Source: Deltaproteobacteria bacterium (lineage in GTDB: Bacteria; Desulfobacterota; Syntrophobacteria; BM002). From it: 64,000 bases of DNA. Positions within the stretch are counted from its first letter, which is position 1. The number at the start of each line of letters is the position of its first letter. Shown here in pieces: positions 1 through 64,000 of this stretch. Below the pieces are notes generated by a model, which had not been told where the DNA came from, searched no databases, and worked only from the letters and a program-made list of their open reading frames with translations. A program made the position numbers and the translations under genes. The stretch spans positions 155 to 64,154 of the forward strand of contig JAJDNL010000239.1 in the NCBI GenBank assembly GCA_022340745.1, written 5' to 3'.

Positions 1-295
1 AGAGGCAAACAAATTGCGCATACCCATCGTTGCGATTGTGGACAGCAACTGCGACCCCGATCCCATCGACTATATCATTCCGGGAAATGACGACGCCATC
101 CGCTCTATCCGCCTCTTCGCTTCCAAAGTCGCGGATGCATGTTTAGAGGGCAAACAGAAAAGAGAAGAGCAACTTCAGGCAGCAATGGACAAAGCATCCA
201 CTGACGCAGAAGCGGAAGCTGCATTGATCGGCACCGCCATCTCTGCTGAAGAAGGCGGCCCGGAGATCGAGATTATCAATCCTGTGGAGGAATGA
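1..295 (+). CDS. rpsB: 30S ribosomal protein S2, C-terminal portion (5' end lies upstream of window)
   Basis: Frame-2 translation reads ...[32 protein letters not shown], the conserved S2 C-terminal core, then an acidic tail. Immediately followed by tsf as in the canonical rpsB-tsf operon. Confidence 0.85.
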
Positions 296-317
296 GCGAC
301 CTTGAAGGAGGAAAAAA

Positions 318-923
318 TTGCAGATTACTTCAGCAATGGTGAAAGAGTTGCGGGAAAAAACCAACGCTGGGATTATGGATTGTAAGGCGGCACTCCAGGA
401 AACCCAGGGTGACATGCAGAAAGCCATTGATTACCTGAGACAGAAAGGCCTGGCAGTAGCTCAAAAGCGAGGCGGCAGATCCGCCAGTGAAGGTATGGTC
501 CATTCCTACATCCACGCAGGGGGCAAAATCGGCGTCATGGTGGAAGTAAACTGTGAAACCGACTTCACCGCCAGAAACGAGGTCTTTGGCGACTTTGTCA
601 AAAACCTCGCCATGCATATTGCCGCAACGAACCCCTTGGCCATTGACCGTGAGGGTCTTGCCCAGGAAGTCGTAGCGCGTGAACAGGAAATCTACCGGGC
701 GCAGGCCCTTGAAACAGGCAAACCGGAAAACATTGTCGATAAAATTGCCGAGGGAAAACTCAATAAATTCTACCAGGAGGTTTGCCTTCTGGAGCAAGCA
801 TACGTACGCGACACTGATATTACCATCGAAGATCTTCTCAACGAGCTTCGCGCCAAGACGGGCGAAAACGTAATAGTCCGTCGTTTCATCCGTTATCAGT
901 TAGGTGAAGATTCGGCTAGCTAG
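318..923 (+). CDS. tsf: translation elongation factor Ts
   Basis: 201 aa. N-terminal UBA-like ITSAMVKELREKTNAGIMDCKAAL is the EF-Ts signature. GGAGG RBS at 307-311; rpsB-tsf-pyrH-frr synteny. Confidence 0.95.
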   Translation: MQITSAMVKELREKTNAGIMDCKAALQETQGDMQKAIDYLRQKGLAVAQKRGGRSASEGMVHSYIHAGGKIGVMVEVNCETDFTARNEVFGDFVKNLAMHIAATNPLAIDREGLAQEVVAREQEIYRAQALETGKPENIVDKIAEGKLNKFYQEVCLLEQAYVRDTDITIEDLLNELRAKTGENVIVRRFIRYQLGEDSAS

Positions 924-1240
924 CACCGTTTGTTGGATTGGCTCCGCCTAATCCACCAGAGGGTAAATCCGAAATCCGAAGCACGAAACTGGGGCCCCGC
1001 CCAAAGGGTGGGGACTCCGAAGGAGAAATCCGAAACAAACTCGAAATTCAAATGTTCAAAACAAAAGAAGCTGATACACTATATCCCGGCGTTTGGGACA
1101 TTTGGATTTTGGTAATTTGAAAATTGTTTCGAATTTCGATATTCGATATTCGATATTCTGATTTCTCTGGAGATATTACCAGGATCGAGACCGAAAACAA
1201 AAAAAGTCTGCCCCCTGAACCAGCACACTGAAAAGGGACC

Positions 1241-1969
1241 ATGCCGGAAGCTAAATACAAGCGTATACTTCTCAAGATTAGTGGTGAGGCTCTGATGGGG
1301 GACGCCTCCTTTGGTATCGTCCCTGAGATTATCGACAAGGTCGCCGCAGATATATATGAAGTGGATAGTCTGGGGGTCCAGGTTGCCGTGGTTATCGGGG
1401 GAGGCAACATCTTCCGCGGCCTGTCTGCTGCTTCTCGTGGCATGGACCGGACCTCGGCGGACCATATGGGGATGTTAGCCACGGTCATCAATGCTCTAGC
1501 ACTTCAAGATGCCCTGGAGAGATTGGGTGGTCAGACCCGGGTACAATCAGCTATAAGCATGAGAGCAGTGGCAGAACCCTACATTCGTCGTCGCGCTATT
1601 CGCCACTTGGAGAAGGGACGTATAGTAATCTTCGCCGCGGGAACCGGAAATCCTTATTTTACAACGGATACCGCTGCCGCCTTGCGCGCCATGGAGGTAC
1701 AGGCCGATGTCCTGCTGAAAGCCACCAGGGTTGATGGTGTCTATCCGGCGGATCCGGAGAAGACCCCGGGTGCCCAAATAATAGACAGGATCACTCATCT
1801 GGAAGTCCTTCATAAGCAGTTGAAAGTAATGGATGCAACTGCTATTTCTCTGGCTATGGATAATGCGATGCCCATAATCGTCTTCAACCTCACAAAGCCG
1901 GGCAACATGAAGAAAGTCGTTATGGGTGAACCGGTTGGCACAATCGTAGAGGGAGAGGATAATGCTTGA
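1241..1969 (+). CDS. pyrH: UMP kinase
   Basis: 242 aa. [12 protein letters not shown]...GGGNIFRG amino-acid kinase fold motifs; overlaps frr start by 8 nt as is typical. Confidence 0.95.
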
Positions 1970-2519
1970 AGAAATATTCGAAGATTTGAAGGACAGGATG
2001 GGAAAGTCAATAGAATCTCTCAAGCGAGAATACAGCCGCCTGCGCACCGGCAGGGCCTCCATTTCCCTCCTGGATGGAATCCGGGTCTCTTACTATGATA
2101 CCCTAACCCCTCTCAATCAAATGGCCTCACTGGCAGTGCCGGAACCTCGCCTCATTGTCATCCAGCCGTGGGACAAAACGGCAATTGAAGATATCGAAAA
2201 GGCAATCCTGAAATCAGAGCTGGGTCTTACCCCCATAAATGATGGAAAAGTCATACGCATATCAATACCTCCTCTCACCGAAGAACGACGGAAAGAACTG
2301 GTCAAAGTCGCGCGAAAAATGAGCGAAGAGAACAAGGTGGCTATTCGCAACATTCGTCGCGATGCCAACGAAATGCTCAAAGACCTCAAAAAAGAAAGTG
2401 AGATCACCGAGGATGACCTGTATCGGTCACAGGAAGAAGTTCAGAAAACAACCGATCAGTTTATCTCTCAGGTGGACGAACTCTGCGAAGCCAAGGAAAA
2501 AGAAATTCTTGAGATCTAG
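1962..2519 (+). CDS. frr: ribosome recycling factor
   Basis: 185 aa; RRF family pattern ([20 protein letters not shown]...IRNIRRDAN). Confidence 0.95.
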
Positions 2520-2532
2520 CTCGGAATGACCA

Positions 2533-3327
2533 ATGGTTCCCGTTCCTGACCTGTCAAAACAAAATACTATTTCTGGTCAGCCCGCCACAGATAGCTCTAA
2601 TCTGAAAAAGCTGCCCCACCACCTGGCCATTATCATGGATGGTAACGGTCGTTGGGCTCAAGAGCGCAACCTCAGTCGTATAGAAGGACATCGTGCCGGA
2701 GCCGAGTCTGTTCGAATCATAGTCAGAAACTGCCGCAGAATTGGTATTCCTATCCTCACACTTTATGCCTTTTCAAAAGAGAACTGGCAACGACCAGGTC
2801 GTGAGGTTCAGGCCCTGTGGAGGCTGTTGAGCCGATATCTTAAATCTGAGCTTGACGAGATGATGGAGAACTCCATCCGTCTCAATGCCATTGGTGATAT
2901 CCAAGAACTGCCGAAAAGTGTTAATCGGTTGCTGGTAGACACCATGAACAAGACCTCGGCAAATAGTGAGATGATCCTCAACCTCGCCCTTAGCTACAGT
3001 GGCCGGACCGAGATCGTCCGAACTGCTCAAAAGCTGGCGGCGGCCTGCGTGGCCAATCAACTGAAACCCTCAGAAATAGATGAAGTAACGTTTTCCCGGA
3101 ATCTCTACACCTCAGACATGCCTGACCCGGACCTGCTTATTCGTACCAGTGGTGAACAACGGATCAGCAATTTTCTCCTGTGGCAAATGGCCTACACTGA
3201 GCTTTACGTCAGCCCGATATACTGGCCGGATTTTCGTGAGGCCCAGTTGATGGAAGCGCTCGCTGACTACCAGCGACGGGAACGCCGTTTTGGTAAAACT
3301 GGAGAACAACAGGCAAAAGAGGGGTAG
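2533..3327 (+). CDS. uppS: undecaprenyl diphosphate synthase (cis-prenyltransferase)
   Basis: 264 aa. HLAIIMDGNGRWA and RTSGEQRISNFLLWQ motifs are diagnostic of UppS. Confidence 0.9.
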   Translation: MVPVPDLSKQNTISGQPATDSSNLKKLPHHLAIIMDGNGRWAQERNLSRIEGHRAGAESVRIIVRNCRRIGIPILTLYAFSKENWQRPGREVQALWRLLSRYLKSELDEMMENSIRLNAIGDIQELPKSVNRLLVDTMNKTSANSEMILNLALSYSGRTEIVRTAQKLAAACVANQLKPSEIDEVTFSRNLYTSDMPDPDLLIRTSGEQRISNFLLWQMAYTELYVSPIYWPDFREAQLMEALADYQRRERRFGKTGEQQAKEG

Positions 3328-3896
3328 AAAATCTTTTCGCCGCCAAATGCTTAAAATACCGTCCCGCCCTGCCCTCTCCAAGTGGATTCCCCACCTGTAT
3401 CTGCAGCGCCAAGCCTCAGCCTAAGCGCTCTGCGCACCAGCAGGCTGCTGAAAAACTCAATATTTTGACTATGAGCATCAGGTCCGTCATTCCGGAAGGC
3501 GCGAAGTCCGCCTGCGGCGGAGAATCCAGTAAAAAAACAGCCCACTGGATACCGGATCTCGACTTCGTCTCGTCGGGTATGACGTTTGGGATTGTTTCCA
3601 GGATTTTTTAGCAGTCTGCAGGGAGCTTCAATATCGAATAAGGAATTTCGAACAGCAGAAGTTTCTAGAAAAAGTAAGACAATGTTTTTCACTTCGATAT
3701 TCTGCGGTTCATATTCTCGAAGACTGGATAGCTGATACTTGAGTGCTGACCGGGGAGACTGATCCGATTTTATGGCTCCTCCAGGGGCTGCCCAGAGCTG
3801 AGTTTTTGGAGCAGGATTTTTTACTCGCAACAAAGCGTTGGCTAAGGGAAGATAAGGGAATATCCCAAAACTTCCAAGGTGTGGTTACGCCTCCGG

Positions 3897-4700
3897 TTAC
3901 AATTTGTGAATCGGGCGATCCCCCTGTTGCTCGTAATAGGGCATCATCTCAGGTACATACTCGGCGAGTTTTTTCTCGCGGTTTGCCGGAGACGGGTGGG
4001 TACTGAGAAATTCGGGGGGACCTTTCCCACCAACCTGGGCCATCTTCTGCCAGAGGGTGATCGCAGCCCGTGGGTCATAGCCCGCCTTAGCTGCCAGCTC
4101 AATCCCGATACGATCCGCTTCAGACTCCGCTGTCCGACTGTTTGGTAACTGGACAGCCAGTGCAGCGGCAAGCGCCGCCCCTGTTAGTGCCAACCCCTTG
4201 CGATCAGAGGCGACACCCACCGCAGCCACTCCAACGGAAGTGGCCATGGCAATCGACATCTGTTCGGCGGAATGATTAGCCAAAGCGTGGGCAATCTCGT
4301 GTCCGAGGACTTGGGCCAGTTCATCATCCGTCGCTTTGAGCTGTATCACCAGACCACTATAGAGGGCCATCTTACCGCCGGCCATGGCCCAGGCGTTCAC
4401 TGTTTTCGGATCATCGATGATTTTGATACTCCAGTCCCACTTTTCCGTCTCCGGCCGCATTTTTATGGCCTGGGCAATCAATCGCTCGGTAATCTTATAG
4501 ACCCGAGCCTTCAAGGCCGGATCATTATCGACCTTGCCCTGCTGTTCATAGGGCTTTATCATCTCGACATACGCCTGTTTGGAGGCGGAAATGGCTGATT
4601 CCTCCGAGACGATCATGAGCTGAGGTCTTCCTGTAGGACTGGTAGCACAGCCAATGATAAATGCTATGCAAAAAATAAAGCCCAGATATTTTTTCTTCAT
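3897..4700 (-). CDS. M48-family zinc metallopeptidase lipoprotein (BepA/YfgC-like)
   Basis: HEIAHALANH (HExxH) zinc motif and M48 core. Best start is MKKKYLGFIFCIAFIIGCATS, a lipoprotein signal with lipobox Cys, at 4700; the longer upstream ORF extension is unlikely. Confidence 0.75.
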   Translation of the reverse strand: MKKKYLGFIFCIAFIIGCATSPTGRPQLMIVSEESAISASKQAYVEMIKPYEQQGKVDNDPALKARVYKITERLIAQAIKMRPETEKWDWSIKIIDDPKTVNAWAMAGGKMALYSGLVIQLKATDDELAQVLGHEIAHALANHSAEQMSIAMATSVGVAAVGVASDRKGLALTGAALAAALAVQLPNSRTAESEADRIGIELAAKAGYDPRAAITLWQKMAQVGGKGPPEFLSTHPSPANREKKLAEYVPEMMPYYEQQGDRPIHKL

Positions 4701-5165
4701 GTGCATAACCCCTAAACTCCCTGATCTCCTGGTTTCATATTTCTGCAGGGTTTGCTGGTCAAGACAATCCCTTGACCGACAAAAGTGTTCGGGAGAAGTC
4801 ATTATTTTTTTACGTTTCGCGGAAATCATAAGGTCGTTGATCTGGCATGTCAAGATCGAGCATAAAGTACGGGGGATTAGGAAGTAATTGAGGATTTCGC
4901 TTCGGGTCATGTGGCTGCGCCGTCATTAGATCATCACGCTTCGCTGTCATTTGTTGTAAGAGGTAGAGGAAGATTGCAGCTTGATGAAAGGCGCAAGGCG
5001 GTAGAAGACTAAATTCTTCCCCTGCGCCCTGCGCCTTGAGCCGTATGCCTCTCTGAATTCTGCCTACTGACTACTATCTACTGGATTCCTTGATTTTGAA
5101 TTGCGGATGGGGGATTGAGCCTTTGAGATATTGGTCCTTCGGACTCCCCACCCTTCTTGGGAATT

Positions 5166-6107
5166 TCATGGCACAATCCATACCGCAGTGTCCTTGGCCC
5201 GGTGTAGTACTTTTGTGGCAACTTGACCCAAAGGGAGTTCCTGCATTGCAGACAACCCTCTGCGTCCTATAATGAGGGCGCCATAGTCCCCTTCACTTGC
5301 TTCCTCGAGAATGTCACCTGCACGGGTTTGGCTTCGTAATTTATATTTAATTGAAATTCGTGTCCCTTGCACTCCAGCCTGCTCAAGTCGTTTCCTGTAA
5401 GAATCAAACATGCTGCAAATATCCCTCTCCACCTCTTCCAATAACTTGCTTTCTATCTCTTCGCCCCTGGGAGTGGAAACATCGAGCAATTGCAACTTAA
5501 AGTCTCGGACCACACTGAAGAGAGTTACTTCAGCACCAGCAGCAGCAGCGAAAGCTCCAACGTAATCCACCGCCCTGCGACAATTTTCAGAACCATCCAC
5601 CGCGAGAAGCATCTTTCTCAAGCGCGTATCACCCCCAATCACCCATACAGGTGTGTTTTCCACCCCTTGGGCAATCTTGTAGGAAACGGAACCGGGAAAG
5701 AGGTCTTGCATCTTGCCAGAACCTCTTCTCCCTAAAACCAAAGCGTCATAACCTTCAGAGCTCTCAGAAATAATGTCATGGGCAATGCCTATCAGCCGCT
5801 CTCTGTGTATGATGTTAATGTCCTCTTCCCTAAAATTGGCTTGGAGTATCAACTTTCTGGCTTCATCTAAGAATGCCTCTGCTGCCCTTTCCTTATTCTG
5901 CTTCCATTCAGTGTACTTTGCCCGCATCTTCCTCTTGAAAAAGCCAGCTTTCTCAAAGTCCCAGAATGCTTCAGGGGCTGTAGATATCACATACATCAGG
6001 CTAATCCTAGGGTTCAATGCAGCGCAGTTATGAGCAACATAGCTCACTGCCTTGAGTGAATGAGGCGATCCATCTACCGCAATCAGAAGTTTTTTCGATT
6101 CTATCAT
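5166..6107 (-). CDS. tandem-domain universal stress protein (UspA family)
   Basis: Two USP domains (LLIAVDGSPHS... and KMLLAVDGSENCRRA...) with G-x2-G-x9-G(S/T) ATP-binding-like motifs. Start chosen at MIESKK, preceded by a GGAGG RBS. Confidence 0.8.
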   Translation of the reverse strand: MIESKKLLIAVDGSPHSLKAVSYVAHNCAALNPRISLMYVISTAPEAFWDFEKAGFFKRKMRAKYTEWKQNKERAAEAFLDEARKLILQANFREEDINIIHRERLIGIAHDIISESSEGYDALVLGRRGSGKMQDLFPGSVSYKIAQGVENTPVWVIGGDTRLRKMLLAVDGSENCRRAVDYVGAFAAAAGAEVTLFSVVRDFKLQLLDVSTPRGEEIESKLLEEVERDICSMFDSYRKRLEQAGVQGTRISIKYKLRSQTRAGDILEEASEGDYGALIIGRRGLSAMQELPLGQVATKVLHRAKDTAVWIVP

Positions 6108-6769
6108 TCTTTGTCCTCCACCGAATGTTCTCCACCCCAACCTTGGCAATCGTGTCTCAAATGAAGGAGAACTTTAGAGCAGAACAGACAGAAATTCTTC
6201 AAACGAGAGAATTTCCTTTTATTTTGACTTCGTAAAGACGAAAGGAGGGCTCCAGTACTATTTGATGAAAAGCTGCAAAAGGTGGATCTGCGGTATGACC
6301 AAGGAGTCGACGAAAGGTGGAGTCTTTATGGTGGCAAGTGAGGTTGCTATATTCGCTAATATTAGAAACCTGACTTCACAGCAAATCCCAGGAGAATCTC
6401 AGCTAAAATCTTATACTCCCGATAGAACAAACAATGTTCTATTAGGAGTCAAACTGGCACATTTTTAGGTTCATTTCTTTCGCTAAAAGAACATGTCTGG
6501 TTACGGTTGAAAAAGGAGACCAACCTAAAATCAGAATACAATCAGGCCAGCGATTGGGTCAATATAAAAACTACTATTTCTTAGATCAATCTGCTGGTTG
6601 CAAAAGGGAGAGGGTGAAGGATAAGATCTTATACTTCAGCTGCCAATTTTTCACCCAGCTATCAAAACTGACTTGATGCCAGAACCATTTCATATTATGT
6701 TGACTTTTCTATATGTTGAGAGGAATTCTTTTCTCTAGCCTGGAGCCGTTGCGAGATCGTGGAGAAGGC

Positions 6770-7594
6770 ATGAAAAACAAGACCATTGACAAACACCACT
6801 TGTATCGCTGGCTGACCGCAGCAGTAGCTCTGCCCATACTGGCGATGATCATTGTCATAGGGCCTGACTGGCTTTTGCTGACCCTCGTACTCCTGGTTAC
6901 CGCCGGCGGACTGCTAGAGTTGTCGAGCTTGCTGCTGGCTGATAGCAAAGCTTGGCTGCGAATGTTGACCTGGAGCATGGGGCTGTTGTTGCCGCTGGCA
7001 ACTTACTGGAAAGGTCTCCTCGGCCTGACCGTAGCCACCGTCTCTACAGTCTTTGTTGCCTTGGCAGTACACCTCTTTCTTTATGCTAGAGGGGAAAAGA
7101 TTCTACCTTCATTGGGAGCTACGGTCTTTTCCCAGCTCTACATCCCCTTTTTGATAAGCCACGTTCTCCTCCTTTTTCGAGTGCCTTCGGGACGGCAGTG
7201 GATCCTCTTACTTTTCTTTGTCGTCTTTTCCTGCGATACCGGCGCCTATTACGTAGGCCACCGCTGGGGACGACATAAGCTCTGGCCTACTGTCAGTCCA
7301 GGGAAAACGGTTGAAGGGGCCATTGGCGGCCTTTTGAGTTCTGTGGCCGTGTCGCTGCTGGTCGGCACGTTGCTGCCTCTAGATGCGGCCACCGTTGGCT
7401 TCCTTCTTGCCTTAGGCTTGGTCTTGGCATTGGTGGGTCAGGTAGGTGATCTGATGGAGTCAATGCTGAAAAGGGTCAGTCAGGTCAAAGACGCCGGTGG
7501 CATACTTCCGGGACACGGCGGATTATTGGATCGACTCGACAGTCTGATCTTCGCTTTTCCCGCAGTGTATTATGGTGTGGTGTTTTTTACTTAG
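6770..7594 (+). CDS. cdsA: phosphatidate cytidylyltransferase (CDP-diglyceride synthase)
   Basis: Multi-pass membrane protein with the CdsA C-terminal signature SCDTGAYYVGHRWGRHKLWPTVSPGKTVEG. Start at the ATG after GGAGAAGG; canonical neighbour of dxr and rseP. Confidence 0.85.
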   Translation: MKNKTIDKHHLYRWLTAAVALPILAMIIVIGPDWLLLTLVLLVTAGGLLELSSLLLADSKAWLRMLTWSMGLLLPLATYWKGLLGLTVATVSTVFVALAVHLFLYARGEKILPSLGATVFSQLYIPFLISHVLLLFRVPSGRQWILLLFFVVFSCDTGAYYVGHRWGRHKLWPTVSPGKTVEGAIGGLLSSVAVSLLVGTLLPLDAATVGFLLALGLVLALVGQVGDLMESMLKRVSQVKDAGGILPGHGGLLDRLDSLIFAFPAVYYGVVFFT

Positions 7595-7680
7595 AGAAAT
7601 TGAGGGATTGAGGAGCACCGGTCTTTTTGAGAGAGTCTGGTGCAACGAGAGTAATGCAGTACTGCAAAATATAAGCTTCC

Positions 7681-7780
7681 AAGCACAAAATCTGAAGGTG
7701 TCGGGTGTCAGGTGTCAGGTGTCAGTGAGGAAAACAAAAAAACTGAAACCTGAACACTGAAACCTGAAACCTTCTCTACA
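7681..7780. repeat. heptamer-built hairpin element (family D): (GTGTCAG)3 arm / A-rich loop / (CTGAAAC)n arm
   Basis: AAGCACAAAATCTGAAGGTGTCGGGTGTCAGGTGTCAGGTGTCAG...AACTGAAACCTGAACACTGAAACCTGAAACC; arms are imperfect reverse complements. Ends 5 bp before the dxr GTG start. Confidence 0.7.
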
Positions 7781-7785
7781 TTAAG

Positions 7786-8964
7786 GTGAAAGGAAACGTT
7801 CCTTTGAAAAAAATCGCTATTCTCGGCTCCACAGGCTCCATTGGGCGCAGTGCCCTGCAGGTAGTCGAGCAATTTCCAGACCGTCTCCAGGTTGTCGCTC
7901 TAGCAGCAGGAAGAAACATCGATCTGTTAGCTGAGCAAATTCACCGCTTTCGACCCAAGCTAGCGGCGGTTCTTGATCCTCAGCTGGCCAAAGATCTAAC
8001 CAGTCGCCTGCAACCGGGCATCGAGGTGGAAGTGGTTGCCGACTCGACAGGCTATCAGCAGGTAGCCAGTTGTGCTGAGGCAGAAATGATACTCTCTTCC
8101 ATGGTCGGCGCCGCAGGACTTATCCCCACTCTCAGTGCCATTCGGGCCGGTAAGGACGTGGCATTAGCCAACAAGGAAACTCTGGTAATGGCTGGCGCCC
8201 TCGTCATGGGGGAGGTCCGCCGGTCTCAGGTGGAACTGCTTCCGGTGGACAGCGAACACAACGCCATCTTTCAAGCCTTGGAAGGACACCGCCGAGAAGA
8301 TCTTAAGCGTATTTTACTTACTGCCTCGGGCGGTCCCTTCCTGAACCTGCCCAAAGAGCAACTCGAATCCGTAACTCCAACCCAGGCTTTGGCTCACCCC
8401 AACTGGTCCATGGGTCCCAAGATTACCATTGATTCAGCCACCCTCATGAATAAAGGTCTGGAGGTCATTGAGGCTAAGTGGCTGTTTGACATTCCAGTGG
8501 AAAAAATAGATGTTCATGTCCATCCTCAGAGTATTGTCCACTCCATGGTGGAATACATTGACGGCTCGGTCATTGCCCAGATGGGTATACCTGACATGCG
8601 TATTCCCATAGCCTATGCCTTAGCCTATCCGGAACGTCTAGAGCTGGACCTGCCTCGCTTGGATTTTTTCACCGTGCAAACCCTTACGTTTCAGGAACCC
8701 GACCTCAACCGGTTCCCCTGCCTGAAATTGGCCTTTGCCGCTTGTAAGGCGGGTGGCACTATGCCAGCCGTTCTTAATGCTGCAAATGAGGTTGCAGTCC
8801 AGGCTTTTCTGGATAACCGCATCCCGTTTAGCGGAATTCCCAGATTGGTGAACCTGGCCATGGAAGAGCATGCCCTGGACCCTGGCGCTGAGCTTGAGGC
8901 CATTCTGGAAGCCGACGCCTGGGCGCGGCGACGAACCGAAGAGGAAATTCCTAATCTTCGATAA
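7786..8964 (+). CDS. dxr: 1-deoxy-D-xylulose 5-phosphate reductoisomerase
   Basis: 392 aa. ILGSTGSIG NADPH-binding N-terminus and LANKE...DSEHNAIFQ core are diagnostic of Dxr. Confidence 0.95.
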   Translation: MKGNVPLKKIAILGSTGSIGRSALQVVEQFPDRLQVVALAAGRNIDLLAEQIHRFRPKLAAVLDPQLAKDLTSRLQPGIEVEVVADSTGYQQVASCAEAEMILSSMVGAAGLIPTLSAIRAGKDVALANKETLVMAGALVMGEVRRSQVELLPVDSEHNAIFQALEGHRREDLKRILLTASGGPFLNLPKEQLESVTPTQALAHPNWSMGPKITIDSATLMNKGLEVIEAKWLFDIPVEKIDVHVHPQSIVHSMVEYIDGSVIAQMGIPDMRIPIAYALAYPERLELDLPRLDFFTVQTLTFQEPDLNRFPCLKLAFAACKAGGTMPAVLNAANEVAVQAFLDNRIPFSGIPRLVNLAMEEHALDPGAELEAILEADAWARRRTEEEIPNLR

Positions 8965-9309
8965 CAGAGTCATTGCGGATTTGGCCTTGCGTCATTTCTT
9001 CGCGCTCGCTCCGCTCCGCTCAGGCCCGCAAGCGGGTCCCTAGTTTGGTTGCGCTGTCATTGGGCCACTACGCTGCGCTGTCATTTGTTGTAAGAGGGAT
9101 AAGATCGCGGCTACCCTTCGACAAGACTTGTCGACGAGCTCAAGTCGTGTCGCTCAGGATGGGGGATGCCCTGGGCATTGGCCCAAAAACTGCATTGGAA
9201 CTACTCGTCCACTTGGTTGGCAACAGCTTTTGGCCACGTTATAATGCAAAAGAAATTTTTGCTCTTATATTAATAAACAACATGAACTGAATAGAGGAGT
9301 TAATTAATC

Positions 9310-10410
9310 TTGGAAGCGCTTTTGGAAATTTCTCGCACGATCATATCCTTTGTAGTTTCACTGGGAATCCTCATCTTTATTCATGAGTTCGGTCATTTTG
9401 TGGCCGCCAAGTTATTCGGGGTCAAAGTTGAGCGTTTTTCCTTGGGCTTTGGTCCGCGACTGCTGGGCAAAGAGGTCGGCGATACCGACTACCGCATCTC
9501 AGCGTTCCCCCTCGGCGGCTATGTCAAAATGCTGGGCGAGTCCACCGATGAAGAAATACCAGAGGAGTTGCATCCTGTCTCTTTTTCCCATCAACCCTTG
9601 CGGCGCCGCATGAACATTGTTGCAGCTGGCCCGGGCTCCAATCTGTTGTTGGCAGTTTTGCTCTATGCTTTTATCTTTGCCTTTTTTGGACTAACCGAAA
9701 CCTCCACGGACATCGGCTCAGTGACCCCTGATTCGCCCGCAGCTGCAGCCGGATTGAAAAGTAACGACAAGGTCCTGGCTATTGACGGGGCCCCAGTGAA
9801 GGTATGGAGTGACCTCTCTCAGTTAATCCAGGAAAGTGGTAACAAGAAGATCCAGCTTAAGCTGCAACGGGGAGATGAGGTGTTTACAGTGGAGCTCACT
9901 CCCGAAGTTCGGGAAACCAAAAACATACTGGGTGAGAAGATCAGCCGCCCCCTCATCGGCATCGTGGCCTCCAACAATATCGTTGTGGAGAAAGTTAACC
10001 CATTCCAGGCGGCGTATTATGCGGTCGCCCAGACGTACGGCATGATAAAGCTTACCTTCGTTGTCCTGGGCAAACTCATTGTCGGCGCGATTTCTCCCAA
10101 GACTCTGGCTGGACCTATTGGCATAGCTCAGATGTCCGGCGAGGTGGCAAAGGCTGGGCCGGTCGCCTTCCTTTATTTCCTGGCGCTCCTCAGTATTAAC
10201 TTGGGGATACTTAATCTCCTCCCCATTCCCATACTCGACGGTGGTCACCTGCTCTTCTTCTCCATAGAGGCGATCATGGGCAAGCCGCTCAGTATAAGAA
10301 AGCGTGAGGTGGCCCAGCAGGTTGGTCTCTTCCTCCTCATTGCACTGATGGTATTCGTTTTCTACAACGACATCTATCGGTTGTTTGATCCGGGGAGGGG
10401 AATGCCCTGA
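9310..10410 (+). CDS. rseP: RIP zinc metalloprotease RseP (site-2 protease)
   Basis: HEFGHFVAAK HExxH in TM1, a PDZ-like middle region, LDGGHL motif. Likely TTG start. uppS/cdsA/dxr/rseP synteny. Confidence 0.85.
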   Translation: MEALLEISRTIISFVVSLGILIFIHEFGHFVAAKLFGVKVERFSLGFGPRLLGKEVGDTDYRISAFPLGGYVKMLGESTDEEIPEELHPVSFSHQPLRRRMNIVAAGPGSNLLLAVLLYAFIFAFFGLTETSTDIGSVTPDSPAAAAGLKSNDKVLAIDGAPVKVWSDLSQLIQESGNKKIQLKLQRGDEVFTVELTPEVRETKNILGEKISRPLIGIVASNNIVVEKVNPFQAAYYAVAQTYGMIKLTFVVLGKLIVGAISPKTLAGPIGIAQMSGEVAKAGPVAFLYFLALLSINLGILNLLPIPILDGGHLLFFSIEAIMGKPLSIRKREVAQQVGLFLLIALMVFVFYNDIYRLFDPGRGMP

Positions 10411-10671
10411 TTTTTGGGCTGGCAGAGAGCGCATCTTTTAGCTACCAACTGGCCCGAAATCGTGAGCAAAAGCCATTCCTTGGTCATATGGCTGCGCCGT
10501 CAGCAAGTCATTTGGGCTTACGCCCGTCATTAAGTTGCAATTGACCATGAGTGACAGCGAAGCGTAATGACGGCCACCTTTAGTAGCCAAGTGACCATGA
10601 ATGACAGCCTAGCACAATAACTTTATAATCCATGATGCTGCGCGCTATGCGCTTAGCGCTATGCGACCATA

Positions 10672-11361
10672 ATGAAAATCCTTGCCATTGACACGTCCAC
10701 GCCCGTCGGGAGTATTGCTATAGTAGAGGGAGCTTTGCTCAAGGCTCAGCATATCCTCAACATCAGTGCAACCCACAATCAACGCTTGTTGCCGGGCATT
10801 GACCGGATTCTGAGGGATGCCGACTGGACCGTGGACGATCTCGATGGGCTGGCGGTGAGTCTTGGTCCTGGAAGTTTCACCGGTTTGCGAATCGGGCTGA
10901 GCGTCGTCAAAGGGCTAGCATGGGCAACGGGCAAACCGTTGGCCGGTGTTCCCACTTTAGATGCACTGGCAGCTAATATTCCCCTCGCCCCTTACCCAAT
11001 CTACCCGGTTTTAGATGCACGCAAAGGTGAGATCTATACAGCCCTTTACCGCATTGGCGATGAGCAGGTGCCGGAGAGGCTTACCCCTTACCTGGCGATC
11101 AAGCCTGAAAAACTTGTTGACCTCATCTCAGAGGAAACCATCCTGGTTGGAGACGCGCTCCTGAGCTACGGAGACTACTTGACAGGTAAACTCGGTGATC
11201 GTTTACATCTGGTACCACCCCATTTAAATGTCATCCATGCAAGCTCTGTGGCCTGGTTGGCCTGGCATAAGCTCCGCAGAGGAATACACGAAGACCTCTC
11301 ACGTTGCACTCCGCTATACGTCCGTCCATCCGAGGCAGAACTCAACAGGATGTCCGAGTAG
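10672..11361 (+). CDS. tsaB: tRNA threonylcarbamoyladenosine biosynthesis protein TsaB (YeaZ)
   Basis: MKILAIDTSTPVGSIAI... Kae1/YgjD-like inactive paralogue pattern; 229 aa. Confidence 0.85.
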   Translation: MKILAIDTSTPVGSIAIVEGALLKAQHILNISATHNQRLLPGIDRILRDADWTVDDLDGLAVSLGPGSFTGLRIGLSVVKGLAWATGKPLAGVPTLDALAANIPLAPYPIYPVLDARKGEIYTALYRIGDEQVPERLTPYLAIKPEKLVDLISEETILVGDALLSYGDYLTGKLGDRLHLVPPHLNVIHASSVAWLAWHKLRRGIHEDLSRCTPLYVRPSEAELNRMSE

Positions 11362-11665
11362 AGTTCCACGCTCACCGGCATGACCGTAATGCAAACCCAT
11401 TAGAGGTCAAAAAGTTGTGGTGTACCAATACAATGGCCACTGGAGTAGTGGAGTAATGGAGCAACGGAGTAATGAGAAAAGAAAGCCTTCGACATTTGGA
11501 TATTTTCCAATACTCCAGTACTCCAACACTCCAATACCCCAATGATTAGATCATTATTGACAAAATAGTCCAGATTGCATATAGATATTCATTTATCCCT
11601 TCATTTTAGGTAATCTCATTCACATCCAACTTTTTGTAGGCTGGATGCTTCAAGGGGAATAGGGT

Positions 11666-11884
11666 ATGGAAAAATGGGATGAAGAGTTGATCGCCCGTCT
11701 CCTTCCTCGCAGCGAAGAGTTGCGCCAGTACATTGAAGAACATCAGCGTTATGAGGAGCAACTGGAAAAATTCAGTGAGCGCCCGTATCTGACTAATGAA
11801 GAGGAAATGGAGAAGAGACGCATCCAAAAACTGAAATTGGCGGGCCGAGACAAAATCGAGGCCATTTTGGCCAAACATAGATAG
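11666..11884 (+). CDS. DUF465 (YdcH-like) small coiled-coil protein
   Basis: 72 aa. LEEHQRYEEQLEKF...LTNEEEMEKRRIQKLKL matches the DUF465 consensus. Confidence 0.6.
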   Translation: MEKWDEELIARLLPRSEELRQYIEEHQRYEEQLEKFSERPYLTNEEEMEKRRIQKLKLAGRDKIEAILAKHR

Positions 11885-11893
11885 AGGTGAGTT

Positions 11894-13582
11894 ATGAAGC
11901 TAACAGGAGCCCAAATATTCTTTGAATGTTTGAAAGCCGAAGGAGTTGAGGTCGTTTTTGGCCTGCCGGGTGGAGCAGTCATCGACCTCTACGATGAGAT
12001 GCCCAAGCACGACATACGCCACATCCTCGTTCGCCACGAGCAGGGAGCAACCCACATGGCCGATGGCTATGCCCGCGCCACTGGAAAAGTGGGTGTTTGC
12101 CTGGTAACCTCGGGCCCTGGAGCAACCAACACGGTTACCGGCATTGCCACGGCTTATTGTGATTCCATACCCATAGTGGTTTTCACCGGCCAGGTACCCA
12201 CACCTCTGATAGGCAATGACGCCTTTCAAGAGGCAGACATTGTTGGCATCACCCGGCCATGCACCAAACACAACTACCTAGTAAAAGACGTCCGTGATCT
12301 TGCCAGGGTCATTCGTGAGGCGTTCTTTCTGGCCCGTTCCGGTCGTCCGGGTCCTGTGCTGGTGGATCTGCCGAAAGACGTAATTATTAGCAAGGCTGAT
12401 TTCAACTATCCCAAGAAACTTGAAATGAAGGGGTATAAGCCCACCACCGAGGCTCATATGGGCCAGATCAAAAGAGCCTACAAAGCAATTGCCAAAGCCA
12501 AAAGACCAGTGATTTATGCCGGCGGTGGCGTGATCCTTTCCAGTGGCGCTAAGGAGCTCAAACAGCTGGGTGAGAAACTCATGTGTCCGGTGACCACTAC
12601 CCTCATGGGTTTGGGCGGGTTTCCAGCCCCTCACGAGTTGTGGCTCGGGATGTTGGGAATGCACGGCACTTTCCGGGCCAATATGGCTGTGGCGAATAGC
12701 GATGTACTCATTGCTATAGGTGCCCGCTTCGACGATCGGGTAACCGGCAAGCTCGATGAGTTCGCCCCATCGGCCAAGATTATCCACATTGACATAGATC
12801 CGACCTCAATAAGTAAGAATGTCAAGGTCGACATACCCATTGTTGGGGATTGTAAAGATGCGCTCAAAAAGTTGCTCCAACTGGTCAAAGAAAGTCCCAT
12901 TGACGACCTGGAGAAGGTCAGGAAGCCGTGGCTGGATCAGATCAAGAAATGGAAGGAAACCTATCCTTTAGCGTATGAACAAAGGGACGATTTGATCAAA
13001 CCGCAGTATGTGGTCGAAAAACTTTACGAACTTTCTGAGGGTAAGGGCATTATTTCCACCGAGGTTGGTCAAAACCAGATGTGGGCGGCCCAGTACTATC
13101 ACTTCTCCAAGCCCCGAACGTTGCTCACTTCGGGCGGACTGGGCACTATGGGGTACGGCCTTCCAGCAGCCATCGGCGCCCAAGCTGCCTTTCCTGACCG
13201 CTTGGTCATTGATGTTGCCGGAGACGGCAGTATTCAAATGTGTATACAGGAGCTTATCACTGCGGTGGAAAATAATTTGCCGGTGAAGGTGGCAATTCTG
13301 AACAACCAATATCTGGGGATGGTCCGGCAATGGCAGCAACTCTTCTACGAGCAGCAATACTGTGCTACCTGCCTCAAGATGGCACCGGATTTCGTAAAAT
13401 TGGCTGAGGCTTACGGTGCTGTAGGACTGCGTGCCACCAAACCCAGTGAGGTGGAACAGGTGATCAAGGAAGCATTTGCCACCCCCAAGCCGGTAGTCAT
13501 GGACTTTGTGGTTAACCCTGAAGAATGTGTCTACCCCATGGTGCCTGCTGGAGCAGCTACCACAGAAATGATCCTGGTATAA
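11894..13582 (+). CDS. ilvB: acetolactate synthase large subunit
   Basis: 562 aa TPP enzyme. [18 protein letters not shown] and GDGSIQM motifs; followed by ilvN and ilvC. Confidence 0.9.
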
Positions 13583-13756
13583 CACTTTGCCAGTTGTCCG
13601 TGGTCAGTTGACTAAAATCGCATAGCGCATAGCGCAATAAAGTGTAAACGAAGTGCGCTGTGCGCTGAGCGCTCTGCGCTTTGCTGCGAACTCAGTGAAT
13701 TGGTAGAGGACAGTTCTCAACAGGTACAGCATAGCGATTGAAAATGTCGCTAGCGT

Positions 13757-13898
13757 ATTGAAGCTCCCTGCAGTCCGCCTGCGGCGGACAGGGAATCTTC
13801 GAAATGTAAGGAAGAGATCCCATTTTATTGTAGTTCGCTCGCTAACCCCGTCCGCCTTCGGCGGACTACGGGGAATGCGCTCGCTGGAGCATTTTCAG
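13757..13898. repeat. dispersed repeat module ATTGAAGCTCCCTGCAGTCCGCC(T/G)(T/G)CGGCGGAC(TACGGGGAATGCGCTCGCTGGAGCATTTTCA), two tandem partial copies in the ilvB-ilvN spacer
   Basis: The same module occurs at 39770-39833 (+) and reverse-complemented at 37837-37943. Fragments at 3600-3620 and 47515-47530. Confidence 0.65.
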
Positions 13899-13931
13899 TT
13901 TGCTTCTGCGTAGGCTGAAAGGAGAGACGTC

Positions 13932-14426
13932 GTGAAGCATACCCTCGGAGTTCTGGTGGAGAATCAGCCCGGTGTCCTTTCCCGGGTAGCTGGCCTGTTC
14001 AGTGGCAGGGGGTTCAATATTGAAAGCCTGACCGTGGCCGAAACCCTTGATCCGCAAATTTCCCATATCACCTTGGTGACCACCGGCGACGAAATGATTA
14101 TGGAGCAGATTGTCAAGCAGCTCAACAAGCTGGTTAATGTGATCAAGGTGATCGATTTTCGCGAGGTGAAATTCGTGGACCGGGAAATGGTCCTGATCAA
14201 GGTGAAGGCCGAGGCCAATACCCGATCTGAAGCACTCCGGATTGTGGATATTTTCAGGGGCAAGGTGGTGGACGTCAGTCCGAATTTTTTCACCATTGAG
14301 GTAACCGGTGACGAGGGCAAAATCCAAGCGATTCTCGATCTGCTGAATCAGCAGGGTATTGTTGAGGTGGTCCGCACCGGCAAAGTCGCCATTGCCCGCA
14401 GTAGAAAGAACAGCACAAAAAAGTAG
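13932..14426 (+). CDS. ilvN: acetolactate synthase small (regulatory) subunit
   Basis: 164 aa; ACT domain ([33 protein letters not shown]); GTG start. Confidence 0.9.
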
Positions 14427-14587
14427 GGGCGGGACACTGATATATCCCGTCTTGTCAAAAATCGGGAACCATTTGAAGAGCTACACATTGTTGCCTGAAT
14501 CCACCGAGGAATGTGCTTTGCTCTGATCTTGATGGTTATCTGGACCTATCGGTTCTCGGTTCTTTACTGGAGCTACAGGAGGACACA

Positions 14588-15580
14588 GTGAAAATTTACT
14601 ATGATTCTGATGCCGATTTGGGCGTGCTGAAAGGGAAAAAAGTGGCAATCATTGGCTACGGCAGTCAGGGCCACGCCCAGGCACAAAACTTGAGGGATAG
14701 TGGCGTGGATGTTATCGTTGCCGAACTCAAAGACACTGCCAATTATGACCTGGCGAAGGAACATGGTTTCGAACCCACCACAGCCGATGAGGCTTCGAGC
14801 CTTGCCGACGTGGTTCAGATCCTTGCTCAGGACGATGTTCAGGCAATGTTGTACCGAAAAGAAGTTGCCCCCCACATGACCGAGGGCAAAACCCTGGTCT
14901 TTTCACACGGCTTTAATATCCACTTCGGCCAAATCAAACCTGCGGCACACCTGGACGTGGTTATGATTGCTCCCAAAGGTCCGGGCCATTTGGTGCGCAG
15001 CGAATACGAAAAGGGAGCGGGGGTACCATCTTTGGTTGCCATTCACCAGGATGCCACCGGCAACGCTCTGGTGACGGCTCTGGCATACGCCAAAGGGTTG
15101 GGAGCCACCCGTGCCGGGGTAATTGAAACCACTTTCGAAGAAGAAACCGAGACCGACCTTTTCGGGGAGCAGGCGGTTCTTTGTGGTGGAGTGACAGAGT
15201 TGGTCAAGGCAAGTTTCGATACCCTGGTGGAGGCCGGCTACCAGCCGGAGATCGCTTACTTCGAGTGCCTGCACGAACTGAAGCTTATCGTTGACCTTTT
15301 TTACCAGGGAGGCATATCCTATATGCGCTACTCGGTGAGCGATACAGCCGAGTACGGGGATTACTCTCGGGGCAAACGAATAATTACGGAAGAAACCAGG
15401 GAAACCATGCAGGAGATCCTGGCTGAAGTGCAGAGCGGTGAGTTCGCTCGGGAGTGGATTCTGGAAAATCAGGCCGGTCGCCCCGTTTTCAATGCCCTGC
15501 GACGGGCGGAGAGAGAGCACCCTATTGAAGAGGTGGGCGCCAAACTTCGTGCCATGATGCCCTGGTTGAAGAAGTCCTAG
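14588..15580 (+). CDS. ilvC: ketol-acid reductoisomerase
   Basis: [22 protein letters not shown] Rossmann N-terminus, class I KARI. Start placed at the in-frame GTG at 14588 (VKIYYDSD...) rather than the upstream ORF extension. Confidence 0.9.
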
Positions 15581-15623
15581 CCCGTGCACTAACAGATACT
15601 TCGAGATCTTCGATGTCGGTACC

Positions 15624-16271
15624 ATGAGACGATTGCCCATTGCCAAGCAAGGCTCTCCATACATTATTGGCCTTGCGGTGCTGTTACTGCTGTTCGGTCT
15701 TTTGGGCTGGACTATTTTGACTGTTCTGACTTTCATCGTAACGCTTTTGGTGATAAACTTCTTCCGAGACCCTGAGAGAACCATACCGCAGGACCCCAAG
15801 GCGGTGTTGGCGCCGGCTGATGGACGAATCATCTTCGTCGGCAAAGTATTTGAAGATAGGTTTTTAAACAAAGAGACTTTGAAGATCAGCATCTTTATGT
15901 CAATCTTCAACGTCCACGTGAACCGCATACCTTTCTCCGGAGAGGTGGAAAGCGTTCATTACCAAAAGGGCACATTTTTTGCTGCTCATGTGGATAAGGC
16001 CTCTAGAGACAACGAACACAACGCAGTGATTTTGAGAATCTCTGGGGGTGAAAAAATAGTTTTTATCCAAATTGCCGGCTTGGTCGCTCGGCGAATCGAC
16101 TGCTGGGTGAAGCCGGGTGAGCGGGTTCAGCGGGGCGACCGTTTTGGTATGATTCGTTTCGGCTCCCGGCTGGACGTCTTCGTTCCCCTCGACAGCGAGC
16201 TGGCAGTGAACAAGGGGCAAGGTGTTAAGGCAGGAGAGACTATTTTATGTTACCACCAAAAAAACAAGTGA
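15624..16271 (+). CDS. psd: phosphatidylserine decarboxylase proenzyme (short, archaeal/anaerobe type)
   Basis: 215 aa. PSD family core with the GS-R self-cleavage region (RFGSRLDV). Overlaps pssA by 25 nt (coupled). Confidence 0.8.
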   Translation: MRRLPIAKQGSPYIIGLAVLLLLFGLLGWTILTVLTFIVTLLVINFFRDPERTIPQDPKAVLAPADGRIIFVGKVFEDRFLNKETLKISIFMSIFNVHVNRIPFSGEVESVHYQKGTFFAAHVDKASRDNEHNAVILRISGGEKIVFIQIAGLVARRIDCWVKPGERVQRGDRFGMIRFGSRLDVFVPLDSELAVNKGQGVKAGETILCYHQKNK

Positions 16272-17062
16272 AGCGGAAAAGCAATAAGCGGAAACAGAAG
16301 AAAAGAGGTATCTACTTACTCCCGAATCTTCTTACCACCGGCAACCTATTTTGCGGCTTTTATAGTATTGTTGCCACCATCAATCACGACTTCAGGACGG
16401 CAGCAATTGCGATTCTTTTTGCCTGTCTCTTCGATATTCTCGATGGCAAGGTGGCTCGTCTCACTGGCTCCAGCAGCCGCTTTGGGGTGGAGTATGATTC
16501 TCTGGCGGATCTGGTGGCTTTCGGTGTAGCACCTGCTCTGCTTGTGTACAGGTGGGCGCTTGAACCATTCGGCCGCCTGGGGTGGGGAGCGGCTTTCGTC
16601 TTTGTTGCCTGTGGTGCCCTGCGGCTGGCTCGTTTCAATACCCAGACTAATTCGACTCCCAAAAAGCATTTCGTGGGACTTCCCATTCCCGGAGCCGCCT
16701 TAATGGTAGCCACAACCGTGATGTTTTTTTACCGGATGGGAGGCAGTGGTCCCACAAAGCATTTCCTGTTGTTGGCCATGACCTACCTCTTGGGTTTTCT
16801 CATGGTCAGCAGCATCCCTTACAACAGCTTCAAAGAGTTTGATGGATTTCAGCGGATGCCGTTTCGGACACTGTTCTTGATAATCCTCCTCTTGTCGGTA
16901 ATCGCTGCCCAACCTTCCATCATGCTCTTTACTCTGGGCTTTGTCTATGTGAGTTCAGGCCCTTTGGGTTACACTCACGGTTTACTCCAAAGCCGCAGGC
17001 AATCCGTTGAGGGACAAACGGATAGCCAGGAGATGGTAAAGAGCAAAAACAGAACAAAATAG
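16247..17062 (+). CDS. pssA: CDP-diacylglycerol--serine O-phosphatidyltransferase
   Basis: CDP-alcohol phosphatidyltransferase motif DILDGKVAR...G...D...D; multi-TM; psd-pssA pairing. Confidence 0.85.
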   Translation: MLPPKKQVKRKSNKRKQKKRGIYLLPNLLTTGNLFCGFYSIVATINHDFRTAAIAILFACLFDILDGKVARLTGSSSRFGVEYDSLADLVAFGVAPALLVYRWALEPFGRLGWGAAFVFVACGALRLARFNTQTNSTPKKHFVGLPIPGAALMVATTVMFFYRMGGSGPTKHFLLLAMTYLLGFLMVSSIPYNSFKEFDGFQRMPFRTLFLIILLLSVIAAQPSIMLFTLGFVYVSSGPLGYTHGLLQSRRQSVEGQTDSQEMVKSKNRTK

Positions 17063-17163
17063 AGGCTACTCCCACCATACGAGGCAAATGACGAAAATGA
17101 ACCTGAGTGCCTGAAGCCTTGTAACAGACCATTACCACTTCGTCAGTCAAGACTTACAGGGTC

Positions 17164-17336
17164 TAGCCCGGATATTTCATGAAATATCCGGGCTCAATCT
17201 ATTCCCCTCCCAGGTAGTATCCAGGAAGGGGAAATTTTTCTTTACAGTGGGGTCAACTGCTTGGTGGTGTCACCACTTGCGGCTGACACCACCGTGATGA
17301 ATGTTAGCCCGGATATTTCATGAAATATCCGGGCTA
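17164..17336. mobile_element. MITE-A compound copy: two minimal 31-bp perfect palindromes flanking a 110-bp hairpin-rich core
   Basis: TAGCCCGGATATTTCATGAAATATCCGGGCT occurs at 17164-17194 and again at 17305-17336. The segment between them contains a 10-bp stem (GGTGGTGTCA...TGACACCACC). Lies 9 bp upstream of the leuC start. Confidence 0.7.
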
Positions 17337-17344
17337 GATGACCA

Positions 17345-18622
17345 GTGACAAAGGTAGCTACTATGAGAATGACGATTACCGAGAAAATTCTTGCGGCCCA
17401 CGCCGGATTGGACAGAGTAGTACCGGGAGAACTCATCGAAGTCAGTGTTGACTTCTCCCTCGCCAATGATATTACCGCGCCCATTGCCATTGAGCAGTTC
17501 CGCCAGGCGGGTGCTGAAAAGCTCTATGACGTGGCGAGGGTTGCTCTTGTCCCCGACCATTTTGTACCCAACAAGGACATTGAATCTGCCGCCCAGTGCC
17601 AGCTTTTGCGTGAGTTTGCCGCCGAGCATGAATTACCCCATTTTTTTGAGGTGGGTCGCATGGGCATCGAACATGCACTCCTGCCTGAACAGGGACTGGT
17701 CCTCCCCGGAGATGTGGTAGTGGGAGCCGACAGCCACACGTGTACCTACGGGGGACTCGGAGCCTTTGCCACCGGCGTTGGCAGTACGGATCTTGCTGCG
17801 GTTATGATAACCGGCCGGACCTGGTTCCGCGTGCCGGCCTCCATCAAATTTATCTTCCAGGGGGATCTTCGTCCCTGGGTTACCGGCAAGGATCTGATTC
17901 TTTATACCATTGGCCAGATTGGCGTTGATGGTGCCCGTTACCGGGCCATGGAGTTCACCGGCCCTGTCATTGCTCAACTCTCCATGGATCAACGGTTGAC
18001 CATGGCCAACATGGCCATTGAAGCAGGGGCAAAAAACGGCATCATCGCACCTGACGAGTGCACCCGGGCGTTTGTGGAGGAAAGGGCCCAGCGGCCCTAC
18101 CAATTTTACCAAAGCGACGCTGATGCTGAGTATGAGCAGGTCATTACCTACAATGTTAGTGAGATCGAACCACAAGTGGCCCTGCCACCTTCCCCAGCGA
18201 ACAGCCAACCGGTTTCATCCTTGGATGAGATTCCCATTGACCAGGTAGTGATCGGCTCCTGTACCAATGGCCGCATTGAGGATTTGAGATTGGCTGCCCA
18301 GTTGCTGAAAAGCCGCAAGGTGGCACCTAGGGTACGCTGCCTCATCATTCCTGCCACCCAGGCCATTTACCGACAGGCCATGGATGAGGGTCTGTTCACA
18401 ATTTTTCTCAAGGCGGAGGCTGCTATAAGCACCCCGACCTGTGGTCCCTGCCTGGGTGGTTACATGGGCATTCTCGCTGCTGGGGAGAGGGCTGTGGCCA
18501 CCACCAACAGGAATTTCGTGGGGCGAATGGGTCATCCGGAAAGTGAAGTCTATCTGGCCTCTCCTGCCGTGGCAGCAGCCTCGGCCGTGCTGGGCCGCAT
18601 CGCCAGCCCAGAGGAACTGTGA
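17345..18622 (+). CDS. leuC: 3-isopropylmalate dehydratase large subunit (archaeal-type, about 420 aa)
   Basis: Aconitase-family catalytic domain with a Cys ligand triad (SHTC...CTNG...CGPC); followed by leuD and leuB. Confidence 0.9.
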   Translation: MTKVATMRMTITEKILAAHAGLDRVVPGELIEVSVDFSLANDITAPIAIEQFRQAGAEKLYDVARVALVPDHFVPNKDIESAAQCQLLREFAAEHELPHFFEVGRMGIEHALLPEQGLVLPGDVVVGADSHTCTYGGLGAFATGVGSTDLAAVMITGRTWFRVPASIKFIFQGDLRPWVTGKDLILYTIGQIGVDGARYRAMEFTGPVIAQLSMDQRLTMANMAIEAGAKNGIIAPDECTRAFVEERAQRPYQFYQSDADAEYEQVITYNVSEIEPQVALPPSPANSQPVSSLDEIPIDQVVIGSCTNGRIEDLRLAAQLLKSRKVAPRVRCLIIPATQAIYRQAMDEGLFTIFLKAEAAISTPTCGPCLGGYMGILAAGERAVATTNRNFVGRMGHPESEVYLASPAVAAASAVLGRIASPEEL

Positions 18623-18630
18623 AGATTATT

Positions 18631-18930
18631 CACCACAAAGAACACGAAGGGCACAAAGGGGAATACAGAGCCTGTCCGATAACTGCTTTCCCCTCCCCTA
18701 GCGGGAGGGGATAACGGGGAGGGGGGGGGAATATTAACCCCCTGAAGTTTCATTGCTTTTTCACCCCCACCCTAATTCTCCCCCGTCGAGGGGGAGAGAA
18801 TTATGAGGTTGTCGGACACCCTTTACTGAGAGATTAGAAATCGCTATTAACTTGAACTCTGGTCGAGATAATTGCCCTATTTCAACTTTAGTCCTCAATA
18901 TTCTTTGTGTACTTTGTGACCTTTGTGGTC
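18631..18930. mobile_element. MITE-C-like insertion (about 300 bp) between leuC and leuD with imperfect 28-bp TIRs
   Basis: CACCACAAAGAACACGAAGGGCACAAAGG at the left versus CTTTGTGTACTTTGTGACCTTTGTGGTC at the right (reverse-complement related). Interior has two GC-rich palindromes and a G9 homopolymer at 18721-18729. A related terminus pair sits at 45585-45710 between porA and porD. Confidence 0.55.
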
Positions 18931-18968
18931 CAATCTTGATGTGATTGCAACCTAGGAGATGAAGATAC

Positions 18969-19463
18969 ATGAAACTCTCTGGCAAGGCATGGAAGTTCGG
19001 GGCTGACATTGACACTGATGCCATTATTCCAGCTCGCTATCTAAACACTTCAGATCCGCAGGAGCTTGCCCAGCATTGCATGGAGGACGCTGATCCCGAG
19101 TTTGCCCATAAGGTCTCACCAGGTGATGTTATTGTCGCTGATAGGAATTTCGGTTGCGGCTCCTCGCGAGAACACGCCCCCATTGCTATTAAAGCGGCTG
19201 GGGTAAGCTGCGTAATTGCCGCCAGCTTCGCTCGCATTTTCTACCGTAACGCTTTTAATATGGGTCTGCCCATTCTGGAGTCAGAGGAGGCGGCGGCAGA
19301 TGTTGTCACGGGCGAACAGTTAGAAATAGATCTGGCAACTGGAATTATTATCAACAAAAGCCGAAACTTGTCTTACAAGGCTCAGCCAGTGCCGCCCTTC
19401 ATGCAAGAGTTAGTGGCCGGAGGCGGTCTGATACCTTATGTTATGAAGAGATTGAGGGATTAA
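18969..19463 (+). CDS. leuD: 3-isopropylmalate dehydratase small subunit
   Basis: 164 aa aconitase swivel domain (GDVIVADRNFGCGSSREHAP). Confidence 0.9.
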   Translation: MKLSGKAWKFGADIDTDAIIPARYLNTSDPQELAQHCMEDADPEFAHKVSPGDVIVADRNFGCGSSREHAPIAIKAAGVSCVIAASFARIFYRNAFNMGLPILESEEAAADVVTGEQLEIDLATGIIINKSRNLSYKAQPVPPFMQELVAGGGLIPYVMKRLRD

Positions 19464-19473
19464 GGAGTGGTGA

Positions 19474-20538
19474 ATGTCTAATACTTATCGGATTGGCGTG
19501 ATTCCGGGCGATGGCACCGGTCCTGAGGTGGTAGCGGAAGGCCTCAAGGCCCTCGCAGCCGTTGCCGAACGTAATGGCTTCTCCTACGAACTGGTTTCCT
19601 ATGACATTGGCGGGGAGCGCTATCTGAAAACTGGTGAAACCCTGCCTAAATCAGTGCTCAATGAACTGCAGGAAGTGCACGCCATTTACTTGGGTGCCAT
19701 CGGTCACCCTGAGGTTCAGCCCGGGATTCTGGAACAGGGTATCTTGTTAACAGTCCGGTTTGCCCTGGACCAGTACATAAATCTACGCCCGGTCGTCCTC
19801 TATCCTGGTGTCTGGACACCGCTGCGGGATAAGAATCCTGAAGATATCGATTGTGTGGTGGTTAGAGAGAATACCGAAGGTCTCTATGTTGGCAGTGGTG
19901 GTTTTTTGAGAAAGGGTACTCCGGATGAGGTTGCCATTCAGGAATCGGTGAATACGCGCAGAGGCGTGGAGCGCTGTGTCCGCTATGCTTTTGAGCTTTG
20001 CCAGCGCCAGGGACGTAAGAAGGTAACGCTTTGCGGTAAGACCAATGTATTGACCTACGCCTTCGACCTGTGGGAGCGGACCTTCAATGAGGTAGGCCAG
20101 GAATACAAAAACATCGAAACGGATTATGCCCACGTGGATGCCATCTGTATGTGGATGGTGAAAAATCCAGAATGGTTCGACGTTATTGTGACCGACAATA
20201 TGTTCGGTGACATTATTACCGATCTGGGGGCAATGATTCAGGGTGGGATGGGCATAGCAGCCGGGGGCAATATAAACCCACACGGTGTTTCCATGTTCGA
20301 GCCCATTGGAGGTTCTGCCCCTAAATATACCGGGAAAAGTGTAATCAATCCTCTGGCAGCCGTTGCTGCCTTGGCCATGCTCCTGGATAATCTGGGCGAA
20401 GAAGATGCTGGTCGCCAGGTGGAGGACGCCATCAAGCGTGTAGTGAAAGATGACTTGAAAAGCATGGACGCCGGTCATATGGGGTATACTACCCAGGAGG
20501 TTGGTAATTTGGTGGTTAGATATATTTCAGAGAGCTAG
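19474..20538 (+). CDS. leuB: 3-isopropylmalate dehydrogenase
   Basis: 354 aa; [14 protein letters not shown]-terminus and NMFGDIITD motif of isocitrate/isopropylmalate dehydrogenases. Confidence 0.95.
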
Positions 20539-20562
20539 TTGGTTTATAAGAGGTAATGGGCA

Positions 20563-21582
20563 ATGAAAAGCGAATATCATGTAGCGGTAGCCGGTGCCAC
20601 GGGCGCGGTTGGCAATGAGATGATCCGGATTCTTGAAGAGCAGGAGTTCCCGGTAGCTTCCCTCAAACTCCTGGCCTCTTCCCGCTCCGTGGGAAAGACT
20701 CTAGATTTTCGCGGTGAAAGCCTGCACGTTGAAGAGCTCCATGAGGATTCTTTCGAGGGCGTAGATATTGCTCTGTTCTCGGCAGGTGCTGGGCCCAGCA
20801 GGGAGTTCGCGCCGGCAGCGGCCGAGTCTGGCTGTGTGGTAATCGACAATTCCAGCGGTTGGCGGATGGATCCGGAGGTGCCGTTGGTGGTACCTGAGGT
20901 CAACCCTCACGCTGTCGCCGACTATCGTAACAAAGGCATCATCGCCAACCCGAACTGTTCTACCATTCAGATGGTGGTCGTGCTTAAGCCTATCTATGAC
21001 GCCGTGGGAATTGAGCGAGTGGTAGTGTCAACCTACCAGGCGGTCTCGGGTACCGGAAAAAACGCCATGGATGAATTGATGGAACAGACAAGAAATCTCT
21101 TGACTTTCCAAGAAGTTACACCCGAGGTTTATCCTCACCGAATCGCCTTTAACTGCTTTCCTCATATCGGCAGCTTCCTGGAAAATGGCTATACCGAAGA
21201 AGAGATGAAAATGGTCCATGAGACCCATAAGATCATGGAGGATCCCACCATTAGGATAAGCGCTACCACCGTGCGCATTCCGGTCTTCTATGGCCACTCG
21301 GAAGCGGTAAATATTCAGACCGGACGCAAGCTATCTGCTAAAGAAGCACGGGTTCTGCTTTTTCAGGCTCCCGGGGTGAGGGTGATGGACAATCCGGATG
21401 AGCGAATCTATCCAATGCCATCGGAAGCAGCCGGCATCAACGACACCCTGGTGGGAAGGATTCGAGAAGACATCTCTAACGAAAATGGGCTCGACCTTTG
21501 GATCGTAGCCGATAATATCCGCAAGGGTGCCGCCCTCAACACCGTGCAGATCGCAGAACTCTTGGTGAGAGAATGCCTATAA
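20563..21582 (+). CDS. asd: aspartate-semialdehyde dehydrogenase
   Basis: 339 aa; VAVAGATGAVG NAD(P) N-terminus, active-site NCSTI Cys motif. Confidence 0.95.
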   Translation: MKSEYHVAVAGATGAVGNEMIRILEEQEFPVASLKLLASSRSVGKTLDFRGESLHVEELHEDSFEGVDIALFSAGAGPSREFAPAAAESGCVVIDNSSGWRMDPEVPLVVPEVNPHAVADYRNKGIIANPNCSTIQMVVVLKPIYDAVGIERVVVSTYQAVSGTGKNAMDELMEQTRNLLTFQEVTPEVYPHRIAFNCFPHIGSFLENGYTEEEMKMVHETHKIMEDPTIRISATTVRIPVFYGHSEAVNIQTGRKLSAKEARVLLFQAPGVRVMDNPDERIYPMPSEAAGINDTLVGRIREDISNENGLDLWIVADNIRKGAALNTVQIAELLVRECL

Positions 21583-21831
21583 TGTTGCCCTGCAATCCGG
21601 CGGGAATTGTTATCTCAGAGGACCATGAGGGCGGGGATAAGCCCCGCCCCTTCACATGCAGCAAAGCGCAGAGCGCCAGGCGCATAGCGTTTGGTAAAGA
21701 ACGAACAGTGGCCGGTAAAACGATTATGCACTGATTCTTTAAAACGTTCAGCGTTTACCACTTAGCCTTCACTCATTTTTTTCTCTATGCTCTATGCGCT
21801 ATGCGCTATGCGATATTAGGCATTTCCTTCC

Positions 21832-22641
21832 ATGAAATTTCTTCGAGACCTTACACTCGGCCACTATTATCCCACGAGCTCTCCCATCCACAAACTGGAT
21901 CCCCGGATAAAGCTCATCGGTTTGTGTTTCGCTGGTATTACGCTTTTTGCCCTCGATGAACTGTTGGGCCTCGCTCTTTTTTTTCTCGGCTCTCTTTGGC
22001 TGATCCACTTGGCCCACCTGCCTCTTACCACCGTCCTTCGAGGGTTGCGACCGTTCGCCTGGCTTTTCGTATTGACTGCCTGCCTACAATTGTTTTTCAC
22101 CTCAGGCCGACCGGTTTTCTCTTTTGACTTGGGGCCCCTGAATATTACCTGGGAAGGTCTCCATCAAGCAGTCCGCATTGGTGGTCAACTTTCTCTTTTC
22201 ATCCTGTTCTCCTCTATTCTAACCCTGACCACCTCACCTCTGGAATTGCTGCGGGCTTTGGAGAAGTTTGGCAGCCCCCTTGCCCGAGTCCGCATTCCAG
22301 TTGCAGAATTATGCCTGGCAATGCTCCTCTGCATCCGCTTTCTCCCTATCCTGGGACAGGAGGCAGAGAGAATTGTCGAATCCCAGATGGCACGCGGCAT
22401 CGATCTTAGCTCTGGAACCTGGCGTAACCGTTTAGAAAAATTTCATAGTATTTTTTTCCCTCTTCTCTATAATGTCCTGTGGCGCGCGGATGAACTGGCC
22501 ACTGCCATGGCCGTCCGTGGCTATGGGCAGATTACTGAAAAACAGACTTTAAAGTATATGCGTTTATCCAGGGTAGACTGCTTGAGTCTGGCAGTAATTG
22601 TGACCTGGTGTATCGCGCTCTTTTGGCTCTTCCGTGGTTGA
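21832..22641 (+). CDS. ecfT: energy-coupling factor transporter transmembrane component (CbiQ/EcfT family)
   Basis: 269 aa polytopic protein; YYPTSSPIHKLDPRIKL N-terminus typical of EcfT/CbiQ. Confidence 0.75.
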   Translation: MKFLRDLTLGHYYPTSSPIHKLDPRIKLIGLCFAGITLFALDELLGLALFFLGSLWLIHLAHLPLTTVLRGLRPFAWLFVLTACLQLFFTSGRPVFSFDLGPLNITWEGLHQAVRIGGQLSLFILFSSILTLTTSPLELLRALEKFGSPLARVRIPVAELCLAMLLCIRFLPILGQEAERIVESQMARGIDLSSGTWRNRLEKFHSIFFPLLYNVLWRADELATAMAVRGYGQITEKQTLKYMRLSRVDCLSLAVIVTWCIALFWLFRG

Positions 22642-23204
22642 GGGTTACATTGCGAATTATCGCCGGTGAGCATCGAGGTCTGCGGCTGAGGACCCCACAG
22701 GGTAAAAGCATGCGACCTACAGCCGAGCGAGTGCGGGAGGCCATCTTTAGTATCATCGATTTTGATTTGACTGGACTCTGGGTTCTGGATCTTTTTGCTG
22801 GCACAGGGGCCATGGGGCTCGAGGCACTCAGTCGCGGTGCCGGTTTTGTGGTCATGGTGGATCAACACCCTGGAGCCGTAAAGCTGATTAATCGCAATCT
22901 GGCCGCTTGCGGTAATCCCCAGCGCGCCAAACTCTTCAGACTGGACCTGCGCCGTGGGCTCAAGGGACTCATACGACGTGGTTACCGCTTCGATTTGGTG
23001 TTCCTGGATCCACCTTACGGGCGGGGATTGAGCCAGCGCTGCTTGGAGCAACTCGGCAACGGCACGCTCCTTAATGCGACTGCTACCGTGGTTAGTGAGC
23101 ATGCCACTGAGGAGAATCTCACTTCAACCTATGGCTGTCTCCAGCGCCAGAAAATCCGCCGCTATGGGAGTACGGCAGTTAGTTTTTACTTAAGGGGAGA
23201 ATAG
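22638..23204 (+). CDS. rsmD: 16S rRNA (guanine966-N2)-methyltransferase
   Basis: IIAGEHRG, DLFAGTGAMGLEALSRGA and VFLDPPY motifs. Probable TTG start overlapping the ecfT stop. Confidence 0.8.
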   Translation: MRVTLRIIAGEHRGLRLRTPQGKSMRPTAERVREAIFSIIDFDLTGLWVLDLFAGTGAMGLEALSRGAGFVVMVDQHPGAVKLINRNLAACGNPQRAKLFRLDLRRGLKGLIRRGYRFDLVFLDPPYGRGLSQRCLEQLGNGTLLNATATVVSEHATEENLTSTYGCLQRQKIRRYGSTAVSFYLRGE

Positions 23205-23210
23205 GAAACT

Positions 23211-23711
23211 ATGAAAGACAAAAGAGTCACCGTCTATGCCGGATCTTTTGACCCTATCACCAACGGTCATCTGGACTTACTGGACCGAGCCCTCAAGATC
23301 TTCGACAACATCATCATCGCAGTTGCTGAAAATCCAGCAAAACAGCCGCTTTTTACTCTTGAAGAACGTCTTGACCTCATCCGCGCAAGTCTAAAGAACC
23401 ATCAAGAGCCCGAGCGTATTAGGGTGGACAGCTTTAAGGGACTGCTCGTGGACTACGTTGAGCGCTGCGGCGCTATGGCCATTCTCAGAGGACTGCGGGC
23501 CGTAAGCGACTTTGAGTATGAGTTTCAAATGGCCCTTATGAATCGAAAGCTAAGCCGCAAGCCGGAAACCCTGTACCTGATGACAGGGGCTCGCTGGATC
23601 TACATCTCATCCAGAATAATCAAGGAGGTAGTGCAGGCGGGGGGTGGTGTGACCGGCCTGGTGCCAGAGGCGGTAGAGAAAAAGTTGCGTGAAAAATTCG
23701 AGATTGACTAG
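23211..23711 (+). CDS. coaD: phosphopantetheine adenylyltransferase
   Basis: 166 aa; YAGSFDPITNGHLDL nucleotidyltransferase motif. Its TAG stop at 23709-23711 is the first three bases of a MITE-A terminal repeat. Confidence 0.95.
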   Translation: MKDKRVTVYAGSFDPITNGHLDLLDRALKIFDNIIIAVAENPAKQPLFTLEERLDLIRASLKNHQEPERIRVDSFKGLLVDYVERCGAMAILRGLRAVSDFEYEFQMALMNRKLSRKPETLYLMTGARWIYISSRIIKEVVQAGGGVTGLVPEAVEKKLREKFEID

Positions 23712-23728
23712 CCCGGATGTTTCATAAA
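23709..23728. repeat. solo MITE-A terminus overlapping coaD stop codon
   Basis: TAGCCCGGATGTTTCATAAA; the TAG is the coaD stop. Followed by unrelated hairpin-repeat modules. Confidence 0.65.
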
Positions 23729-24003
23729 TTGCCTTTGTGAGACCCTCTAACCGGAGACCCGCCCCAAAGGGATTGAGACTGAGCGCAGCGAGCGCGAAGA
23801 AGAAGGGTGTGCCACAGAAGCGACGATCACAGAACGCGGATTAAAATTTTCCTGAAAAGCTCGTGAGAACCAGAGATCTAATGGCGCAATGTGAACTCTT
23901 ACATTCAATATCATCAATTGTAGTCAAAAATCCGAAACCGGGAACCCGCCCGGAGGGTGGGAGTCCGAAGGACAAATTCGCAATCCGCAATCCGAAATCA
24001 GGC

Positions 24004-25596
24004 TTGCTTATTATTCTGCTGGTCAGTATCGCCTTGAACCATTGCGGACTTTCTGGAATCAACAGTTGGGACAGCCAGGTGCGCGGTTCGGACCAGATGC
24101 CGGACAGTATCCGACACCTGGTGCAGAAGCTCGCCACAAAAAGTAAGAAAGTCGAAAACCACACCGGTCTGGCCATTACCTATCCTTATGATGGAGCTGT
24201 TTTTCCTCCTGAGATTGCAGCACCTGTTATCGTATGGGAAGACGCCAATGCGGCTTCGAACCACTGGCTTATCGTGGTCGAATTCAGCAGCCAACGCAGT
24301 CCGATTTACGCTATTGCTGACGAGCAGGGCTGGGCACCGGACCAATCGATCTGGGAGGCCGTCAAAGCCAACTCAGTCCGCGCTCCTGCGAAAATAACCG
24401 TTTACGGTTTTGACCTCCAACATTCCGACACCATCGTCGCCAAGAACAGCATCCGCATTTCCACTTCAAAAGATCGTGTTGATGCCTCAATATTTTACCG
24501 ACAGGTCCAGCTCCCATTTAAAGTAGGGAAGAAGAATTTTAAAAAGCTAAAGTGGCGCCTTGGTGATATCTCTTCATATGAAAAACCGCCAGTTGTCATG
24601 GAAAATCTTCCTGTTTGTGCAAGCTGTCATCTTTTTTCAAAAGACGGCACTTTAATCAGCATGGAGATGAACTACAAGGAGGACAGTGGCGCTCATTTTA
24701 TCACGTCGGTCAGGGAGAATATTGAGTTGTCTGCAGAGGATTTCATGAGCTGGAATGATTTCCCCAGGCCGGAACTTCTGCCAAAAACCAGGGGCCTGTT
24801 TGCCAAGATATCGCCCAGCGGAAAATACATGGTGAGTACGGTACATGAGATATCCTATGCCGCCCTGACCAATAATTTTGCTTTCTGCCAGCTCTTCTTC
24901 CCAACCTACGGCGTGCTGGCCTGGTATTCGGTTGACAACAGGGAGTTTCATCTCCTTGCCGGAGCTGATGATTATGACTTTGTCCAGACTGACCCCAGCT
25001 GGAGCTGGGATGAAAAGTATATTGTCTTTGCCAGGTCAACCACCAAAAACGACTACCATGAAGACATCACAAACATCCACACCCATATCGAGGATGCCGA
25101 CATTCAGGAACTGAATGAAAAATTTCCCATCCAGTTTAATCTTTACAGGATGCCGTTCAATCAAGGAAAAGGCGGGATACCAGAGCCCTTAAAAGGTGCA
25201 AGTCACAACGGCATGAGCAACTATTTTCCAAGATATTCGCCGGACGGCAAGTGGATTGTCTTTACCCGCAGCAGGACCGGCATCATGCTCCAACCGGATA
25301 GCGAACTCTTTATTATACCGGCAGCCGGAGGCGAGGCTCGAAGGATGCGTTGCAACCGTGAGCTTTTCAATTCCTGGCACAGCTTTTCGCCCAATGGGAA
25401 ATGGATGCTTTTCAGTTCCAAGGCCAATACTCCTTTTACCGAAATCTTTCTGACCCACATTGATGCCAACGGGGTTGACAGTCCCCCGGTATGTTTATCC
25501 CGTTTCAGCGATGACCACTATGCCGCCAATGTGCCGGAGTTTGTCAATATTGGGCCCGGGGCGATCAAGAAGATAAAGATTTCGGCTCAGCGCTGA
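24004..25596 (+). CDS. exported CXXCH-motif protein with C-terminal TolB-like (PD40) beta-propeller
   Basis: Single C-A-S-C-H haem-c binding motif mid-protein (PVCASCHLF). C-terminal repeats YFPRYSPDGKWIVF / SFSPNGKWMLFSS are PD40/TolB-like. Hydrophobic N-terminus. Start uncertain: the ORF opens at 23863 but its first 140 nt are occupied by a dispersed hairpin repeat, so 24004 (TTG) is my best guess. Confidence 0.5.
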   Translation: MLIILLVSIALNHCGLSGINSWDSQVRGSDQMPDSIRHLVQKLATKSKKVENHTGLAITYPYDGAVFPPEIAAPVIVWEDANAASNHWLIVVEFSSQRSPIYAIADEQGWAPDQSIWEAVKANSVRAPAKITVYGFDLQHSDTIVAKNSIRISTSKDRVDASIFYRQVQLPFKVGKKNFKKLKWRLGDISSYEKPPVVMENLPVCASCHLFSKDGTLISMEMNYKEDSGAHFITSVRENIELSAEDFMSWNDFPRPELLPKTRGLFAKISPSGKYMVSTVHEISYAALTNNFAFCQLFFPTYGVLAWYSVDNREFHLLAGADDYDFVQTDPSWSWDEKYIVFARSTTKNDYHEDITNIHTHIEDADIQELNEKFPIQFNLYRMPFNQGKGGIPEPLKGASHNGMSNYFPRYSPDGKWIVFTRSRTGIMLQPDSELFIIPAAGGEARRMRCNRELFNSWHSFSPNGKWMLFSSKANTPFTEIFLTHIDANGVDSPPVCLSRFSDDHYAANVPEFVNIGPGAIKKIKISAQR

Positions 25597-25610
25597 GCGC
25601 AAAGCGTGAA

Positions 25611-25697
25611 GTAAACAGTAAACGGTGAACGGTAAACCGATCATGCGCTGGCTCCGCGACTGTTTACCGTTTACCATTTACCGTTCTTTCTTTTTTT
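25611..25697 (+). terminator. rho-independent terminator-like hairpin built from GTAAAC(A/G/C) heptamers
   Basis: GTAAACAGTAAACGGTGAACGGTAAACC ... GTTTACCGTTTACCATTTACCGTT inverted arms followed by a TTCTTTCTTTTTTT tract; 15 nt after the stop of the CXXCH/PD40 gene. Confidence 0.55.
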
Positions 25698-25786
25698 CGC
25701 TATGCGCCATGCGCTATGCTCTATGCGATCTGACCTGGCCCTGAGGACCAGGTCTGCTACTTTGAATCAAAGACGGGAGTTAATCT

Positions 25787-28207
25787 ATGAAAAGAGCTAG
25801 TGTCTATTTTATCCTGACACTGATCATTGTAGCCGGATGCAGTGCCTACAGGACTGCACAGTTTAAAAGGAGATATGGGCCGGTTCGTACTGTGGATCGG
25901 ACTGTCAGTTCTCATAAATCAGGTGAGATCTCTTTTTATGATGAGGTGCAGCCCATCCTGGAGCGTCGCTGTGATGTGTGCCACGGCTGTTATGATGCGC
26001 CCTGCCAGCTGAAGCTCACCTGTTATGAAGGGCTCGAGCGGGGCGGTACCACAAAGCTGGTTTACGATAGTGCCAGATTGAGACCGGATAAGCCGACCCG
26101 GCTATTTGTTGATGCAAATTCAGTGGAAGAATGGCGCCAGATGGGTTTCCACCCTGTTCTCAACGAGAGGGATCAGACCCCGCCGGCAAATCTCGAAAAC
26201 TCGGTGGTTAATCTGATGCTGCAGCTGAAAAAAGAGAATCCCCTGCCGGAGACGGAACTTCTGCCGGCCAGTTTTGATATCAGTCTTGACAAAAAACAGA
26301 ACTGTACAACTGCGGAAGATTTCAGTGAATACAAGAAGAAATATCCTCTCTGGGGAATGCCGTATGCGCTGCCCGGACTGACCGACAAGGAGCATAAGAC
26401 AATCGTAGAATGGTTGAGACAGGGGGGATTGATTACTCCGCGACCACCCATGTCGGCCAATGCCAAAAAAATTATAAACCAGTGGGAGGAATTCTTTAAC
26501 GGAACGTCGCTGAAGCAGCAGCTTGTATCACGCTATATTTATGAACATCTGTTTATCGCCCATATCCATTTTGACGACCTGCCGGACCGGGAGTTTTACC
26601 GGCTGGTTCGATCCAAAACACCTCCAGGAGAACCGGTGGTTGAGATCAATACAGCCAGACCCTATGACGATCCCGGGGTTGAGAAATTCTACTATCGGTT
26701 TCGTCCAATAGAAACAACCATTGTGGCAAAAAATCACACTGTCTATCGGATGAATAGACAAAAAATGGAACTCTACCGGGAGCTCTTCCTGCAGGACGAT
26801 TATGAGGTAAACAAGCTGCCGTCCTATGATCTCAAAACAGCCTCCAATCCGTTTAAGGCTTTTGCGGATCTGCCCGCTATTTCCCGTTACAAGTTCTTGC
26901 TGGATGATGCCCAGTTCTTCGTCATGGGCTTTATCAAGGGGCCTGTTTGCCGTGGCCAGATTGCCCTCAACGTTATTAACGACCACTTCTTTGTTGCCTT
27001 TTTTGATCCGGAAAAAGACATCATCAGCAATGATACCGCCTTTCTTGCCAGTGTGAGTGATTATCTGGACTTACCTACCAGCGGGGAAAATAAACTAAAT
27101 ATCACGATCCTTTGGACTGACTATCAGGATAAACAAAAAAAATATCTGGCTGCCAAGGGAGAGTATCTTGCCAAACTGGATCCGGCCAAAACGGGGAATG
27201 ATATAACTCATATTTGGAACGGTGACGGCCACAATAGAAATGCGTTGTTAACGATTTTCAGACATTTTGACAGTGCCAGCGTGGTAAAGGGTTTTGTGGG
27301 AGACACACCCAAAACCGGCTGGGTGATTGACTATCCGCTTTTTGAAAGGATCCACTATCTGCTGGTTGCCGGTTTCAACGTGTTTGGCAATGTGGGACAT
27401 CAACTAGAAACTCGGCTTTATATGGACTTTCTCCGCATGGAGGGAGAGAATAATTTCTTGAGCTTCCTGCCAAAGGATAAGCGCGTCGAGGAACGGGCAG
27501 ATTGGTATAAGGGCGCCAGGGCCGAACATAAGATTCACCTGGAGGACCCTCTTCGGGGGCTTCAATGGGACACCGGAATTGTCTACACAACAAACGATCC
27601 CAAAAAGGAATTTTTTGAGCAGATCATTGAGCATGCAGGTCCGGCTGCCGGTCCGAAGGACTACTTGAACCGCTGCCCTGAGAAAAACTGTGTTGATAAG
27701 AATACAGGGCCACTTGAACAAAGAGCGGACTTGGCCCTGCAAAAGGTGACCGGGAAGCGCGGCCCTGAGATACAGGTGGTCCAGGATGTGGCCTTTATTC
27801 ATGTGGTTACCGGTAACAAGGATAATGACCTCGCCTATACCGTTATCCGCAACAAGGCTTTGAGCAACAATTCATTCATGTTTGGTGAGGAGAGAAGGCG
27901 CATTGTTGAAGACGACACCCTTACCATAGTCAAGGGTTATGTGGGCAACTATCCAAACTCATTCGTCCGAGTAAACCTAGACGAAATAGAGGAGTTTGTT
28001 GAAAGTTTTCTCAAAATCAGGGATCAACTCAGCTATTACAATGTCGCCAGAAAGTATGCCATTAGAAGAACCAGTCCCAATTTCTGGGAGGAGGCAGACT
28101 GGCACTACCAGAAATATCTCAAGGACGAACCGGTGGAAGCAGGGCTATTTGATATGTATCGTTTCAATCGGATTGCAGAGAAATCTGATGCGGAGTTTAC
28201 ATGGTAA
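25787..28207 (+). CDS. cti: fatty acid cis/trans isomerase (CTI family), periplasmic haem-c lipoprotein
   Basis: 806 aa. Lipoprotein signal MKRASVYFILTLIIVAGC. N-terminal CDVCHGCYDAPCQLKL (CXXCH) and overall size match Pseudomonas/Vibrio Cti as I recall it. No search was run. Confidence 0.6.
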   Translation: MKRASVYFILTLIIVAGCSAYRTAQFKRRYGPVRTVDRTVSSHKSGEISFYDEVQPILERRCDVCHGCYDAPCQLKLTCYEGLERGGTTKLVYDSARLRPDKPTRLFVDANSVEEWRQMGFHPVLNERDQTPPANLENSVVNLMLQLKKENPLPETELLPASFDISLDKKQNCTTAEDFSEYKKKYPLWGMPYALPGLTDKEHKTIVEWLRQGGLITPRPPMSANAKKIINQWEEFFNGTSLKQQLVSRYIYEHLFIAHIHFDDLPDREFYRLVRSKTPPGEPVVEINTARPYDDPGVEKFYYRFRPIETTIVAKNHTVYRMNRQKMELYRELFLQDDYEVNKLPSYDLKTASNPFKAFADLPAISRYKFLLDDAQFFVMGFIKGPVCRGQIALNVINDHFFVAFFDPEKDIISNDTAFLASVSDYLDLPTSGENKLNITILWTDYQDKQKKYLAAKGEYLAKLDPAKTGNDITHIWNGDGHNRNALLTIFRHFDSASVVKGFVGDTPKTGWVIDYPLFERIHYLLVAGFNVFGNVGHQLETRLYMDFLRMEGENNFLSFLPKDKRVEERADWYKGARAEHKIHLEDPLRGLQWDTGIVYTTNDPKKEFFEQIIEHAGPAAGPKDYLNRCPEKNCVDKNTGPLEQRADLALQKVTGKRGPEIQVVQDVAFIHVVTGNKDNDLAYTVIRNKALSNNSFMFGEERRRIVEDDTLTIVKGYVGNYPNSFVRVNLDEIEEFVESFLKIRDQLSYYNVARKYAIRRTSPNFWEEADWHYQKYLKDEPVEAGLFDMYRFNRIAEKSDAEFTW

Positions 28208-28322
28208 TTCGGGGATCGCTAGGAAGTAATCAGTGCGCCGTGAGCGCTCATAATACAACAGACCAGCATAAAGAGATGGAGAAACTACATTTACCTGGTG
28301 GCAAGCTTATTGTGGGGAAGTG

Positions 28323-28772
28323 CTACTGCCGTCTCTTTTTGCGGACAAAATAGTCAGCCAGGATCTGTGCATGATCGAAAGCCAGTGGTGAAGGCAGATC
28401 TTTTTCAGTAAACACCCCCACCTCTCTGGCATCGTCTCTGGCCTGCGGTTCACCTCCGGCTCGGGCCAAAAAAACTACAGTAATAGTGTGGTGTCTCGGA
28501 TCGCGGTCGGGCGCAGAGTAAGCACCGAGTTGCCCGAGTAACTCCACATCCAAAGAGGTCTCTTCTCGGGCTTCCCGCCGGGCCGCCTCCTCAAGAGATT
28601 CGCCGTAATCCACAAACCCGCCCGGTATGGCCCAGCCATGGGGCTCATTGGCCCGCTGAATCAGGATAATCCCCTTGTCTCCCAGCTCAATGATGATGTC
28701 CACTGTGGGCAAGGGATTTCTATATCTGGATATCAGCTCACCACAGTGCGGACAGGCAAGACCCTTCATCAT
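28323..28772 (-). CDS. NUDIX hydrolase with N-terminal zinc ribbon
   Basis: Nudix box [24 protein letters not shown]; N-terminal CPHCG Zn-ribbon. Confidence 0.8.
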
Positions 28773-28937
28773 ATCCGTCTCCTTCTAAGGGTTGTGGCTC
28801 ACTCCGTTCGTCGCATAGCGCCAAGCGCAGAGCGTTTTGTTATCATCTAATCATCCGCTTCGCGCTATGATCTATGCCCTTTGCGCCTTTTTGCAACAGA
28901 CAACGGACAACTGACCACTGACCCTGCCGGCAGGCAG

Positions 28938-29891
28938 TTAGTGCTGGATCTCGAACAATCGGCTGATGGAATCTTCGTTGTGAATACTCTTGATGGCCTC
29001 GGCGAACAGGAGCGCCGATGAGAGTACTTTTAGGTTGGGGATATCGGCTCTGTCAGGTTTCCTAGGTAGGGTATCAGTGACCACTACCGATCCGAAAGGA
29101 CTCTGGGTCAATCTTTCAGCAGCCGGACCGGACAAAATTGCATGGGTGCAACAGGCATGCACCGCTTTGGCACCGTTTTCCAGGAGGGTCCGGGCCGCCT
29201 CTACAAGGGTTCCACCGGTATCTACCATATCATCGAGGATGATCGCTATTTTCTCTTCCACCTCACCAATCAGGTGCATGGCCTCCGCCTGGTTGGCATC
29301 TGCTCTTCTCTTGTCGATGAGGGCCAGACTTGCATTCAGTCGGCTGGCATAGGCGCGAGCCCGAGGAACACCTCCGGCGTCGGGGGCTACTATTACGAGT
29401 TCATTTCTGAACTGTTCCCGTATATGGGGCAAGATAATCGGAGAGGCATAGAGATTGTCCACAGGGATGTTGAAAAAACCTTGGATCTGGCCGGCATGTA
29501 AATCCATGGTGAGCACCCGGTTCGTTCCCACTTTGGTAAGAAGGTCGGCCACCAAACGTGCGGTAATGGGTACCCGAGGCTTGCTCTTCCGATCCTGGCG
29601 GGCATAACCGTAATATGGCATCACCGCTGTAATTCGCTTTGCTGATGCACGTTTAAGAGCATCAATTATTGCCAGCAGTTCCATGAGATGATCATTTACA
29701 GGATGGGCGAGGGATTGAATCACGAATGCGTCTGTGCCCCGCACATTTTCTCCAACCTCCACGAGAGTCTCGCCATCGTTGAATGTGTCTATCCTGGCAC
29801 GACAGAGGGATATTCCAAGATGATCGCAGATCTTTTCTGCCAGACCCCGGTTGCTATTACCGCCGATAACTCTCAAGCCCACCGTTGCCAT
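28938..29891 (-). CDS. prs: ribose-phosphate pyrophosphokinase
   Basis: PRPP synthetase motifs (DLHAGQIQGFF, VAPDAGGVPRAR, PRPP-binding DDMVDTGGT). Confidence 0.95.
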   Translation of the reverse strand: MATVGLRVIGGNSNRGLAEKICDHLGISLCRARIDTFNDGETLVEVGENVRGTDAFVIQSLAHPVNDHLMELLAIIDALKRASAKRITAVMPYYGYARQDRKSKPRVPITARLVADLLTKVGTNRVLTMDLHAGQIQGFFNIPVDNLYASPIILPHIREQFRNELVIVAPDAGGVPRARAYASRLNASLALIDKRRADANQAEAMHLIGEVEEKIAIILDDMVDTGGTLVEAARTLLENGAKAVHACCTHAILSGPAAERLTQSPFGSVVVTDTLPRKPDRADIPNLKVLSSALLFAEAIKSIHNEDSISRLFEIQH

Positions 29892-30129
29892 AACCAACTC
29901 TCCTCGTGCTTCTCTTTGTCATTGGAAAATGAGTCTATGATTACTTTCTTATTTAGCTCCAGTCCAGGGTAATAGATTCTGAAGAGAACCTATGAATCAA
30001 GGGAAGAGCGGTAGGATTTCGGCCTGCTACCATAGTACACACTGGCGTAAATCTCAAGCACCAAATCTGAGGGTGTCAGGTGTCAGGGAAGCAAGAAAGC
30101 CAACCGCTGAACACTTAAACCTCAATTAT

Positions 30130-30504
30130 TTAATGGCTACCACAATGGTCACAGCAGTGAACTGTTGCTGCCAAGGCCTGGACTACCTCTTTGGGTTCAG
30201 CCTTCACAATTTTGACGACCCTCAGCTCAAGGACCAAACTCTTCTCCACCTTGGGCAAATCATCTTGGGGCAACAACTGAGATGCCACAAATGCTGCTGC
30301 CTCCGACGCTAGCACCAGTTCCAGGCATTCTCCTTCTCTAAGGCTTTCCAGTCTTTGATCCACCCCTTCGATCCAAGACTCCACACCATAAAGAAAGCGG
30401 TGCTGCCCTGAGGCTTTCATTGCTTGGTTCTCTTGTTTTTCATCATATAGCCGAAATTCAAGCGTCACATAGTGTAAGGGCGTCACCTCTATCGCCATTG
30501 CCAA
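30130..30504 (-). CDS. FKBP-type peptidyl-prolyl isomerase-like protein with Cys/His-rich C-terminal tail
   Basis: 124 aa. Spacing pattern V.LEFRL.D...(30)...F.YG...I.G.D..L..L..GE.LEL.L....A. resembles the FKBP fold; C-terminal CCDHCGSH resembles SlyD-type metal-binding tails. Weak call. Confidence 0.4.
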   Translation of the reverse strand: MAMAIEVTPLHYVTLEFRLYDEKQENQAMKASGQHRFLYGVESWIEGVDQRLESLREGECLELVLASEAAAFVASQLLPQDDLPKVEKSLVLELRVVKIVKAEPKEVVQALAATVHCCDHCGSH

Positions 30505-30601
30505 GATCTCCTATCCCCGTAACGTTTTATAAAAATAACTAAGTTATTATCTTAACGTTTTTTCCTCGCTCTTTCCATCGCTAATGTTCTCCTTGAACAA
30601 T

Positions 30602-30675
30602 GAGGTTTCAGTGTTCAGGTTTCAGCTTTTATTGCTGTATTTCCTGACACCTGACACCCGACACCTGAAACCTCC
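30602..30675. repeat. family D heptamer hairpin element copy, inverted orientation
   Basis: GAGGTTTCAGTGTTCAGGTTTCAG...CCTGACACCTGACACCCGACACCTGAAACC. Together with a partial copy at 30058-30100 it brackets the FKBP-like gene. Confidence 0.6.
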
Positions 30676-30805
30676 ACAAAAGCCCGCAATCTTCACCTAC
30701 AACCCTGCCACGGGCGGGAGTCACCTGGTCTCCGGTGCACAATGATTTGCTTTTTTCTTGACTTGCCGCTACTATCTGACGGTCATCAACGAAAAGGGAG
30801 TAAGT

Positions 30806-31306
30806 ATGGCGAGGCTAGGGACTGTGCAAAAAAAAATATCTTTGTTTACCATGATCGTGACGATGTCCATTACTTTTTCTTTCCTTTCCGCCGCAAATGT
30901 TAGAGGCGGCAATCTCATGGATCTCACGTTGGTGGATGTGGATGGGAAGAAGGTGAGTCTCGATCAGGTGGCTGGGGACCAACTGCTCCTGCTTTATTTT
31001 TGGGCTACCTGGTGTAAGCCCTGTCGAAAAGCACAACCCAAGGTTGCCGCACTTGCCGAAAAATATAAGGACATGGTTAAGGTGGTGGGAATTAATGTGG
31101 GAGAATTGGATTCGCCAAAAGATATAAAAAAATATATTTCCCGTCAAAAGATCACCTACACCATGTTAATTGACCACAACGATGAGGCAGTGAAAAAGTT
31201 CTCCGTTGCTGCCATCCCAGTGATTATCCTTTTGGATGAAACCGGTAAAATCTTGTTCCGCGATCATGAGCCGCCGGCAAATCTGGATAAGTTCTTCTCT
31301 GAATAG
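30806..31306 (+). CDS. TlpA/ResA-like thiol-disulfide oxidoreductase (thioredoxin fold), exported
   Basis: WCKPC active site inside LLLYFWATWCKPCRK; N-terminal signal/anchor; RBS AAGGGAG upstream. Its TAG stop is the first three bases of a solo MITE-A terminus. Confidence 0.7.
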   Translation: MARLGTVQKKISLFTMIVTMSITFSFLSAANVRGGNLMDLTLVDVDGKKVSLDQVAGDQLLLLYFWATWCKPCRKAQPKVAALAEKYKDMVKVVGINVGELDSPKDIKKYISRQKITYTMLIDHNDEAVKKFSVAAIPVIILLDETGKILFRDHEPPANLDKFFSE

Positions 31307-31323
31307 CCCGGATGTTTCATGAC
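31304..31323. repeat. solo MITE-A terminus overlapping stop codon of TlpA-like gene
   Basis: TAGCCCGGATGTTTCATGA; the TAG is the stop of the 30806-31306 CDS. Confidence 0.65.
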
Positions 31324-31448
31324 TTGCAGTAAGCCCATGTTCGATGACATTACAATTGAAGCTCCCTGAGTTCATGGTTCAGACTTCCAAAAAGAGTTAG
31401 CTCAGCCCATTTGGCAGCAAGATTCTCTAATAAGGTGGAAAGCACACT

Positions 31449-31655
31449 ATGACTATGCCTTTACTGATTGCCAGTATTTTGGCGGGAATTTTGGTGACCT
31501 GTGTAGGTATTTACCGTGCTTACAACCAGGGCGAGTTCATGCCCCTGGTCTTGGGCATGCTAATATTAATGAGTTGCGCAGCTAATTACCTCAAACGGCT
31601 TACCAAAAAAGAAGACGGGGAAGACCAATCCACAGATGAGGCGGCAAACGGTTAG
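31449..31655 (+). CDS. small membrane protein, hypothetical
   Basis: 68 aa ORF with two predicted TM helices; no recognisable family; sits between two MITE-A copies. Confidence 0.3.
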   Translation: MTMPLLIASILAGILVTCVGIYRAYNQGEFMPLVLGMLILMSCAANYLKRLTKKEDGEDQSTDEAANG

Positions 31656-31689
31656 ACCGAATCGACGATTTTACCTTTGTTCTGCTGGC

Positions 31690-31873
31690 TAGCCCGGATA
31701 TTTCATGAATGACTTGCTGCGACCACGGATATGCACGTCCTTCCTGGCGTCCTCGGATGTCGGCCCCTGCAACGTACGGTACAGGTACGCCTCGGAACCG
31801 ACACCCTGCGGTTGCCAGGTTGCACGCCCATCTTCGTGGTCTCGCGACAGCAATTCATGAAATATCCGGGCTA
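31690..31873. mobile_element. MITE-A copy (184 bp), terminal inverted repeats TAGCCCGGATATTTCATGAA
   Basis: Perfect 20-bp TIRs; internal nested inverted repeat (TTGCTGCGACCACGG...CTCGCGACAGCAA). Core shares GTACGTCGCA...CGACACCCGAGGACGCC...ATATCCGCGGTCGCAG blocks with the other copies. Confidence 0.75.
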
Positions 31874-32646
31874 GGTTTCAAGGCGGTGACCAGCATACGT
31901 TTGTTGAGAAGACCGTAATCGTCGGCCTTTGGGTGAGAAACCAGAAGACCACCACAGTCGATTTGCTGGAAGCCGCTTTCAGTGAGGAGCGCTTCCATAT
32001 CTTGGGGCTGGAAAAGCCGGGCAAAGTAGCGAACATCTCGGATAAGACCACGTTCTTTACTCAAAACAATTTCCCTCACCAAAACCCCTTCGTCTTGTAG
32101 TTGACGTTCCCGACATACCACCACATCTTCATTGGCCTCGTGCCAACTGCTGGGCTTGAATTGCCGGCGCGCGTAGTCGCTGTGGATTAAGTCAAGGAGC
32201 ACCCTACCGCCTGGTTTCAACAAGCGGCGGATCTCTCGAAGTATCTCCTGGTTCTGGCTGTCTTCTTTGAAGTAACCAAAGGAATTTCCCATAACCAATA
32301 CCACGTCAAAGCTTTCGTCCGCCAACCCTACCCTACAGGCATCACCGCGACAGAAATGTATCGAGGAGTCGATTTTCGTGGCAGCGTGAGAACCCACTTC
32401 TAACAATACCTGCGAGTAGTCAACCACCATCACATTTCTGTAGCCGCGCCTGGTCAACTCGATGGCATGTCGCCCTTGACCGCCACAAAGGTCGAGAATG
32501 AGATCGTCAGTCCTGAGGCTGAGAGTGGCCTCAACCATGTCGACCTCGGTAGCTGTTACTTCCGGGCAACACACACTACGAGCGTCAGTTACAAGATACG
32601 TCTCGTCAAAAATATGTTGCCACCAAGTGGGATCATATTCATCCAT
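31855..32646 (-). CDS. class I SAM-dependent methyltransferase
   Basis: Motif I VLDLCGGQGRHAIEL and motif post-I/II (LKPGGRVLLD). Confidence 0.75.
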   Translation of the reverse strand: MDEYDPTWWQHIFDETYLVTDARSVCCPEVTATEVDMVEATLSLRTDDLILDLCGGQGRHAIELTRRGYRNVMVVDYSQVLLEVGSHAATKIDSSIHFCRGDACRVGLADESFDVVLVMGNSFGYFKEDSQNQEILREIRRLLKPGGRVLLDLIHSDYARRQFKPSSWHEANEDVVVCRERQLQDEGVLVREIVLSKERGLIRDVRYFARLFQPQDMEALLTESGFQQIDCGGLLVSHPKADDYGLLNKRMLVTALKPSPDIS

Positions 32647-32923
32647 AACTACCTCTCCACTGCCGGGAGGGGGCTAACCATTTGGTAACAGAGGGGGATT
32701 CTGTCTGCGCAGTCAGAAAATCCCAAATCCGAATATCTAAATCCTAATGACCAAAACTAAGAATGATTCTATTTGTGCAATTTTGTTTTGAACATTGGAA
32801 AATTGGGATTTAGAATTTGTTTCGAGCTTCGGATTTAGGATTTCGGATTTATTATCTGCCGTTTTCGGCTCGAAATTCGGAATTCGAAACTTACGCTTCT
32901 TTCGAGAGAAGTTGCTTCCCGCA

Positions 32924-34312
32924 CTACTCTTGAGGATGAGAGCCGAAGGAGAAAAGCCCATCACTTGCCATCAAGGCTGGTTGTCCGGTCCAGGGGGCGG
33001 TCCTGGCAATGGCTTCCTCTTCAGCGGCAATATGGACAAAATCGTCCAACCTTCCCGCCCGCCACCACTCAGTCAACTGCACAGCGTCAGCCCACAGGTT
33101 CTCGCAGTAGACTTGCAGTTGTTTCATCTGAGCCTCATTTATGAGCCGCGGTCGCCAAGCGGTCATTATCGGGCCCAACAGATAAGTGTGCCCCATGGCC
33201 ACGGCCTGCTCATTCACTTCCTGGCGAATTTCTTCAAGTAAGCTGTACTGCACTCGACAAATGGCTGCATTGATTTGCTCTGCCACTTCGCCCCCGGGAG
33301 TGGTTCTCGGCAGGAGAGCAAGCGCCTGGGTGCCACCTCCAGCCCCAACATTCGTAGGAATTCCGCCAAAACGGCCCAGAAAACCGATCAGTCCCGCATC
33401 TGTGATGAGGCAGCGAAAATCCGTCTGCCACCTTTGCAATCCCACCCTTTGCTCTTCGCTGAAAAGCCAGGGGGAGTCTTCCGCCCACAGAGGAAGTGGC
33501 ACCAGTTCCTGCACAATATAATCGCCGGCCGTGAGAGCCTCCTGGAGATCTGCATCCGGGTCTTCACTCTTGAAGCCGATAAAGATCCCTTCGCCGGAAT
33601 AGCCTTGCACGGGCTTGAGCACCAGCCGATCCCAATTCTCCTTGGTCCAGGTCACCAAATCGTTTATGGCCTCGTCCTCGGGCCCGGTGGTAGATCTCTC
33701 ATACAATTGCCTCGTCCAAGGTGTTCTTTGAACCGTGGTCTCATGCAACTGCTCACGTAGGGAATCGGTAACTGCTTCAAATATACCTTTGGCTCCCGCA
33801 GGCTCCATCCCGCGAGGGTTCACAACCAGATCATCTTTGATGGCTTGACGTAGGGCCGTGAGGGGTCCGTCTTTTTCCATCTTTAAAAGCACGTCATTGT
33901 TGAAATCCATAAAGATCAAGGTTACCTGAAGGCCCTGGTGGTACAGAGATCCTTTATGATAATCAAGCTCCTGCGGGGCGGCCAGTGCCGCCGTTACCTC
34001 ATCGATACTACCTAGATACTGGACAAAATTTCGGTTTTCAACGACTGTATCCAGCGTATCAGGCTCGGCCACCAGAACGATGTGAGCTGCTTGGTTTCCA
34101 TTCCGTTTCTTATGAGCTCGAAGCAAGGCAGCTGCAAAAGCAGGTACCGGATTCAAAAATTCATGGTCGAAATCAAGACGAATATCCAAGCCTAAATGAG
34201 GTTGCAGCAGACGCCATGCTAATTTACCCAACTCCTGGGTGATTCGTTGATATTCCCAACCACCAGGACTGCCGAGATTCCACTCCGAGTGATAACCTAA
34301 GAAATCTTCCAC
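32924..34312 (-). CDS. ATP-grasp fold ligase-like protein (GshB/RimK-type core with extra N- and C-terminal regions)
   Basis: 462 aa. Central LVLKPVQGYSGEGIFIG (ATP-binding Lys loop), DYIVQELV, and ...GRFGGIPTNVGAGGG (R-x-N-x-x-GG) match ATP-grasp segments. Confidence 0.5.
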   Translation of the reverse strand: MEDFLGYHSEWNLGSPGGWEYQRITQELGKLAWRLLQPHLGLDIRLDFDHEFLNPVPAFAAALLRAHKKRNGNQAAHIVLVAEPDTLDTVVENRNFVQYLGSIDEVTAALAAPQELDYHKGSLYHQGLQVTLIFMDFNNDVLLKMEKDGPLTALRQAIKDDLVVNPRGMEPAGAKGIFEAVTDSLREQLHETTVQRTPWTRQLYERSTTGPEDEAINDLVTWTKENWDRLVLKPVQGYSGEGIFIGFKSEDPDADLQEALTAGDYIVQELVPLPLWAEDSPWLFSEEQRVGLQRWQTDFRCLITDAGLIGFLGRFGGIPTNVGAGGGTQALALLPRTTPGGEVAEQINAAICRVQYSLLEEIRQEVNEQAVAMGHTYLLGPIMTAWRPRLINEAQMKQLQVYCENLWADAVQLTEWWRAGRLDDFVHIAAEEEAIARTAPWTGQPALMASDGLFSFGSHPQE

Positions 34313-34339
34313 AGATACCTCCCTCGTTCGTGTCCACCC

Positions 34340-34424
34340 GAATGTCGGGTGTCAGGTGTCAGGTGTCAGGGAAGAAAAACAAAACAACTGAAACCTGAAC
34401 ACTGAAACCTGAAACCTCTTCTAC
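34340..34424. repeat. family D heptamer hairpin element copy
   Basis: GTCGGGTGTCAGGTGTCAGGTGTCAGGGAAGAAAAACAAAACAACTGAAACCTGAACACTGAAACCTGAAACC; immediately upstream (5' side) of the ATP-grasp gene on the other strand. Confidence 0.7.
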
Positions 34425-34520
34425 CGACAAAGACATTGAACTATGACCCCCGCAAGGCGGGATCGTGGACTGGCCCCAAGGACCAGGTTTTCGATGTTAA
34501 ATAAGTGCTGACTAACCAGT

Positions 34521-36188
34521 TTATTTGAAGCCACCTGCAGCTGAACTACCATCCTCCGTCAGATTTTCAAATCTCCAGGCAGCAAGATGAAATGGTATCT
34601 CGCCCCCCTCCAATAGGAGCCGGTGAAAATGCTGCCAGCCAAACGCGGGGAGAAAACGTTGCCGCAGCTCCATAATCTCGTATTTCCCCAGGCTGTAACA
34701 CAGCTGGTAGCCAGGATTCAACCGAAATCGTTCCACTTGAGCCATTGCCTCGTCCGCCGCGAAACCTACTGATACGAGGAGATCGGCACCCTTTTCCATG
34801 GTAAAGCTCTGCATGGCCAGGCCGGAGTCTATCAAACACCGAGCTGCCCGCCACAGTCTTCTCTTACAATCCACCAGGAGTTCCAACTCGTCCTTTACAT
34901 ACCCGGATTCGGCAAGAATAGCTTCCGCATAGTAGGCCCACCCTTCATAGAAAAGGGGCGATTCGATTTGACGCCGCACAGGGTTTTTCAGGTGTCGCCG
35001 GATGCTGTCCAATAAATGATGTCCGGGATAGGTTTCGTGTCCAGAAAGAAACCTGTACTCACGATGTAACCGTTGCCTGCGGAGTACGTCCATGTGTGAA
35101 TTGCCGGCTGTATTACCAGCGGTAATGTAGAAGTAGGCCTGTTCACCAGGGTCAATAGTTAACGGCGCGCTGTATGAGGCACCACTTCTCACTGATCGTA
35201 AATAGGTTGGTGTTTCGCTGAGTACTACCTCCTGGTCCAGATGGCCATCTAACAGCTTGAGTTTTTGGCAAAGATCACGAAGACTTTCTATTTCATCACC
35301 GTAGAGGCGAAAAAGATCCAGTTCTTCCCCTGTGCCAGGTAGGTAGTTCTCATAAAGCTGCTGCCAATCCTGGCTGGGATCGATGCTTCGACGCAGCCGG
35401 TCCATTTCTTCCTGGCTGTCCTGCCATTCTTCCTCAGCGATGGCGAAAATTTCCTCCAATGGCCTATTGCAGCCGAAATGGCGCTGAACAAGCTCTTCTA
35501 CCGAAATCGACTGAACCGACGCTGCGGGTGTCGGTCCAATTGCTCGCAGTCTCTGGGAAAAAGCAGCAAGCGCATGCTGGGCTTCGTTGCACACTCGTAC
35601 CAGTTGTCTCCGGTGGCTCTCTCTCCTCACCTCTCGAAGAAGTTCTTCAAGATACTCTTGCGCATCCTTACCCATCGCCACTGCGGCCCGATAGTAGGGC
35701 CCGGGGATGGTGCTTAAATTCTTGCCCGCTTGCCTCAACAAGCAGCTCAGACCAGCAAGCCGTTCAATAGTACGCTCGAAACGCTCCTTTTCGTCGGCGG
35801 CAGGCTTGTTCACAGCATGATCCACCCCGATACAACCGACCTTGAGATACATCAGAGGATTATGACGCCAGGATTGGACCTCTTCTAATTCAATGAGCAC
35901 GCCAGCCATGTTGTGCAGCAGAAACTGCCGATCAATTTCCTCTTCGAAATCCTGAGCCGCTGGTTGTTTTCGCAATTGGTTCTGCAGGTCACGCACGGAC
36001 GCCCCCACTGTTCCAATTGCTTCCTGGCTCAATTCGTCCGTACGGTCCAAAAACTGTACCGCTTCTTGGACACGGGGCAGAAAGTGGAATTCATCACTGG
36101 CGCACATCACCGGAAAAGCTCTGGCGAGTAAGGAGAAGTACTCTTCGGCTATTCTGCTTATCTGGCTTTCCGGCTGATCTGACATCAT
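34521..36188 (-). CDS. DUF885-family protein (putative metallopeptidase-like)
   Basis: About 555 aa. Contains HETYPGHHLL, which matches the conserved HE-x-x-PGHH block I associate with DUF885. Start set at MMSDQ. Confidence 0.55.
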   Translation of the reverse strand: MMSDQPESQISRIAEEYFSLLARAFPVMCASDEFHFLPRVQEAVQFLDRTDELSQEAIGTVGASVRDLQNQLRKQPAAQDFEEEIDRQFLLHNMAGVLIELEEVQSWRHNPLMYLKVGCIGVDHAVNKPAADEKERFERTIERLAGLSCLLRQAGKNLSTIPGPYYRAAVAMGKDAQEYLEELLREVRRESHRRQLVRVCNEAQHALAAFSQRLRAIGPTPAASVQSISVEELVQRHFGCNRPLEEIFAIAEEEWQDSQEEMDRLRRSIDPSQDWQQLYENYLPGTGEELDLFRLYGDEIESLRDLCQKLKLLDGHLDQEVVLSETPTYLRSVRSGASYSAPLTIDPGEQAYFYITAGNTAGNSHMDVLRRQRLHREYRFLSGHETYPGHHLLDSIRRHLKNPVRRQIESPLFYEGWAYYAEAILAESGYVKDELELLVDCKRRLWRAARCLIDSGLAMQSFTMEKGADLLVSVGFAADEAMAQVERFRLNPGYQLCYSLGKYEIMELRQRFLPAFGWQHFHRLLLEGGEIPFHLAAWRFENLTEDGSSAAGGFK

Positions 36189-36420
36189 TCGTGCTATTTT
36201 ATTGAGGTTATGAATTCCGAAATGAGAAACACGAAGCACGAAACAAATTCAAAATTCAAATTTTCCAATATTCAAAACAATTTCTTTCCGGAAAGCAATT
36301 ACCATTTTGGCCATTTGGATTTCGAAAATTTGAAAATTGTTTCGGATTTCGATATTCGGATTTCGGAGTTTGAAACTATCGCTGCGGATCTGGGACACCT
36401 TCTGGTTACCAGCGATCATT

Positions 36421-37059
36421 CTAACCAAAATCTAAGTCTGGGGGTACCTCCCAGTCGTCGCCGAGAAAAAGCGGGAGCTCAGCGATGCAGATCGGACCCA
36501 CCCTTACCTTCCAGCCAGTCTGCCTCGCCAGTGGCTCCTGCAACGAGGAGGCGAATCCGGGAAGAATCATCTCCCGCTTCGCCTTTTCGTGGTTCAACTG
36601 TGAATCTTCCAGGTGGGCAGCTATCTTTTCGGCTTTCAATGACTGGTAGATCATGGCCATATCAACGGTATCTCCGCGGCAATCAACGCAGAGCAGCCAA
36701 AAAGGACTAAGAGTGCAGGCCATTATTGAGGTAAGCACTTCTTGGGTAAACTCGCTGTTGCCTGAAACGATGAGCAGGCTGCGTTCGTTCGCCTGGTTAA
36801 TCTCCGTCAGCCCTTCAGGGGCTGGGCGTGGTAGCTCCAGGGCAGGGACTTGGGGAAGAAATTGGTCGGCCTTCATAGCCAAATAGAAAGCCCGTACTTG
36901 GTTGCCCTTTAGAGAGGGGCAGTTGTCCGGCGTCCGGGTTCCGTTTTTCATGTGCTTTACGAAAGCAGCACAAGAAACCTCTCCGCACTCTTTACAGTCA
37001 GTCCGCGGGAGATATTGGAGAAAATCGATTCTTTTCAGGTAAAGGTCAGCTGCAATCAT
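36421..37059 (-). CDS. Fe-S cluster protein with CFeSP/RnfB-type N-terminal 4-Cys domain (PF04060-like)
   Basis: N-terminal LPRTDCKECGEVSCAAFV is the C-x2-C-x4-C...C pattern found at the N-terminus of the corrinoid Fe-S protein large subunit and RnfB. The remainder (about 150 aa with a CVDC pair) is unassigned. Confidence 0.5.
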   Translation of the reverse strand: MIAADLYLKRIDFLQYLPRTDCKECGEVSCAAFVKHMKNGTRTPDNCPSLKGNQVRAFYLAMKADQFLPQVPALELPRPAPEGLTEINQANERSLLIVSGNSEFTQEVLTSIMACTLSPFWLLCVDCRGDTVDMAMIYQSLKAEKIAAHLEDSQLNHEKAKREMILPGFASSLQEPLARQTGWKVRVGPICIAELPLFLGDDWEVPPDLDFG

Positions 37060-37182
37060 ATATTCACTGGGGTTAATCCGGCGTGACGTAGGCTGATTCT
37101 CTGAAAAGAGGAAAAGGCACGCTAGATTACAGGGAAGGGATATGAGAAATAACTACTAGGAGTGCTTCCAGGCGGCGTTAGA

Positions 37183-37515
37183 CTACGCTTCCTGCGAGTG
37201 ACGGACAAAGTTATCGAGCCTGAAAACATCCGACCGGCTGAGTTCGATCCACTTCAACCCCACGCCTTGATCCCCACAAGGTTCGTGTTTGGGGCATATC
37301 CAGACGACTTCAGCCCGGGATACAACTGAGCCATGATATTGGGGTAGGTGAACGTTGATTTGCACCCGATCACCCACGTGCATGCTTTCACCGGTGCGGA
37401 CAAAAACTCCAACAGGGCTTATATTCTTGGCCTTGCCTTTGGCGGCGCCACGATCGCCAATCAGACAGTATTGTGTATTGATGCTTGCGCGCGGAAAGCG
37501 TCTTTCTTCTTTCAT
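37183..37515 (-). CDS. PilZ-domain protein (putative c-di-GMP receptor)
   Basis: 110 aa; RRFPR...(20)...NISPVGVFV matches the PilZ RxxxR / (D/N)xSxxG motifs. Confidence 0.7.
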   Translation of the reverse strand: MKEERRFPRASINTQYCLIGDRGAAKGKAKNISPVGVFVRTGESMHVGDRVQINVHLPQYHGSVVSRAEVVWICPKHEPCGDQGVGLKWIELSRSDVFRLDNFVRHSQEA

Positions 37516-37707
37516 CTAGAGCCGCTCCAAAGTGTTTTATTTGTTCATCTTATATCATAATAACAAGGAATTGTATAGTGAAAGTGGTCACTCCCCTGTA
37601 CTCATCAGCCATGCGATAGCCTGCTGGAGTAATGGAGTGGCGAAGCATTGCAGAATATCAAATTGGTCCTTCGGACACCCCACCCTGCGGGCGGGTCCCC
37701 GGTTTCC

Positions 37708-37786
37708 AAGCACAAAATCTCTGGGTATCAGGTGTCGGGTGTCAGGGAAGAAAAACAAAACAACTGAAACCTGAAACCTCCTCTAC
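37708..37786. repeat. family D heptamer hairpin element copy
   Basis: AAGCACAAAATCTCTGGGTATCAGGTGTCGGGTGTCAGGGAAGAAAAACAAAACAACTGAAACCTGAAACC. Confidence 0.7.
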
Positions 37787-38041
37787 CGGCACAGCCATTG
37801 AACGCTGACTTGGCCCCAAGGTCTAAGTTTTCATCTTGAAAATGCTCCAGCGAGCGCATTCCCCGTAGCGACACGACTTGAGCGACACGACCTGAGCTCG
37901 TCGACAGGTCTCGTCGACAGGTCTTGCTGCAGGGAGCTTCAATAAATAGAGGAGCTCCCGACAAGGTAATTCTGTGTCTTGACGATTGTTTATGCTAAAA
38001 TGTTGCGGTCTTTTCTACTGATCTAGTCTTGGAGGTAATGT

Positions 38042-39730
38042 ATGAAGGTTCGAAAGTTGGTCATTGTTGGTGGTGTGGCCGGAGGTGCTTCTGCCGCAGC
38101 CAAGGCGAGGCGCTGTAGCGAAGCAGTGGAAATCATCATGTACGAAAAGGGGCCGGATATCTCTTACGCTAATTGTGGCCTCCCCTACTATCTTTCTGGC
38201 GTCATCGAGAAGCGGGAAGATTTGCTCATCACCTCTGCCGAGTTCTTTCGCCGCCGCTTTCAGGTGGATGCCCGAACCAGTCACGAGGTCATTCAGATAG
38301 ACCGCGATAGCAAAAAAGTGATTGTGAAGAATCTCAATACAGGGCAGATGGAAGAAGAATCCTATGATCGTTTAATCTTGGCCCCCGGCTCTCACCCCAT
38401 AGTACCGCCGGTACCCGGTATAGATCTTCCTTTCGTTTTTTCCTTAAAAACTCTTGAAGACACCGATCGCATATTCAACTACCTTCAGAACAAAAATCCC
38501 CGCAGGGCCGTGGTAGTGGGCGGCGGCCTTATCGGCATTGAAGCTGTCGAGAATCTTGCTCTCAAAGGACTCGAAACCACCGTAGTGGAACTTGCCCCGC
38601 AGGTACTCACCTTCTTGGATTGGGAAATGGCTGAGATGGTCCGCTTGCATATGCGTCAAAAAGATATAAACCTCTGTCTTTCAGAAGGTTTACAGTCAAT
38701 AGAGGAGCAAAACGGCCAAGGGTTGGTGCGCACCGACAAAGGTGGAGAAATCCCCGCTGACCTGGTTCTGGTGGCGATTGGTGTCAGGCCCAACGTTGAT
38801 CTTGCCCAGAATGCGGACCTGGAACTAGGTGTTACCGGCGGGATTAAAGTCAACGAGTTCATGCAGACCAGTGACCCTGATATCTTTGCTGCAGGCGACT
38901 GTATCGAATCCATGAACCTGGTGACCGGCAAGCCGGTTCTCACGCCCATGGGCTCAGCGGCAAACAAAGAAGGACGTGCCGCCGGGGCCAACGCCCTTGG
39001 TCGCAGCATTGCGGTCAAAGGTTTTACCGGTACCATTATTGTCAAGGTCTTCGACCTGACCGTAGCAAAGACTGGCCTATCTGAAAGGGAAGCGATAGCG
39101 GAAGGCTACTCCCCTCTGCCCCTTTATGTGCAACCCGGCCACCACGCCGGCTACTATCCAGGATCCAAGCCCCTCCATATTAAGACTGTGACCGAACGAG
39201 AGAGCGGTAGACTCCTTGGGGCCCAGGTTATTGGGGAGGAGGGAGTAGACAAGCGTGTGGACGTTTTCGCCACCGCCATCTACCAGCAAATGCGTTTGGA
39301 GGATCTCCTTCAACTTGATCTGGCCTATGCCCCTCCCTACTCAGCGGCCAGAGACCCGGTGATAATTGCCGGTGCGGTAGGCCAGAATTATTATCAAGGT
39401 GACTGGGATCCCATCAGCCCCCACGAATTGAAAACGAAAATGGATGCGGGAGAATCCTTTGTGCTGGTGGATGTCCGCACCAGATTGGAACTGCAAGACA
39501 GAGGACCCTTGCCAGGTGCCCTCCATATTCCCATAGATCTTCTCCGAAGGCAGTTGCAGAAACTGGATCCTGAGAAAGAAACCATTTTGTATTGTGCCCA
39601 GGGATTCCGCTCCTACTTGGGCAACCGAATCCTGGCCATGCGTGGCTTCAAACGGGTCAGGACTCTCTCAGGGGGCATGGATAACTGGATGTATGAGGGG
39701 GAATCAGCCCCTGCCCAGTCGGCTGATTAA
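38042..39730 (+). CDS. CoA-disulfide reductase with C-terminal rhodanese domain (CoADR-RHD)
   Basis: FAD/NAD(P) Rossmann VIVGGVAGGASAA, CoADR redox Cys in SYANCGLPYY, C-terminal rhodanese with active Cys in ILYCAQGFRS. Confidence 0.85.
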   Translation: MKVRKLVIVGGVAGGASAAAKARRCSEAVEIIMYEKGPDISYANCGLPYYLSGVIEKREDLLITSAEFFRRRFQVDARTSHEVIQIDRDSKKVIVKNLNTGQMEEESYDRLILAPGSHPIVPPVPGIDLPFVFSLKTLEDTDRIFNYLQNKNPRRAVVVGGGLIGIEAVENLALKGLETTVVELAPQVLTFLDWEMAEMVRLHMRQKDINLCLSEGLQSIEEQNGQGLVRTDKGGEIPADLVLVAIGVRPNVDLAQNADLELGVTGGIKVNEFMQTSDPDIFAAGDCIESMNLVTGKPVLTPMGSAANKEGRAAGANALGRSIAVKGFTGTIIVKVFDLTVAKTGLSEREAIAEGYSPLPLYVQPGHHAGYYPGSKPLHIKTVTERESGRLLGAQVIGEEGVDKRVDVFATAIYQQMRLEDLLQLDLAYAPPYSAARDPVIIAGAVGQNYYQGDWDPISPHELKTKMDAGESFVLVDVRTRLELQDRGPLPGALHIPIDLLRRQLQKLDPEKETILYCAQGFRSYLGNRILAMRGFKRVRTLSGGMDNWMYEGESAPAQSAD

Positions 39731-40158
39731 TAGATAACCCCCACCATCAAGTGAGGCTACGCTAGTTCTATTGAAGCTCCCTGCAGTCCGCCTTCGGCGG
39801 ACTACGGGGAATGCGCTCGCTAGAGCATTTTCAACGCAGAAAATCTGGCGCTTGGGGCCAGTCTTTTTTGATTTATGATTGCAGATTGAAGTGTATACAT
39901 TTTATATTTAAAAGTTGTGAGTTCTTAAATCTAAAATCTGCATTCTAAAATCTAAAATCCCACAGGCAGTCCTAAGCCGGGTCCTTTGGGCCCGGATTCT
40001 TTATTCTCTACCCTCATGCACATGGAATTCTTTGACTTTTTCACTTGATTTTTCCCAAAGCCATGTATTAAATTCGCCTTGATAATCGCCGGTTTCTCAA
40101 AGTGGGTCGATTTCGCTTCAAAGGATTGCTTCCTTGGCCAAAGCGGCGACCTAAAGTC

Positions 40159-40422
40159 TAGCCCGGATTTTTCATGAATTGCTGTCGCGAGACCGAGAGA
40201 CTGGGAACCCGCTTGCGGGACTGAGCGGAGCGCAGCGAGCGCGAAGAGGATGGGTGTACCACCGGGAAACCGCAGGGGGTTGGATCTGAGGTGTACTTGA
40301 ACAGTACGTCGCAAGATCCGACACCCGAGGACGCCCGGCTTCCGGCTCGGAGAGCCTACAGCTCGGAGAGAAGGACAGTCATATCCGCGGTCGCAGCAGG
40401 CAACTCGTGAAATATCCGGGCC
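40159..40422. mobile_element. MITE-A copy (264 bp)
   Basis: TAGCCCGGATTTTTCATGAA ... TCGTGAAATATCCGGGCC termini; core blocks GTACGTCGCAAGATCCGACACCCGAGGACGCCC and ATATCCGCGGTCGCAG shared with the 47315 and 56645 copies. Confidence 0.7.
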
Positions 40423-40462
40423 GAAACGTTATGGGTTAATCTTGAAAAAGGAGGTCAGCGTT

Positions 40463-40663
40463 TTGGCAAACGGCATTGTAAAGTGGTTCAATGACAGGAA
40501 AGGCTATGGTTTTATCCAGCAGGAAGATGGCGAGGACATATTCGTTCACTACTCTTCTATCGACATGGCCGGTTATAAGTCTCTCGCAGAAGGCGAGCAG
40601 GTGACCTTCGAGGTGGAAGAGGGCGACCGGGGGCCTGTGGCCAAAAACGTCCAAAAACTTTAA
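40463..40663 (+). CDS. cold-shock protein (CspA family)
   Basis: [15 protein letters not shown] (RNP1) and DIFVHYSSI (RNP2). TTG start 8 nt after a GGAGG RBS. Confidence 0.85.
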
Positions 40664-40879
40664 TTCAGATCCGAACAAGCTATCAGCACACACATGATGG
40701 GCATCTCGTCCTGGAGAGACTGGATGCCCTTCCCCTTTTTTGGGTTAATACTGCATTGCTTCATCTTACGCACTAAGTCTTTGACTCCTTTTCTCTCTTG
40801 CTTCTCTGGATCAGTTGACACTGATATAGCTGGGGGGGTAACGTTGAGGAGAAGAAAGGGATGTTATCTCGGAGCTGAA

Positions 40880-41413
40880 ATGATGCATAAGCGATGGGGG
40901 TGGGGTATCATCTTTATCTGCTTAGTCCTTACCGTGACTGGCTGCGCCGCTGTGGAGGTTTATTCAAGCCACCCAGCAGTGCAAAAGATGAGTAATGACT
41001 ATTTCAATGTCGAGCTTGAACCCCAGCTTCAAGAAGGCCAGAACTTTTTTACCTCTTTTCGTTTTGTCTTTACCAATAAAACCAAGCGAGATTTGCACCT
41101 TGACTGGGAAAACACCTATTATCTCTTCAATGGCCGCAGGGGTGGTCGCTTCCTCTGGGAAGGTGTTGACTGGGATGCCTTGAAAAAAGTAAGAAACCAG
41201 CCACTTATCCCGGTCGCCGCAGGTGATACTGTTACAGCAGTGATCTTTCCCAAGAACTTGGCTGGCAGATCGAGAATAACATCGACCACGGGTCTGAGGT
41301 ACACCAGAGGCCCACTACCAGTCGGGGAGAATGGCATATTTCTCGTGGTCAGACATAATGGGAGAGAAATACGGGAAAAAATTGTCGTCGAAATAGAAGC
41401 GCAACAGGGTTGA
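40880..41413 (+). CDS. hypothetical lipoprotein
   Basis: Start at MMHKRWGWGIIFICLVLTVTGC (signal peptide with lipobox Cys); no family recognised. Confidence 0.4.
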   Translation: MMHKRWGWGIIFICLVLTVTGCAAVEVYSSHPAVQKMSNDYFNVELEPQLQEGQNFFTSFRFVFTNKTKRDLHLDWENTYYLFNGRRGGRFLWEGVDWDALKKVRNQPLIPVAAGDTVTAVIFPKNLAGRSRITSTTGLRYTRGPLPVGENGIFLVVRHNGREIREKIVVEIEAQQG

Positions 41414-41572
41414 TGTCAACAAAACGCTCGGAGTCATCCTCCGGACTGTGCTTGACTGTTGACAAATACATTGAATTTGAGTAGCTTACGTTGCCTTAAT
41501 AGCCCCTGTCTCTGCTGAGATAGCAGCACCACATACACAAAGTTTGCCTATTGAGAGGTCCATATCGGAGAT

Positions 41573-42493
41573 ATGAAGCGAAAATTCACCATCAACATTG
41601 GCAAGCTCTTCGGCATCATTGTGTACGTTTTGGCTGTACAGCAAAGGCGGCTCGTCATTCGCAATCTGCGTTTTTGTTATCCTGAGTGGCACGACGATCA
41701 GATTAGGAAGCTCGCCAGACGTGTTTTCAAGAACTTCGGCATCACCTCTGTTGAAGTGTGTCAATCCGCACTCATGTCTCGGGAGAAACTCTCACGTAGA
41801 TATAGAGTAATTGGTGAGGATATTCTCATAAATGCCCTGAAGGCGAACGAGGGTATACTGATCGTTACAGCCCACCTAGGGAACTGGGAAGTTGCCCAAC
41901 ACTATATGAATAACTTTGCAACGCCTTTCTCGGTGGTGGCTACCAGGATGAAGCAGGCGTGGGCGAATCGGTTGTTGAATCATTTGCGCTCCCGTTTTGG
42001 CAATACTGTCATCGACAAGAAAGGCGGGTTGCCAAACATAATGCAGGCCCTTCGCAGAGGGGAAATAGTTGCCTTGCTCATAGACCAAAGCAGACGCAAA
42101 CAAGGGATTGAAGTTACTTTCTTCGGTCGGGAGGCAACTGCAACCCCTGCCGCTGCCCTGCTGGCGATGCGATGCAAAAGTACGGTTTTACCAATGTTTT
42201 GTGTCCGGGATCCTGACGGCCAGCTCACCATTCAGGTGAAACCACCTCTGGAAACGATACGGACAGGCGACTTGCGGAGCGATCTACAGACAAACACCCA
42301 AATTATGATGAATGCTGTGGAAGAGATGGTCAGGGAATATCCAGATCAGTGGTTTTGGACTCTGAAACCGTGGAAGGTCGCCTACCCACACCTCTATAGG
42401 GAGTGGGAGGAGCGACGAAAAAAACACAAAACAAGAAAAAAACGACGCCGGGCCGCAGCGCGAAAAACGAACTCACCCGCCACTCCCCGATAG
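41573..42493 (+). CDS. lysophospholipid/lipid A biosynthesis acyltransferase (LpxL/HtrB family)
   Basis: 306 aa; the family's N-terminal TM region and the H-x4-D-like acyltransferase region (TAHLGNWEV); basic C-terminal tail. Confidence 0.7.
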   Translation: MKRKFTINIGKLFGIIVYVLAVQQRRLVIRNLRFCYPEWHDDQIRKLARRVFKNFGITSVEVCQSALMSREKLSRRYRVIGEDILINALKANEGILIVTAHLGNWEVAQHYMNNFATPFSVVATRMKQAWANRLLNHLRSRFGNTVIDKKGGLPNIMQALRRGEIVALLIDQSRRKQGIEVTFFGREATATPAAALLAMRCKSTVLPMFCVRDPDGQLTIQVKPPLETIRTGDLRSDLQTNTQIMMNAVEEMVREYPDQWFWTLKPWKVAYPHLYREWEERRKKHKTRKKRRRAAARKTNSPATPR

Positions 42494-42504
42494 CACTTAT
42501 AGGT

Positions 42505-43242
42505 CTAGCTGACAATTCTTTGGGGGCGTTCTGCTCTTTCTCGGGCTACGTCTTTTTGCAAGAATTCGCACTCCTCACGGTCGAACTCCCAGCAGCATCT
42601 CGGCTTGATCTCATAAATGGCGCAGAAAAACTTGGCGGTAGCGAAGTATTCGAAGAGAAAAGGACAGAAACGCTGATACTTGCAGCCATCACCCCGAAAA
42701 TACACGTACCAGAGGCTGGGAAGTTTAGAATTTGCCCTGAATTCAGGAATCCCACCTCGGATCTCACAGCACTCCCCACAGTATTCACACCAGATCGCTT
42801 CAGGCAGGGATTCCTGCGGAGGGTCTAGCAGCTGCATGGTGAATATCTCACTATGATCGTTGAGATTTTTCAAGTCTTGCCGAATGGAGAGGAATATTTC
42901 CACCCACCTCAACAGATGTTCCGCCGAGATCCTTGCCAGACTCGCTTCAGACAAATCAGCAAAGCCGGGCTCTCTGCTGAACCCTCCAACGTTCAGTTTT
43001 CGTAGCTTGCTGAAAGGAAAATAGGGATCAGACAGCCCCTTAGTCACCAATTCTCGCTCCCGGGTTGGCTGATAACAGGATGCCAGTGAGTCCAGCGCAT
43101 CATGCCAACGACTCAGGGTCTTCGGATCAGATTGCCTCAGGAGCTCGAGTTTTCGTTGCCGTCGATTGAGGTCACAAAAAGCGATGAATCGTTGATGGAA
43201 CGACGATGTGGGCATGGCGTTAGGAGCTGGTTTTTGCATCAC
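42505..43242 (-). CDS. YkgJ-family cysteine-cluster protein (CxxCxxCC, UPF0153)
   Basis: CEYCGECC motif plus additional downstream Cys; lies 8 nt downstream of porB on the same strand. Confidence 0.7.
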   Translation of the reverse strand: MMQKPAPNAMPTSSFHQRFIAFCDLNRRQRKLELLRQSDPKTLSRWHDALDSLASCYQPTRERELVTKGLSDPYFPFSKLRKLNVGGFSREPGFADLSEASLARISAEHLLRWVEIFLSIRQDLKNLNDHSEIFTMQLLDPPQESLPEAIWCEYCGECCEIRGGIPEFRANSKLPSLWYVYFRGDGCKYQRFCPFLFEYFATAKFFCAIYEIKPRCCWEFDREECEFLQKDVARERAERPQRIVS

Positions 43243-43250
43243 CCCGTGCT

Positions 43251-44159
43251 CTATGTTTCCTCGGAAAGCTCATGACGTTGCAGAAACCGCTGCCACCGTT
43301 TGTCAATCCAACCTTGCAGATAATCTATCTGCTCAGGGGTGACGTGCTTAAAGCGTCCCTGTAATTTCAGGTATTGGCTGACCGGTTTTTTCTTGCCGCT
43401 ACGGGCCATGCTGCGGCTCCGTCCAGTTAGGCGCAGGACACCGTTTTCAATCTCAAGAAGGACCCACATGGCGGTGTCCACCGCCAATTTTCCCAGCTCG
43501 ACCAAATCATCGGTGGGAAACCCCCACCCAGGAGAGCAGGGAATGTTTATGTGCATGAAGCGGGTGCCATTGATGTTCTTGGCTTTCACAACCTTGTCAT
43601 ACAAATCCAGTGGGTATGCTGGCGAGGCTGAAGCCATGTACGGTATTCCGTGGGCTTCCATGATGGCCAGAATGTCCTTCTTGTGCTCGAACTTGGTTCC
43701 CGGAGTGGTGGTGGTGAATGCACCCATAGGCGTGGCGCTGGACCGTTGAGTGCCCGTGTTCATATAGCCTTCATTATCGTAACAGATATAGAGAAAATCG
43801 GTATTTCTTTCCGCAGCAGCGCTGAGAGCCTGAATCCCAATGTCGAAAGTGCCGCCGTCGCCGGCAATTCCCACCACCGTGTAGTCGGTCTTGCCCAGCG
43901 CTTTCAGACCGGCGGCGATTCCGGTAGCCGAAGCCGCAGTAGTGGCGAAGGCGGTGTTGATATTAGTAAGCCCAACCGAGGTGGACGGATAGAGTCCATG
44001 GAGCACGGTCAAGCAGGAGGCCGGTATGGTTAGAATGGTCTTTTCGCCCAAAGCCTTGAGAATATGACGATACGCCAGGGACAAACCGCACCCAGAACAG
44101 GCCCTGGTTCCGGGCAACATGTATTCTTCCTCCGGAAGTTGCATCAAATTAGTAACCAT
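43251..44159 (-). CDS. porB: 2-oxoacid:ferredoxin oxidoreductase beta subunit (TPP-binding; POR/VOR type)
   Basis: N-terminal Cys cluster (CSGCG...C) and TPP motif GIAGDGGTFDIG...YDNEGYMNTGTQ. Confidence 0.85.
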   Translation of the reverse strand: MVTNLMQLPEEEYMLPGTRACSGCGLSLAYRHILKALGEKTILTIPASCLTVLHGLYPSTSVGLTNINTAFATTAASATGIAAGLKALGKTDYTVVGIAGDGGTFDIGIQALSAAAERNTDFLYICYDNEGYMNTGTQRSSATPMGAFTTTTPGTKFEHKKDILAIMEAHGIPYMASASPAYPLDLYDKVVKAKNINGTRFMHINIPCSPGWGFPTDDLVELGKLAVDTAMWVLLEIENGVLRLTGRSRSMARSGKKKPVSQYLKLQGRFKHVTPEQIDYLQGWIDKRWQRFLQRHELSEET

Positions 44160-44318
44160 AATCCCAGTGCCCTTTCCTATTAAGCTCTTTGTTGCTTGCT
44201 ACAATGACAGTGCAGGAAGCGTAACAGAGAAATTAAGGGATTCGGGAATTCAGGGATTGAGGAATTGGAATCCCCCAATCCCTAAATTCCTAAATTCCCT
44301 AATTCGCAATTAATGTCA

Positions 44319-45515
44319 TTAGACTGCTACCCCTATCCACTGTGGGCCGTTTATCTGGACCCTCCGCTTCAAGGCCTCCTCAGTGGCAGCTTCCAGATCC
44401 GTGGCCACGATGTTCTTGCCGCCCAGACCAACAATGAAATTCGTGATCGTTGGCTGCAGGCCGCCTTCGAAAAGAGCGGCCTTGGTCTCGGTGCAGGTGG
44501 CGCCTTCGTTGCCGTAACTAATATTCTTGTCAAAAATCACTACGTGTTTCGCCCCTGATAGCGCTTGGCGCAGTGGTTCCGCCGGGAAAGGCCGAAAAAT
44601 CCGCAGGGACACCACTCCCGCCTTGCAACCCTTTTCCCTGAGCGCATCAGCCGCAAGGGAAGCCTCATTGGCCAGGGAACCCATGGTGAGCAGAATAGTA
44701 TCTGCCCCTTCAGTCCGGTATTGCCACAGCAGGCATTCATAGCTCCGGCCGAAAACCTCCCCAAACTCGCGGCCCACCTCGAGGATAACATCCCCTGCGG
44801 ACTCGAGGGCTTCCTGCAGACGCATGCGAAACCCCATGTAGCTCGGACAGAACACACCCTGGGCATTCGCCCGCGGACCCGCCAGCATTACGGGATTGAT
44901 ATTTATGGGTTCCGGCCCGTCCACCTGCAAGTGGGGCACGTATGGCGGCAGGAATGCATCCACTTGCTTCTGGTCCGGTATCTCCACCGGCATGACCGTG
45001 TGTGAAAGCACAAAGCCGTCGAAGCAGACCATCATGGGGACGTGGAGCTGCTCACAGATCTTATATGCCATGATCATGCTGTCCATAATCTCCTGATTAT
45101 CCCGGCAGTAGACTTGCATCCAGCCGGTGTCGCGCTGGGAGATGGAATCCTGCATGTCATTGAAAATTGTCCAGGGCGCCCCAAGTCCCCGGTTAGCAAG
45201 AGCCATGACAATTGGCAACCTTGCCCCTGCGGCCCAGTGCAGTTGCTCATGCATGTAGGCCAGTCCATTGGCCGCCGTAGCAGTGAATACTCGCGCACCT
45301 ACAGTTGAGGCGGAAATGCACACAGTCAGGGCGCTATGTTCGCTTTCAACCCGAATAAACTCGGCTTCCAACTCTCCTGAGTCCACATACTTGACCAAGG
45401 TCTCTGGAATTTTTGACTGTGGGGTTATGGGGTAGGCAGCAATGACCTGCACCCGGCAAAGCTTGGCCCCCATTGCGGCTGTCTCGTTACCATTGATAAT
45501 TTGCACATTGCTCAC
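44319..45515 (-). CDS. porA: 2-oxoacid:ferredoxin oxidoreductase alpha subunit
   Basis: 398 aa; MGAKLCRVQVIAAYPITPQS N-terminus typical of PorA/VorA. Confidence 0.85.
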   Translation of the reverse strand: MSNVQIINGNETAAMGAKLCRVQVIAAYPITPQSKIPETLVKYVDSGELEAEFIRVESEHSALTVCISASTVGARVFTATAANGLAYMHEQLHWAAGARLPIVMALANRGLGAPWTIFNDMQDSISQRDTGWMQVYCRDNQEIMDSMIMAYKICEQLHVPMMVCFDGFVLSHTVMPVEIPDQKQVDAFLPPYVPHLQVDGPEPININPVMLAGPRANAQGVFCPSYMGFRMRLQEALESAGDVILEVGREFGEVFGRSYECLLWQYRTEGADTILLTMGSLANEASLAADALREKGCKAGVVSLRIFRPFPAEPLRQALSGAKHVVIFDKNISYGNEGATCTETKAALFEGGLQPTITNFIVGLGGKNIVATDLEAATEEALKRRVQINGPQWIGVAV

Positions 45516-45730
45516 AAGAAGTCACCACACCATCTGGTCAGATTTCTCCCGTACCTGGCCATGGAAAGTCAAATTAACCACAAAGAGCACAAAGCACACA
45601 AAGGATCAAGATATATACGAGATGAGAAAAATATCAGGCATGACCGGACATCTAATATATCACATTTCACATCTGTTATTTCTTGGTGATCTTCGTGTCC
45701 TTCGTGGTGAAAATGTATCTCTGTTATTCT

Positions 45731-46057
45731 CTATTCAGTATCTTCCTCGATGACGCACTCAGCGAGCACAAATTCTTCCTCGACCTCCATCCGAATTGCC
45801 TTGGTCGGGCACACCTGGGCGCAAACCCCGCAACCTTTACAATATTGAAGATCTATCTCAATGGGTATTCCTCTTTTCACTGTGCCATCCGGACAATAGA
45901 GCCAGCACAAATAACAGGTGTCTTTCTGCTTTTTATAAGGAGTACACTTGCTTAGGTCGATTATCGGACGCTTAGCCCTCCACTCGCCTGTATTACCTGC
46001 CTCTCCTTTGGTCAGCGTGGCGCAAGCGGAAATGAACTGGTCTTTTTTAGATGCCAT
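45731..46057 (-). CDS. porD: 2-oxoacid:ferredoxin oxidoreductase delta subunit (2x[4Fe-4S] ferredoxin)
   Basis: Two CxxCxxCxxxCP motifs (CYLCWLYCPDG, CKGCGVCAQVCP). Confidence 0.8.
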   Translation of the reverse strand: MASKKDQFISACATLTKGEAGNTGEWRAKRPIIDLSKCTPYKKQKDTCYLCWLYCPDGTVKRGIPIEIDLQYCKGCGVCAQVCPTKAIRMEVEEEFVLAECVIEEDTE

Positions 46058-46178
46058 AGAGGCCTTCCTTAGCTTACCTAGCTTTTCCTAGTTACTTCTA
46101 GAGCTGTACGAGCTACCAAGCTTGGAAAGGGTTTTTGGTATTATAACACCTGCGGTCCAAGAAAAGGATCATCTCGGG

Positions 46179-46781
46179 CTAAGACAGTTGCCAGCTGCGG
46201 TTGATTCTCGTTGCTTCGTAGGTGAGTCGGGCGCCTTGAATGTTAATCTTTGCTGCTTGCCCGCTGAAATTCTCGCCAATGGCTTTTTCCAGGCTCTTCA
46301 TCTGAATCAGAGAACTGGCCTTGGAAAAGGCTCCAAGTAAAGACGTATTGATCAGCACCGCTCCAGCAACCACCAGACCAATCTCTCTGGCAATAGAGTT
46401 GGCATCGGAAGTTGCCACCGCAATGTCCATGTCAGTGCAAAATATTTCGGGGGGACTGCTGGCGTTTAAGATAAGAAGCCCATCCGCTCTCAGACCGCCC
46501 AGCACATCAACCGCCTGCAAAAGTCTTTCATCCAGCACAACTACTACATCAGCTTGAGTCGCTGGACTCAAGGTGCGAATAGGTTTTTTTGAAAACCTGG
46601 TTGTGGCAGTAATGGGAGCTCCTCGTCGCTCAACACCGAAAAATGGCGCTGCAGTCACTCCTTGGTAACCATCAAGATACGCAGCCTCAGCAAGTATCAT
46701 AGCAGCGGTTACCGCACCCTGACCGCCACGGCCGTGCCAGGTTACATTGATGACTCTCTCTTCTGTGAGATCCTCAGCCAT
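46179..46781 (-). CDS. porG: 2-oxoacid:ferredoxin oxidoreductase gamma subunit
   Basis: WHGRGGQGAVTAAMILAEAAYLDGY is the gamma-subunit signature. Confidence 0.8.
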   Translation of the reverse strand: MAEDLTEERVINVTWHGRGGQGAVTAAMILAEAAYLDGYQGVTAAPFFGVERRGAPITATTRFSKKPIRTLSPATQADVVVVLDERLLQAVDVLGGLRADGLLILNASSPPEIFCTDMDIAVATSDANSIAREIGLVVAGAVLINTSLLGAFSKASSLIQMKSLEKAIGENFSGQAAKINIQGARLTYEATRINRSWQLS

Positions 46782-46816
46782 GCTTACCTATATACCTTCG
46801 GACCCCCTTGATTGTC

Positions 46817-46836
46817 CAGCCCGGGTATTTCATGAA
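46817..46836. repeat. solo MITE-A terminus (CAGCCCGGGTATTTCATGAA) upstream of porG
   Basis: Sequence identity to the MITE-A TIR; 36 bp upstream of the porG start on the opposite strand. Confidence 0.5.
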
Positions 46837-46919
46837 TCACTTGCCGCTTTCCTATTTCTACGGTAGATTCCTAGAGGTGGAAATAACCACTCCTTTATTA
46901 CCGGTTGAGAGCGTTGGAT

Positions 46920-47333
46920 ATGTCTGAAAGACTGATAGAGAAAATCGCCCTGCCAAACGGTTTGATTCTAGAAATCTGGGACACATCTCACCTCATGGCG
47001 GGCGACAGATGGTTGGTCTCGCTTCTCGCCAAGGTGGAAGTCACTGTCTTGCCCGAGTACTTCTCTCCACTTGACGATGGCGAACAGGCTTACCAAGATC
47101 TGGTCGCCGCCCATGGCAACTCTCTGGTTTTTACCCAGGAAAAAGTGAGACTTTTCGTGGATAAAGGCGAAACCAAAGAGGTGCTCACCAGACTGCGCCG
47201 GAGCATCAAGGACAATCTGGCAGCATATCTCGGCAACCCCAAATTTGCCTCGTCTTACGTACTGAAAAAATATGGCGACCTCCGAGATCGCCAGAATTGG
47301 GGCGCCGCCCCCCCTAGCCCGGATGTTTCATGA
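46920..47333 (+). CDS. hypothetical protein, 3' end defined by MITE-A insertion
   Basis: ORF with no family recognised. Its last codons and its TGA stop lie inside the MITE-A left terminus (…GCC CCC CCT AGC CCG GAT GTT TCA TGA). Confidence 0.35.
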   Translation: MSERLIEKIALPNGLILEIWDTSHLMAGDRWLVSLLAKVEVTVLPEYFSPLDDGEQAYQDLVAAHGNSLVFTQEKVRLFVDKGETKEVLTRLRRSIKDNLAAYLGNPKFASSYVLKKYGDLRDRQNWGAAPPSPDVS

Positions 47334-47550
47334 AAATGCTATAGCGAGCGCGTCCTCCGTAGCGACTCGACCTGAGCGACACGACCTGAGCTCGTCGACA
47401 GGTCTCGTCGACAAGTCTTGCTGCGGGGTTAGCGAGCGAATTACAATAAAACGGTACGTCGCAAAGTGCGACACCCGAGGACGCCCAGAAGGACGCCTAT
47501 ATCCGCGGTCGCAGTCCGCCGTAGGCGGAATTCATGAAACATCCGGGCTA
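47315..47550. mobile_element. MITE-A copy (236 bp)
   Basis: TAGCCCGGATGTTTCATGAA ... TTCATGAAACATCCGGGCTA termini; same core blocks. The left TIR supplies the last codons and TGA stop of the upstream ORF 46920-47333. Confidence 0.75.
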
Positions 47551-47632
47551 CAAATGATGCGCTTTTCCCATAGGGAGAAGCCAAATACGGCTAAAATCTT
47601 GTAACCCTAACCGCCCTGCGAGAGTTCTTTCC

Positions 47633-47824
47633 TTAGGCTGCCGAGCGATAACGTCTTTGCTTTCTCTGAATCCTCTTGATCGCTTTTTTGCGTTTGATCC
47701 GTCGGCGCTCACTCTTACTCAGATAATATGTGTGTCTCCGAAGCGCCGGTTGAACGTTTCTCTGAAAATCCTTTCGCAGCTTTTTGATTTTCCTTTCCAG
47801 GGAATCACTCTCAAAGCCGGCCAT
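47633..47824 (-). CDS. rpsU: 30S ribosomal protein S21
   Basis: 63 aa, very basic. ...ALRRHTYYLSKSERRRIKRKKAIKR resembles the S21 core (ALRRFKR...YEKPS..RKR). Not in its usual rpsU-dnaG context. Confidence 0.55.
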   Translation of the reverse strand: MAGFESDSLERKIKKLRKDFQRNVQPALRRHTYYLSKSERRRIKRKKAIKRIQRKQRRYRSAA

Positions 47825-48211
47825 CCACTGTTCACCTCTCTTTCACCATAAAAAAAGCCCTTTTCACAGGGCCCAGCCGCAACTTTCTTTGGCATGAATC
47901 GTTGTAAGGAACTGAACCTCTTCATGGTCTCAGAAGTTATCTACCAAAGCAATCGTGCTGCTGCAGTCCCCTATCAACTTTTTATCTAACATATCCTCTT
48001 GGCAGTGGCAACCCCGCACCCCTCAGGAGTTACTCCATTCCTTTGCTCACTTGGCAGATGATAGGTTGAACCGCAGAATATCGAAGTGAAAAACATTGTC
48101 TTATTTCTTTCAAAAACTTCTGCCGTTCGAAATTCCTCGTTCGATATTCACAAACGACTATTTACTTCACTCCGTATTATAGCGACCCAAGGAAGGCTGA
48201 TTGAATATCTA

Positions 48212-48440
48212 CCACAGAGGCACAGAGATCACGGAGGAGGTTGTTTTTTCCCTGGCCGGGAGACGACGGCCAGGGAAAAGAGCCTCCGCCTTCGGCGAAA
48301 GCTCCTTAACTGGTTCCAACCGATGACATCAAACCACCGGGTTACTTGATCGTGCCCGCAGGGCTGCGATCTTTTGCCCGATCGCCGTCTCCCGATCGGG
48401 CAAAAAAAATATTCCCTCTGTGCTCTCCGTGTCTCTGTGG
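48212..48440. mobile_element. MITE-B copy 1 (229 bp), TIR CCACAGAGGCACAGAG
   Basis: Termini CCACAGAGGCACAGAG...CTCTGTGCTCTCCGTGTCTCTGTGG. Internal hairpins (CCCTGGCCGGGAGACGACGGCCAGGG; TTTTGCCCGATCGCCGTCTCCCGATCGGGCAAAA). About 90 percent identical to the reverse complement of copy 2. Confidence 0.75.
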
Positions 48441-48561
48441 TTAGTAAATAAAAGTGGATATCGAAATCTAGTATTGATAGCATGCGCAGCTGAGGGAATA
48501 GGCGTTATTCAAAATTGAAAACAGGCTGAATCCCGCTTTAATCATAACTGAAAGTGCGGCA

Positions 48562-49353
48562 CTATCCCTTCAGTGATCCTGTAAAATTCGGCTTCCTTTT
48601 CTCCAGGAAGGCCCCAAAGCCTTCGCCAGCATCCTCACTGGCGAAACAGAGTGCAAAAGCTTCCATCTCTAGGGCACAGGCATTCAGCAAGTCCAGGTTC
48701 ATACCCTGATCGATAACGTGCTTGACTGCCTTCGTCGCAACCCTGCCCTTGCTCGCCATGAGGGATGCAACCTTCCTGGTCTCTTCCATGAGTGTTTCAG
48801 GCGGAAACACCCTGTTCACCAACCCCATGTCTTTCGCCTCCTGAGCACTGATCATGACACCGGTCAGGCAAAGCTCTTTGGCCAGGGCCCGCCCCACTAA
48901 CCGAAGCAGACGCTGGGTGCCACCAAAACCGGGAATAATGCCCAGATTAATTTCTGGCTGGCCGAGCTGTGCCGTTTCTGAAGCATAAATAAAATCACAT
49001 GCCAGTGCGATCTCGCAGCCACCGCCAAGCGCGAATCCGTTTACACAAGCGATTACGGGAATGCTCAGACTTTCCAGGGCAAAGAGAGCCTCCTGCCCCT
49101 TTACGGCAAAGTACTTGGCAGAGATAGGATTCAGCTTCTGTAACTCCTTTATGTCAGCACCAGCCACAAAGGCCCTGTCGCCCGCGCCCGTCAAAATAAG
49201 CGCCCTGACCTCCTCATCGTCTGCAATTGTCTTTATGGCCTCACCCACTTCGGTGAGAGTGCCCATTTTAAGGGCATTCAGCACCTCAGGCCGGTTGAAA
49301 GTTATGGTAGCAATTCCCCCTTCTACCTCAAACAAAATATCCTCATACGGCAT
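48562..49353 (-). CDS. enoyl-CoA hydratase/isomerase (crotonase family)
   Basis: ATITFNRPEVLNAL...LTGAGDRAFVAGADI oxyanion-hole motifs. Start at MPYEDILF, preceded by an AAGGAGAGG RBS. Confidence 0.85.
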   Translation of the reverse strand: MPYEDILFEVEGGIATITFNRPEVLNALKMGTLTEVGEAIKTIADDEEVRALILTGAGDRAFVAGADIKELQKLNPISAKYFAVKGQEALFALESLSIPVIACVNGFALGGGCEIALACDFIYASETAQLGQPEINLGIIPGFGGTQRLLRLVGRALAKELCLTGVMISAQEAKDMGLVNRVFPPETLMEETRKVASLMASKGRVATKAVKHVIDQGMNLDLLNACALEMEAFALCFASEDAGEGFGAFLEKRKPNFTGSLKG

Positions 49354-49880
49354 GTTACACCTCTCCTTTGTTAATCTAAGATCCATTCCAATAGCTTTAA
49401 CGATTGAGTCCATAAGAATTGAAATTTTCCTCCATGTCAAGAAAAAGCCGGCTGCAAAGATTTACCCGTTTTTTATCCGGTAAAAAATGGGTAAATCTTT
49501 GCAAAAGTAATACGGCCAAGAATCGCAACGAATACAGACCAGGACATGGGCTTTTCGGTTGATTGACTGGGCCTTGCCCCTATGCTAGTAAAAGAGGCCA
49601 CATCATACTGGCCTGTAACTAATTTAATGCCAGAAGTTCGAAACTAGTGGTTATCTAACAGTCGTTCTTGGATGAATGGAGTAAGTGTCATTTATGATTT
49701 AAGATTGCTGATTGCAGATTGAGACTAAACAGTGCTTATGACTTCGATGCGCAAAGCTCTTCAATCTAAAATCTGCATTCTAAAATCAAAAATCGCTAGT
49801 ACTCCAGCCCATCCTCCGAAGGCGCAACCGGCGACCTCCTATCACTTGGTTGCTTCTTAACCAGTTTGAGGGCTCGATAC

Positions 49881-50918
49881 ATGATTGATCTCCGTAGTGA
49901 CACAGTGACCATGCCTGGCCGGGCCATGCGAGAGGCCATGGTTACAGCCGAGGTTGGTGACGATGTTTTGGGTGAGGACCCCACCATCAACCTTCTCCAA
50001 GATAAGATGGCGTCCCTGCTGGGCCAGGGAGCCGGGCTTTTCGTGCCCTCGGGTACGATGGCCAACCAGGTAGCCATTAAGACCCATATTCAACCAGGCG
50101 ATGAAATTTTAATCGATCAGGATGCGCACATCTATTACTATGAGTGTGCGGCCACGGCGGTAATCGCCGGTGGCCAGTTTCACTGCCTGAAAGGGGACAA
50201 TGGCATCTTGTCGCCTGAAGCCATAGCGGCTGCCATCAGGCCTCCGGACATCCATCAACCTCCATCGCGACTTGTTTGCTTGGAGAATACTCACAACCGG
50301 GGCGGTGGGACTATTTATACCGTAGAGAGAACAACCTCCATAACAAAACTGGCCTCTAGCCAAAACATAAAAGTTCACCTTGATGGCGCTCGGCTTTTTA
50401 ATGCTGCCCTCGCTGCGAGAACCACGGTAAAAGAGTTGACCGGCGGGGTGGATTCCGTTTCCATCTGTTTCTCGAAAGGACTGGGGGCACCCGTGGGTTC
50501 GGTACTGTGCGGTTCCGCGGACTTCATCGCCGAAGCCCGGCGCTTCCGCAAAATGTTTGGTGGCGGTATGCGCCAGGTTGGCATCCTGGCTGCAGCTTGT
50601 CTTTACGCACTTGACCATCATGTGGAGCGGTTGGAGGAAGATCATGAAAACGCCAGGAGACTTGCCTCCGAACTTGCCCAGATGGACGGAATTCAGATTG
50701 AGCCCGAACAAGTGATAACCAACATTGTCATCTTTGATGTGGCTGGCACCGGTCTGGATGCAGGCAGTTTTTCAGACAAACTGGCTACCGAGGGAGTCCT
50801 CACGATTCCCTTCGGCCCCACCACCGTTCGCGCCGTAACTCATCTGGATGTGAGGGCAGCGGATATTGACAGAGCGCTTGAAATCATAAGGCATTTTCTC
50901 AAATCATCGGCCAGATAA
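49881..50918 (+). CDS. ltaE: low-specificity L-threonine aldolase (PLP-dependent)
   Basis: MIDLRSDTVTMP... N-terminus and the beta-eliminating lyase fold pattern. Confidence 0.85.
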   Translation: MIDLRSDTVTMPGRAMREAMVTAEVGDDVLGEDPTINLLQDKMASLLGQGAGLFVPSGTMANQVAIKTHIQPGDEILIDQDAHIYYYECAATAVIAGGQFHCLKGDNGILSPEAIAAAIRPPDIHQPPSRLVCLENTHNRGGGTIYTVERTTSITKLASSQNIKVHLDGARLFNAALAARTTVKELTGGVDSVSICFSKGLGAPVGSVLCGSADFIAEARRFRKMFGGGMRQVGILAAACLYALDHHVERLEEDHENARRLASELAQMDGIQIEPEQVITNIVIFDVAGTGLDAGSFSDKLATEGVLTIPFGPTTVRAVTHLDVRAADIDRALEIIRHFLKSSAR

Positions 50919-50967
50919 GATGTGGGGCCATATCCCCGTGTCGCGTACATGAACCGAGTGGCTTTTC

Positions 50968-51759
50968 ATGAGCGGAATCGTAACCCTACTCACAGATTTT
51001 GGCAGCCGCGACCAGTACGTGGCCGCAGTCAAAGGCGTGCTGTTGAGCATTAACCCGTCACTCAATATAGTAGACATCACCCACGAAATAAGCCCGCAAA
51101 ACATCAAGGAGGCAGGCTTTATTCTGGCCTCAGCCTGCACATATTTCCCGGAAGGGACGCTCCACCTGGCAATTGTGGATCCTGGGGTTGGTGGGGAACG
51201 CCAGGGTTTGGCCGCCGCAACCGAGCGCTATCTTTTTGTCGGTCCTGACAACGGCTTGTTTGACTGGGTTTTTGCTGTTGATCCACCTCATCAGGTTGTG
51301 GTGCTGGAAAACCCTGACTATCAACTGCCGCAGGTTAGCGCCACATTCCATGGCCGTGATATCTTCGCCCCAGCAGCCGGACACCTGTCTCTCGGCATAC
51401 CTTTGGAGAAACTGGGGCCAGCCAGCCATTACCGGATGCATTTCCCCGGCAGACAGATCTTGAGGGATCAGGACAAACTACAGGGAGAAATCATTCATGT
51501 AGATCGTTTCGGTAACCTCATCTCTAATATTGAAATCTTGTCTGCCGGGACCGAAAGAAAGTTGCGGGACCTACAGGTCACTCTCGCTACCGAGCAACTA
51601 CTCACAGGCCCCGGCACCTATGAAGAGGCTCCCCCTTTACGCCCGTTTGCCTTGATTGGCAGCAGTGGTCTCTTGGAGGTGTCAGTCCGTAATGGCAGCG
51701 CCCATAAGGTTACCGGCTGCGGTGTGGGTACTCCAGTACTGGTTCGCCGGCTAAAGTGA
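50968..51759 (+). CDS. SAM hydroxide adenosyltransferase / SAM-dependent halogenase-like (DUF62) family protein
   Basis: IVTLLTDFGSRDQYVAAVKGVLLSINP...IVDITHEI is the DUF62 N-domain signature. Confidence 0.8.
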   Translation: MSGIVTLLTDFGSRDQYVAAVKGVLLSINPSLNIVDITHEISPQNIKEAGFILASACTYFPEGTLHLAIVDPGVGGERQGLAAATERYLFVGPDNGLFDWVFAVDPPHQVVVLENPDYQLPQVSATFHGRDIFAPAAGHLSLGIPLEKLGPASHYRMHFPGRQILRDQDKLQGEIIHVDRFGNLISNIEILSAGTERKLRDLQVTLATEQLLTGPGTYEEAPPLRPFALIGSSGLLEVSVRNGSAHKVTGCGVGTPVLVRRLK

Positions 51760-51864
51760 ACAGCATGGCTTACTCAAAGCTGAGAATCACTTTACCAAAA
51801 CGCCCATGCCATTAACTCCGCATACCATGGATACTAGATTTCGATATGCACTTTTATTTACTAA

Positions 51865-52094
51865 CCACAGAGACACGGAGAGCACAGAGGGAACCATTTC
51901 TCTTGCCCGATCGGGAGACGGCGATCGGGCAAGAGATCGCAGCCCTGCGGGCACGATCTAGTAACCGGGTGGTTCATGCCTACGGTTGGATCTAGGCTAA
52001 AGAGCTTTCGCCGCAGGCGGAGGCTCTTTTCCCTGGCCGTCGTCTCCCGGCCAGGGAAAAAACAACATCCTCCGTGTCCTCTGTGCCTCTGTGG
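51865..52094. mobile_element. MITE-B copy 2 (230 bp), inverted relative to copy 1
   Basis: CCACAGAGACACGGAGAGCACAGAG...CCTCTGTGCCTCTGTGG; same internal hairpins in reverse orientation. Confidence 0.75.
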
Positions 52095-52209
52095 TAAATT
52101 TTCACTCAGGCTTCATTAGGCCGCAACCACACGGAGCAGAGTAAATAGTCGTTTGCAAAATCCGATTAGCAGAAAAGATTCAAACATTAGGGGATTGGGG
52201 GAGCAAAAT

Positions 52210-52914
52210 ATGGCAAAAGATCAGCTCATTGAAGAACTCAAGAAGGCCGACTTGTTTTCTCGCCTGGAAGCTGACGATCTGGATGCTCTGTTGGGAATTG
52301 CTCGGATGCGCCAGATTGACGACGGCGAAATTCTTTTTGCTGCCGGTGATCGAGCAACTGGATTCTACGTGCTGCTCCAGGGCAAGATCAAACTGTATAA
52401 GGTCTCTGCCGATGGAAAAGAATACATTCTGCGAGTGGTGCACAGCAGGCAAACATTTGCCGAGGCAGCCGCTTTCTCCGGGCTCACCTACCCCGTCTTC
52501 GCGGAATGCATGAGCTCATGCCAACTTGTTTACTTTGACGCTAGCGACTTCCGCGCTCTCATCCAACGTAGCCCACAGCTAGCTCTCAACATGATCGCCA
52601 CCATGGCGTCCCTCCTGCAATCCCTCAATCAGAAAATCGAAGACCTCTCCCTCCGAGAAGTTGCGGCTCGGCTTTGCCGTCACCTGCTGACACGAGCCCG
52701 GGATGAACACGGGGAAGTAACTGACGGTATCAGCGTCCAGCTTGAAACCACCAAAAGCGCCTTGGCGGCGAGGTTGGGGACAATCAGCGAAACCCTCTCC
52801 CGGAGTTTTAAGAAGCTCCAGCAGCGCGGTGTTGTGGCGGTTGATCGAGACCAGGTAACCTTGCTGGACTGCGACCAGGTGCAACAGGTTGCTGACGGCG
52901 ATCTCAAGCTTTAG
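52210..52914 (+). CDS. Crp/Fnr-family transcriptional regulator
   Basis: cNMP-binding beta-roll (GEILFAAGDRATGFYVLLQGKIKL) plus C-terminal HTH (TKSALAARLGTISETLSRSFKKL). ATG preceded by a GGGGAG RBS. Confidence 0.8.
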   Translation: MAKDQLIEELKKADLFSRLEADDLDALLGIARMRQIDDGEILFAAGDRATGFYVLLQGKIKLYKVSADGKEYILRVVHSRQTFAEAAAFSGLTYPVFAECMSSCQLVYFDASDFRALIQRSPQLALNMIATMASLLQSLNQKIEDLSLREVAARLCRHLLTRARDEHGEVTDGISVQLETTKSALAARLGTISETLSRSFKKLQQRGVVAVDRDQVTLLDCDQVQQVADGDLKL

Positions 52915-52952
52915 CGAGTGATTTCTATCGGCTTTCCCAGGGTAGATTAGTG

Positions 52953-53681
52953 TTACGCTGCAGCCCATTCATCTTTCTTTGCAGCTGCTTCTAGAACTAA
53001 TCTCATGGTACTGATGTCTTCGATACCTCTTTCGTCGAATTCCATCTGACAATCCCTATATTCAAAATCCCCTTCCGCCCAAAGGGAGATGTCTAAGACT
53101 GCCTCTTGGATCTGATAGCGGATCAATTCTTTCAGGCTGTCTTCACTGATGTACCCCAGATCCAGTAACATCTCCCCTAGTCGCTTTTTTTCTTCCTTGG
53201 TCTTCTCCAGGGCCTCCTCCAATTGTTCTTGGGAAAGCAGTCCTCTATCATAGAGCATTTGCCCCAACCGCTGTCCCTCTCTGCCGCTAGCCGCGACAAT
53301 TTTGCCGTCTTTCAGGCAAATGGCTCTCATTGCCTGCCCCTGTTCAAAGTGCAGCACCCCGGTTCTATTATCAGTTGATAAAATCTGCAAGATAGTAGAC
53401 AGAGCCACTGACTTCAGGTTCCCTCTGAAGCCAACTGGATTCGTACACTTTGAAGATTCGAAGGGGTACTGAACCTGTTGTCGGTCATCAGGACCTCTGG
53501 CATTCCATGCCTCTATAGCGGTCCTTTTACTTTCCATTATGGGGCCTGAGCCGCCACACCAGCAGACCACTGTGAAATAACCTTCAGAACTCTCGGCAAT
53601 ATGCATCCGGATTTTGCCATCTCCGTTCTCTTTTGTCTCACAGAACGGACAGGGCCTCAGTCCCTTCTCAGCATCAGCCAT
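52953..53681 (-). CDS. Zn-ribbon / DUF4388 / MshEN-domain protein (putative c-di-GMP receptor)
   Basis: N-terminal CPFCE...CWCG ribbon (Lar-like) and a DUF4388-like middle (SVALSTILQILSTDNRTGVLHF). C-terminal tandem 24-residue motifs RLGQMLYDRGLLSQEQLEEALEKT / 5-residue spacer / RLGEMLLDLGYISEDSLKELIRYQ fit the MshEN c-di-GMP-binding consensus. Confidence 0.6.
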   Translation of the reverse strand: MADAEKGLRPCPFCETKENGDGKIRMHIAESSEGYFTVVCWCGGSGPIMESKRTAIEAWNARGPDDRQQVQYPFESSKCTNPVGFRGNLKSVALSTILQILSTDNRTGVLHFEQGQAMRAICLKDGKIVAASGREGQRLGQMLYDRGLLSQEQLEEALEKTKEEKKRLGEMLLDLGYISEDSLKELIRYQIQEAVLDISLWAEGDFEYRDCQMEFDERGIEDISTMRLVLEAAAKKDEWAAA

Positions 53682-54151
53682 TATCTCCCTCCCGCCTTCT
53701 TTCTTTTGGTATCCGGGTTATTAGGGCATCCCTCACACAGGAGAGGACCCTCATACCACCAGATGCAACCTCCGCATCTTTCGCTCGGCCGCTCATTCAC
53801 AATATAATCCCCCTTAAACACCCCTTCCGGAAAACAGCTATGCTACATGTCGTTGTCGTTAATAGTGTCTTGGTTAGCGAAAGTAATGCCAAGAAAGAAA
53901 AAGGCTGGGAAAAGTCATGAAATCAACAAGATATAACTCTTGATCATGGTTTTGCTGTTGGCCGAATAGCTAAATTTGGCCACATAGCCAGATGCGACCT
54001 GATCAAATGGCTGAACCACAAACAATTGTCTCTTTACAAGTCTATTCTGCGTGATTACCTTACCGGATGAAAGAAAATGATGGGTTTCCCAACTATTAAA
54101 ACAATCAATCAGATTTCTTTAGCCACGGGAAACCTTTTTTGGAGGGAAATA

Positions 54152-54412
54152 ATGGCAGTAACCCTGTTTCGAGATAAATCGTCAATCTATCAACAACTCT
54201 TTAACCCGATGCGATCTAGCCCCTTGCCACATGGTTTCCACTTGTCAAGGGAACAGGTAGGCCATTCGGAGTCGCGGTCACCACAGTTGGCTGGCACCTG
54301 GAATAAAGGCGAGAATAGTGACCATGGTGATGTGGAGGAAGAGGCTCGACTGCATGAGCTCATGGAGGATATTAAACGCTATATTCGCAGCATTGATGTA
54401 AATGCTCTCTAA
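54152..54412 (+). CDS. hypothetical protein
   Basis: 86 aa ORF starting MAVTLFRDK with a GGAGGG RBS 7 nt upstream; no family recognised. Confidence 0.3.
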   Translation: MAVTLFRDKSSIYQQLFNPMRSSPLPHGFHLSREQVGHSESRSPQLAGTWNKGENSDHGDVEEEARLHELMEDIKRYIRSIDVNAL

Positions 54413-54493
54413 AGCAGCTAAACTTCCACCTGTTTCAGGTGTTTTTATATAAGCCCTCTGGAGTCCACGAAACGGAGGGTTTTCTTTTTTGGG

Positions 54494-55369
54494 CTATGTG
54501 TCTGCCTCTAAATTATATCCTAGGTGCGTAAGGGCTTTCTCGAGTTGCTGGCGGACGGTTGCGCTGTCAGCGCTCACCGGCCCTTTACTGAAACCACACT
54601 GCCGCAAGGAGTAACTCAGCTCGACTATTGGTGGTAGTGAAGCCGTCCGACGCACGGCCGGGTCACTGCTTTGACACAGTTCGGTTGGCGAACCGCAAAA
54701 GATAAGTCTCCCCGCGCCCATGACAGCCACTCTCCCCACCCAACCAAGAAACAGCTCCAGCTCATGGGCAATAACCAGCATGCTCCGATCCCCTCTGTTC
54801 CAGTGCTGCAGGAGCGAAACCACTCGTCTCCGTTCCCGAGCATTCAACCCAGCCAGCGGTTCATCCAGGATCAACACCTGTGGTTCCAGGGCCAGTAGGC
54901 TCACCAATGCAGCCTTTCGCTGTTGACCTGAACTCAGGGATCTGGGCGAACGATCGGCAAGTTGGGCGAGAGGAAAAGCAATATCCTCAGAGATCCTCCG
55001 CAGGCGGCGGGAGACATCTGATCTTTCCATACCGAGCCCCACTCGCAGGCCCCAACTTAGCTCATCCCAAACAGTGTTGGCAAAAAACTGACGCTCCGGA
55101 TACTGAGACGCCAACACCACCCTGTCGGTGGTGGCAAACCGTCTGCCATTGCTGCCATAGAGATCTTCCCCATTGAACCGCACGGTTCCCTGCTCGGGCC
55201 GAACCAATCCAGCCAGAATGCGTGCAAGAGTTGTCTTGCCGCTACCGCTCGGTCCCGTCAGCAGAACAACCTCACCGGGCACTAACTTCAACCCGACCCC
55301 ATTGAGCACCTGACGACTGAAAGGCGTGGATTCTGAGAACGTGTGGCTTATATCTACCGCCTCCAGCAT
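54494..55369 (-). CDS. ecfA: energy-coupling factor transporter ATPase (EcfA2/CbiO-like ABC ATPase)
   Basis: Walker A GPSGSGKTT, ABC signature LSSGQQRKAA, Walker B ILILDEP. Confidence 0.8.
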   Translation of the reverse strand: MLEAVDISHTFSESTPFSRQVLNGVGLKLVPGEVVLLTGPSGSGKTTLARILAGLVRPEQGTVRFNGEDLYGSNGRRFATTDRVVLASQYPERQFFANTVWDELSWGLRVGLGMERSDVSRRLRRISEDIAFPLAQLADRSPRSLSSGQQRKAALVSLLALEPQVLILDEPLAGLNARERRRVVSLLQHWNRGDRSMLVIAHELELFLGWVGRVAVMGAGRLIFCGSPTELCQSSDPAVRRTASLPPIVELSYSLRQCGFSKGPVSADSATVRQQLEKALTHLGYNLEADT

Positions 55370-55372
55370 AAC

Positions 55373-55630
55373 TCAGTCTACCACCTTGTAAACCAGATCA
55401 TTTTCCCGAACCCGGTCTGTAACCTGAATACCGACAAGTTGGCCCTTCACCGCCTTGGTGATCGCCTGTTTTTCCTCCTGAATGCTCTGAACTTCCTGTT
55501 TGAAATCAGTGGTGTATCCTTTGAACCAGAGCACATCACCTACCTCAAACTCCCCATTTGTCATCTCAATGGCCGCCACACTTAGTTTAACGAAAAAATT
55601 TTTGACTACTCCCACCTGGACGTCTGCCAT
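55373..55630 (-). CDS. small beta-barrel protein (EF-Tu domain-2-like), hypothetical
   Basis: 85 aa between the two ecfA genes; G..V..GDV.....G pattern reminiscent of translation-factor beta-barrel domain II. Weak. Confidence 0.35.
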   Translation of the reverse strand: MADVQVGVVKNFFVKLSVAAIEMTNGEFEVGDVLWFKGYTTDFKQEVQSIQEEKQAITKAVKGQLVGIQVTDRVRENDLVYKVVD

Positions 55631-55733
55631 TACCCTCACCCCCTTGTACATTTTTGATTGCAGACTGAAGATTGCAGATTACAAAATCTCAGTGCTGCAA
55701 CTGAGCTCAATCTAAAATCTCAAATCTTAAATC

Positions 55734-56582
55734 TTAAATCTCAATCTTTTCATTATCCTGCGTGCACCCTGGAACTGTCAAGAGCTCCAGTAAATGCTCC
55801 AGAGTGACAACTTCATCCGGCTCAACCAGCCCTCTACGAGCGAGCATCTCTCCGAGGTCAGCAATGGCAGGCACTTCCAAGCCAAGTTGATTAACAAGCT
55901 CCTTTTCCTGTAAGAGCCTGCCTGGAGAGTCGTCGAAAACTAACACGCCATTGTCTAAGGCAACCAGCCTCTGAGCAAGAAGAGCCTCTTCCAAAAGATG
56001 CGTGCTGTGCACCATTGTGCAGGACTCTCTCGCCTGGATGTCTTTCAGGAGGTTTAGTATTTCAGCGCGGCTCCGTCCCGCAACCATACAAAGAGGATCG
56101 TCCAGCAGGAGACATCCTTTCTGCTGTGCCAGAGCGCCAGCAAGGATCAGCCGCTGCTGCTCCCCTCCTGAGAGATGGTGGCTGAAATGTGCCGCCCGTT
56201 CATAAAGATCAACATACCGCAGGGCTTCCTCTACCCGGATTTGAATAGTCTCCGGAGTTAATCCCATGTTTTCGAGACCGAAAGCTACGTCCTCTGCCAC
56301 CACCGGTGAGACAATCTGGTTTTCAGGATTGGCAAAAATGCAGGCTGCAAGGTGGTTGAGTTCTCTTGCAGCAAGAACAGAGCCGTTTATCCTGATCTCT
56401 CCGGCTTGGGGTTGGAGTAAGCCCTTCATTAACTTCAGGAGCGTGGTCTTCCCGCTCCCTGAAGGACCCACTATTGCCACCCACTCTCCAGCAGTAATAC
56501 GCAGATCGAAATCAGCAAATACCGGTTCCTCCGCGCCGTCCTGGTAAGAGAAGGTTACCTTGTTGAGCTCAATACTGACCAT
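55734..56582 (-). CDS. ecfA: energy-coupling factor transporter ATPase (EcfA1-like ABC ATPase)
   Basis: Walker A GPSGSGKTT, signature LSGGEQQRLILA, Walker B LLLDDP. Confidence 0.8.
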   Translation of the reverse strand: MVSIELNKVTFSYQDGAEEPVFADFDLRITAGEWVAIVGPSGSGKTTLLKLMKGLLQPQAGEIRINGSVLAARELNHLAACIFANPENQIVSPVVAEDVAFGLENMGLTPETIQIRVEEALRYVDLYERAAHFSHHLSGGEQQRLILAGALAQQKGCLLLDDPLCMVAGRSRAEILNLLKDIQARESCTMVHSTHLLEEALLAQRLVALDNGVLVFDDSPGRLLQEKELVNQLGLEVPAIADLGEMLARRGLVEPDEVVTLEHLLELLTVPGCTQDNEKIEI

Positions 56583-56644
56583 GCAGCAAGAATACTCCTA
56601 TTTCGCCTAGATTTAAACGGTATTGTCGAGCACAATGCACAACC

Positions 56645-56828
56645 CAGCTCGGATGTTTCACCAATTGGTGTCGCGAGACCGCAATGATGAGTGTGCCACC
56701 GGGCAACCACAGGGTGTCGGATCCGAGGCGTACTTGAACAGTACGTCGCAGGGTCCGACACCCGAGGACGCCCGGGAGGACGATCATATCTGCGGTCGCA
56801 GCAGGTGATTCGTGAAATATCCGGGCTA
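56645..56828. mobile_element. MITE-A copy (184 bp) with degenerate left terminus
   Basis: CAGCTCGGATGTTTCACCAA ... TTCGTGAAATATCCGGGCTA; core nearly identical to the 40159 copy (GTGTACTTGAACAGTACGTCGCA...GGTCCGACACCCGAGGACGCCCGG). Confidence 0.7.
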
Positions 56829-56912
56829 AAATAGAGGGTATGTCATTGACTAATTTATTGATTTAATGGTACTTTAGCCATCGATATACGCAACTGCAAA
56901 GGGTACACGAAC

Positions 56913-57662
56913 ATGACCGACACCGCGAGATTCAAAAAAGGCGCCACCATCATCCACGAAGGAACCACCGGTTCTAACGCCTATCTCATTCTTTCGGGCT
57001 CGGTGGAGGTGTACAAAAAAGTTGGAGATGAAAAGCTGGTACTGTCCAGATTAGTAAAGGGCAACATTTTTGGGGAAATGAGCCTTGTGGATGACAAACC
57101 TCGCTCCGCGACTATTGCTGCCTTGGAAGATACCGAAGTGAGAATCTTGAGCCGCGAGCGCTTTGAGTCCATGTTGGAGCAAAACCCTCGCGCCGTTATC
57201 CCGCTACTCAAACAGGTTTTTCAGCGCGTCAGATATTTGAACCAGATGGTAACGGCATTCTGTGGTCAAGCCAGCACCGGGACCGTGGAATTGGCGACTC
57301 ATCCTCTTCGGCTAACGGCCAAAACTGAAGAGGCCGAACAAGCCATGCAGGGCAAGGAGATAGATATCAGCAAAATACCCTTTCAAATTGGCAGGACCTC
57401 TACCAGCAGCGTGTTTGGCTCTAATGATTTGAACATTGAAGACACAGAGCCATATCGGATTTCTCGATGCCATTGCCTGATAACCATTGTGGATAACGAA
57501 TATTATGTGGTTGATACGGTAAGCAGCCGCGGAACCGTGGTTGACAGCAGTAAAATCGGAGGCCGAGAAGACCTGAAGCGAGTATTACTTGCAAGTGGCA
57601 AACATCAGATTATCCTGGGTGGCGAAGAGTCACCGTATGTGTTTGATCTTGAAGTTCCCTAG
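56913..57662 (+). CDS. cyclic-nucleotide-binding domain / FHA domain protein
   Basis: N-terminal cNMP-binding fold (GNIFGEMSLVDDKPRSATIAA). C-terminal FHA (IGRTSTSS...ISRCHCLI...YVVDTVSSRGTVVDSSKI). Its TAG stop is the first three bases of a MITE-A terminus fragment. Confidence 0.75.
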   Translation: MTDTARFKKGATIIHEGTTGSNAYLILSGSVEVYKKVGDEKLVLSRLVKGNIFGEMSLVDDKPRSATIAALEDTEVRILSRERFESMLEQNPRAVIPLLKQVFQRVRYLNQMVTAFCGQASTGTVELATHPLRLTAKTEEAEQAMQGKEIDISKIPFQIGRTSTSSVFGSNDLNIEDTEPYRISRCHCLITIVDNEYYVVDTVSSRGTVVDSSKIGGREDLKRVLLASGKHQIILGGEESPYVFDLEVP

Positions 57663-58082
57663 CCCGGAGAGATTTTAGATTTGTCCTGCGGACTCCCACC
57701 CTTCGGGCGGGTTCCCAGTTTTAGAATGCAGATTTCAGATTTAAAAGCTCAAGACCTTCTAGTGAAGAATGCATTCACCTCAATCTGCAATCTCCAATCT
57801 GCAATCATAAATCTAAAGAGACTGGCCCTGAGACCAGGTTTTCTACGACTAAATAAGATCTAATTCCCCCCACTCCCCCCATACAAAGTGGTAATTTATT
57901 TCCACTTTGTTACCTTTACTTCCCAAAAATTACCTCGCAGTTTTCCCATAAGATCTTTTTAACTATTTGGAATCGTAGAGAAATTTAAAAGATTGCCTTT
58001 TGGCACGGTCTTTGTTTATCAAGGCTTCACTGAGCAAATTAACTCATGCTGACGCCGACAAGGAATGGTACGAGAAGTCCGT

Positions 58083-59168
58083 ATGAAATTAACTAAAGCA
58101 AGACGGCTTTCACTGCGTGTTCCGGTGATAGGATGGGAAGCGTTTATATCAACAAAGAAATCCGAAAACACGCGCGCGAAAGTTGCCAATGTCAGCGCTG
58201 ACGGGGCTTATCTAATTACCGGAAAACACTATCAGCCAGCCTCAACGGTCGCTCTGTCGATCAAGTCTCCTGTAATCTCCTTTTCCGTTACAGGAATGGT
58301 AGTTCGAAACGATCCATTCGGTGTGGCTATTCGTTTTCTCAATCACAGTGCATCAACCAGAAATTCGCTTTTGACAATTATCTCTAAATTATTGGCCGAA
58401 AAAAAGTCAAACCCATCAGGTTTGAACGAGGCTCCAATAGGCAGTGAACATCAATCAAAGCTCAACCTTGATGCAGAGCAAGAATGCTTTCACGCCAGTG
58501 GACTATTATCCACGCCATCGGGCACAGCAGCCCCACGTTCACGAGAGAGAAAGAGCATGAGGTCATCAGGACAAGAATGTTTCTACACCAGTGCACTGAT
58601 GGCCACGGCACCGTGCAGCGAACCCCCTCCCCGTTTGGCGGAGTGTAATAGTACCAGGTCAAAGGACAACAATTTTATGATTAGCTCAGCTCCAGCCCAT
58701 AGCGCAGAATCACTGAAGGTATTCTTGAGCCACTGTGGAACAACTACAGTGAAGTGCCCTTTATGTAAGAAATGTCATTACACCACAGTCCCTGAACATT
58801 TTCACAACAAACCGGTTCGGGCAAAATGTGAGTGTGGCAAGTCTTTTTCTGTGCTTTTCGACAGCCGACAATATTTTCGCAAAGAGGTGCAACTGCCTGG
58901 GGAATACCGGGACACGTCTGGCGCGCAGGACCTGATGACCGTAACAACGCTATCTATTCGCGGTGCAGGATTTGAAACAAGACGAGGCAACATTTTATTA
59001 AAAGAAGGAGAAACCATTCAGGTAAACTTCTTGCTCAATAAAAATGATCGGAACTGGATTAAATTAAAAGCAGTCGTCAAACGGGTTAAGGGTAATCAGG
59101 TAGGCGTAGAATTCACTGGGCTGAATGAGCACCAGCAAAAGTGCATTGGATTTTATCTGATGCCTTGA
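58083..59168 (+). CDS. dual PilZ-domain protein with central zinc-ribbon
   Basis: N-terminal PilZ (RRLSLR...NVSADGAYL). C-terminal PilZ (RKEVQLPG...TLSIRGAGF). Central Cys cluster CPLCKKCH...CECG. Confidence 0.65.
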   Translation: MKLTKARRLSLRVPVIGWEAFISTKKSENTRAKVANVSADGAYLITGKHYQPASTVALSIKSPVISFSVTGMVVRNDPFGVAIRFLNHSASTRNSLLTIISKLLAEKKSNPSGLNEAPIGSEHQSKLNLDAEQECFHASGLLSTPSGTAAPRSRERKSMRSSGQECFYTSALMATAPCSEPPPRLAECNSTRSKDNNFMISSAPAHSAESLKVFLSHCGTTTVKCPLCKKCHYTTVPEHFHNKPVRAKCECGKSFSVLFDSRQYFRKEVQLPGEYRDTSGAQDLMTVTTLSIRGAGFETRRGNILLKEGETIQVNFLLNKNDRNWIKLKAVVKRVKGNQVGVEFTGLNEHQQKCIGFYLMP

Positions 59169-59824
59169 AACGAGTACCACTGTCTGAGTCTTGGGGCACC
59201 CGGTTTTCTTTGAGATTTCACCCCTCACACTGTAATCCATGCCTTCTTCCTGAAAGACCTGCTACCACCTTGTGTGCGAGATCCAATACGTTCAGAACTA
59301 TGAAGGAGGGGATGAGATCCACACTGCAGAGTCTCACCTTCCTTTCTAAGCTAATCGATTAACCCAGAAAATGGTGGTTTTTCAGTTCACTTGTGGTAAA
59401 ATGTCAATGGATCACAGGGTAGGAGATTCAGGTTTTCTGCATTATCCTACTCCCGCAGGCTTTGCCCTCACTGGCTCTGGCCAGTGGGGGCATTTTTTTT
59501 GGTGTTGCGCCCTTAACGTTTTCCAATATTCTGTGCCAGACTGAAATCCAGCCGAGTGTGCATTAAGGGATGTAATGAGCGCTTGCCCGTCGTGCTAGCT
59601 TCGTTCATATATTGCATCTTCAGCCGCAGTTTGGGCAACTCTTGGAACAGAAAACTTGATCTGGTCCCTCATTGGATTGGGAAGCTTGCCGAATGGGACT
59701 ATTGAGGTCATGCGGTGACACTTGACAAAGAGATATTGGTTACTGGCCACTTCTCTGATAAAATCGGTCTTTCTTATCGACTTCTTTATTCCTAACGGGA
59801 ATTTTTATCATTAAAGAGCAATGA

Positions 59825-60502
59825 ATGGTTAGAAATGTTGTAAGGACATCTGCGGAAAAAACGATTGACCGGTTTGGGACTCCGGCCGCAGCGGAGAAAT
59901 ACTCGACTGCTTTAGAAGGGACAAAAACACATCTAAGGGAACAAAGGTGTATCCAACGTGCGCTGCAAATGGTTCCTGTGGGTGCGAAGGTGCTCGATCT
60001 TCCCTGCGGAGCGGGTAGGTTACTGCCCTCACTCACGGCCCTGGGTCTTCAGGCTGTCGCTGTCGACTCATCCCCCCATATGGTTGCTCTTGCCCGCCAA
60101 CGGGCGGAAACCAGAGGATTTAAGAAAGAAACAGAGTTTCTTGTTTCCAGTATTTTTGACACCGGTTTGAAAGATGATACTTTCGATGCAGCAATCTGCA
60201 ACCGATTGTTTCACCACTTTAGGGAGCCGCAAATTCGCCGGAATGCCCTGAGAGAACTTCACCGACTCTGTACCGGAACAATTGTGGTTTCATTTTTCTG
60301 TAATCTGGCGCTTGATGCATTAGTGTTTCATCTTAAAAATGCAATCAGGCGGAAAAAGCCGTCGGACCGCATCCCAATCGGTTATGGTGTCTTTGCTCGT
60401 GATATAGATGCAGCGGATCTTCTTATTGAGAGATCGATAGCGACGCGACCTGGAATTTCTCGACAATGGTACTTTGTTGTGAGGCGTAAAGTCCTTCCCT
60501 GA
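59825..60502 (+). CDS. class I SAM-dependent methyltransferase
   Basis: Motif I VLDLPCGAGRLLPSL; acidic residue after beta2; post-II FDAAICNRLFHH. Confidence 0.7.
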   Translation: MVRNVVRTSAEKTIDRFGTPAAAEKYSTALEGTKTHLREQRCIQRALQMVPVGAKVLDLPCGAGRLLPSLTALGLQAVAVDSSPHMVALARQRAETRGFKKETEFLVSSIFDTGLKDDTFDAAICNRLFHHFREPQIRRNALRELHRLCTGTIVVSFFCNLALDALVFHLKNAIRRKKPSDRIPIGYGVFARDIDAADLLIERSIATRPGISRQWYFVVRRKVLP

Positions 60503-60546
60503 AAACACTTATAAACGGTAACTAATCGTTCTAGGTATGGACCCAG

Positions 60547-61215
60547 ATGGAAAGACTAGATCTAGCAGACTATGAACGACTGGTTGCCGGAGCTAGAGTG
60601 CTCTCTGCCGACAGTTATGGTGAAAAAGTTCTAGAACTTCCTGATGGTCTTATGCTCAAGCTCTTCCGCCGAAAACGAGGATTTTCCTCCGACCTTTTAT
60701 GGCCTTATGCAAAAAGATTTGAAGCTGGGGCGAGAAAGCTTCGTGAACGACAGATTCCAACTGTAGAAGTGGTCGGCACCTATCGAGTAAAATCTATCAG
60801 GAGAGATGCCGTGGTTTATTATCCTCTCGAGGGTAGGTCCCTGCGGCAAGCATTGAGAGACTTCAATAATCAAAAAGCCCTGATCATGAACTTTGCGGCA
60901 TTTTTTGTAAGCCTGCATGAAGGAGGGATCTATTTTCGTGCAACTCATTTCGGGAACGTTGTTATTACTCCCAACGGTGAGTTCGGCTTGATTGATGTGT
61001 CAGAGGTCTACTTCTCCCGATCTGCTCTGAGCCTGTCAAAACGAGTCAGAAATTTTAGGGTCATATTTCGCTACAGAGAAGATCGGGAGGCTATTCTGGC
61101 CTCTGGTTTTGACTTGTTCTTGGATTCTTACCTTGCAAATTCAAGTGTCCCAGTCAACGATCGTCAATCGTTTGTCCAACGGCTCTGGAGTGCACTTCAG
61201 CTTGACAGCTCATAG
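60547..61215 (+). CDS. lipopolysaccharide-kinase / protein-kinase-like fold protein (Kdo/WaaP/RIO-like)
   Basis: LHEGGIYFRATHFGNVVITPNGEFGLIDVSE resembles the catalytic-loop and DFG-like region of Kdo/WaaP kinases (H.GNV....LIDV). Weak. Confidence 0.4.
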   Translation: MERLDLADYERLVAGARVLSADSYGEKVLELPDGLMLKLFRRKRGFSSDLLWPYAKRFEAGARKLRERQIPTVEVVGTYRVKSIRRDAVVYYPLEGRSLRQALRDFNNQKALIMNFAAFFVSLHEGGIYFRATHFGNVVITPNGEFGLIDVSEVYFSRSALSLSKRVRNFRVIFRYREDREAILASGFDLFLDSYLANSSVPVNDRQSFVQRLWSALQLDSS

Positions 61216-61600
61216 AGTTGATCATCTGCTAAATACCAGACTCGATTGTTATATGGACTCAGCCCTAAAGAGTTATGTAAATTTTTTAGGAGGCATCAAT
61301 CGCTCTGAGTTTCAGGTAATTTCTGGATTAGGTTGTGGCTAACCCAAGACTTATTATCTACATTGCATAGCAGTTTGTCGAAATTTTATATAGCATACTT
61401 TAATCCACCGTGTACCGCTTGAGAACCAGATACCATATGGTGGAGCAACCAAACCATGCTCCAGCGCTCCTGGAAATTCCACCAAGACTAAGCTGCCAGC
61501 CGCTGACCAATTCTCGAGGGGTTAACGTCAGGAGCAGTAAAGAATCCGGGCCCATCGAAGATCCCGCTGTGCGTAAAAGGAGCCCAGCACTTTACGGTTT

Positions 61601-61678
61601 GTCCTGCGGACTCCCACCCTACGGGTGGGTTCCCGGTTTGTCCTGCGGACTCCCACCCTACGGGTGGGTTCCCAGTTT
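61601..61678. repeat. two tandem 39-bp hairpin units GTCCTGCGGACTCCCACCCTACGGGTGGGTTCCC(G/A)GTTT
   Basis: Each unit contains a CCCACCC-TACG-GGTGGG stem-loop. Related single units at 57683-57722, 37663-37700, 5128-5160 and, reverse-complemented, at 23936-23974. Confidence 0.7.
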
Positions 61679-61699
61679 GTCCTGCGGACCAGGTTTCCT

Positions 61700-61740
61700 A
61701 AAACTAAATAAGAAAGGGCAGTCCATCTGCAGACTGCCCT
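61700..61740 (-). terminator. rho-independent terminator of rplQ (bidirectional hairpin)
   Basis: GGGCAGTC-CATCTGCA-GACTGCCC stem 30 nt downstream of the rplQ stop, followed on the minus strand by TTTCTTATTTAGTTTT. Confidence 0.55.
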
Positions 61741-61768
61741 CTTTATGAGTCACCGTGGAAAAGAACTA

Positions 61769-62494
61769 CTACTTCTCGTCCTCGTCTTTGGCTTTCTTGG
61801 TCCTACCTTTTTTCTTTTTGGCAGTTTTTGTAGCTTTCTCTGACTCAGGCTCTGAGGCCTCTTCAGCTGCCGGGGCTTCGGCTTTCGCCTTTTTCGCGGG
61901 TTTACGCTTCTTCTTTTTCTCTTCGACAGCTTCCTCTGCTACCGCCTTTTCAGCTGCCGGTGCTTCGGCTTTCGCCTTTTTCGCGGGCTTACGCTTCTTC
62001 TTTTTCTGCTCGACAGCTTCCTCTGCTACCGCCTCTTCAGTTGCAGCTTCCTCCTCTACTATCTCCTCAACAGCCGGAGGTGCAGCCTCTACAGCTTTGC
62101 GGGGTTTGCGTTTCCTCTTCTTTTTCTTCTTTGCAGCTTCCCCGGTCATCAGCTCGATGAGACTCAATGGGGCACCATCACCAACCCGAAAACCTACTCT
62201 TACCATACGAGTGTAGCCGCCACTGCGGGCCTGATAACGCTGGGCCAGATCAGTAAATAATTTGTGAACCACCGCCTTATCTCGTATGACTTGGAGTGCC
62301 TGGCGTCTGGCGTGCAGATCTCCCCTTTTTCCCAAGGTTATCATCCAATCAGCCCAGCGCCGAAGCTCCTTGGCCTTGGCATGGGTGGTGTATATACGTT
62401 CGTGATCCAGCAGCGAAGTCACCATGTTGCGAAACATGGCCAACCGATGGCTGGAAGAGCGATTCAGCTTTCTCCCACTCTTGCCGTGTCGCAT
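61769..62494 (-). CDS. rplQ: 50S ribosomal protein L17 with long Lys/Ala/Glu-rich C-terminal extension
   Basis: N-terminal 120 aa are canonical L17 ([24 protein letters not shown]...). The C-terminal 120 aa are a low-complexity [19 protein letters not shown] repeat. rpoA-rplQ synteny. Confidence 0.9.
61864..62037. repeat. 87-bp direct tandem duplication inside the rplQ C-terminal extension (2 copies, about 95 percent identical)
   Basis: Copy 1 at 61864-61950 and copy 2 at 61951-62037 differ at about 4 positions. Encodes the repeated AVAEEAVE(Q/E)[19 protein letters not shown](K/E) 29-aa unit. Confidence 0.8.
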
Positions 62495-63502
62495 CTATTC
62501 CTGTTCCTTTCTCGCCTCTATTTCTTCCCTCGAGGGGAAGTTTTCTAACTTCATACCCAGCGACAAGCCCATTTCTGCCAGAATCTCTTTGATCTCATTG
62601 AGCGACTTGCGGCCAAAATTCTTTGTTTTTAGCATCTCCGCTTCGGTTTTCTGGACAAGTTCGCCAATCAGCCGGATATTGGCGTTCTTGAGACAATTTG
62701 CTGAACGTACTGACAATTCGAGCTCGTCCACCGAACGAAAGAGGTTGTCGTTCAGTTTCGGTTCCTCTACCTCTTCTTCGGGAGCTTCGATTTCTGGTTC
62801 CTCATCGAAGTTAATAAAGATGGCCATCTGCTCTTTCATAATCTTTGCAGCAAAAGCCAGAGCATCCTCTGGAAGCACACTGCCATCGGTCCAGATCTCC
62901 ATAGTCAACTTGTCGTAGTCCGTAATCTGGCCGACACGGGCCTGACTCACCACATAATTCACTTTGCGAATGGGAGAGAAGATAGCATCCATGGGAATGA
63001 CTCCAATGGCAGCATCCTCTTCCACATTGCGCTCAGCCGGAATGTAGCCCTTCCCGCTTTTGATCTGCATCTCCATCTGTAGCCTGCCGTCTTTTGACAA
63101 AGAGGCAATGTGTTGCTCTGGATTGAGAATTTCCACCTCGGGCGGACAGACAAAATCACCTGCCGTAACCGTGGCCTCACCTGCTTTGTCCACCGATATG
63201 GTCTTGGGCTCTTCTCCATGTAGTTTGAGCCTGACTTCTTTCAAGTTCAGGATAACATCGGTAACATCTTCCCGAACTCCGGCAATGGTGGAGAATTCAT
63301 GCAGGACCCCATCTATTTTCACCGAGCTGATCGCAGAACCTTGCAGCGATGACAGCAAGATGCGTCTCAGGGCGTTACCGATGGTAATGCCAAAGCCCCG
63401 CTCTAAAGGTTCGCAGGAGAATTTTCCGAAAAACCTAGAAGCGGTCTTTGCGTCCAGTTCCAAACGTTTTGGGCTGATCAATTCACGCCAATTTTTATGC
63501 AT
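62495..63502 (-). CDS. rpoA: DNA-directed RNA polymerase subunit alpha
   Basis: 335 aa; NTD ([23 protein letters not shown]) and CTD ([23 protein letters not shown]) signatures. Confidence 0.95.
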
Positions 63503-63589
63503 TGTAACTCCTCTTATGATAACCCCAACCGGCCAGATGTGAGAAGAGAGGCAGGAGCCAGATGCCGAGGATCAGGCCAGGGGGGCCGT

Positions 63590-64000
63590 CTATTTGGAGT
63601 AGAGCTCCACAATGAGCTGCTCCTGAATAGGCATGGTCAACTCGTCGCGAGCCGGGTATCCCTTGATTGTCCCTTTGAACTTGTCCTTTTCTATCTCCAG
63701 CCACTGCGGCACTCCTCGTCTGGCTACGGCCTCCATTGCCTCTGCAATCGGAACAATATTTCTACTCTTCTCTTTCACCTCAACGGTGTCATTCTCTTTG
63801 ATGAGATAAGACGGAATGTTAACCCGCTTGCCGTTGACAACGAAGTGGTTGTGGCGCACCAACTGCCTCGCCTGAGCCCGGGAATTCGCAAAACCCATGC
63901 GGTAGACCACGTTGTCCAAACGCCGTTCCAGGAGAATGAGAAGGTTCGTGCCGGTAACCCCCTTCTGCCGCTCCGCCTTGTGAAAGTAGAAGCGAAATTG
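63590..64000 (-). CDS. rpsD: 30S ribosomal protein S4, C-terminal two-thirds (5' end beyond window end)
   Basis: ...[62 protein letters not shown]. The ORF continues to the window edge; rpsD-rpoA-rplQ order. Confidence 0.9.

Follow-up and report, generated by a model that had tools for sequence, protein, structure and literature searches.

The hairpin units that recur as a mosaic across the window (the whole 64-kb stretch of DNA analysed here) and were described in an earlier note are confirmed by our analysis, and one of them, module A, behaves, to judge by comparison of its copies, as an independent insertion module. We lean, though not strongly, to the view that A and its subtype A' form a miniature insertion element that is non-autonomous: it would be read as single-stranded DNA and would depend for its movement on an enzyme that is encoded elsewhere and acts in trans. 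The anatomy of the unit, its insertion behaviour, its preference for a site, its distribution and its polymorphism are taken directly from the copies, and it is the active single-stranded form and the enzyme in trans that we infer.

Structure of modules A and B

We aligned 109 full copies of module A from the window and 98 genome loci. The general pattern is GTCCTKCGGAC-TCCCACCC-NNN-GGGYGGG-TTCCCRGTTT, and the copies fall into two sharp-edged subtypes: A, of 39 nt (GTCCTTCGGAC-T-CCCACCC-TTC-GGGCGGG-TTCCCRGTTT), with ATTT on its left, and A', of 40-41 nt (...TCCCCACCC-TGC-GGGCGGG-KCCCCRGTTT), with ATTG or ATT on its left. Terminal inverted repeats were not found in the 109-copy consensus, whose ends, GTCCTTCGGA... 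and ...GGTTCCCRGTTT, are not inverted repeats of each other. A 'guide-base' covariation of the subtype (TTCCC vs TCCCC) with the last flank base (T vs G) was considered and rejected, since the G more probably belongs to the inserted unit.

Folded, module A has two hairpins, with stems of 4 bp and 7 bp and loops of 3 nt, at a dG of -9.6 to -9.8 kcal/mol (z about -2.5), and its two strands are not equivalent. When read as GTCC..., the dominant sequence has an A·C mismatch at the fourth pair of the long stem, that of hairpin 2; the complementary strand has a G·T wobble there in 91/103 copies, and 99.1% of its stem positions are paired. The loops of the complementary strand are GNA in all 109 copies for hairpin 1 and in 95/103 for hairpin 2, and in the copies with the wobble this strand folds at -9.3 kcal/mol vs -6.2 kcal/mol for the GTCC... 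strand. In single-stranded DNA, triloops of the C-GNA-G kind have exceptional stability. The copies are so alike that there is almost no covariation, a CTCC/GGAG stem at 986-1025 being the one compensatory change, so that the fold is argued from energy and from the wobble and loop pattern.

Module B (CTGGCCCYRAGGACCAGGTTTTC...AATAA) has a consensus of about 40 nt, (T)GAC-CTGGCCCYRAGGACCAGG-TTTTCKAKGWYTRAATAA, and shares with A a C·A mismatch for which the complementary strand has G·T. Its hairpin is weak (dG -2.5 to -4.1, z -0.3 to -0.8) and not better than that of shuffled sequences; the stem-loops that the earlier note had predicted for these units thus stand for A and are not significant for B. 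In every case module B closes a larger composite on its right side, with unique DNA beyond. Empty sites and filled-empty pairs for this module were searched for and none were found, and for this reason we read it as a composite terminus, not as a free insertion. The idea that B is a collapsed pair of terminal repeats was rejected, its symmetry being limited to the 8-bp stem.

Copies and composites in the window

Seven copies of module A are present in the window, with 0 expected by chance; degenerate A patterns gave 4 and 2 matches vs 0.00 expected from shuffles, and the B pattern 3 vs 0.02. The units lie within heptamer tandem arrays, of which the window has about 30 with period 7 and in which the related loci are rich too, and within larger palindromic composites, a setting that the earlier note had not recognised. 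A type-II composite of about 196 nt (57661-57857) carries module A in its left heptamer arm (57683-57721, plus strand) and module B with its tail at the right end (57823-57857, plus). A type-I composite with GGTGTCA and CTGAAAC arms has a 40-nt A' at its left (37666-37705, plus), and the same composite holds a degenerate module B at about 37808-37840. Another type-I composite (34328-34505, plus) is without A' and ends in module B and tail (34470-34505), and one more (7677-7790, plus), an 'empty' paralogue, is without both A' and B. In reverse orientation, module A occurs within an AATCCGN heptamer array (23935-23973, minus), and the A' variant with the compensatory stem (986-1025, minus) lies inside a palindromic type-III composite (about 960-1160). 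The first 23 nt of A' make up a truncated copy at 5134-5156 (plus), which, as well as the degenerate B, was absent from the list in the earlier note. All sites that it did list hold modules, and A, A' and B are reused there in different combinations, as it had claimed; the one correction concerns 25735-25755 (plus), where the B hairpin alone, without its TAAATAAG tail, follows a CGCTATG heptamer array. A MITE family with TAGCCCGGAT... ends is also present in the window.

The most elaborate arrangement is found behind rplQ, whose product is Ribosomal_L17 (Pfam), and here the sequence is as described earlier, with tandem 39-bp units, then a further module and the rplQ terminator. Immediately after rplQ, on the minus strand, a 13-bp hairpin at 61713-61742 forms a terminator-like site; as a feature it spans 61713-61745 and is outside the repeat family. 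The block that lies 3' of this terminator begins, on the plus strand, with a left composite part (AGTAAAGAATCCGGGCCCATCGAAGATCCCGCTGTGCG...ACGGTTT, 61538-61600, boundaries approximate). Two plus-strand copies of module A follow in direct tandem, at 61601-61639 (39 nt, two hairpins, the perfect GGGTGGG variant) and 61640-61678, with a period of 39 and 98% matches (TRF). The sequence 3' of this pair, GTCCTGCGGACCAGGTTTCCTAAAACTAAATAAG (61679-61712), consists of a truncated third A (GTCCTGCGGAC, 61679-61689, plus), an 11-nt stump that retains hairpin 1 only and is joined by GGAC to the end of B, and of the right half of module B with its tail (GGACCAGGTTTCCTAAAACTAAATAAG, 61686-61712, plus); on the minus strand this tail reads as the T-rich tract behind the rplQ terminator. 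The junction 'CTGCGGACCAGG' is where the truncated A and the end of B meet, a fusion that the earlier note had not recognised. A spurious ORF of 112 codons spans the A array at this locus.

Comparison with relatives shows how this block is built. Two loci with close L17 proteins, L112 (N-terminus 96% identical) and L114 (91%), have the rplQ terminator and are missing the whole block, the terminator running straight into sequence that matches the window at about 61537 and leftward; the stretch from about 61538 to 61706 is thus an insertion relative to them. Positions 61537-61581 are 84% identical to a repeat copy at L068, which leads directly into the end of B. A metagenome contig encoding an identical L17 (L099) has four A copies vs two in the window, with flanks that differ by one substitution, and in its two additional copies both loops differ from those of the neighbouring copies. 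Two and four copies between near-identical flanks indicate that the A array is unstable on the timescale of strains, both versions being short-read assemblies whose difference could be explained by slippage or assembly collapse. In a distant relative (L120, L17 72% identical) B is found in the same orientation, again after the rplQ terminator, a hint that the A/T-rich tail of the terminator may be preferred. A search of 311 kb around rplQ relatives, from 80 metagenome loci, found no A copies; ribosomal regions of this kind are dense in genes, and the result says little about A in those genomes.

Evidence for insertion

When the unit, and no more, is deleted, the heptamer arrays on either side come back into phase. 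When the left and the right heptamer are compared at offset 0, the mean match is 4.56/7, and 24/64 copies match in at least six of seven positions; at other offsets such a match is seen in 0-1/64 copies, except for the periodic -7 (4) and +7 (20). As 39 is not a multiple of 7, the match at offset 0 supports insertion of exactly one unit.

Filled and empty versions at one internal point exist in four other repeat families, in which filled sites are over-represented, since the loci were picked for containing module A. The rep81 family (81 nt) has 11 filled copies and an empty one at L088 (ttcgatatt|cgatatt). Type-I composites are filled in the window (W37666) and at L010 and L089, and empty at L012, L030, L043, L070, L090 and W7677; of the type-II composite, W57683 is a filled and L011 an empty, A-free example. 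Type-III composites offer two alternative points for A', both of which are occupied at L098 and neither at L063 and L064. In orthologous spacers with 93-96% identical flanks (L013/L072) module A is at different places.

The choice of site is restricted. The left flank is ATTT, ATTG, AATT or TATT in 98/109 copies, and the base that comes next is C in about 75/109. At least six unrelated flank contexts carry A or A' (CGGATTT, GCAATTC, AGATTTY and CGATATT arrays, ATCAAATT|CCAAGCAC and CCAAAATT|CAAATGACC), and they have just ATT(T/G)|C in common, being otherwise so unlike as to argue against a spread by homologous exchange. At the junctions there is just an ambiguous TT/TTT overlap of the flank and the end of the unit and no clear target duplication; the overlap makes the exact cut points ambiguous and leaves room for a target duplication of 2-3 bp.

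An explanation that dispenses with a dedicated enzyme, in which recombination or gene conversion between heptamer arrays spreads A and slippage resizes its arrays, has in our opinion a small chance of being right. The repeated sequence around A could supply the homology, the A array changes in exact multiples of 39, and the lack of a clear target duplication suits such a process as well. Heptamer number does vary between strains: site 57683 is identical in 5 other assemblies encoding an identical neighbouring protein, and site 23935 in 3, the sole difference being a 7-nt heptamer indel at the former site (L102). The motif that the six or more contexts share is, however, far too short for homologous exchange, and in L099 neither loop of the extra copies is the same as in the copies beside them. 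As to timing, no insertion younger than strain divergence was seen at sites 57683 and 23935, where the single copies are invariant in 3-6 assemblies; look-ups of identical proteins for the genes beside 37666 and 994 returned no record.

Distribution in the lineage

Module A is recurrent far outside the window. An exact-pattern scan of a set with one genome per species located it at no fewer than 98 loci, which is a lower bound, and in at least 17 Syntrophobacteria/Deltaproteobacteria assemblies, counted among the 80 matches listed. Labels of Syntrophobacterales, Syntrophobacteria, Desulfobacterota, Desulfobacteraceae or Delta(-)proteobacteria are borne by 78 of these 80, which upholds the earlier suggestion of a lineage-specific system, and the matches listed include three closed chromosomes (CP070843, CP070689 and CP070735). 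The genomes that carry the repeat are those of uncultured bacteria from sediments. The window itself belongs to this group, as follows from a Syntrophobacteria-labelled contig that is 95% identical to its rpoA region. Among the 80 genome matches listed none was cyanobacterial, viral contigs gave 0 matches to the A pattern, and the literature that we searched does not describe repeats from this lineage.

Between genomes with orthologous flanks of only about 70-95% identity, copies of A are still at least 90% alike, and one orthologous copy is kept between flanks that are only about 70% identical (L026/L050).

Gene context and relation to REP elements

The earlier note had compared the units to REP elements in BIME mosaics. 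The analogy is partly supported: it holds for layout and size, and it does not hold for those features of the REP/RAYT system that could be tested. That the units are REPs spread by a cognate RAYT (an IS200-like Y1 transposase) encoded elsewhere in the genome appears to us improbable. They are indeed short, extragenic, hairpin-forming, numerous and mosaic, and the strand-specific wobble together with the fixed flank would suit a single-strand HUH enzyme. REPINs and BIMEs, however, are built on inverted pairs, whereas neighbouring A pairs within 300 nt are direct in 7 cases and inverted in 0; a unit has two different hairpins in place of one REP palindrome; and a conserved GTAG-type 5' box was not found, the 109-copy consensus starting with ATT(T/G)|GTCC and ending with RGTTT. 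The 723 kb of repeat-bearing DNA (the window and 98 loci, a part of the genomes) showed no RAYT/Y1 candidate in a scan for Y..NP and HUH motifs, and phmmer with E. coli RayT reached a best E of 0.07 in it. All-against-all clustering of ORFs from the repeat-bearing loci revealed no multi-copy transposase ORF, and no gene flanked by inverted A copies was found.

Module A lies between ORFs, in all intergenic types, and overlaps with spurious short ORFs only; one copy may stand in frame within the called 5' end of a gene. Its orientation with respect to the flanking ORFs is even (26 vs 22 in co-directional spacers, 10 convergent and 9 divergent, on approximate ORF calls). The strand bias relative to replication that the earlier note had raised did not appear either: orientation against local GC skew, a weak proxy for the replication strand, was 38:41 per locus.

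It is very unlikely, in our judgement, that the units are not mobile DNA and are kept for a role at the RNA level, as a terminator, an mRNA 3'-end stabiliser or a small RNA. Several copies are close behind stop codons (that at 57683 by 21 nt), the array at 61601 adjoins a terminator, G·U wobble suits RNA as well as DNA, and the orthologous copy of L026/L050 persists despite its diverged flanks. The even orientation and the lack of an Rfam match nevertheless weaken this reading: Rfam 15 gave nothing at gathering thresholds in the whole window, and at E<=1 only chance-level matches (NsiR1, plant miRNA, snoRNA) in 57600-61800 and 34200-38000. As an intrinsic terminator module A would be poor, with a T run of just TTT on its 3' side, and a terminator scan selects the 61713-61742 hairpin instead. 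Close relatives without the block at rplQ also speak against an RNA role, and filled and empty paralogues indicate that the unit is dispensable at a given site.

Hardly credible is the further reading that the units are binding sites of a DNA-binding or nucleoid protein (cf. IHF and gyrase at BIMEs) and spread only secondarily. The very high conservation across species with about 70-95% identical genes suggests recognition by a conserved protein, but strand asymmetry in wobble and GNA loops is not expected of a duplex binding site.

Proposed mechanism

Returning to a miniature insertion element moved in trans, we propose the following scheme. The A/A' unit (36-41 nt), two adjacent hairpins followed by RGTTT, would have been copied into many intergenic sites of a Syntrophobacteria clade. 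It would land just 3' of ATT(T/G), usually beside C and mostly in A/T-rich heptamer arrays, and would also enter larger palindromic composites whose arms are such arrays. The stretch 61538-61712 would then be a nested structure, a B-ended composite inserted just after the rplQ terminator and carrying the tandem A array, the length of which may change when a further copy is inserted beside the GTTT end of one already there, or through slippage or unequal exchange.

The active form would probably be single-stranded DNA of the strand complementary to GTCC..., with its G·T wobble and GNA triloops. As for the enzyme, an HUH/Y1-type single-strand transposase acting in trans appears the most plausible class, since such enzymes insert next to a short sequence that is fixed and leave no clear target duplication. 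In the repeat-bearing DNA sampled we found no mobilising enzyme, and the mechanism is for this reason one that we infer. A mechanism using lagging-strand single-stranded DNA might be expected to leave an orientation bias, with which the evenness against GC skew, by a weak proxy, does not agree.

Comparison with known systems

In behaviour, the closest system known to us is that of the small dispersed repeats (SDRs) of Nostoc. We know of no mobilising enzyme for Nostoc SDRs. A study by Elhai et al. of 2008 (Genome Res 18:1484) reportedly described SDR1-8 of Nostoc punctiforme and relatives, of 21-27 nt and some with hairpins, which are said to have been shown as insertions by filled/empty comparison and to be nested in other repeats and heptamer arrays. 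Common to SDRs and module A are a tiny size far below that of MITEs, insertion evidenced by filled and empty copies, nesting, and heptamer-rich genomes. The two differ in length (21-27 nt vs 39-41 nt), in the two hairpins of A, in the prominence of direct tandem arrays in A, unlike SDRs, and in host (Nostocaceae vs Desulfobacterota). SDRs are reported only in Nostocaceae (PMC5861425), the work of Elhai et al. is cited by PMC5861425 and PMC3116915, and heptameric repeats are over-represented in intergenic regions of Nostoc and Xanthomonas (PMC4692102).

In layout, the nearest systems are BIME/REPIN and pneumococcal BOX. REP/BIME and REPIN with RAYT transposases serve as the reference system (PMC3116915). 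The REP/BIME elements of E. coli are, like A, extragenic hairpins of similar size and in many copies that form mosaics with other short motifs, and in both an asymmetric stem suggests that one strand is read. Units of BIMEs and REPINs are alternating or inverted, whereas the neighbours of A are direct only and without a GTAG box, and A, compared with REP, occurs in divergent promoter spacers as often as expected. Pneumococcal BOX is composed as boxA-boxB(n)-boxC, with terminal inverted repeats in boxA and boxC. It resembles the A composites in a middle unit of about 40-45 nt that is present in a variable, strain-dependent number of direct tandem copies between different ends; sequences and hosts are unrelated, and BOX modules are not known as free insertions into heptamer arrays.

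In the style of insertion that we suppose for A, derivatives of IS200/IS605 (cf. IS608) would be nearest. These have a similar hairpin at each end and a length of at least 100 nt. A would resemble them in inserting immediately 3' of a fixed short sequence with no evident duplication and in having ends that are set by hairpins read on one strand, and it differs in that A has two unlike hairpins in 36 nt and that no TnpA was found in the repeat-bearing DNA sampled. Classical MITEs are non-autonomous, intergenic and nested, as A is, and the larger composites described here are MITE-like; module A itself lacks terminal inverted repeats and is smaller than a MITE.

Significance

No new kind of system comes to light here, and the mechanism would be as proposed above. 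It is of practical relevance to annotators of Desulfobacterota MAGs that A units and heptamer arrays interrupt short-read assemblies and give rise to spurious ORFs. Detailed descriptions of insertion-like, very small dispersed repeats have so far come from Nostocaceae only, and we describe here a second, unrelated lineage with precise insertion into heptamer arrays and other repeats. A second lineage opens the question of mechanism to comparison, in which genes common to element-bearing genomes and missing from their element-free sisters could be sought.

We may go further and suggest, as a doubtful extension, that A/A' are ultra-small mobile DNA ('nano-elements' of 36-41 nt) in the form of GNA-triloop single-stranded DNA that homes to ATT(T/G)^C in heptamer arrays, that their machinery is neither RAYT nor DDE, and that the process is common with the SDRs of Nostocaceae. 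If this were true, the heptamer-rich genomes of two distant phyla would share an unrecognised insertion mechanism.

Other repeat families of the window

Distinct from module A (the 39-nt double-hairpin repeat), a MITE-like family whose terminal inverted repeats (TAGCCCGGATRTTTCATGAA) measure about 20 bp is present in three full copies of approximately 180-235 nt (31690-31872, 47315-47549 and 56646-56827), and is also common at the loci of related genomes. Its two terminal repeats alone form 30-nt palindromes at 17164-17194 and 17305-17335, separated by a spacer of 110 nt. Another family, an 81-nt repeat which we call rep81 (...CTTCTGCTGTTCGAAATTCCTTGTTCGATATT), has copies at 3629-3710 (minus strand), 48068-48148 (plus strand) and 4988-5068; in other genomes rep81 is usually followed by A', the 40-41-nt variant of module A, whereas the copies of the window stand without it.

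Repeats and neighbouring genes

In three other assemblies, a PD40/Tricorn_N gene has been called with a 5' end that takes in the copy of module A at 23935-23973 together with the heptamers on either side of it (23881-24010 of the window). Being 39 nt long, the unit preserves the reading frame. Either it is translated, as an insert at the N-terminus, or the start codon has been called wrongly.

The ribosomal protein L17 (61769-62494, minus strand) has a long C-terminal tail rich in Lys, Ala and Glu, which contains a tandem repeat of 87 nt, or 29 codons (61857-62044), and among relatives the protein measures 241, 278, 273, 237, 230 or about 146 residues. Near its gene, rplQ, an ORF of 112 codons (61410-61748) runs across the two tandem copies of module A and encodes a repeated peptide (LSCGLPPYGWVP); it is probably spurious, since no gene is called at its counterpart in the near-identical metagenome contig L099. 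Downstream of an ORF ending at 59168 there is a strong terminator-like hairpin of 13 bp followed by T8 (59463-59492), and its match to the Rfam family NsiR1, which is below threshold (22 bits vs 39 needed, E 0.41), is probably due to chance.

Two of the module-bearing contigs, L004 and L009, are labelled as beta- and alpha-proteobacterial bins. Both come from sample MFD09779, the source also of a delta-proteobacterial bin with the module, a situation that could be due to mis-binning or to transfer.

Heptamer arrays and palindromic composites

The 64-kb window contains some 30 tandem arrays with a 7-nt period and several with an 8-nt period (for instance, 7696-7772, 21785-21816, 25610-25727, 39923-39959 and 55709-55748), a density of heptamer repeats resembling that of heterocystous cyanobacteria. 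Inverted pairs are frequent among these arrays and constitute the arms of palindromic composites. Two related genomes differ, within an intergenic region that is orthologous between them (L030:800-1120 and L064:560-900), in the orientation of an entire palindromic composite, which spans about 230 nt with A' and its heptamer arms; such an inversion is expected from an exchange between the inverted arms. One heptamer (CAATCTG) has been gained or lost between another assembly (L102:2228-2447) and the window (57740-57790), the two being otherwise identical here; this difference shows that the arrays undergo slippage on the timescale of strains.

Follow-up and report, generated by a model that had tools for sequence, protein, structure and literature searches.

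A long, predicted disordered polyampholyte tail with a copy-number-variable 87-bp module on ribosomal protein bL17 of a Syntrophobacterales-type bacterium

Ribosomal protein bL17 encoded in the analyzed stretch of DNA (64,000 nucleotides, in the following referred to as the window) carries a C-terminal tail of 125 residues behind a canonical fold of 116. In our best explanation, this tail is a lineage-typical, predicted disordered and blocky extension hosting one polymorphic module; the tail would act as an rRNA anchor and as a brush on the ribosomal surface. We put the probability of this explanation as a whole at roughly 60%. Its descriptive part is very probable, and the rRNA-anchor and brush mechanism has about an even chance of being correct. 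The locus comprises the following features (positions within the window):

61769..62494, minus strand: rplQ coding sequence for the 241-aa bL17, from ATG to TAG (stop at 61769-61771), with Pfam and TIGR00059 matches
62147..62494, minus strand: canonical bL17 domain, residues 1-116, delimited by PF01196 (20-116), TIGR00059 (7-116), AlphaFold2 (AF2) and PDB chains
61772..62146, minus strand: predicted disordered polyampholyte tail, residues 117-241 (125 aa), from composition, charge blocks and pLDDT
62096..62131, minus strand: first polybasic block, 12 residues (122-133), directly after the fold and the best-conserved element of the tail
62009..62086, minus strand: first acidic block, residues 137-162, net charge -10, its last 8 residues being the start of repeat unit 1
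61946..62032, minus strand: repeat unit 1, residues 155-183 (29 aa), in codon register
61859..61945, minus strand: repeat unit 2, residues 184-212 (29 aa), in codon register, with 5/87 differences from unit 1
61772..61858, minus strand: C-terminal end of the tail with acidic SEPESE, a basic 12-residue block and an acidic DEDEK tip, alignable in relatives of as little as about 72% overall identity
61713..61742, minus strand: hairpin with a 13-bp stem and a T-rich stretch behind it, located 27 nt past the rplQ stop and likely the intrinsic terminator of the operon
62495..63502, minus strand: rpoA (335 aa), the upstream alpha-operon gene, taken from the ORF list as context only
63590-63919, minus strand: rpsD, upstream of rpoA

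The identity of the gene was assessed by profile, structure and context. Pfam Ribosomal_L17 (PF01196) matched residues 20-116 (E 6.7e-38, 129.9 bits, cut-off 27) and TIGR00059 residues 7-116 (143 bits, cut-off 70.05). The bL17 chains of the PDB align to residues 1-116, and the core helices reach an AF2 pLDDT of about 70-88. As expected for bL17, rplQ closes the alpha operon, coming immediately after rpoA, and the order rpsD-rpoA-rplQ is the same in related contigs. Best genome matches were Syntrophobacterales MAGs (L002 with 96% and L001 with 87% over the best segment), followed by Desulfobacterales and Geobacteraceae. Since the domain matches, the gene order and these best matches agree, 61769..62494 can be read as the normal rplQ of a Syntrophobacterales-type bacterium (Desulfobacterota). 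The initial annotation had named the gene and placed the end of its fold near residue 120, which is in line with domain profiles stopping at residue 116. It had also allowed for a mis-read in-frame stop that would end the protein at about 120 aa; this can be dismissed, as the ORF is open from ATG to TAG over 241 codons with zero internal stops. The tail is hence real and in frame, extending 125 aa beyond the domain end at residue 116.

Several further observations concern the surroundings of the gene. At 62492-62497 the rpoA TAG abuts the rplQ ATG (TAGATG on the minus strand), and an AGGAA-type Shine-Dalgarno-like sequence lies within the end of rpoA ahead of rplQ; together, these suggest translational coupling of the two genes. 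The hairpin at 61713..61742 is a plausible, and likely the actual, intrinsic terminator of the operon. An array of the 39-bp element CGGTTTGTCCTGCGGACTCCCACCCTACGGGTGGGTTCC starts about 25 nt past this hairpin and occupies 61595-61689. It forms a CCCACCC/GGGTGGG hairpin and is present in 2.4 tandem copies, the two full ones being identical. A third, diverged copy (3 mismatches) was found at 57679-57715, 3.9 kb away, and the near-identical contig L161 apparently has fewer tandem copies. The element looks like a REP-like intergenic repeat; an Rfam scan of the whole window at gathering threshold gave no matches, this element included. An antisense ORF on the plus strand (61755..62216, 153 aa) was rejected as a gene candidate: its F/S/A-rich composition mirrors the Lys/Glu/Ala codons of rplQ on the opposite strand, and it is without family support.

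Two detection methods agree on the repeat within the tail. Tandem Repeats Finder reported a period of 87 (61857-62044, 2.2 copies, score 334), and a pairwise repeat search aligned 61857-61943 with 61944-62030 at 94%. In codon register, the two units are identical at 82 of 87 positions (94.3%), with three synonymous and two replacement differences (Q/E and K/E). The 87-bp tandem duplication noticed initially, with copies placed at 61864-61950 and 61951-62037 and an identity of about 95%, is therefore the same array with its register shifted by a few bases. Each 29-residue module consists of an acidic AVAEEAVE stretch, a basic 13-residue block and a terminal EAPAAE. The tail had further been described as made of repeats throughout. 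Two 29-residue units are indeed present; however, these account for just 58 of the 125 tail residues, the rest of the tail being similar in composition without consisting of unit copies.

Short-read assemblies classically go wrong at tandem repeats, and an expanded or collapsed repeat had been named from the outset as a finding that would undo the reading. This concern is not borne out. The identical 241-aa protein, deposited as P0001 in the public protein collection, is encoded on an ENA k141 contig of a non-identical strain, as evidenced by 13 mismatches in 1449 flanking bases (99.1%; compared from the rpoA 3' end through rplQ and just past it), and again on an independently assembled Logan contig. 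Furthermore, the five mismatches between the units keep the longest exact run common to both below 31 nt, so that short-read assemblers can resolve them, and two units also occur in 36 related proteins from many samples. The probability that the two-unit state is an assembly artefact is practically negligible.

The number of units was compared across 113 close relatives, defined as proteins with at least 93% core identity. One unit (three basic blocks) was found in 73 of these and two units (four basic blocks) in 36; the window represents a two-unit allele. Three full units are encoded by L081, a JGI metagenome contig, resulting in a protein of 278 aa. The metagenome scan provided close relatives only with L081-L083, most other hits being distant, and further DNA of close relatives was obtained from contigs encoding related proteins. 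In a neighbor-joining tree of 748 nt (rpoA 3' end and rplQ core), one-unit and two-unit alleles are interleaved. Over these 748 nt, 0.1% separates contig L166 (one unit) from L167 (two units), and 0.7% separates L168 (two units) from L081 (three units). Consequently, the repeat-number polymorphism predicted by the initial annotation is real, with one, two and three units among close relatives and between strains 0.1-1% apart. With a unit of 87 bp (29 codons) and a copy number variable in relatives, the array is a polymorphic coding tandem repeat.

The mismatch matrix between individual units points to events of different age. Within the clade of L168, L165 and L081, the first units group together and so do the second ones, which marks them as old, orthologous pairs. 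In L081, units 2 and 3 differ at only 2 of 87 positions. The single unit of L166 likewise differs at 2/87 from unit 2 of L167, whose own two units differ from each other at 10/87, which argues for a recent loss or a recombinational gain. Judged from these distances, the differences between L081 units 2 and 3 and between L166 and L167 reflect very recent events. For the window and L164, mismatches amount to 5 and 4 between units within the genomes and to 8 and 8 between the genomes, a pattern that would fit independent duplications or homogenization. Contig L165 (ENA ERZ27250355) shows a variation on the theme: two full units and the start of a third are fused directly to the terminal KKKKKKAKTKK block, the tail having lost a 10-residue segment by an in-frame deletion. 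This allele indicates that recombination between basic blocks occurs as well. The unit number likely shifts through slipped-strand mispairing or through unequal recombination of one 87-bp unit with another. The description of the duplication in the window as recent holds only in relative terms. Its copies have diverged at 3 of about 20 synonymous sites, comparable to the core dS of about 0.13 that separates this gene from its nearest sequenced relatives, so the duplication would be recent only on the scale of species-level divergence. Homogenization may account for part of the similarity of the units within this genome.

In order to place the tail in its lineage, rplQ was translated in 159 related loci from genome and metagenome scans, yielding 153 complete Desulfobacterota-type proteins. 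Their median length is 192 aa, and 72 of them reach at least 200 aa. In cultured relatives, L17 measures 213 aa (Desulfatitalea alkaliphila), 183 aa (Desulfosarcina cetonica) and 176 aa (Geomobilimonas luticola). Tail lengths range from 7 to 157 aa, meaning that the ribosome as such can do without a long tail. In 98 proteins the tail measures 50 aa or more; in 82 of these a polybasic run directly follows the fold, and the remainder of the tail past this head is net acidic in 76% of the long tails. This length comparison, proposed as a check by the initial annotation, hence revealed long tails to be common, and a long charged tail on L17 appears lineage-typical and the norm among the nearest relatives. 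It also contradicts the claim that the tail was created by the tandem duplication: one-unit relatives of the window clade already have tails of 95-103 aa, the extra unit adds only 29 of 125 residues, and long charged tails occur throughout neighboring Desulfobacterota.

Other lineages show expansions of their own at the same position of the tail. Contigs L024 and L096 carry tandem repeats of about 16 residues that resemble KAKKDDTAAEVPKAKAT and are unrelated to the 87-bp unit, and independent expansions were observed for L034 (EEASTVV repeats) and L150 (AAEEAPAEE repeats). As unrelated repeats have expanded there, slippage-driven growth of the L17 terminus is recurrent. A separate observation was made for Geobacteraceae-type L17s (L037, L048, L062, L076, L080, L137, and L139), whose varied tails have the common end C-E-A-K/S-A-D; L099 ends with the variant CEGKAD. 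This end could be a short linear motif, or else a modification or metal site.

In terms of composition, the tail comprises 41 K/R, 28 D/E, 30 Ala, and 8 Pro, giving a net charge of +13 (+0.10 per residue) and a charged fraction of 0.55. Basic and acidic blocks alternate along the tail: a basic block of 12 aa, an acidic Ala/Glu/Val stretch of 26 aa (net -10), a basic block of 13 aa and a further acidic stretch are followed by the second copy of the 13-aa basic block, the acidic SEPESE, a basic block of 12 aa, and the acidic DEDEK tip. This segregation corresponds to a kappa of 0.48 compared with 0.16 +/- 0.04 in 1000 shuffles (maximum 0.315), calculated with our own, approximate implementation of the Das-Pappu kappa. 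Residues 120-241 reached AF2 pLDDT values of 32-47 and are devoid of secondary structure in a model built from a 40-sequence alignment, and the tail is thus predicted to be intrinsically disordered. With predicted disorder, a charged fraction above ~0.35, a net positive charge, and a charge segregation well above random, the tail has the properties of a disordered region of the blocky strong-polyampholyte type. A scan of all ORFs of the window for charged low-complexity sequence returned only the L17 tail and an ordinary helical protein at 1950-2516. Sequence searches with the tail yielded little: phmmer against 1.84 billion representatives gave 0 matches and missed even the query's own cluster, presumably due to composition-bias correction, which makes this outcome uninformative and no sign of uniqueness; the tail alone against the PDB gave one non-significant match to a portal protein; and Pfam matches past the L17 domain were noise, leaving the tail without a family match.

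The term histone-H1-like, under which the tail was first described, suits its basic blocks, with a 13-residue basic motif present twice and a 12-residue motif once, in the manner of short K/A/P repeat motifs. It does not suit the whole tail. H1 and PAKKA tails are strongly basic with few acidic residues, whereas here 41 K/R are accompanied by 28 D/E in alternating blocks. The tail as a whole is a blocky strong polyampholyte and not simply H1-like.

Conservation of the tail was examined in an alignment of 40 proteins (A1, 71-94% overall identity). The block order and the C-terminal KKKKxKTKK-DKExDEK end (KKKKGKTKK in its more specific form) are kept down to about 72% overall identity, and K123, K128, and K133 are invariant. 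Among ten close relatives all length differences are in frame, and dN/dS values (Nei-Gojobori) range from 0.15 to 0.35 for the tail, omitting one near-identical pair with too few changes, compared with 0-0.11 for the core. The tail is under relaxed purifying selection. These data bear on the alternative that it is neutral low-complexity sequence without a role of its own, sized by replication slippage on a tolerant, solvent-exposed C-terminus. Neutrality would accommodate that near-identical strains often gain or lose the 87-bp unit, as well as the span of 7 to 157 aa across related taxa, the variable net charge with its K/E flips described below, and the entirely different repeats of L024/L096, L034, and L150 at the same position. 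On the other hand, a dN/dS clearly below 1, the frame being kept in every case, the conserved block order and C-terminal end, the polybasic head in 82 of 98 long tails, and a charge segregation far above random speak against it. We regard a tail without any role as a serious possibility, though an unlikely one.

Selection on the exact charge pattern was considered in addition and dropped. Close relatives have tails with net charges between +2 and +13, the charged fraction being nearly constant (0.50-0.58). Changes of charge class occurred in 45% of variable tail columns versus 55% expected, and K/E flips of sign in 22% versus 7% expected for random replacements, with column counts over ten related sequences set against a per-mutation expectation. 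Charge-class conservation is accordingly weak to negative and flips are commoner than expected, which, together with the variable net charge, argues against a precisely tuned electrostatic function. The suggestion that copy number would change the charge of the protein holds insofar as each unit contributes +2 to +5. Since relatives already span +2 to +13, however, fine charge tuning via unit number is unlikely.

The mechanistic part of our preferred explanation starts from the location of the protein. On the 50S subunit, bL17 occupies a solvent-side position along the periphery of the tunnel-exit face, or vestibule (PMC12752688), which agrees with the exit-tunnel region assumed in the first description. 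From the C-terminus of bL17, the tail would leave the solvent-side surface at the periphery of this face. By analogy to extensions of other ribosomal proteins, the polybasic block beside the fold may bind the rRNA backbone electrostatically and serve as anchor. The acidic blocks interspersed in the tail would screen the other basic ones and keep the free protein soluble, all blocks beyond the anchor forming a self-shielding, soluble polyampholyte brush. In such an arrangement exact length and net charge would matter little and the number of modules would largely be tolerated, with charge density and blockiness being retained.

A different role is implied by the H1-like reading, close to that of the first description, in which the tail would confer an extraribosomal, nucleoid- or DNA-binding function on bL17. 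Streptomyces TopA (PMC5714199) and M. smegmatis Ku (PMC3553676) likewise carry low-complexity K/A/P repeats C-terminal to a nucleic-acid-binding fold, and these PAKKA/AKKA-type tails share with the window tail the lineage-specific occurrence and the variable repeat number. The 13-residue basic blocks resemble the K/A/P repeats that enhance DNA binding in these actinobacterial proteins, and an older report on B. subtilis bL17, cited in PMC10931766, described a preference for curved DNA and perturbed nucleoids upon overproduction. However, the TopA and Ku tails are overwhelmingly basic and bind DNA; the window tail interleaves 28 acidic residues with its basic blocks, unlike H1 or PAKKA tails, and is located on an rRNA-bound protein. 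The lysine tails of TopA and Ku would accordingly be functional analogues of its basic blocks only. Furthermore, rplQ is a single gene in standard operon position with a core dN/dS near 0. We consider an H1-like function improbable.

Another comparison is offered by the KKE/D domains of the snoRNP proteins Nop56, Nop58, and Cbf5 (PMC11528048), which are terminal strong polyampholytes on rRNA-tied proteins, net positive and built from alternating K and E/D blocks. The charged fraction of 0.55, the +0.10 per residue and the kappa of 0.48 match their published description, and repeat modules added to the L17 tail would raise its valency. Along this line, the tail might mediate multivalent self- or RNA association, leading to ribosome clustering, hibernation, or a concentration of bL17 near nascent rRNA. 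Against this stands a likeness in composition only, homology being absent, as well as the low valency of one tail per ribosome, though ribosomes are abundant. KKE/D domains are moreover eukaryotic and nucleolar and have been functionally tested; their blocks are lysine doublets spaced by acidic residues, compared with K5-6 runs separated by Ala/Glu/Val spacers of 13-26 residues in the window. A role in association of this kind is very improbable. The more specific idea of a bacterial counterpart of KKE/D-type nucleolar disordered regions, i.e., a valency module for self-association or RNA coacervation that is tunable by repeat number, is by this analogy a long shot. If true, it would bear on ribosome clustering, dormancy, or local enrichment where rRNA is made in the slow-growing, syntrophic Desulfobacterota.

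Extended bL17 as such is already a known kind, since ribosomes in the PDB contain bL17 chains of 160-199 aa (5o60_O, 5v7q_N, 8crx_m, 9e0n_O, 9qt5_N, 7jil_N, and 9i5t_Q). Lengths are 199 aa for 5o60_O, 180 aa for 5v7q_N, 187 aa for 8crx_m, and 163 aa for 7jil_N, which we take to be from Mycobacterium smegmatis, M. tuberculosis, Cutibacterium acnes, and Flavobacterium johnsoniae, respectively. As in the window, their low-complexity Ala/Glu/Lys/Pro-rich extension starts right after the fold (~residue 117), often as a short basic stretch that gives way to an acidic Ala-rich one, the alignment being one by composition. In contrast to the window, these tails measure 40-80 aa, and the aligned ones are without repeated K5-6 blocks or a 29-residue module. 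In the literature searched, we found no copy-number polymorphism for extended bL17 tails of this type. A long C-terminal addition to L17 also defines NCBIfam NF051448 (L17, sunset domain variant). Membership was rejected, as the window L17 reaches 146.9 bits where 280 are required and covers only profile positions 4-177 of 229. The added domain (positions about 178-229, the last ~50) is unmatched. Four diverse relatives also fall below the cut-off with 144-168 bits, and a literature search on “sunset domain” returned nothing relevant. The H1-like extensions of mosquito RpS6 and RpL23a, cited in PMC11764897, share the lysine-rich low-complexity terminus and an independent origin in a single lineage; they are found on other, eukaryotic proteins and, according to titles and abstract, are devoid of alternating acidic blocks. 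Papers on Desulfobacterota L17 tails or on their repeat polymorphism were not found in the literature searched, where absence is not proof.

As it stands, the tail is a case of ordinary low-complexity evolution on a solvent-exposed terminus. Nevertheless, it shows that a universal ribosomal protein routinely carries a fold-sized tail across a major anaerobic lineage, and that one module of this tail is a natural in-frame copy-number polymorphism. With regard to genome annotation, L17 proteins of such length are neither fusions nor errors. The tail must be trimmed for marker-gene phylogenies, and the number of L17 units is usable for strain typing in metagenomes. If the tail acts on the exit side of the 50S surface or in ribosome self-association, alleles with one, two, and three modules would provide a natural series in which to test the effect of charged disordered extensions on bacterial ribosomes.
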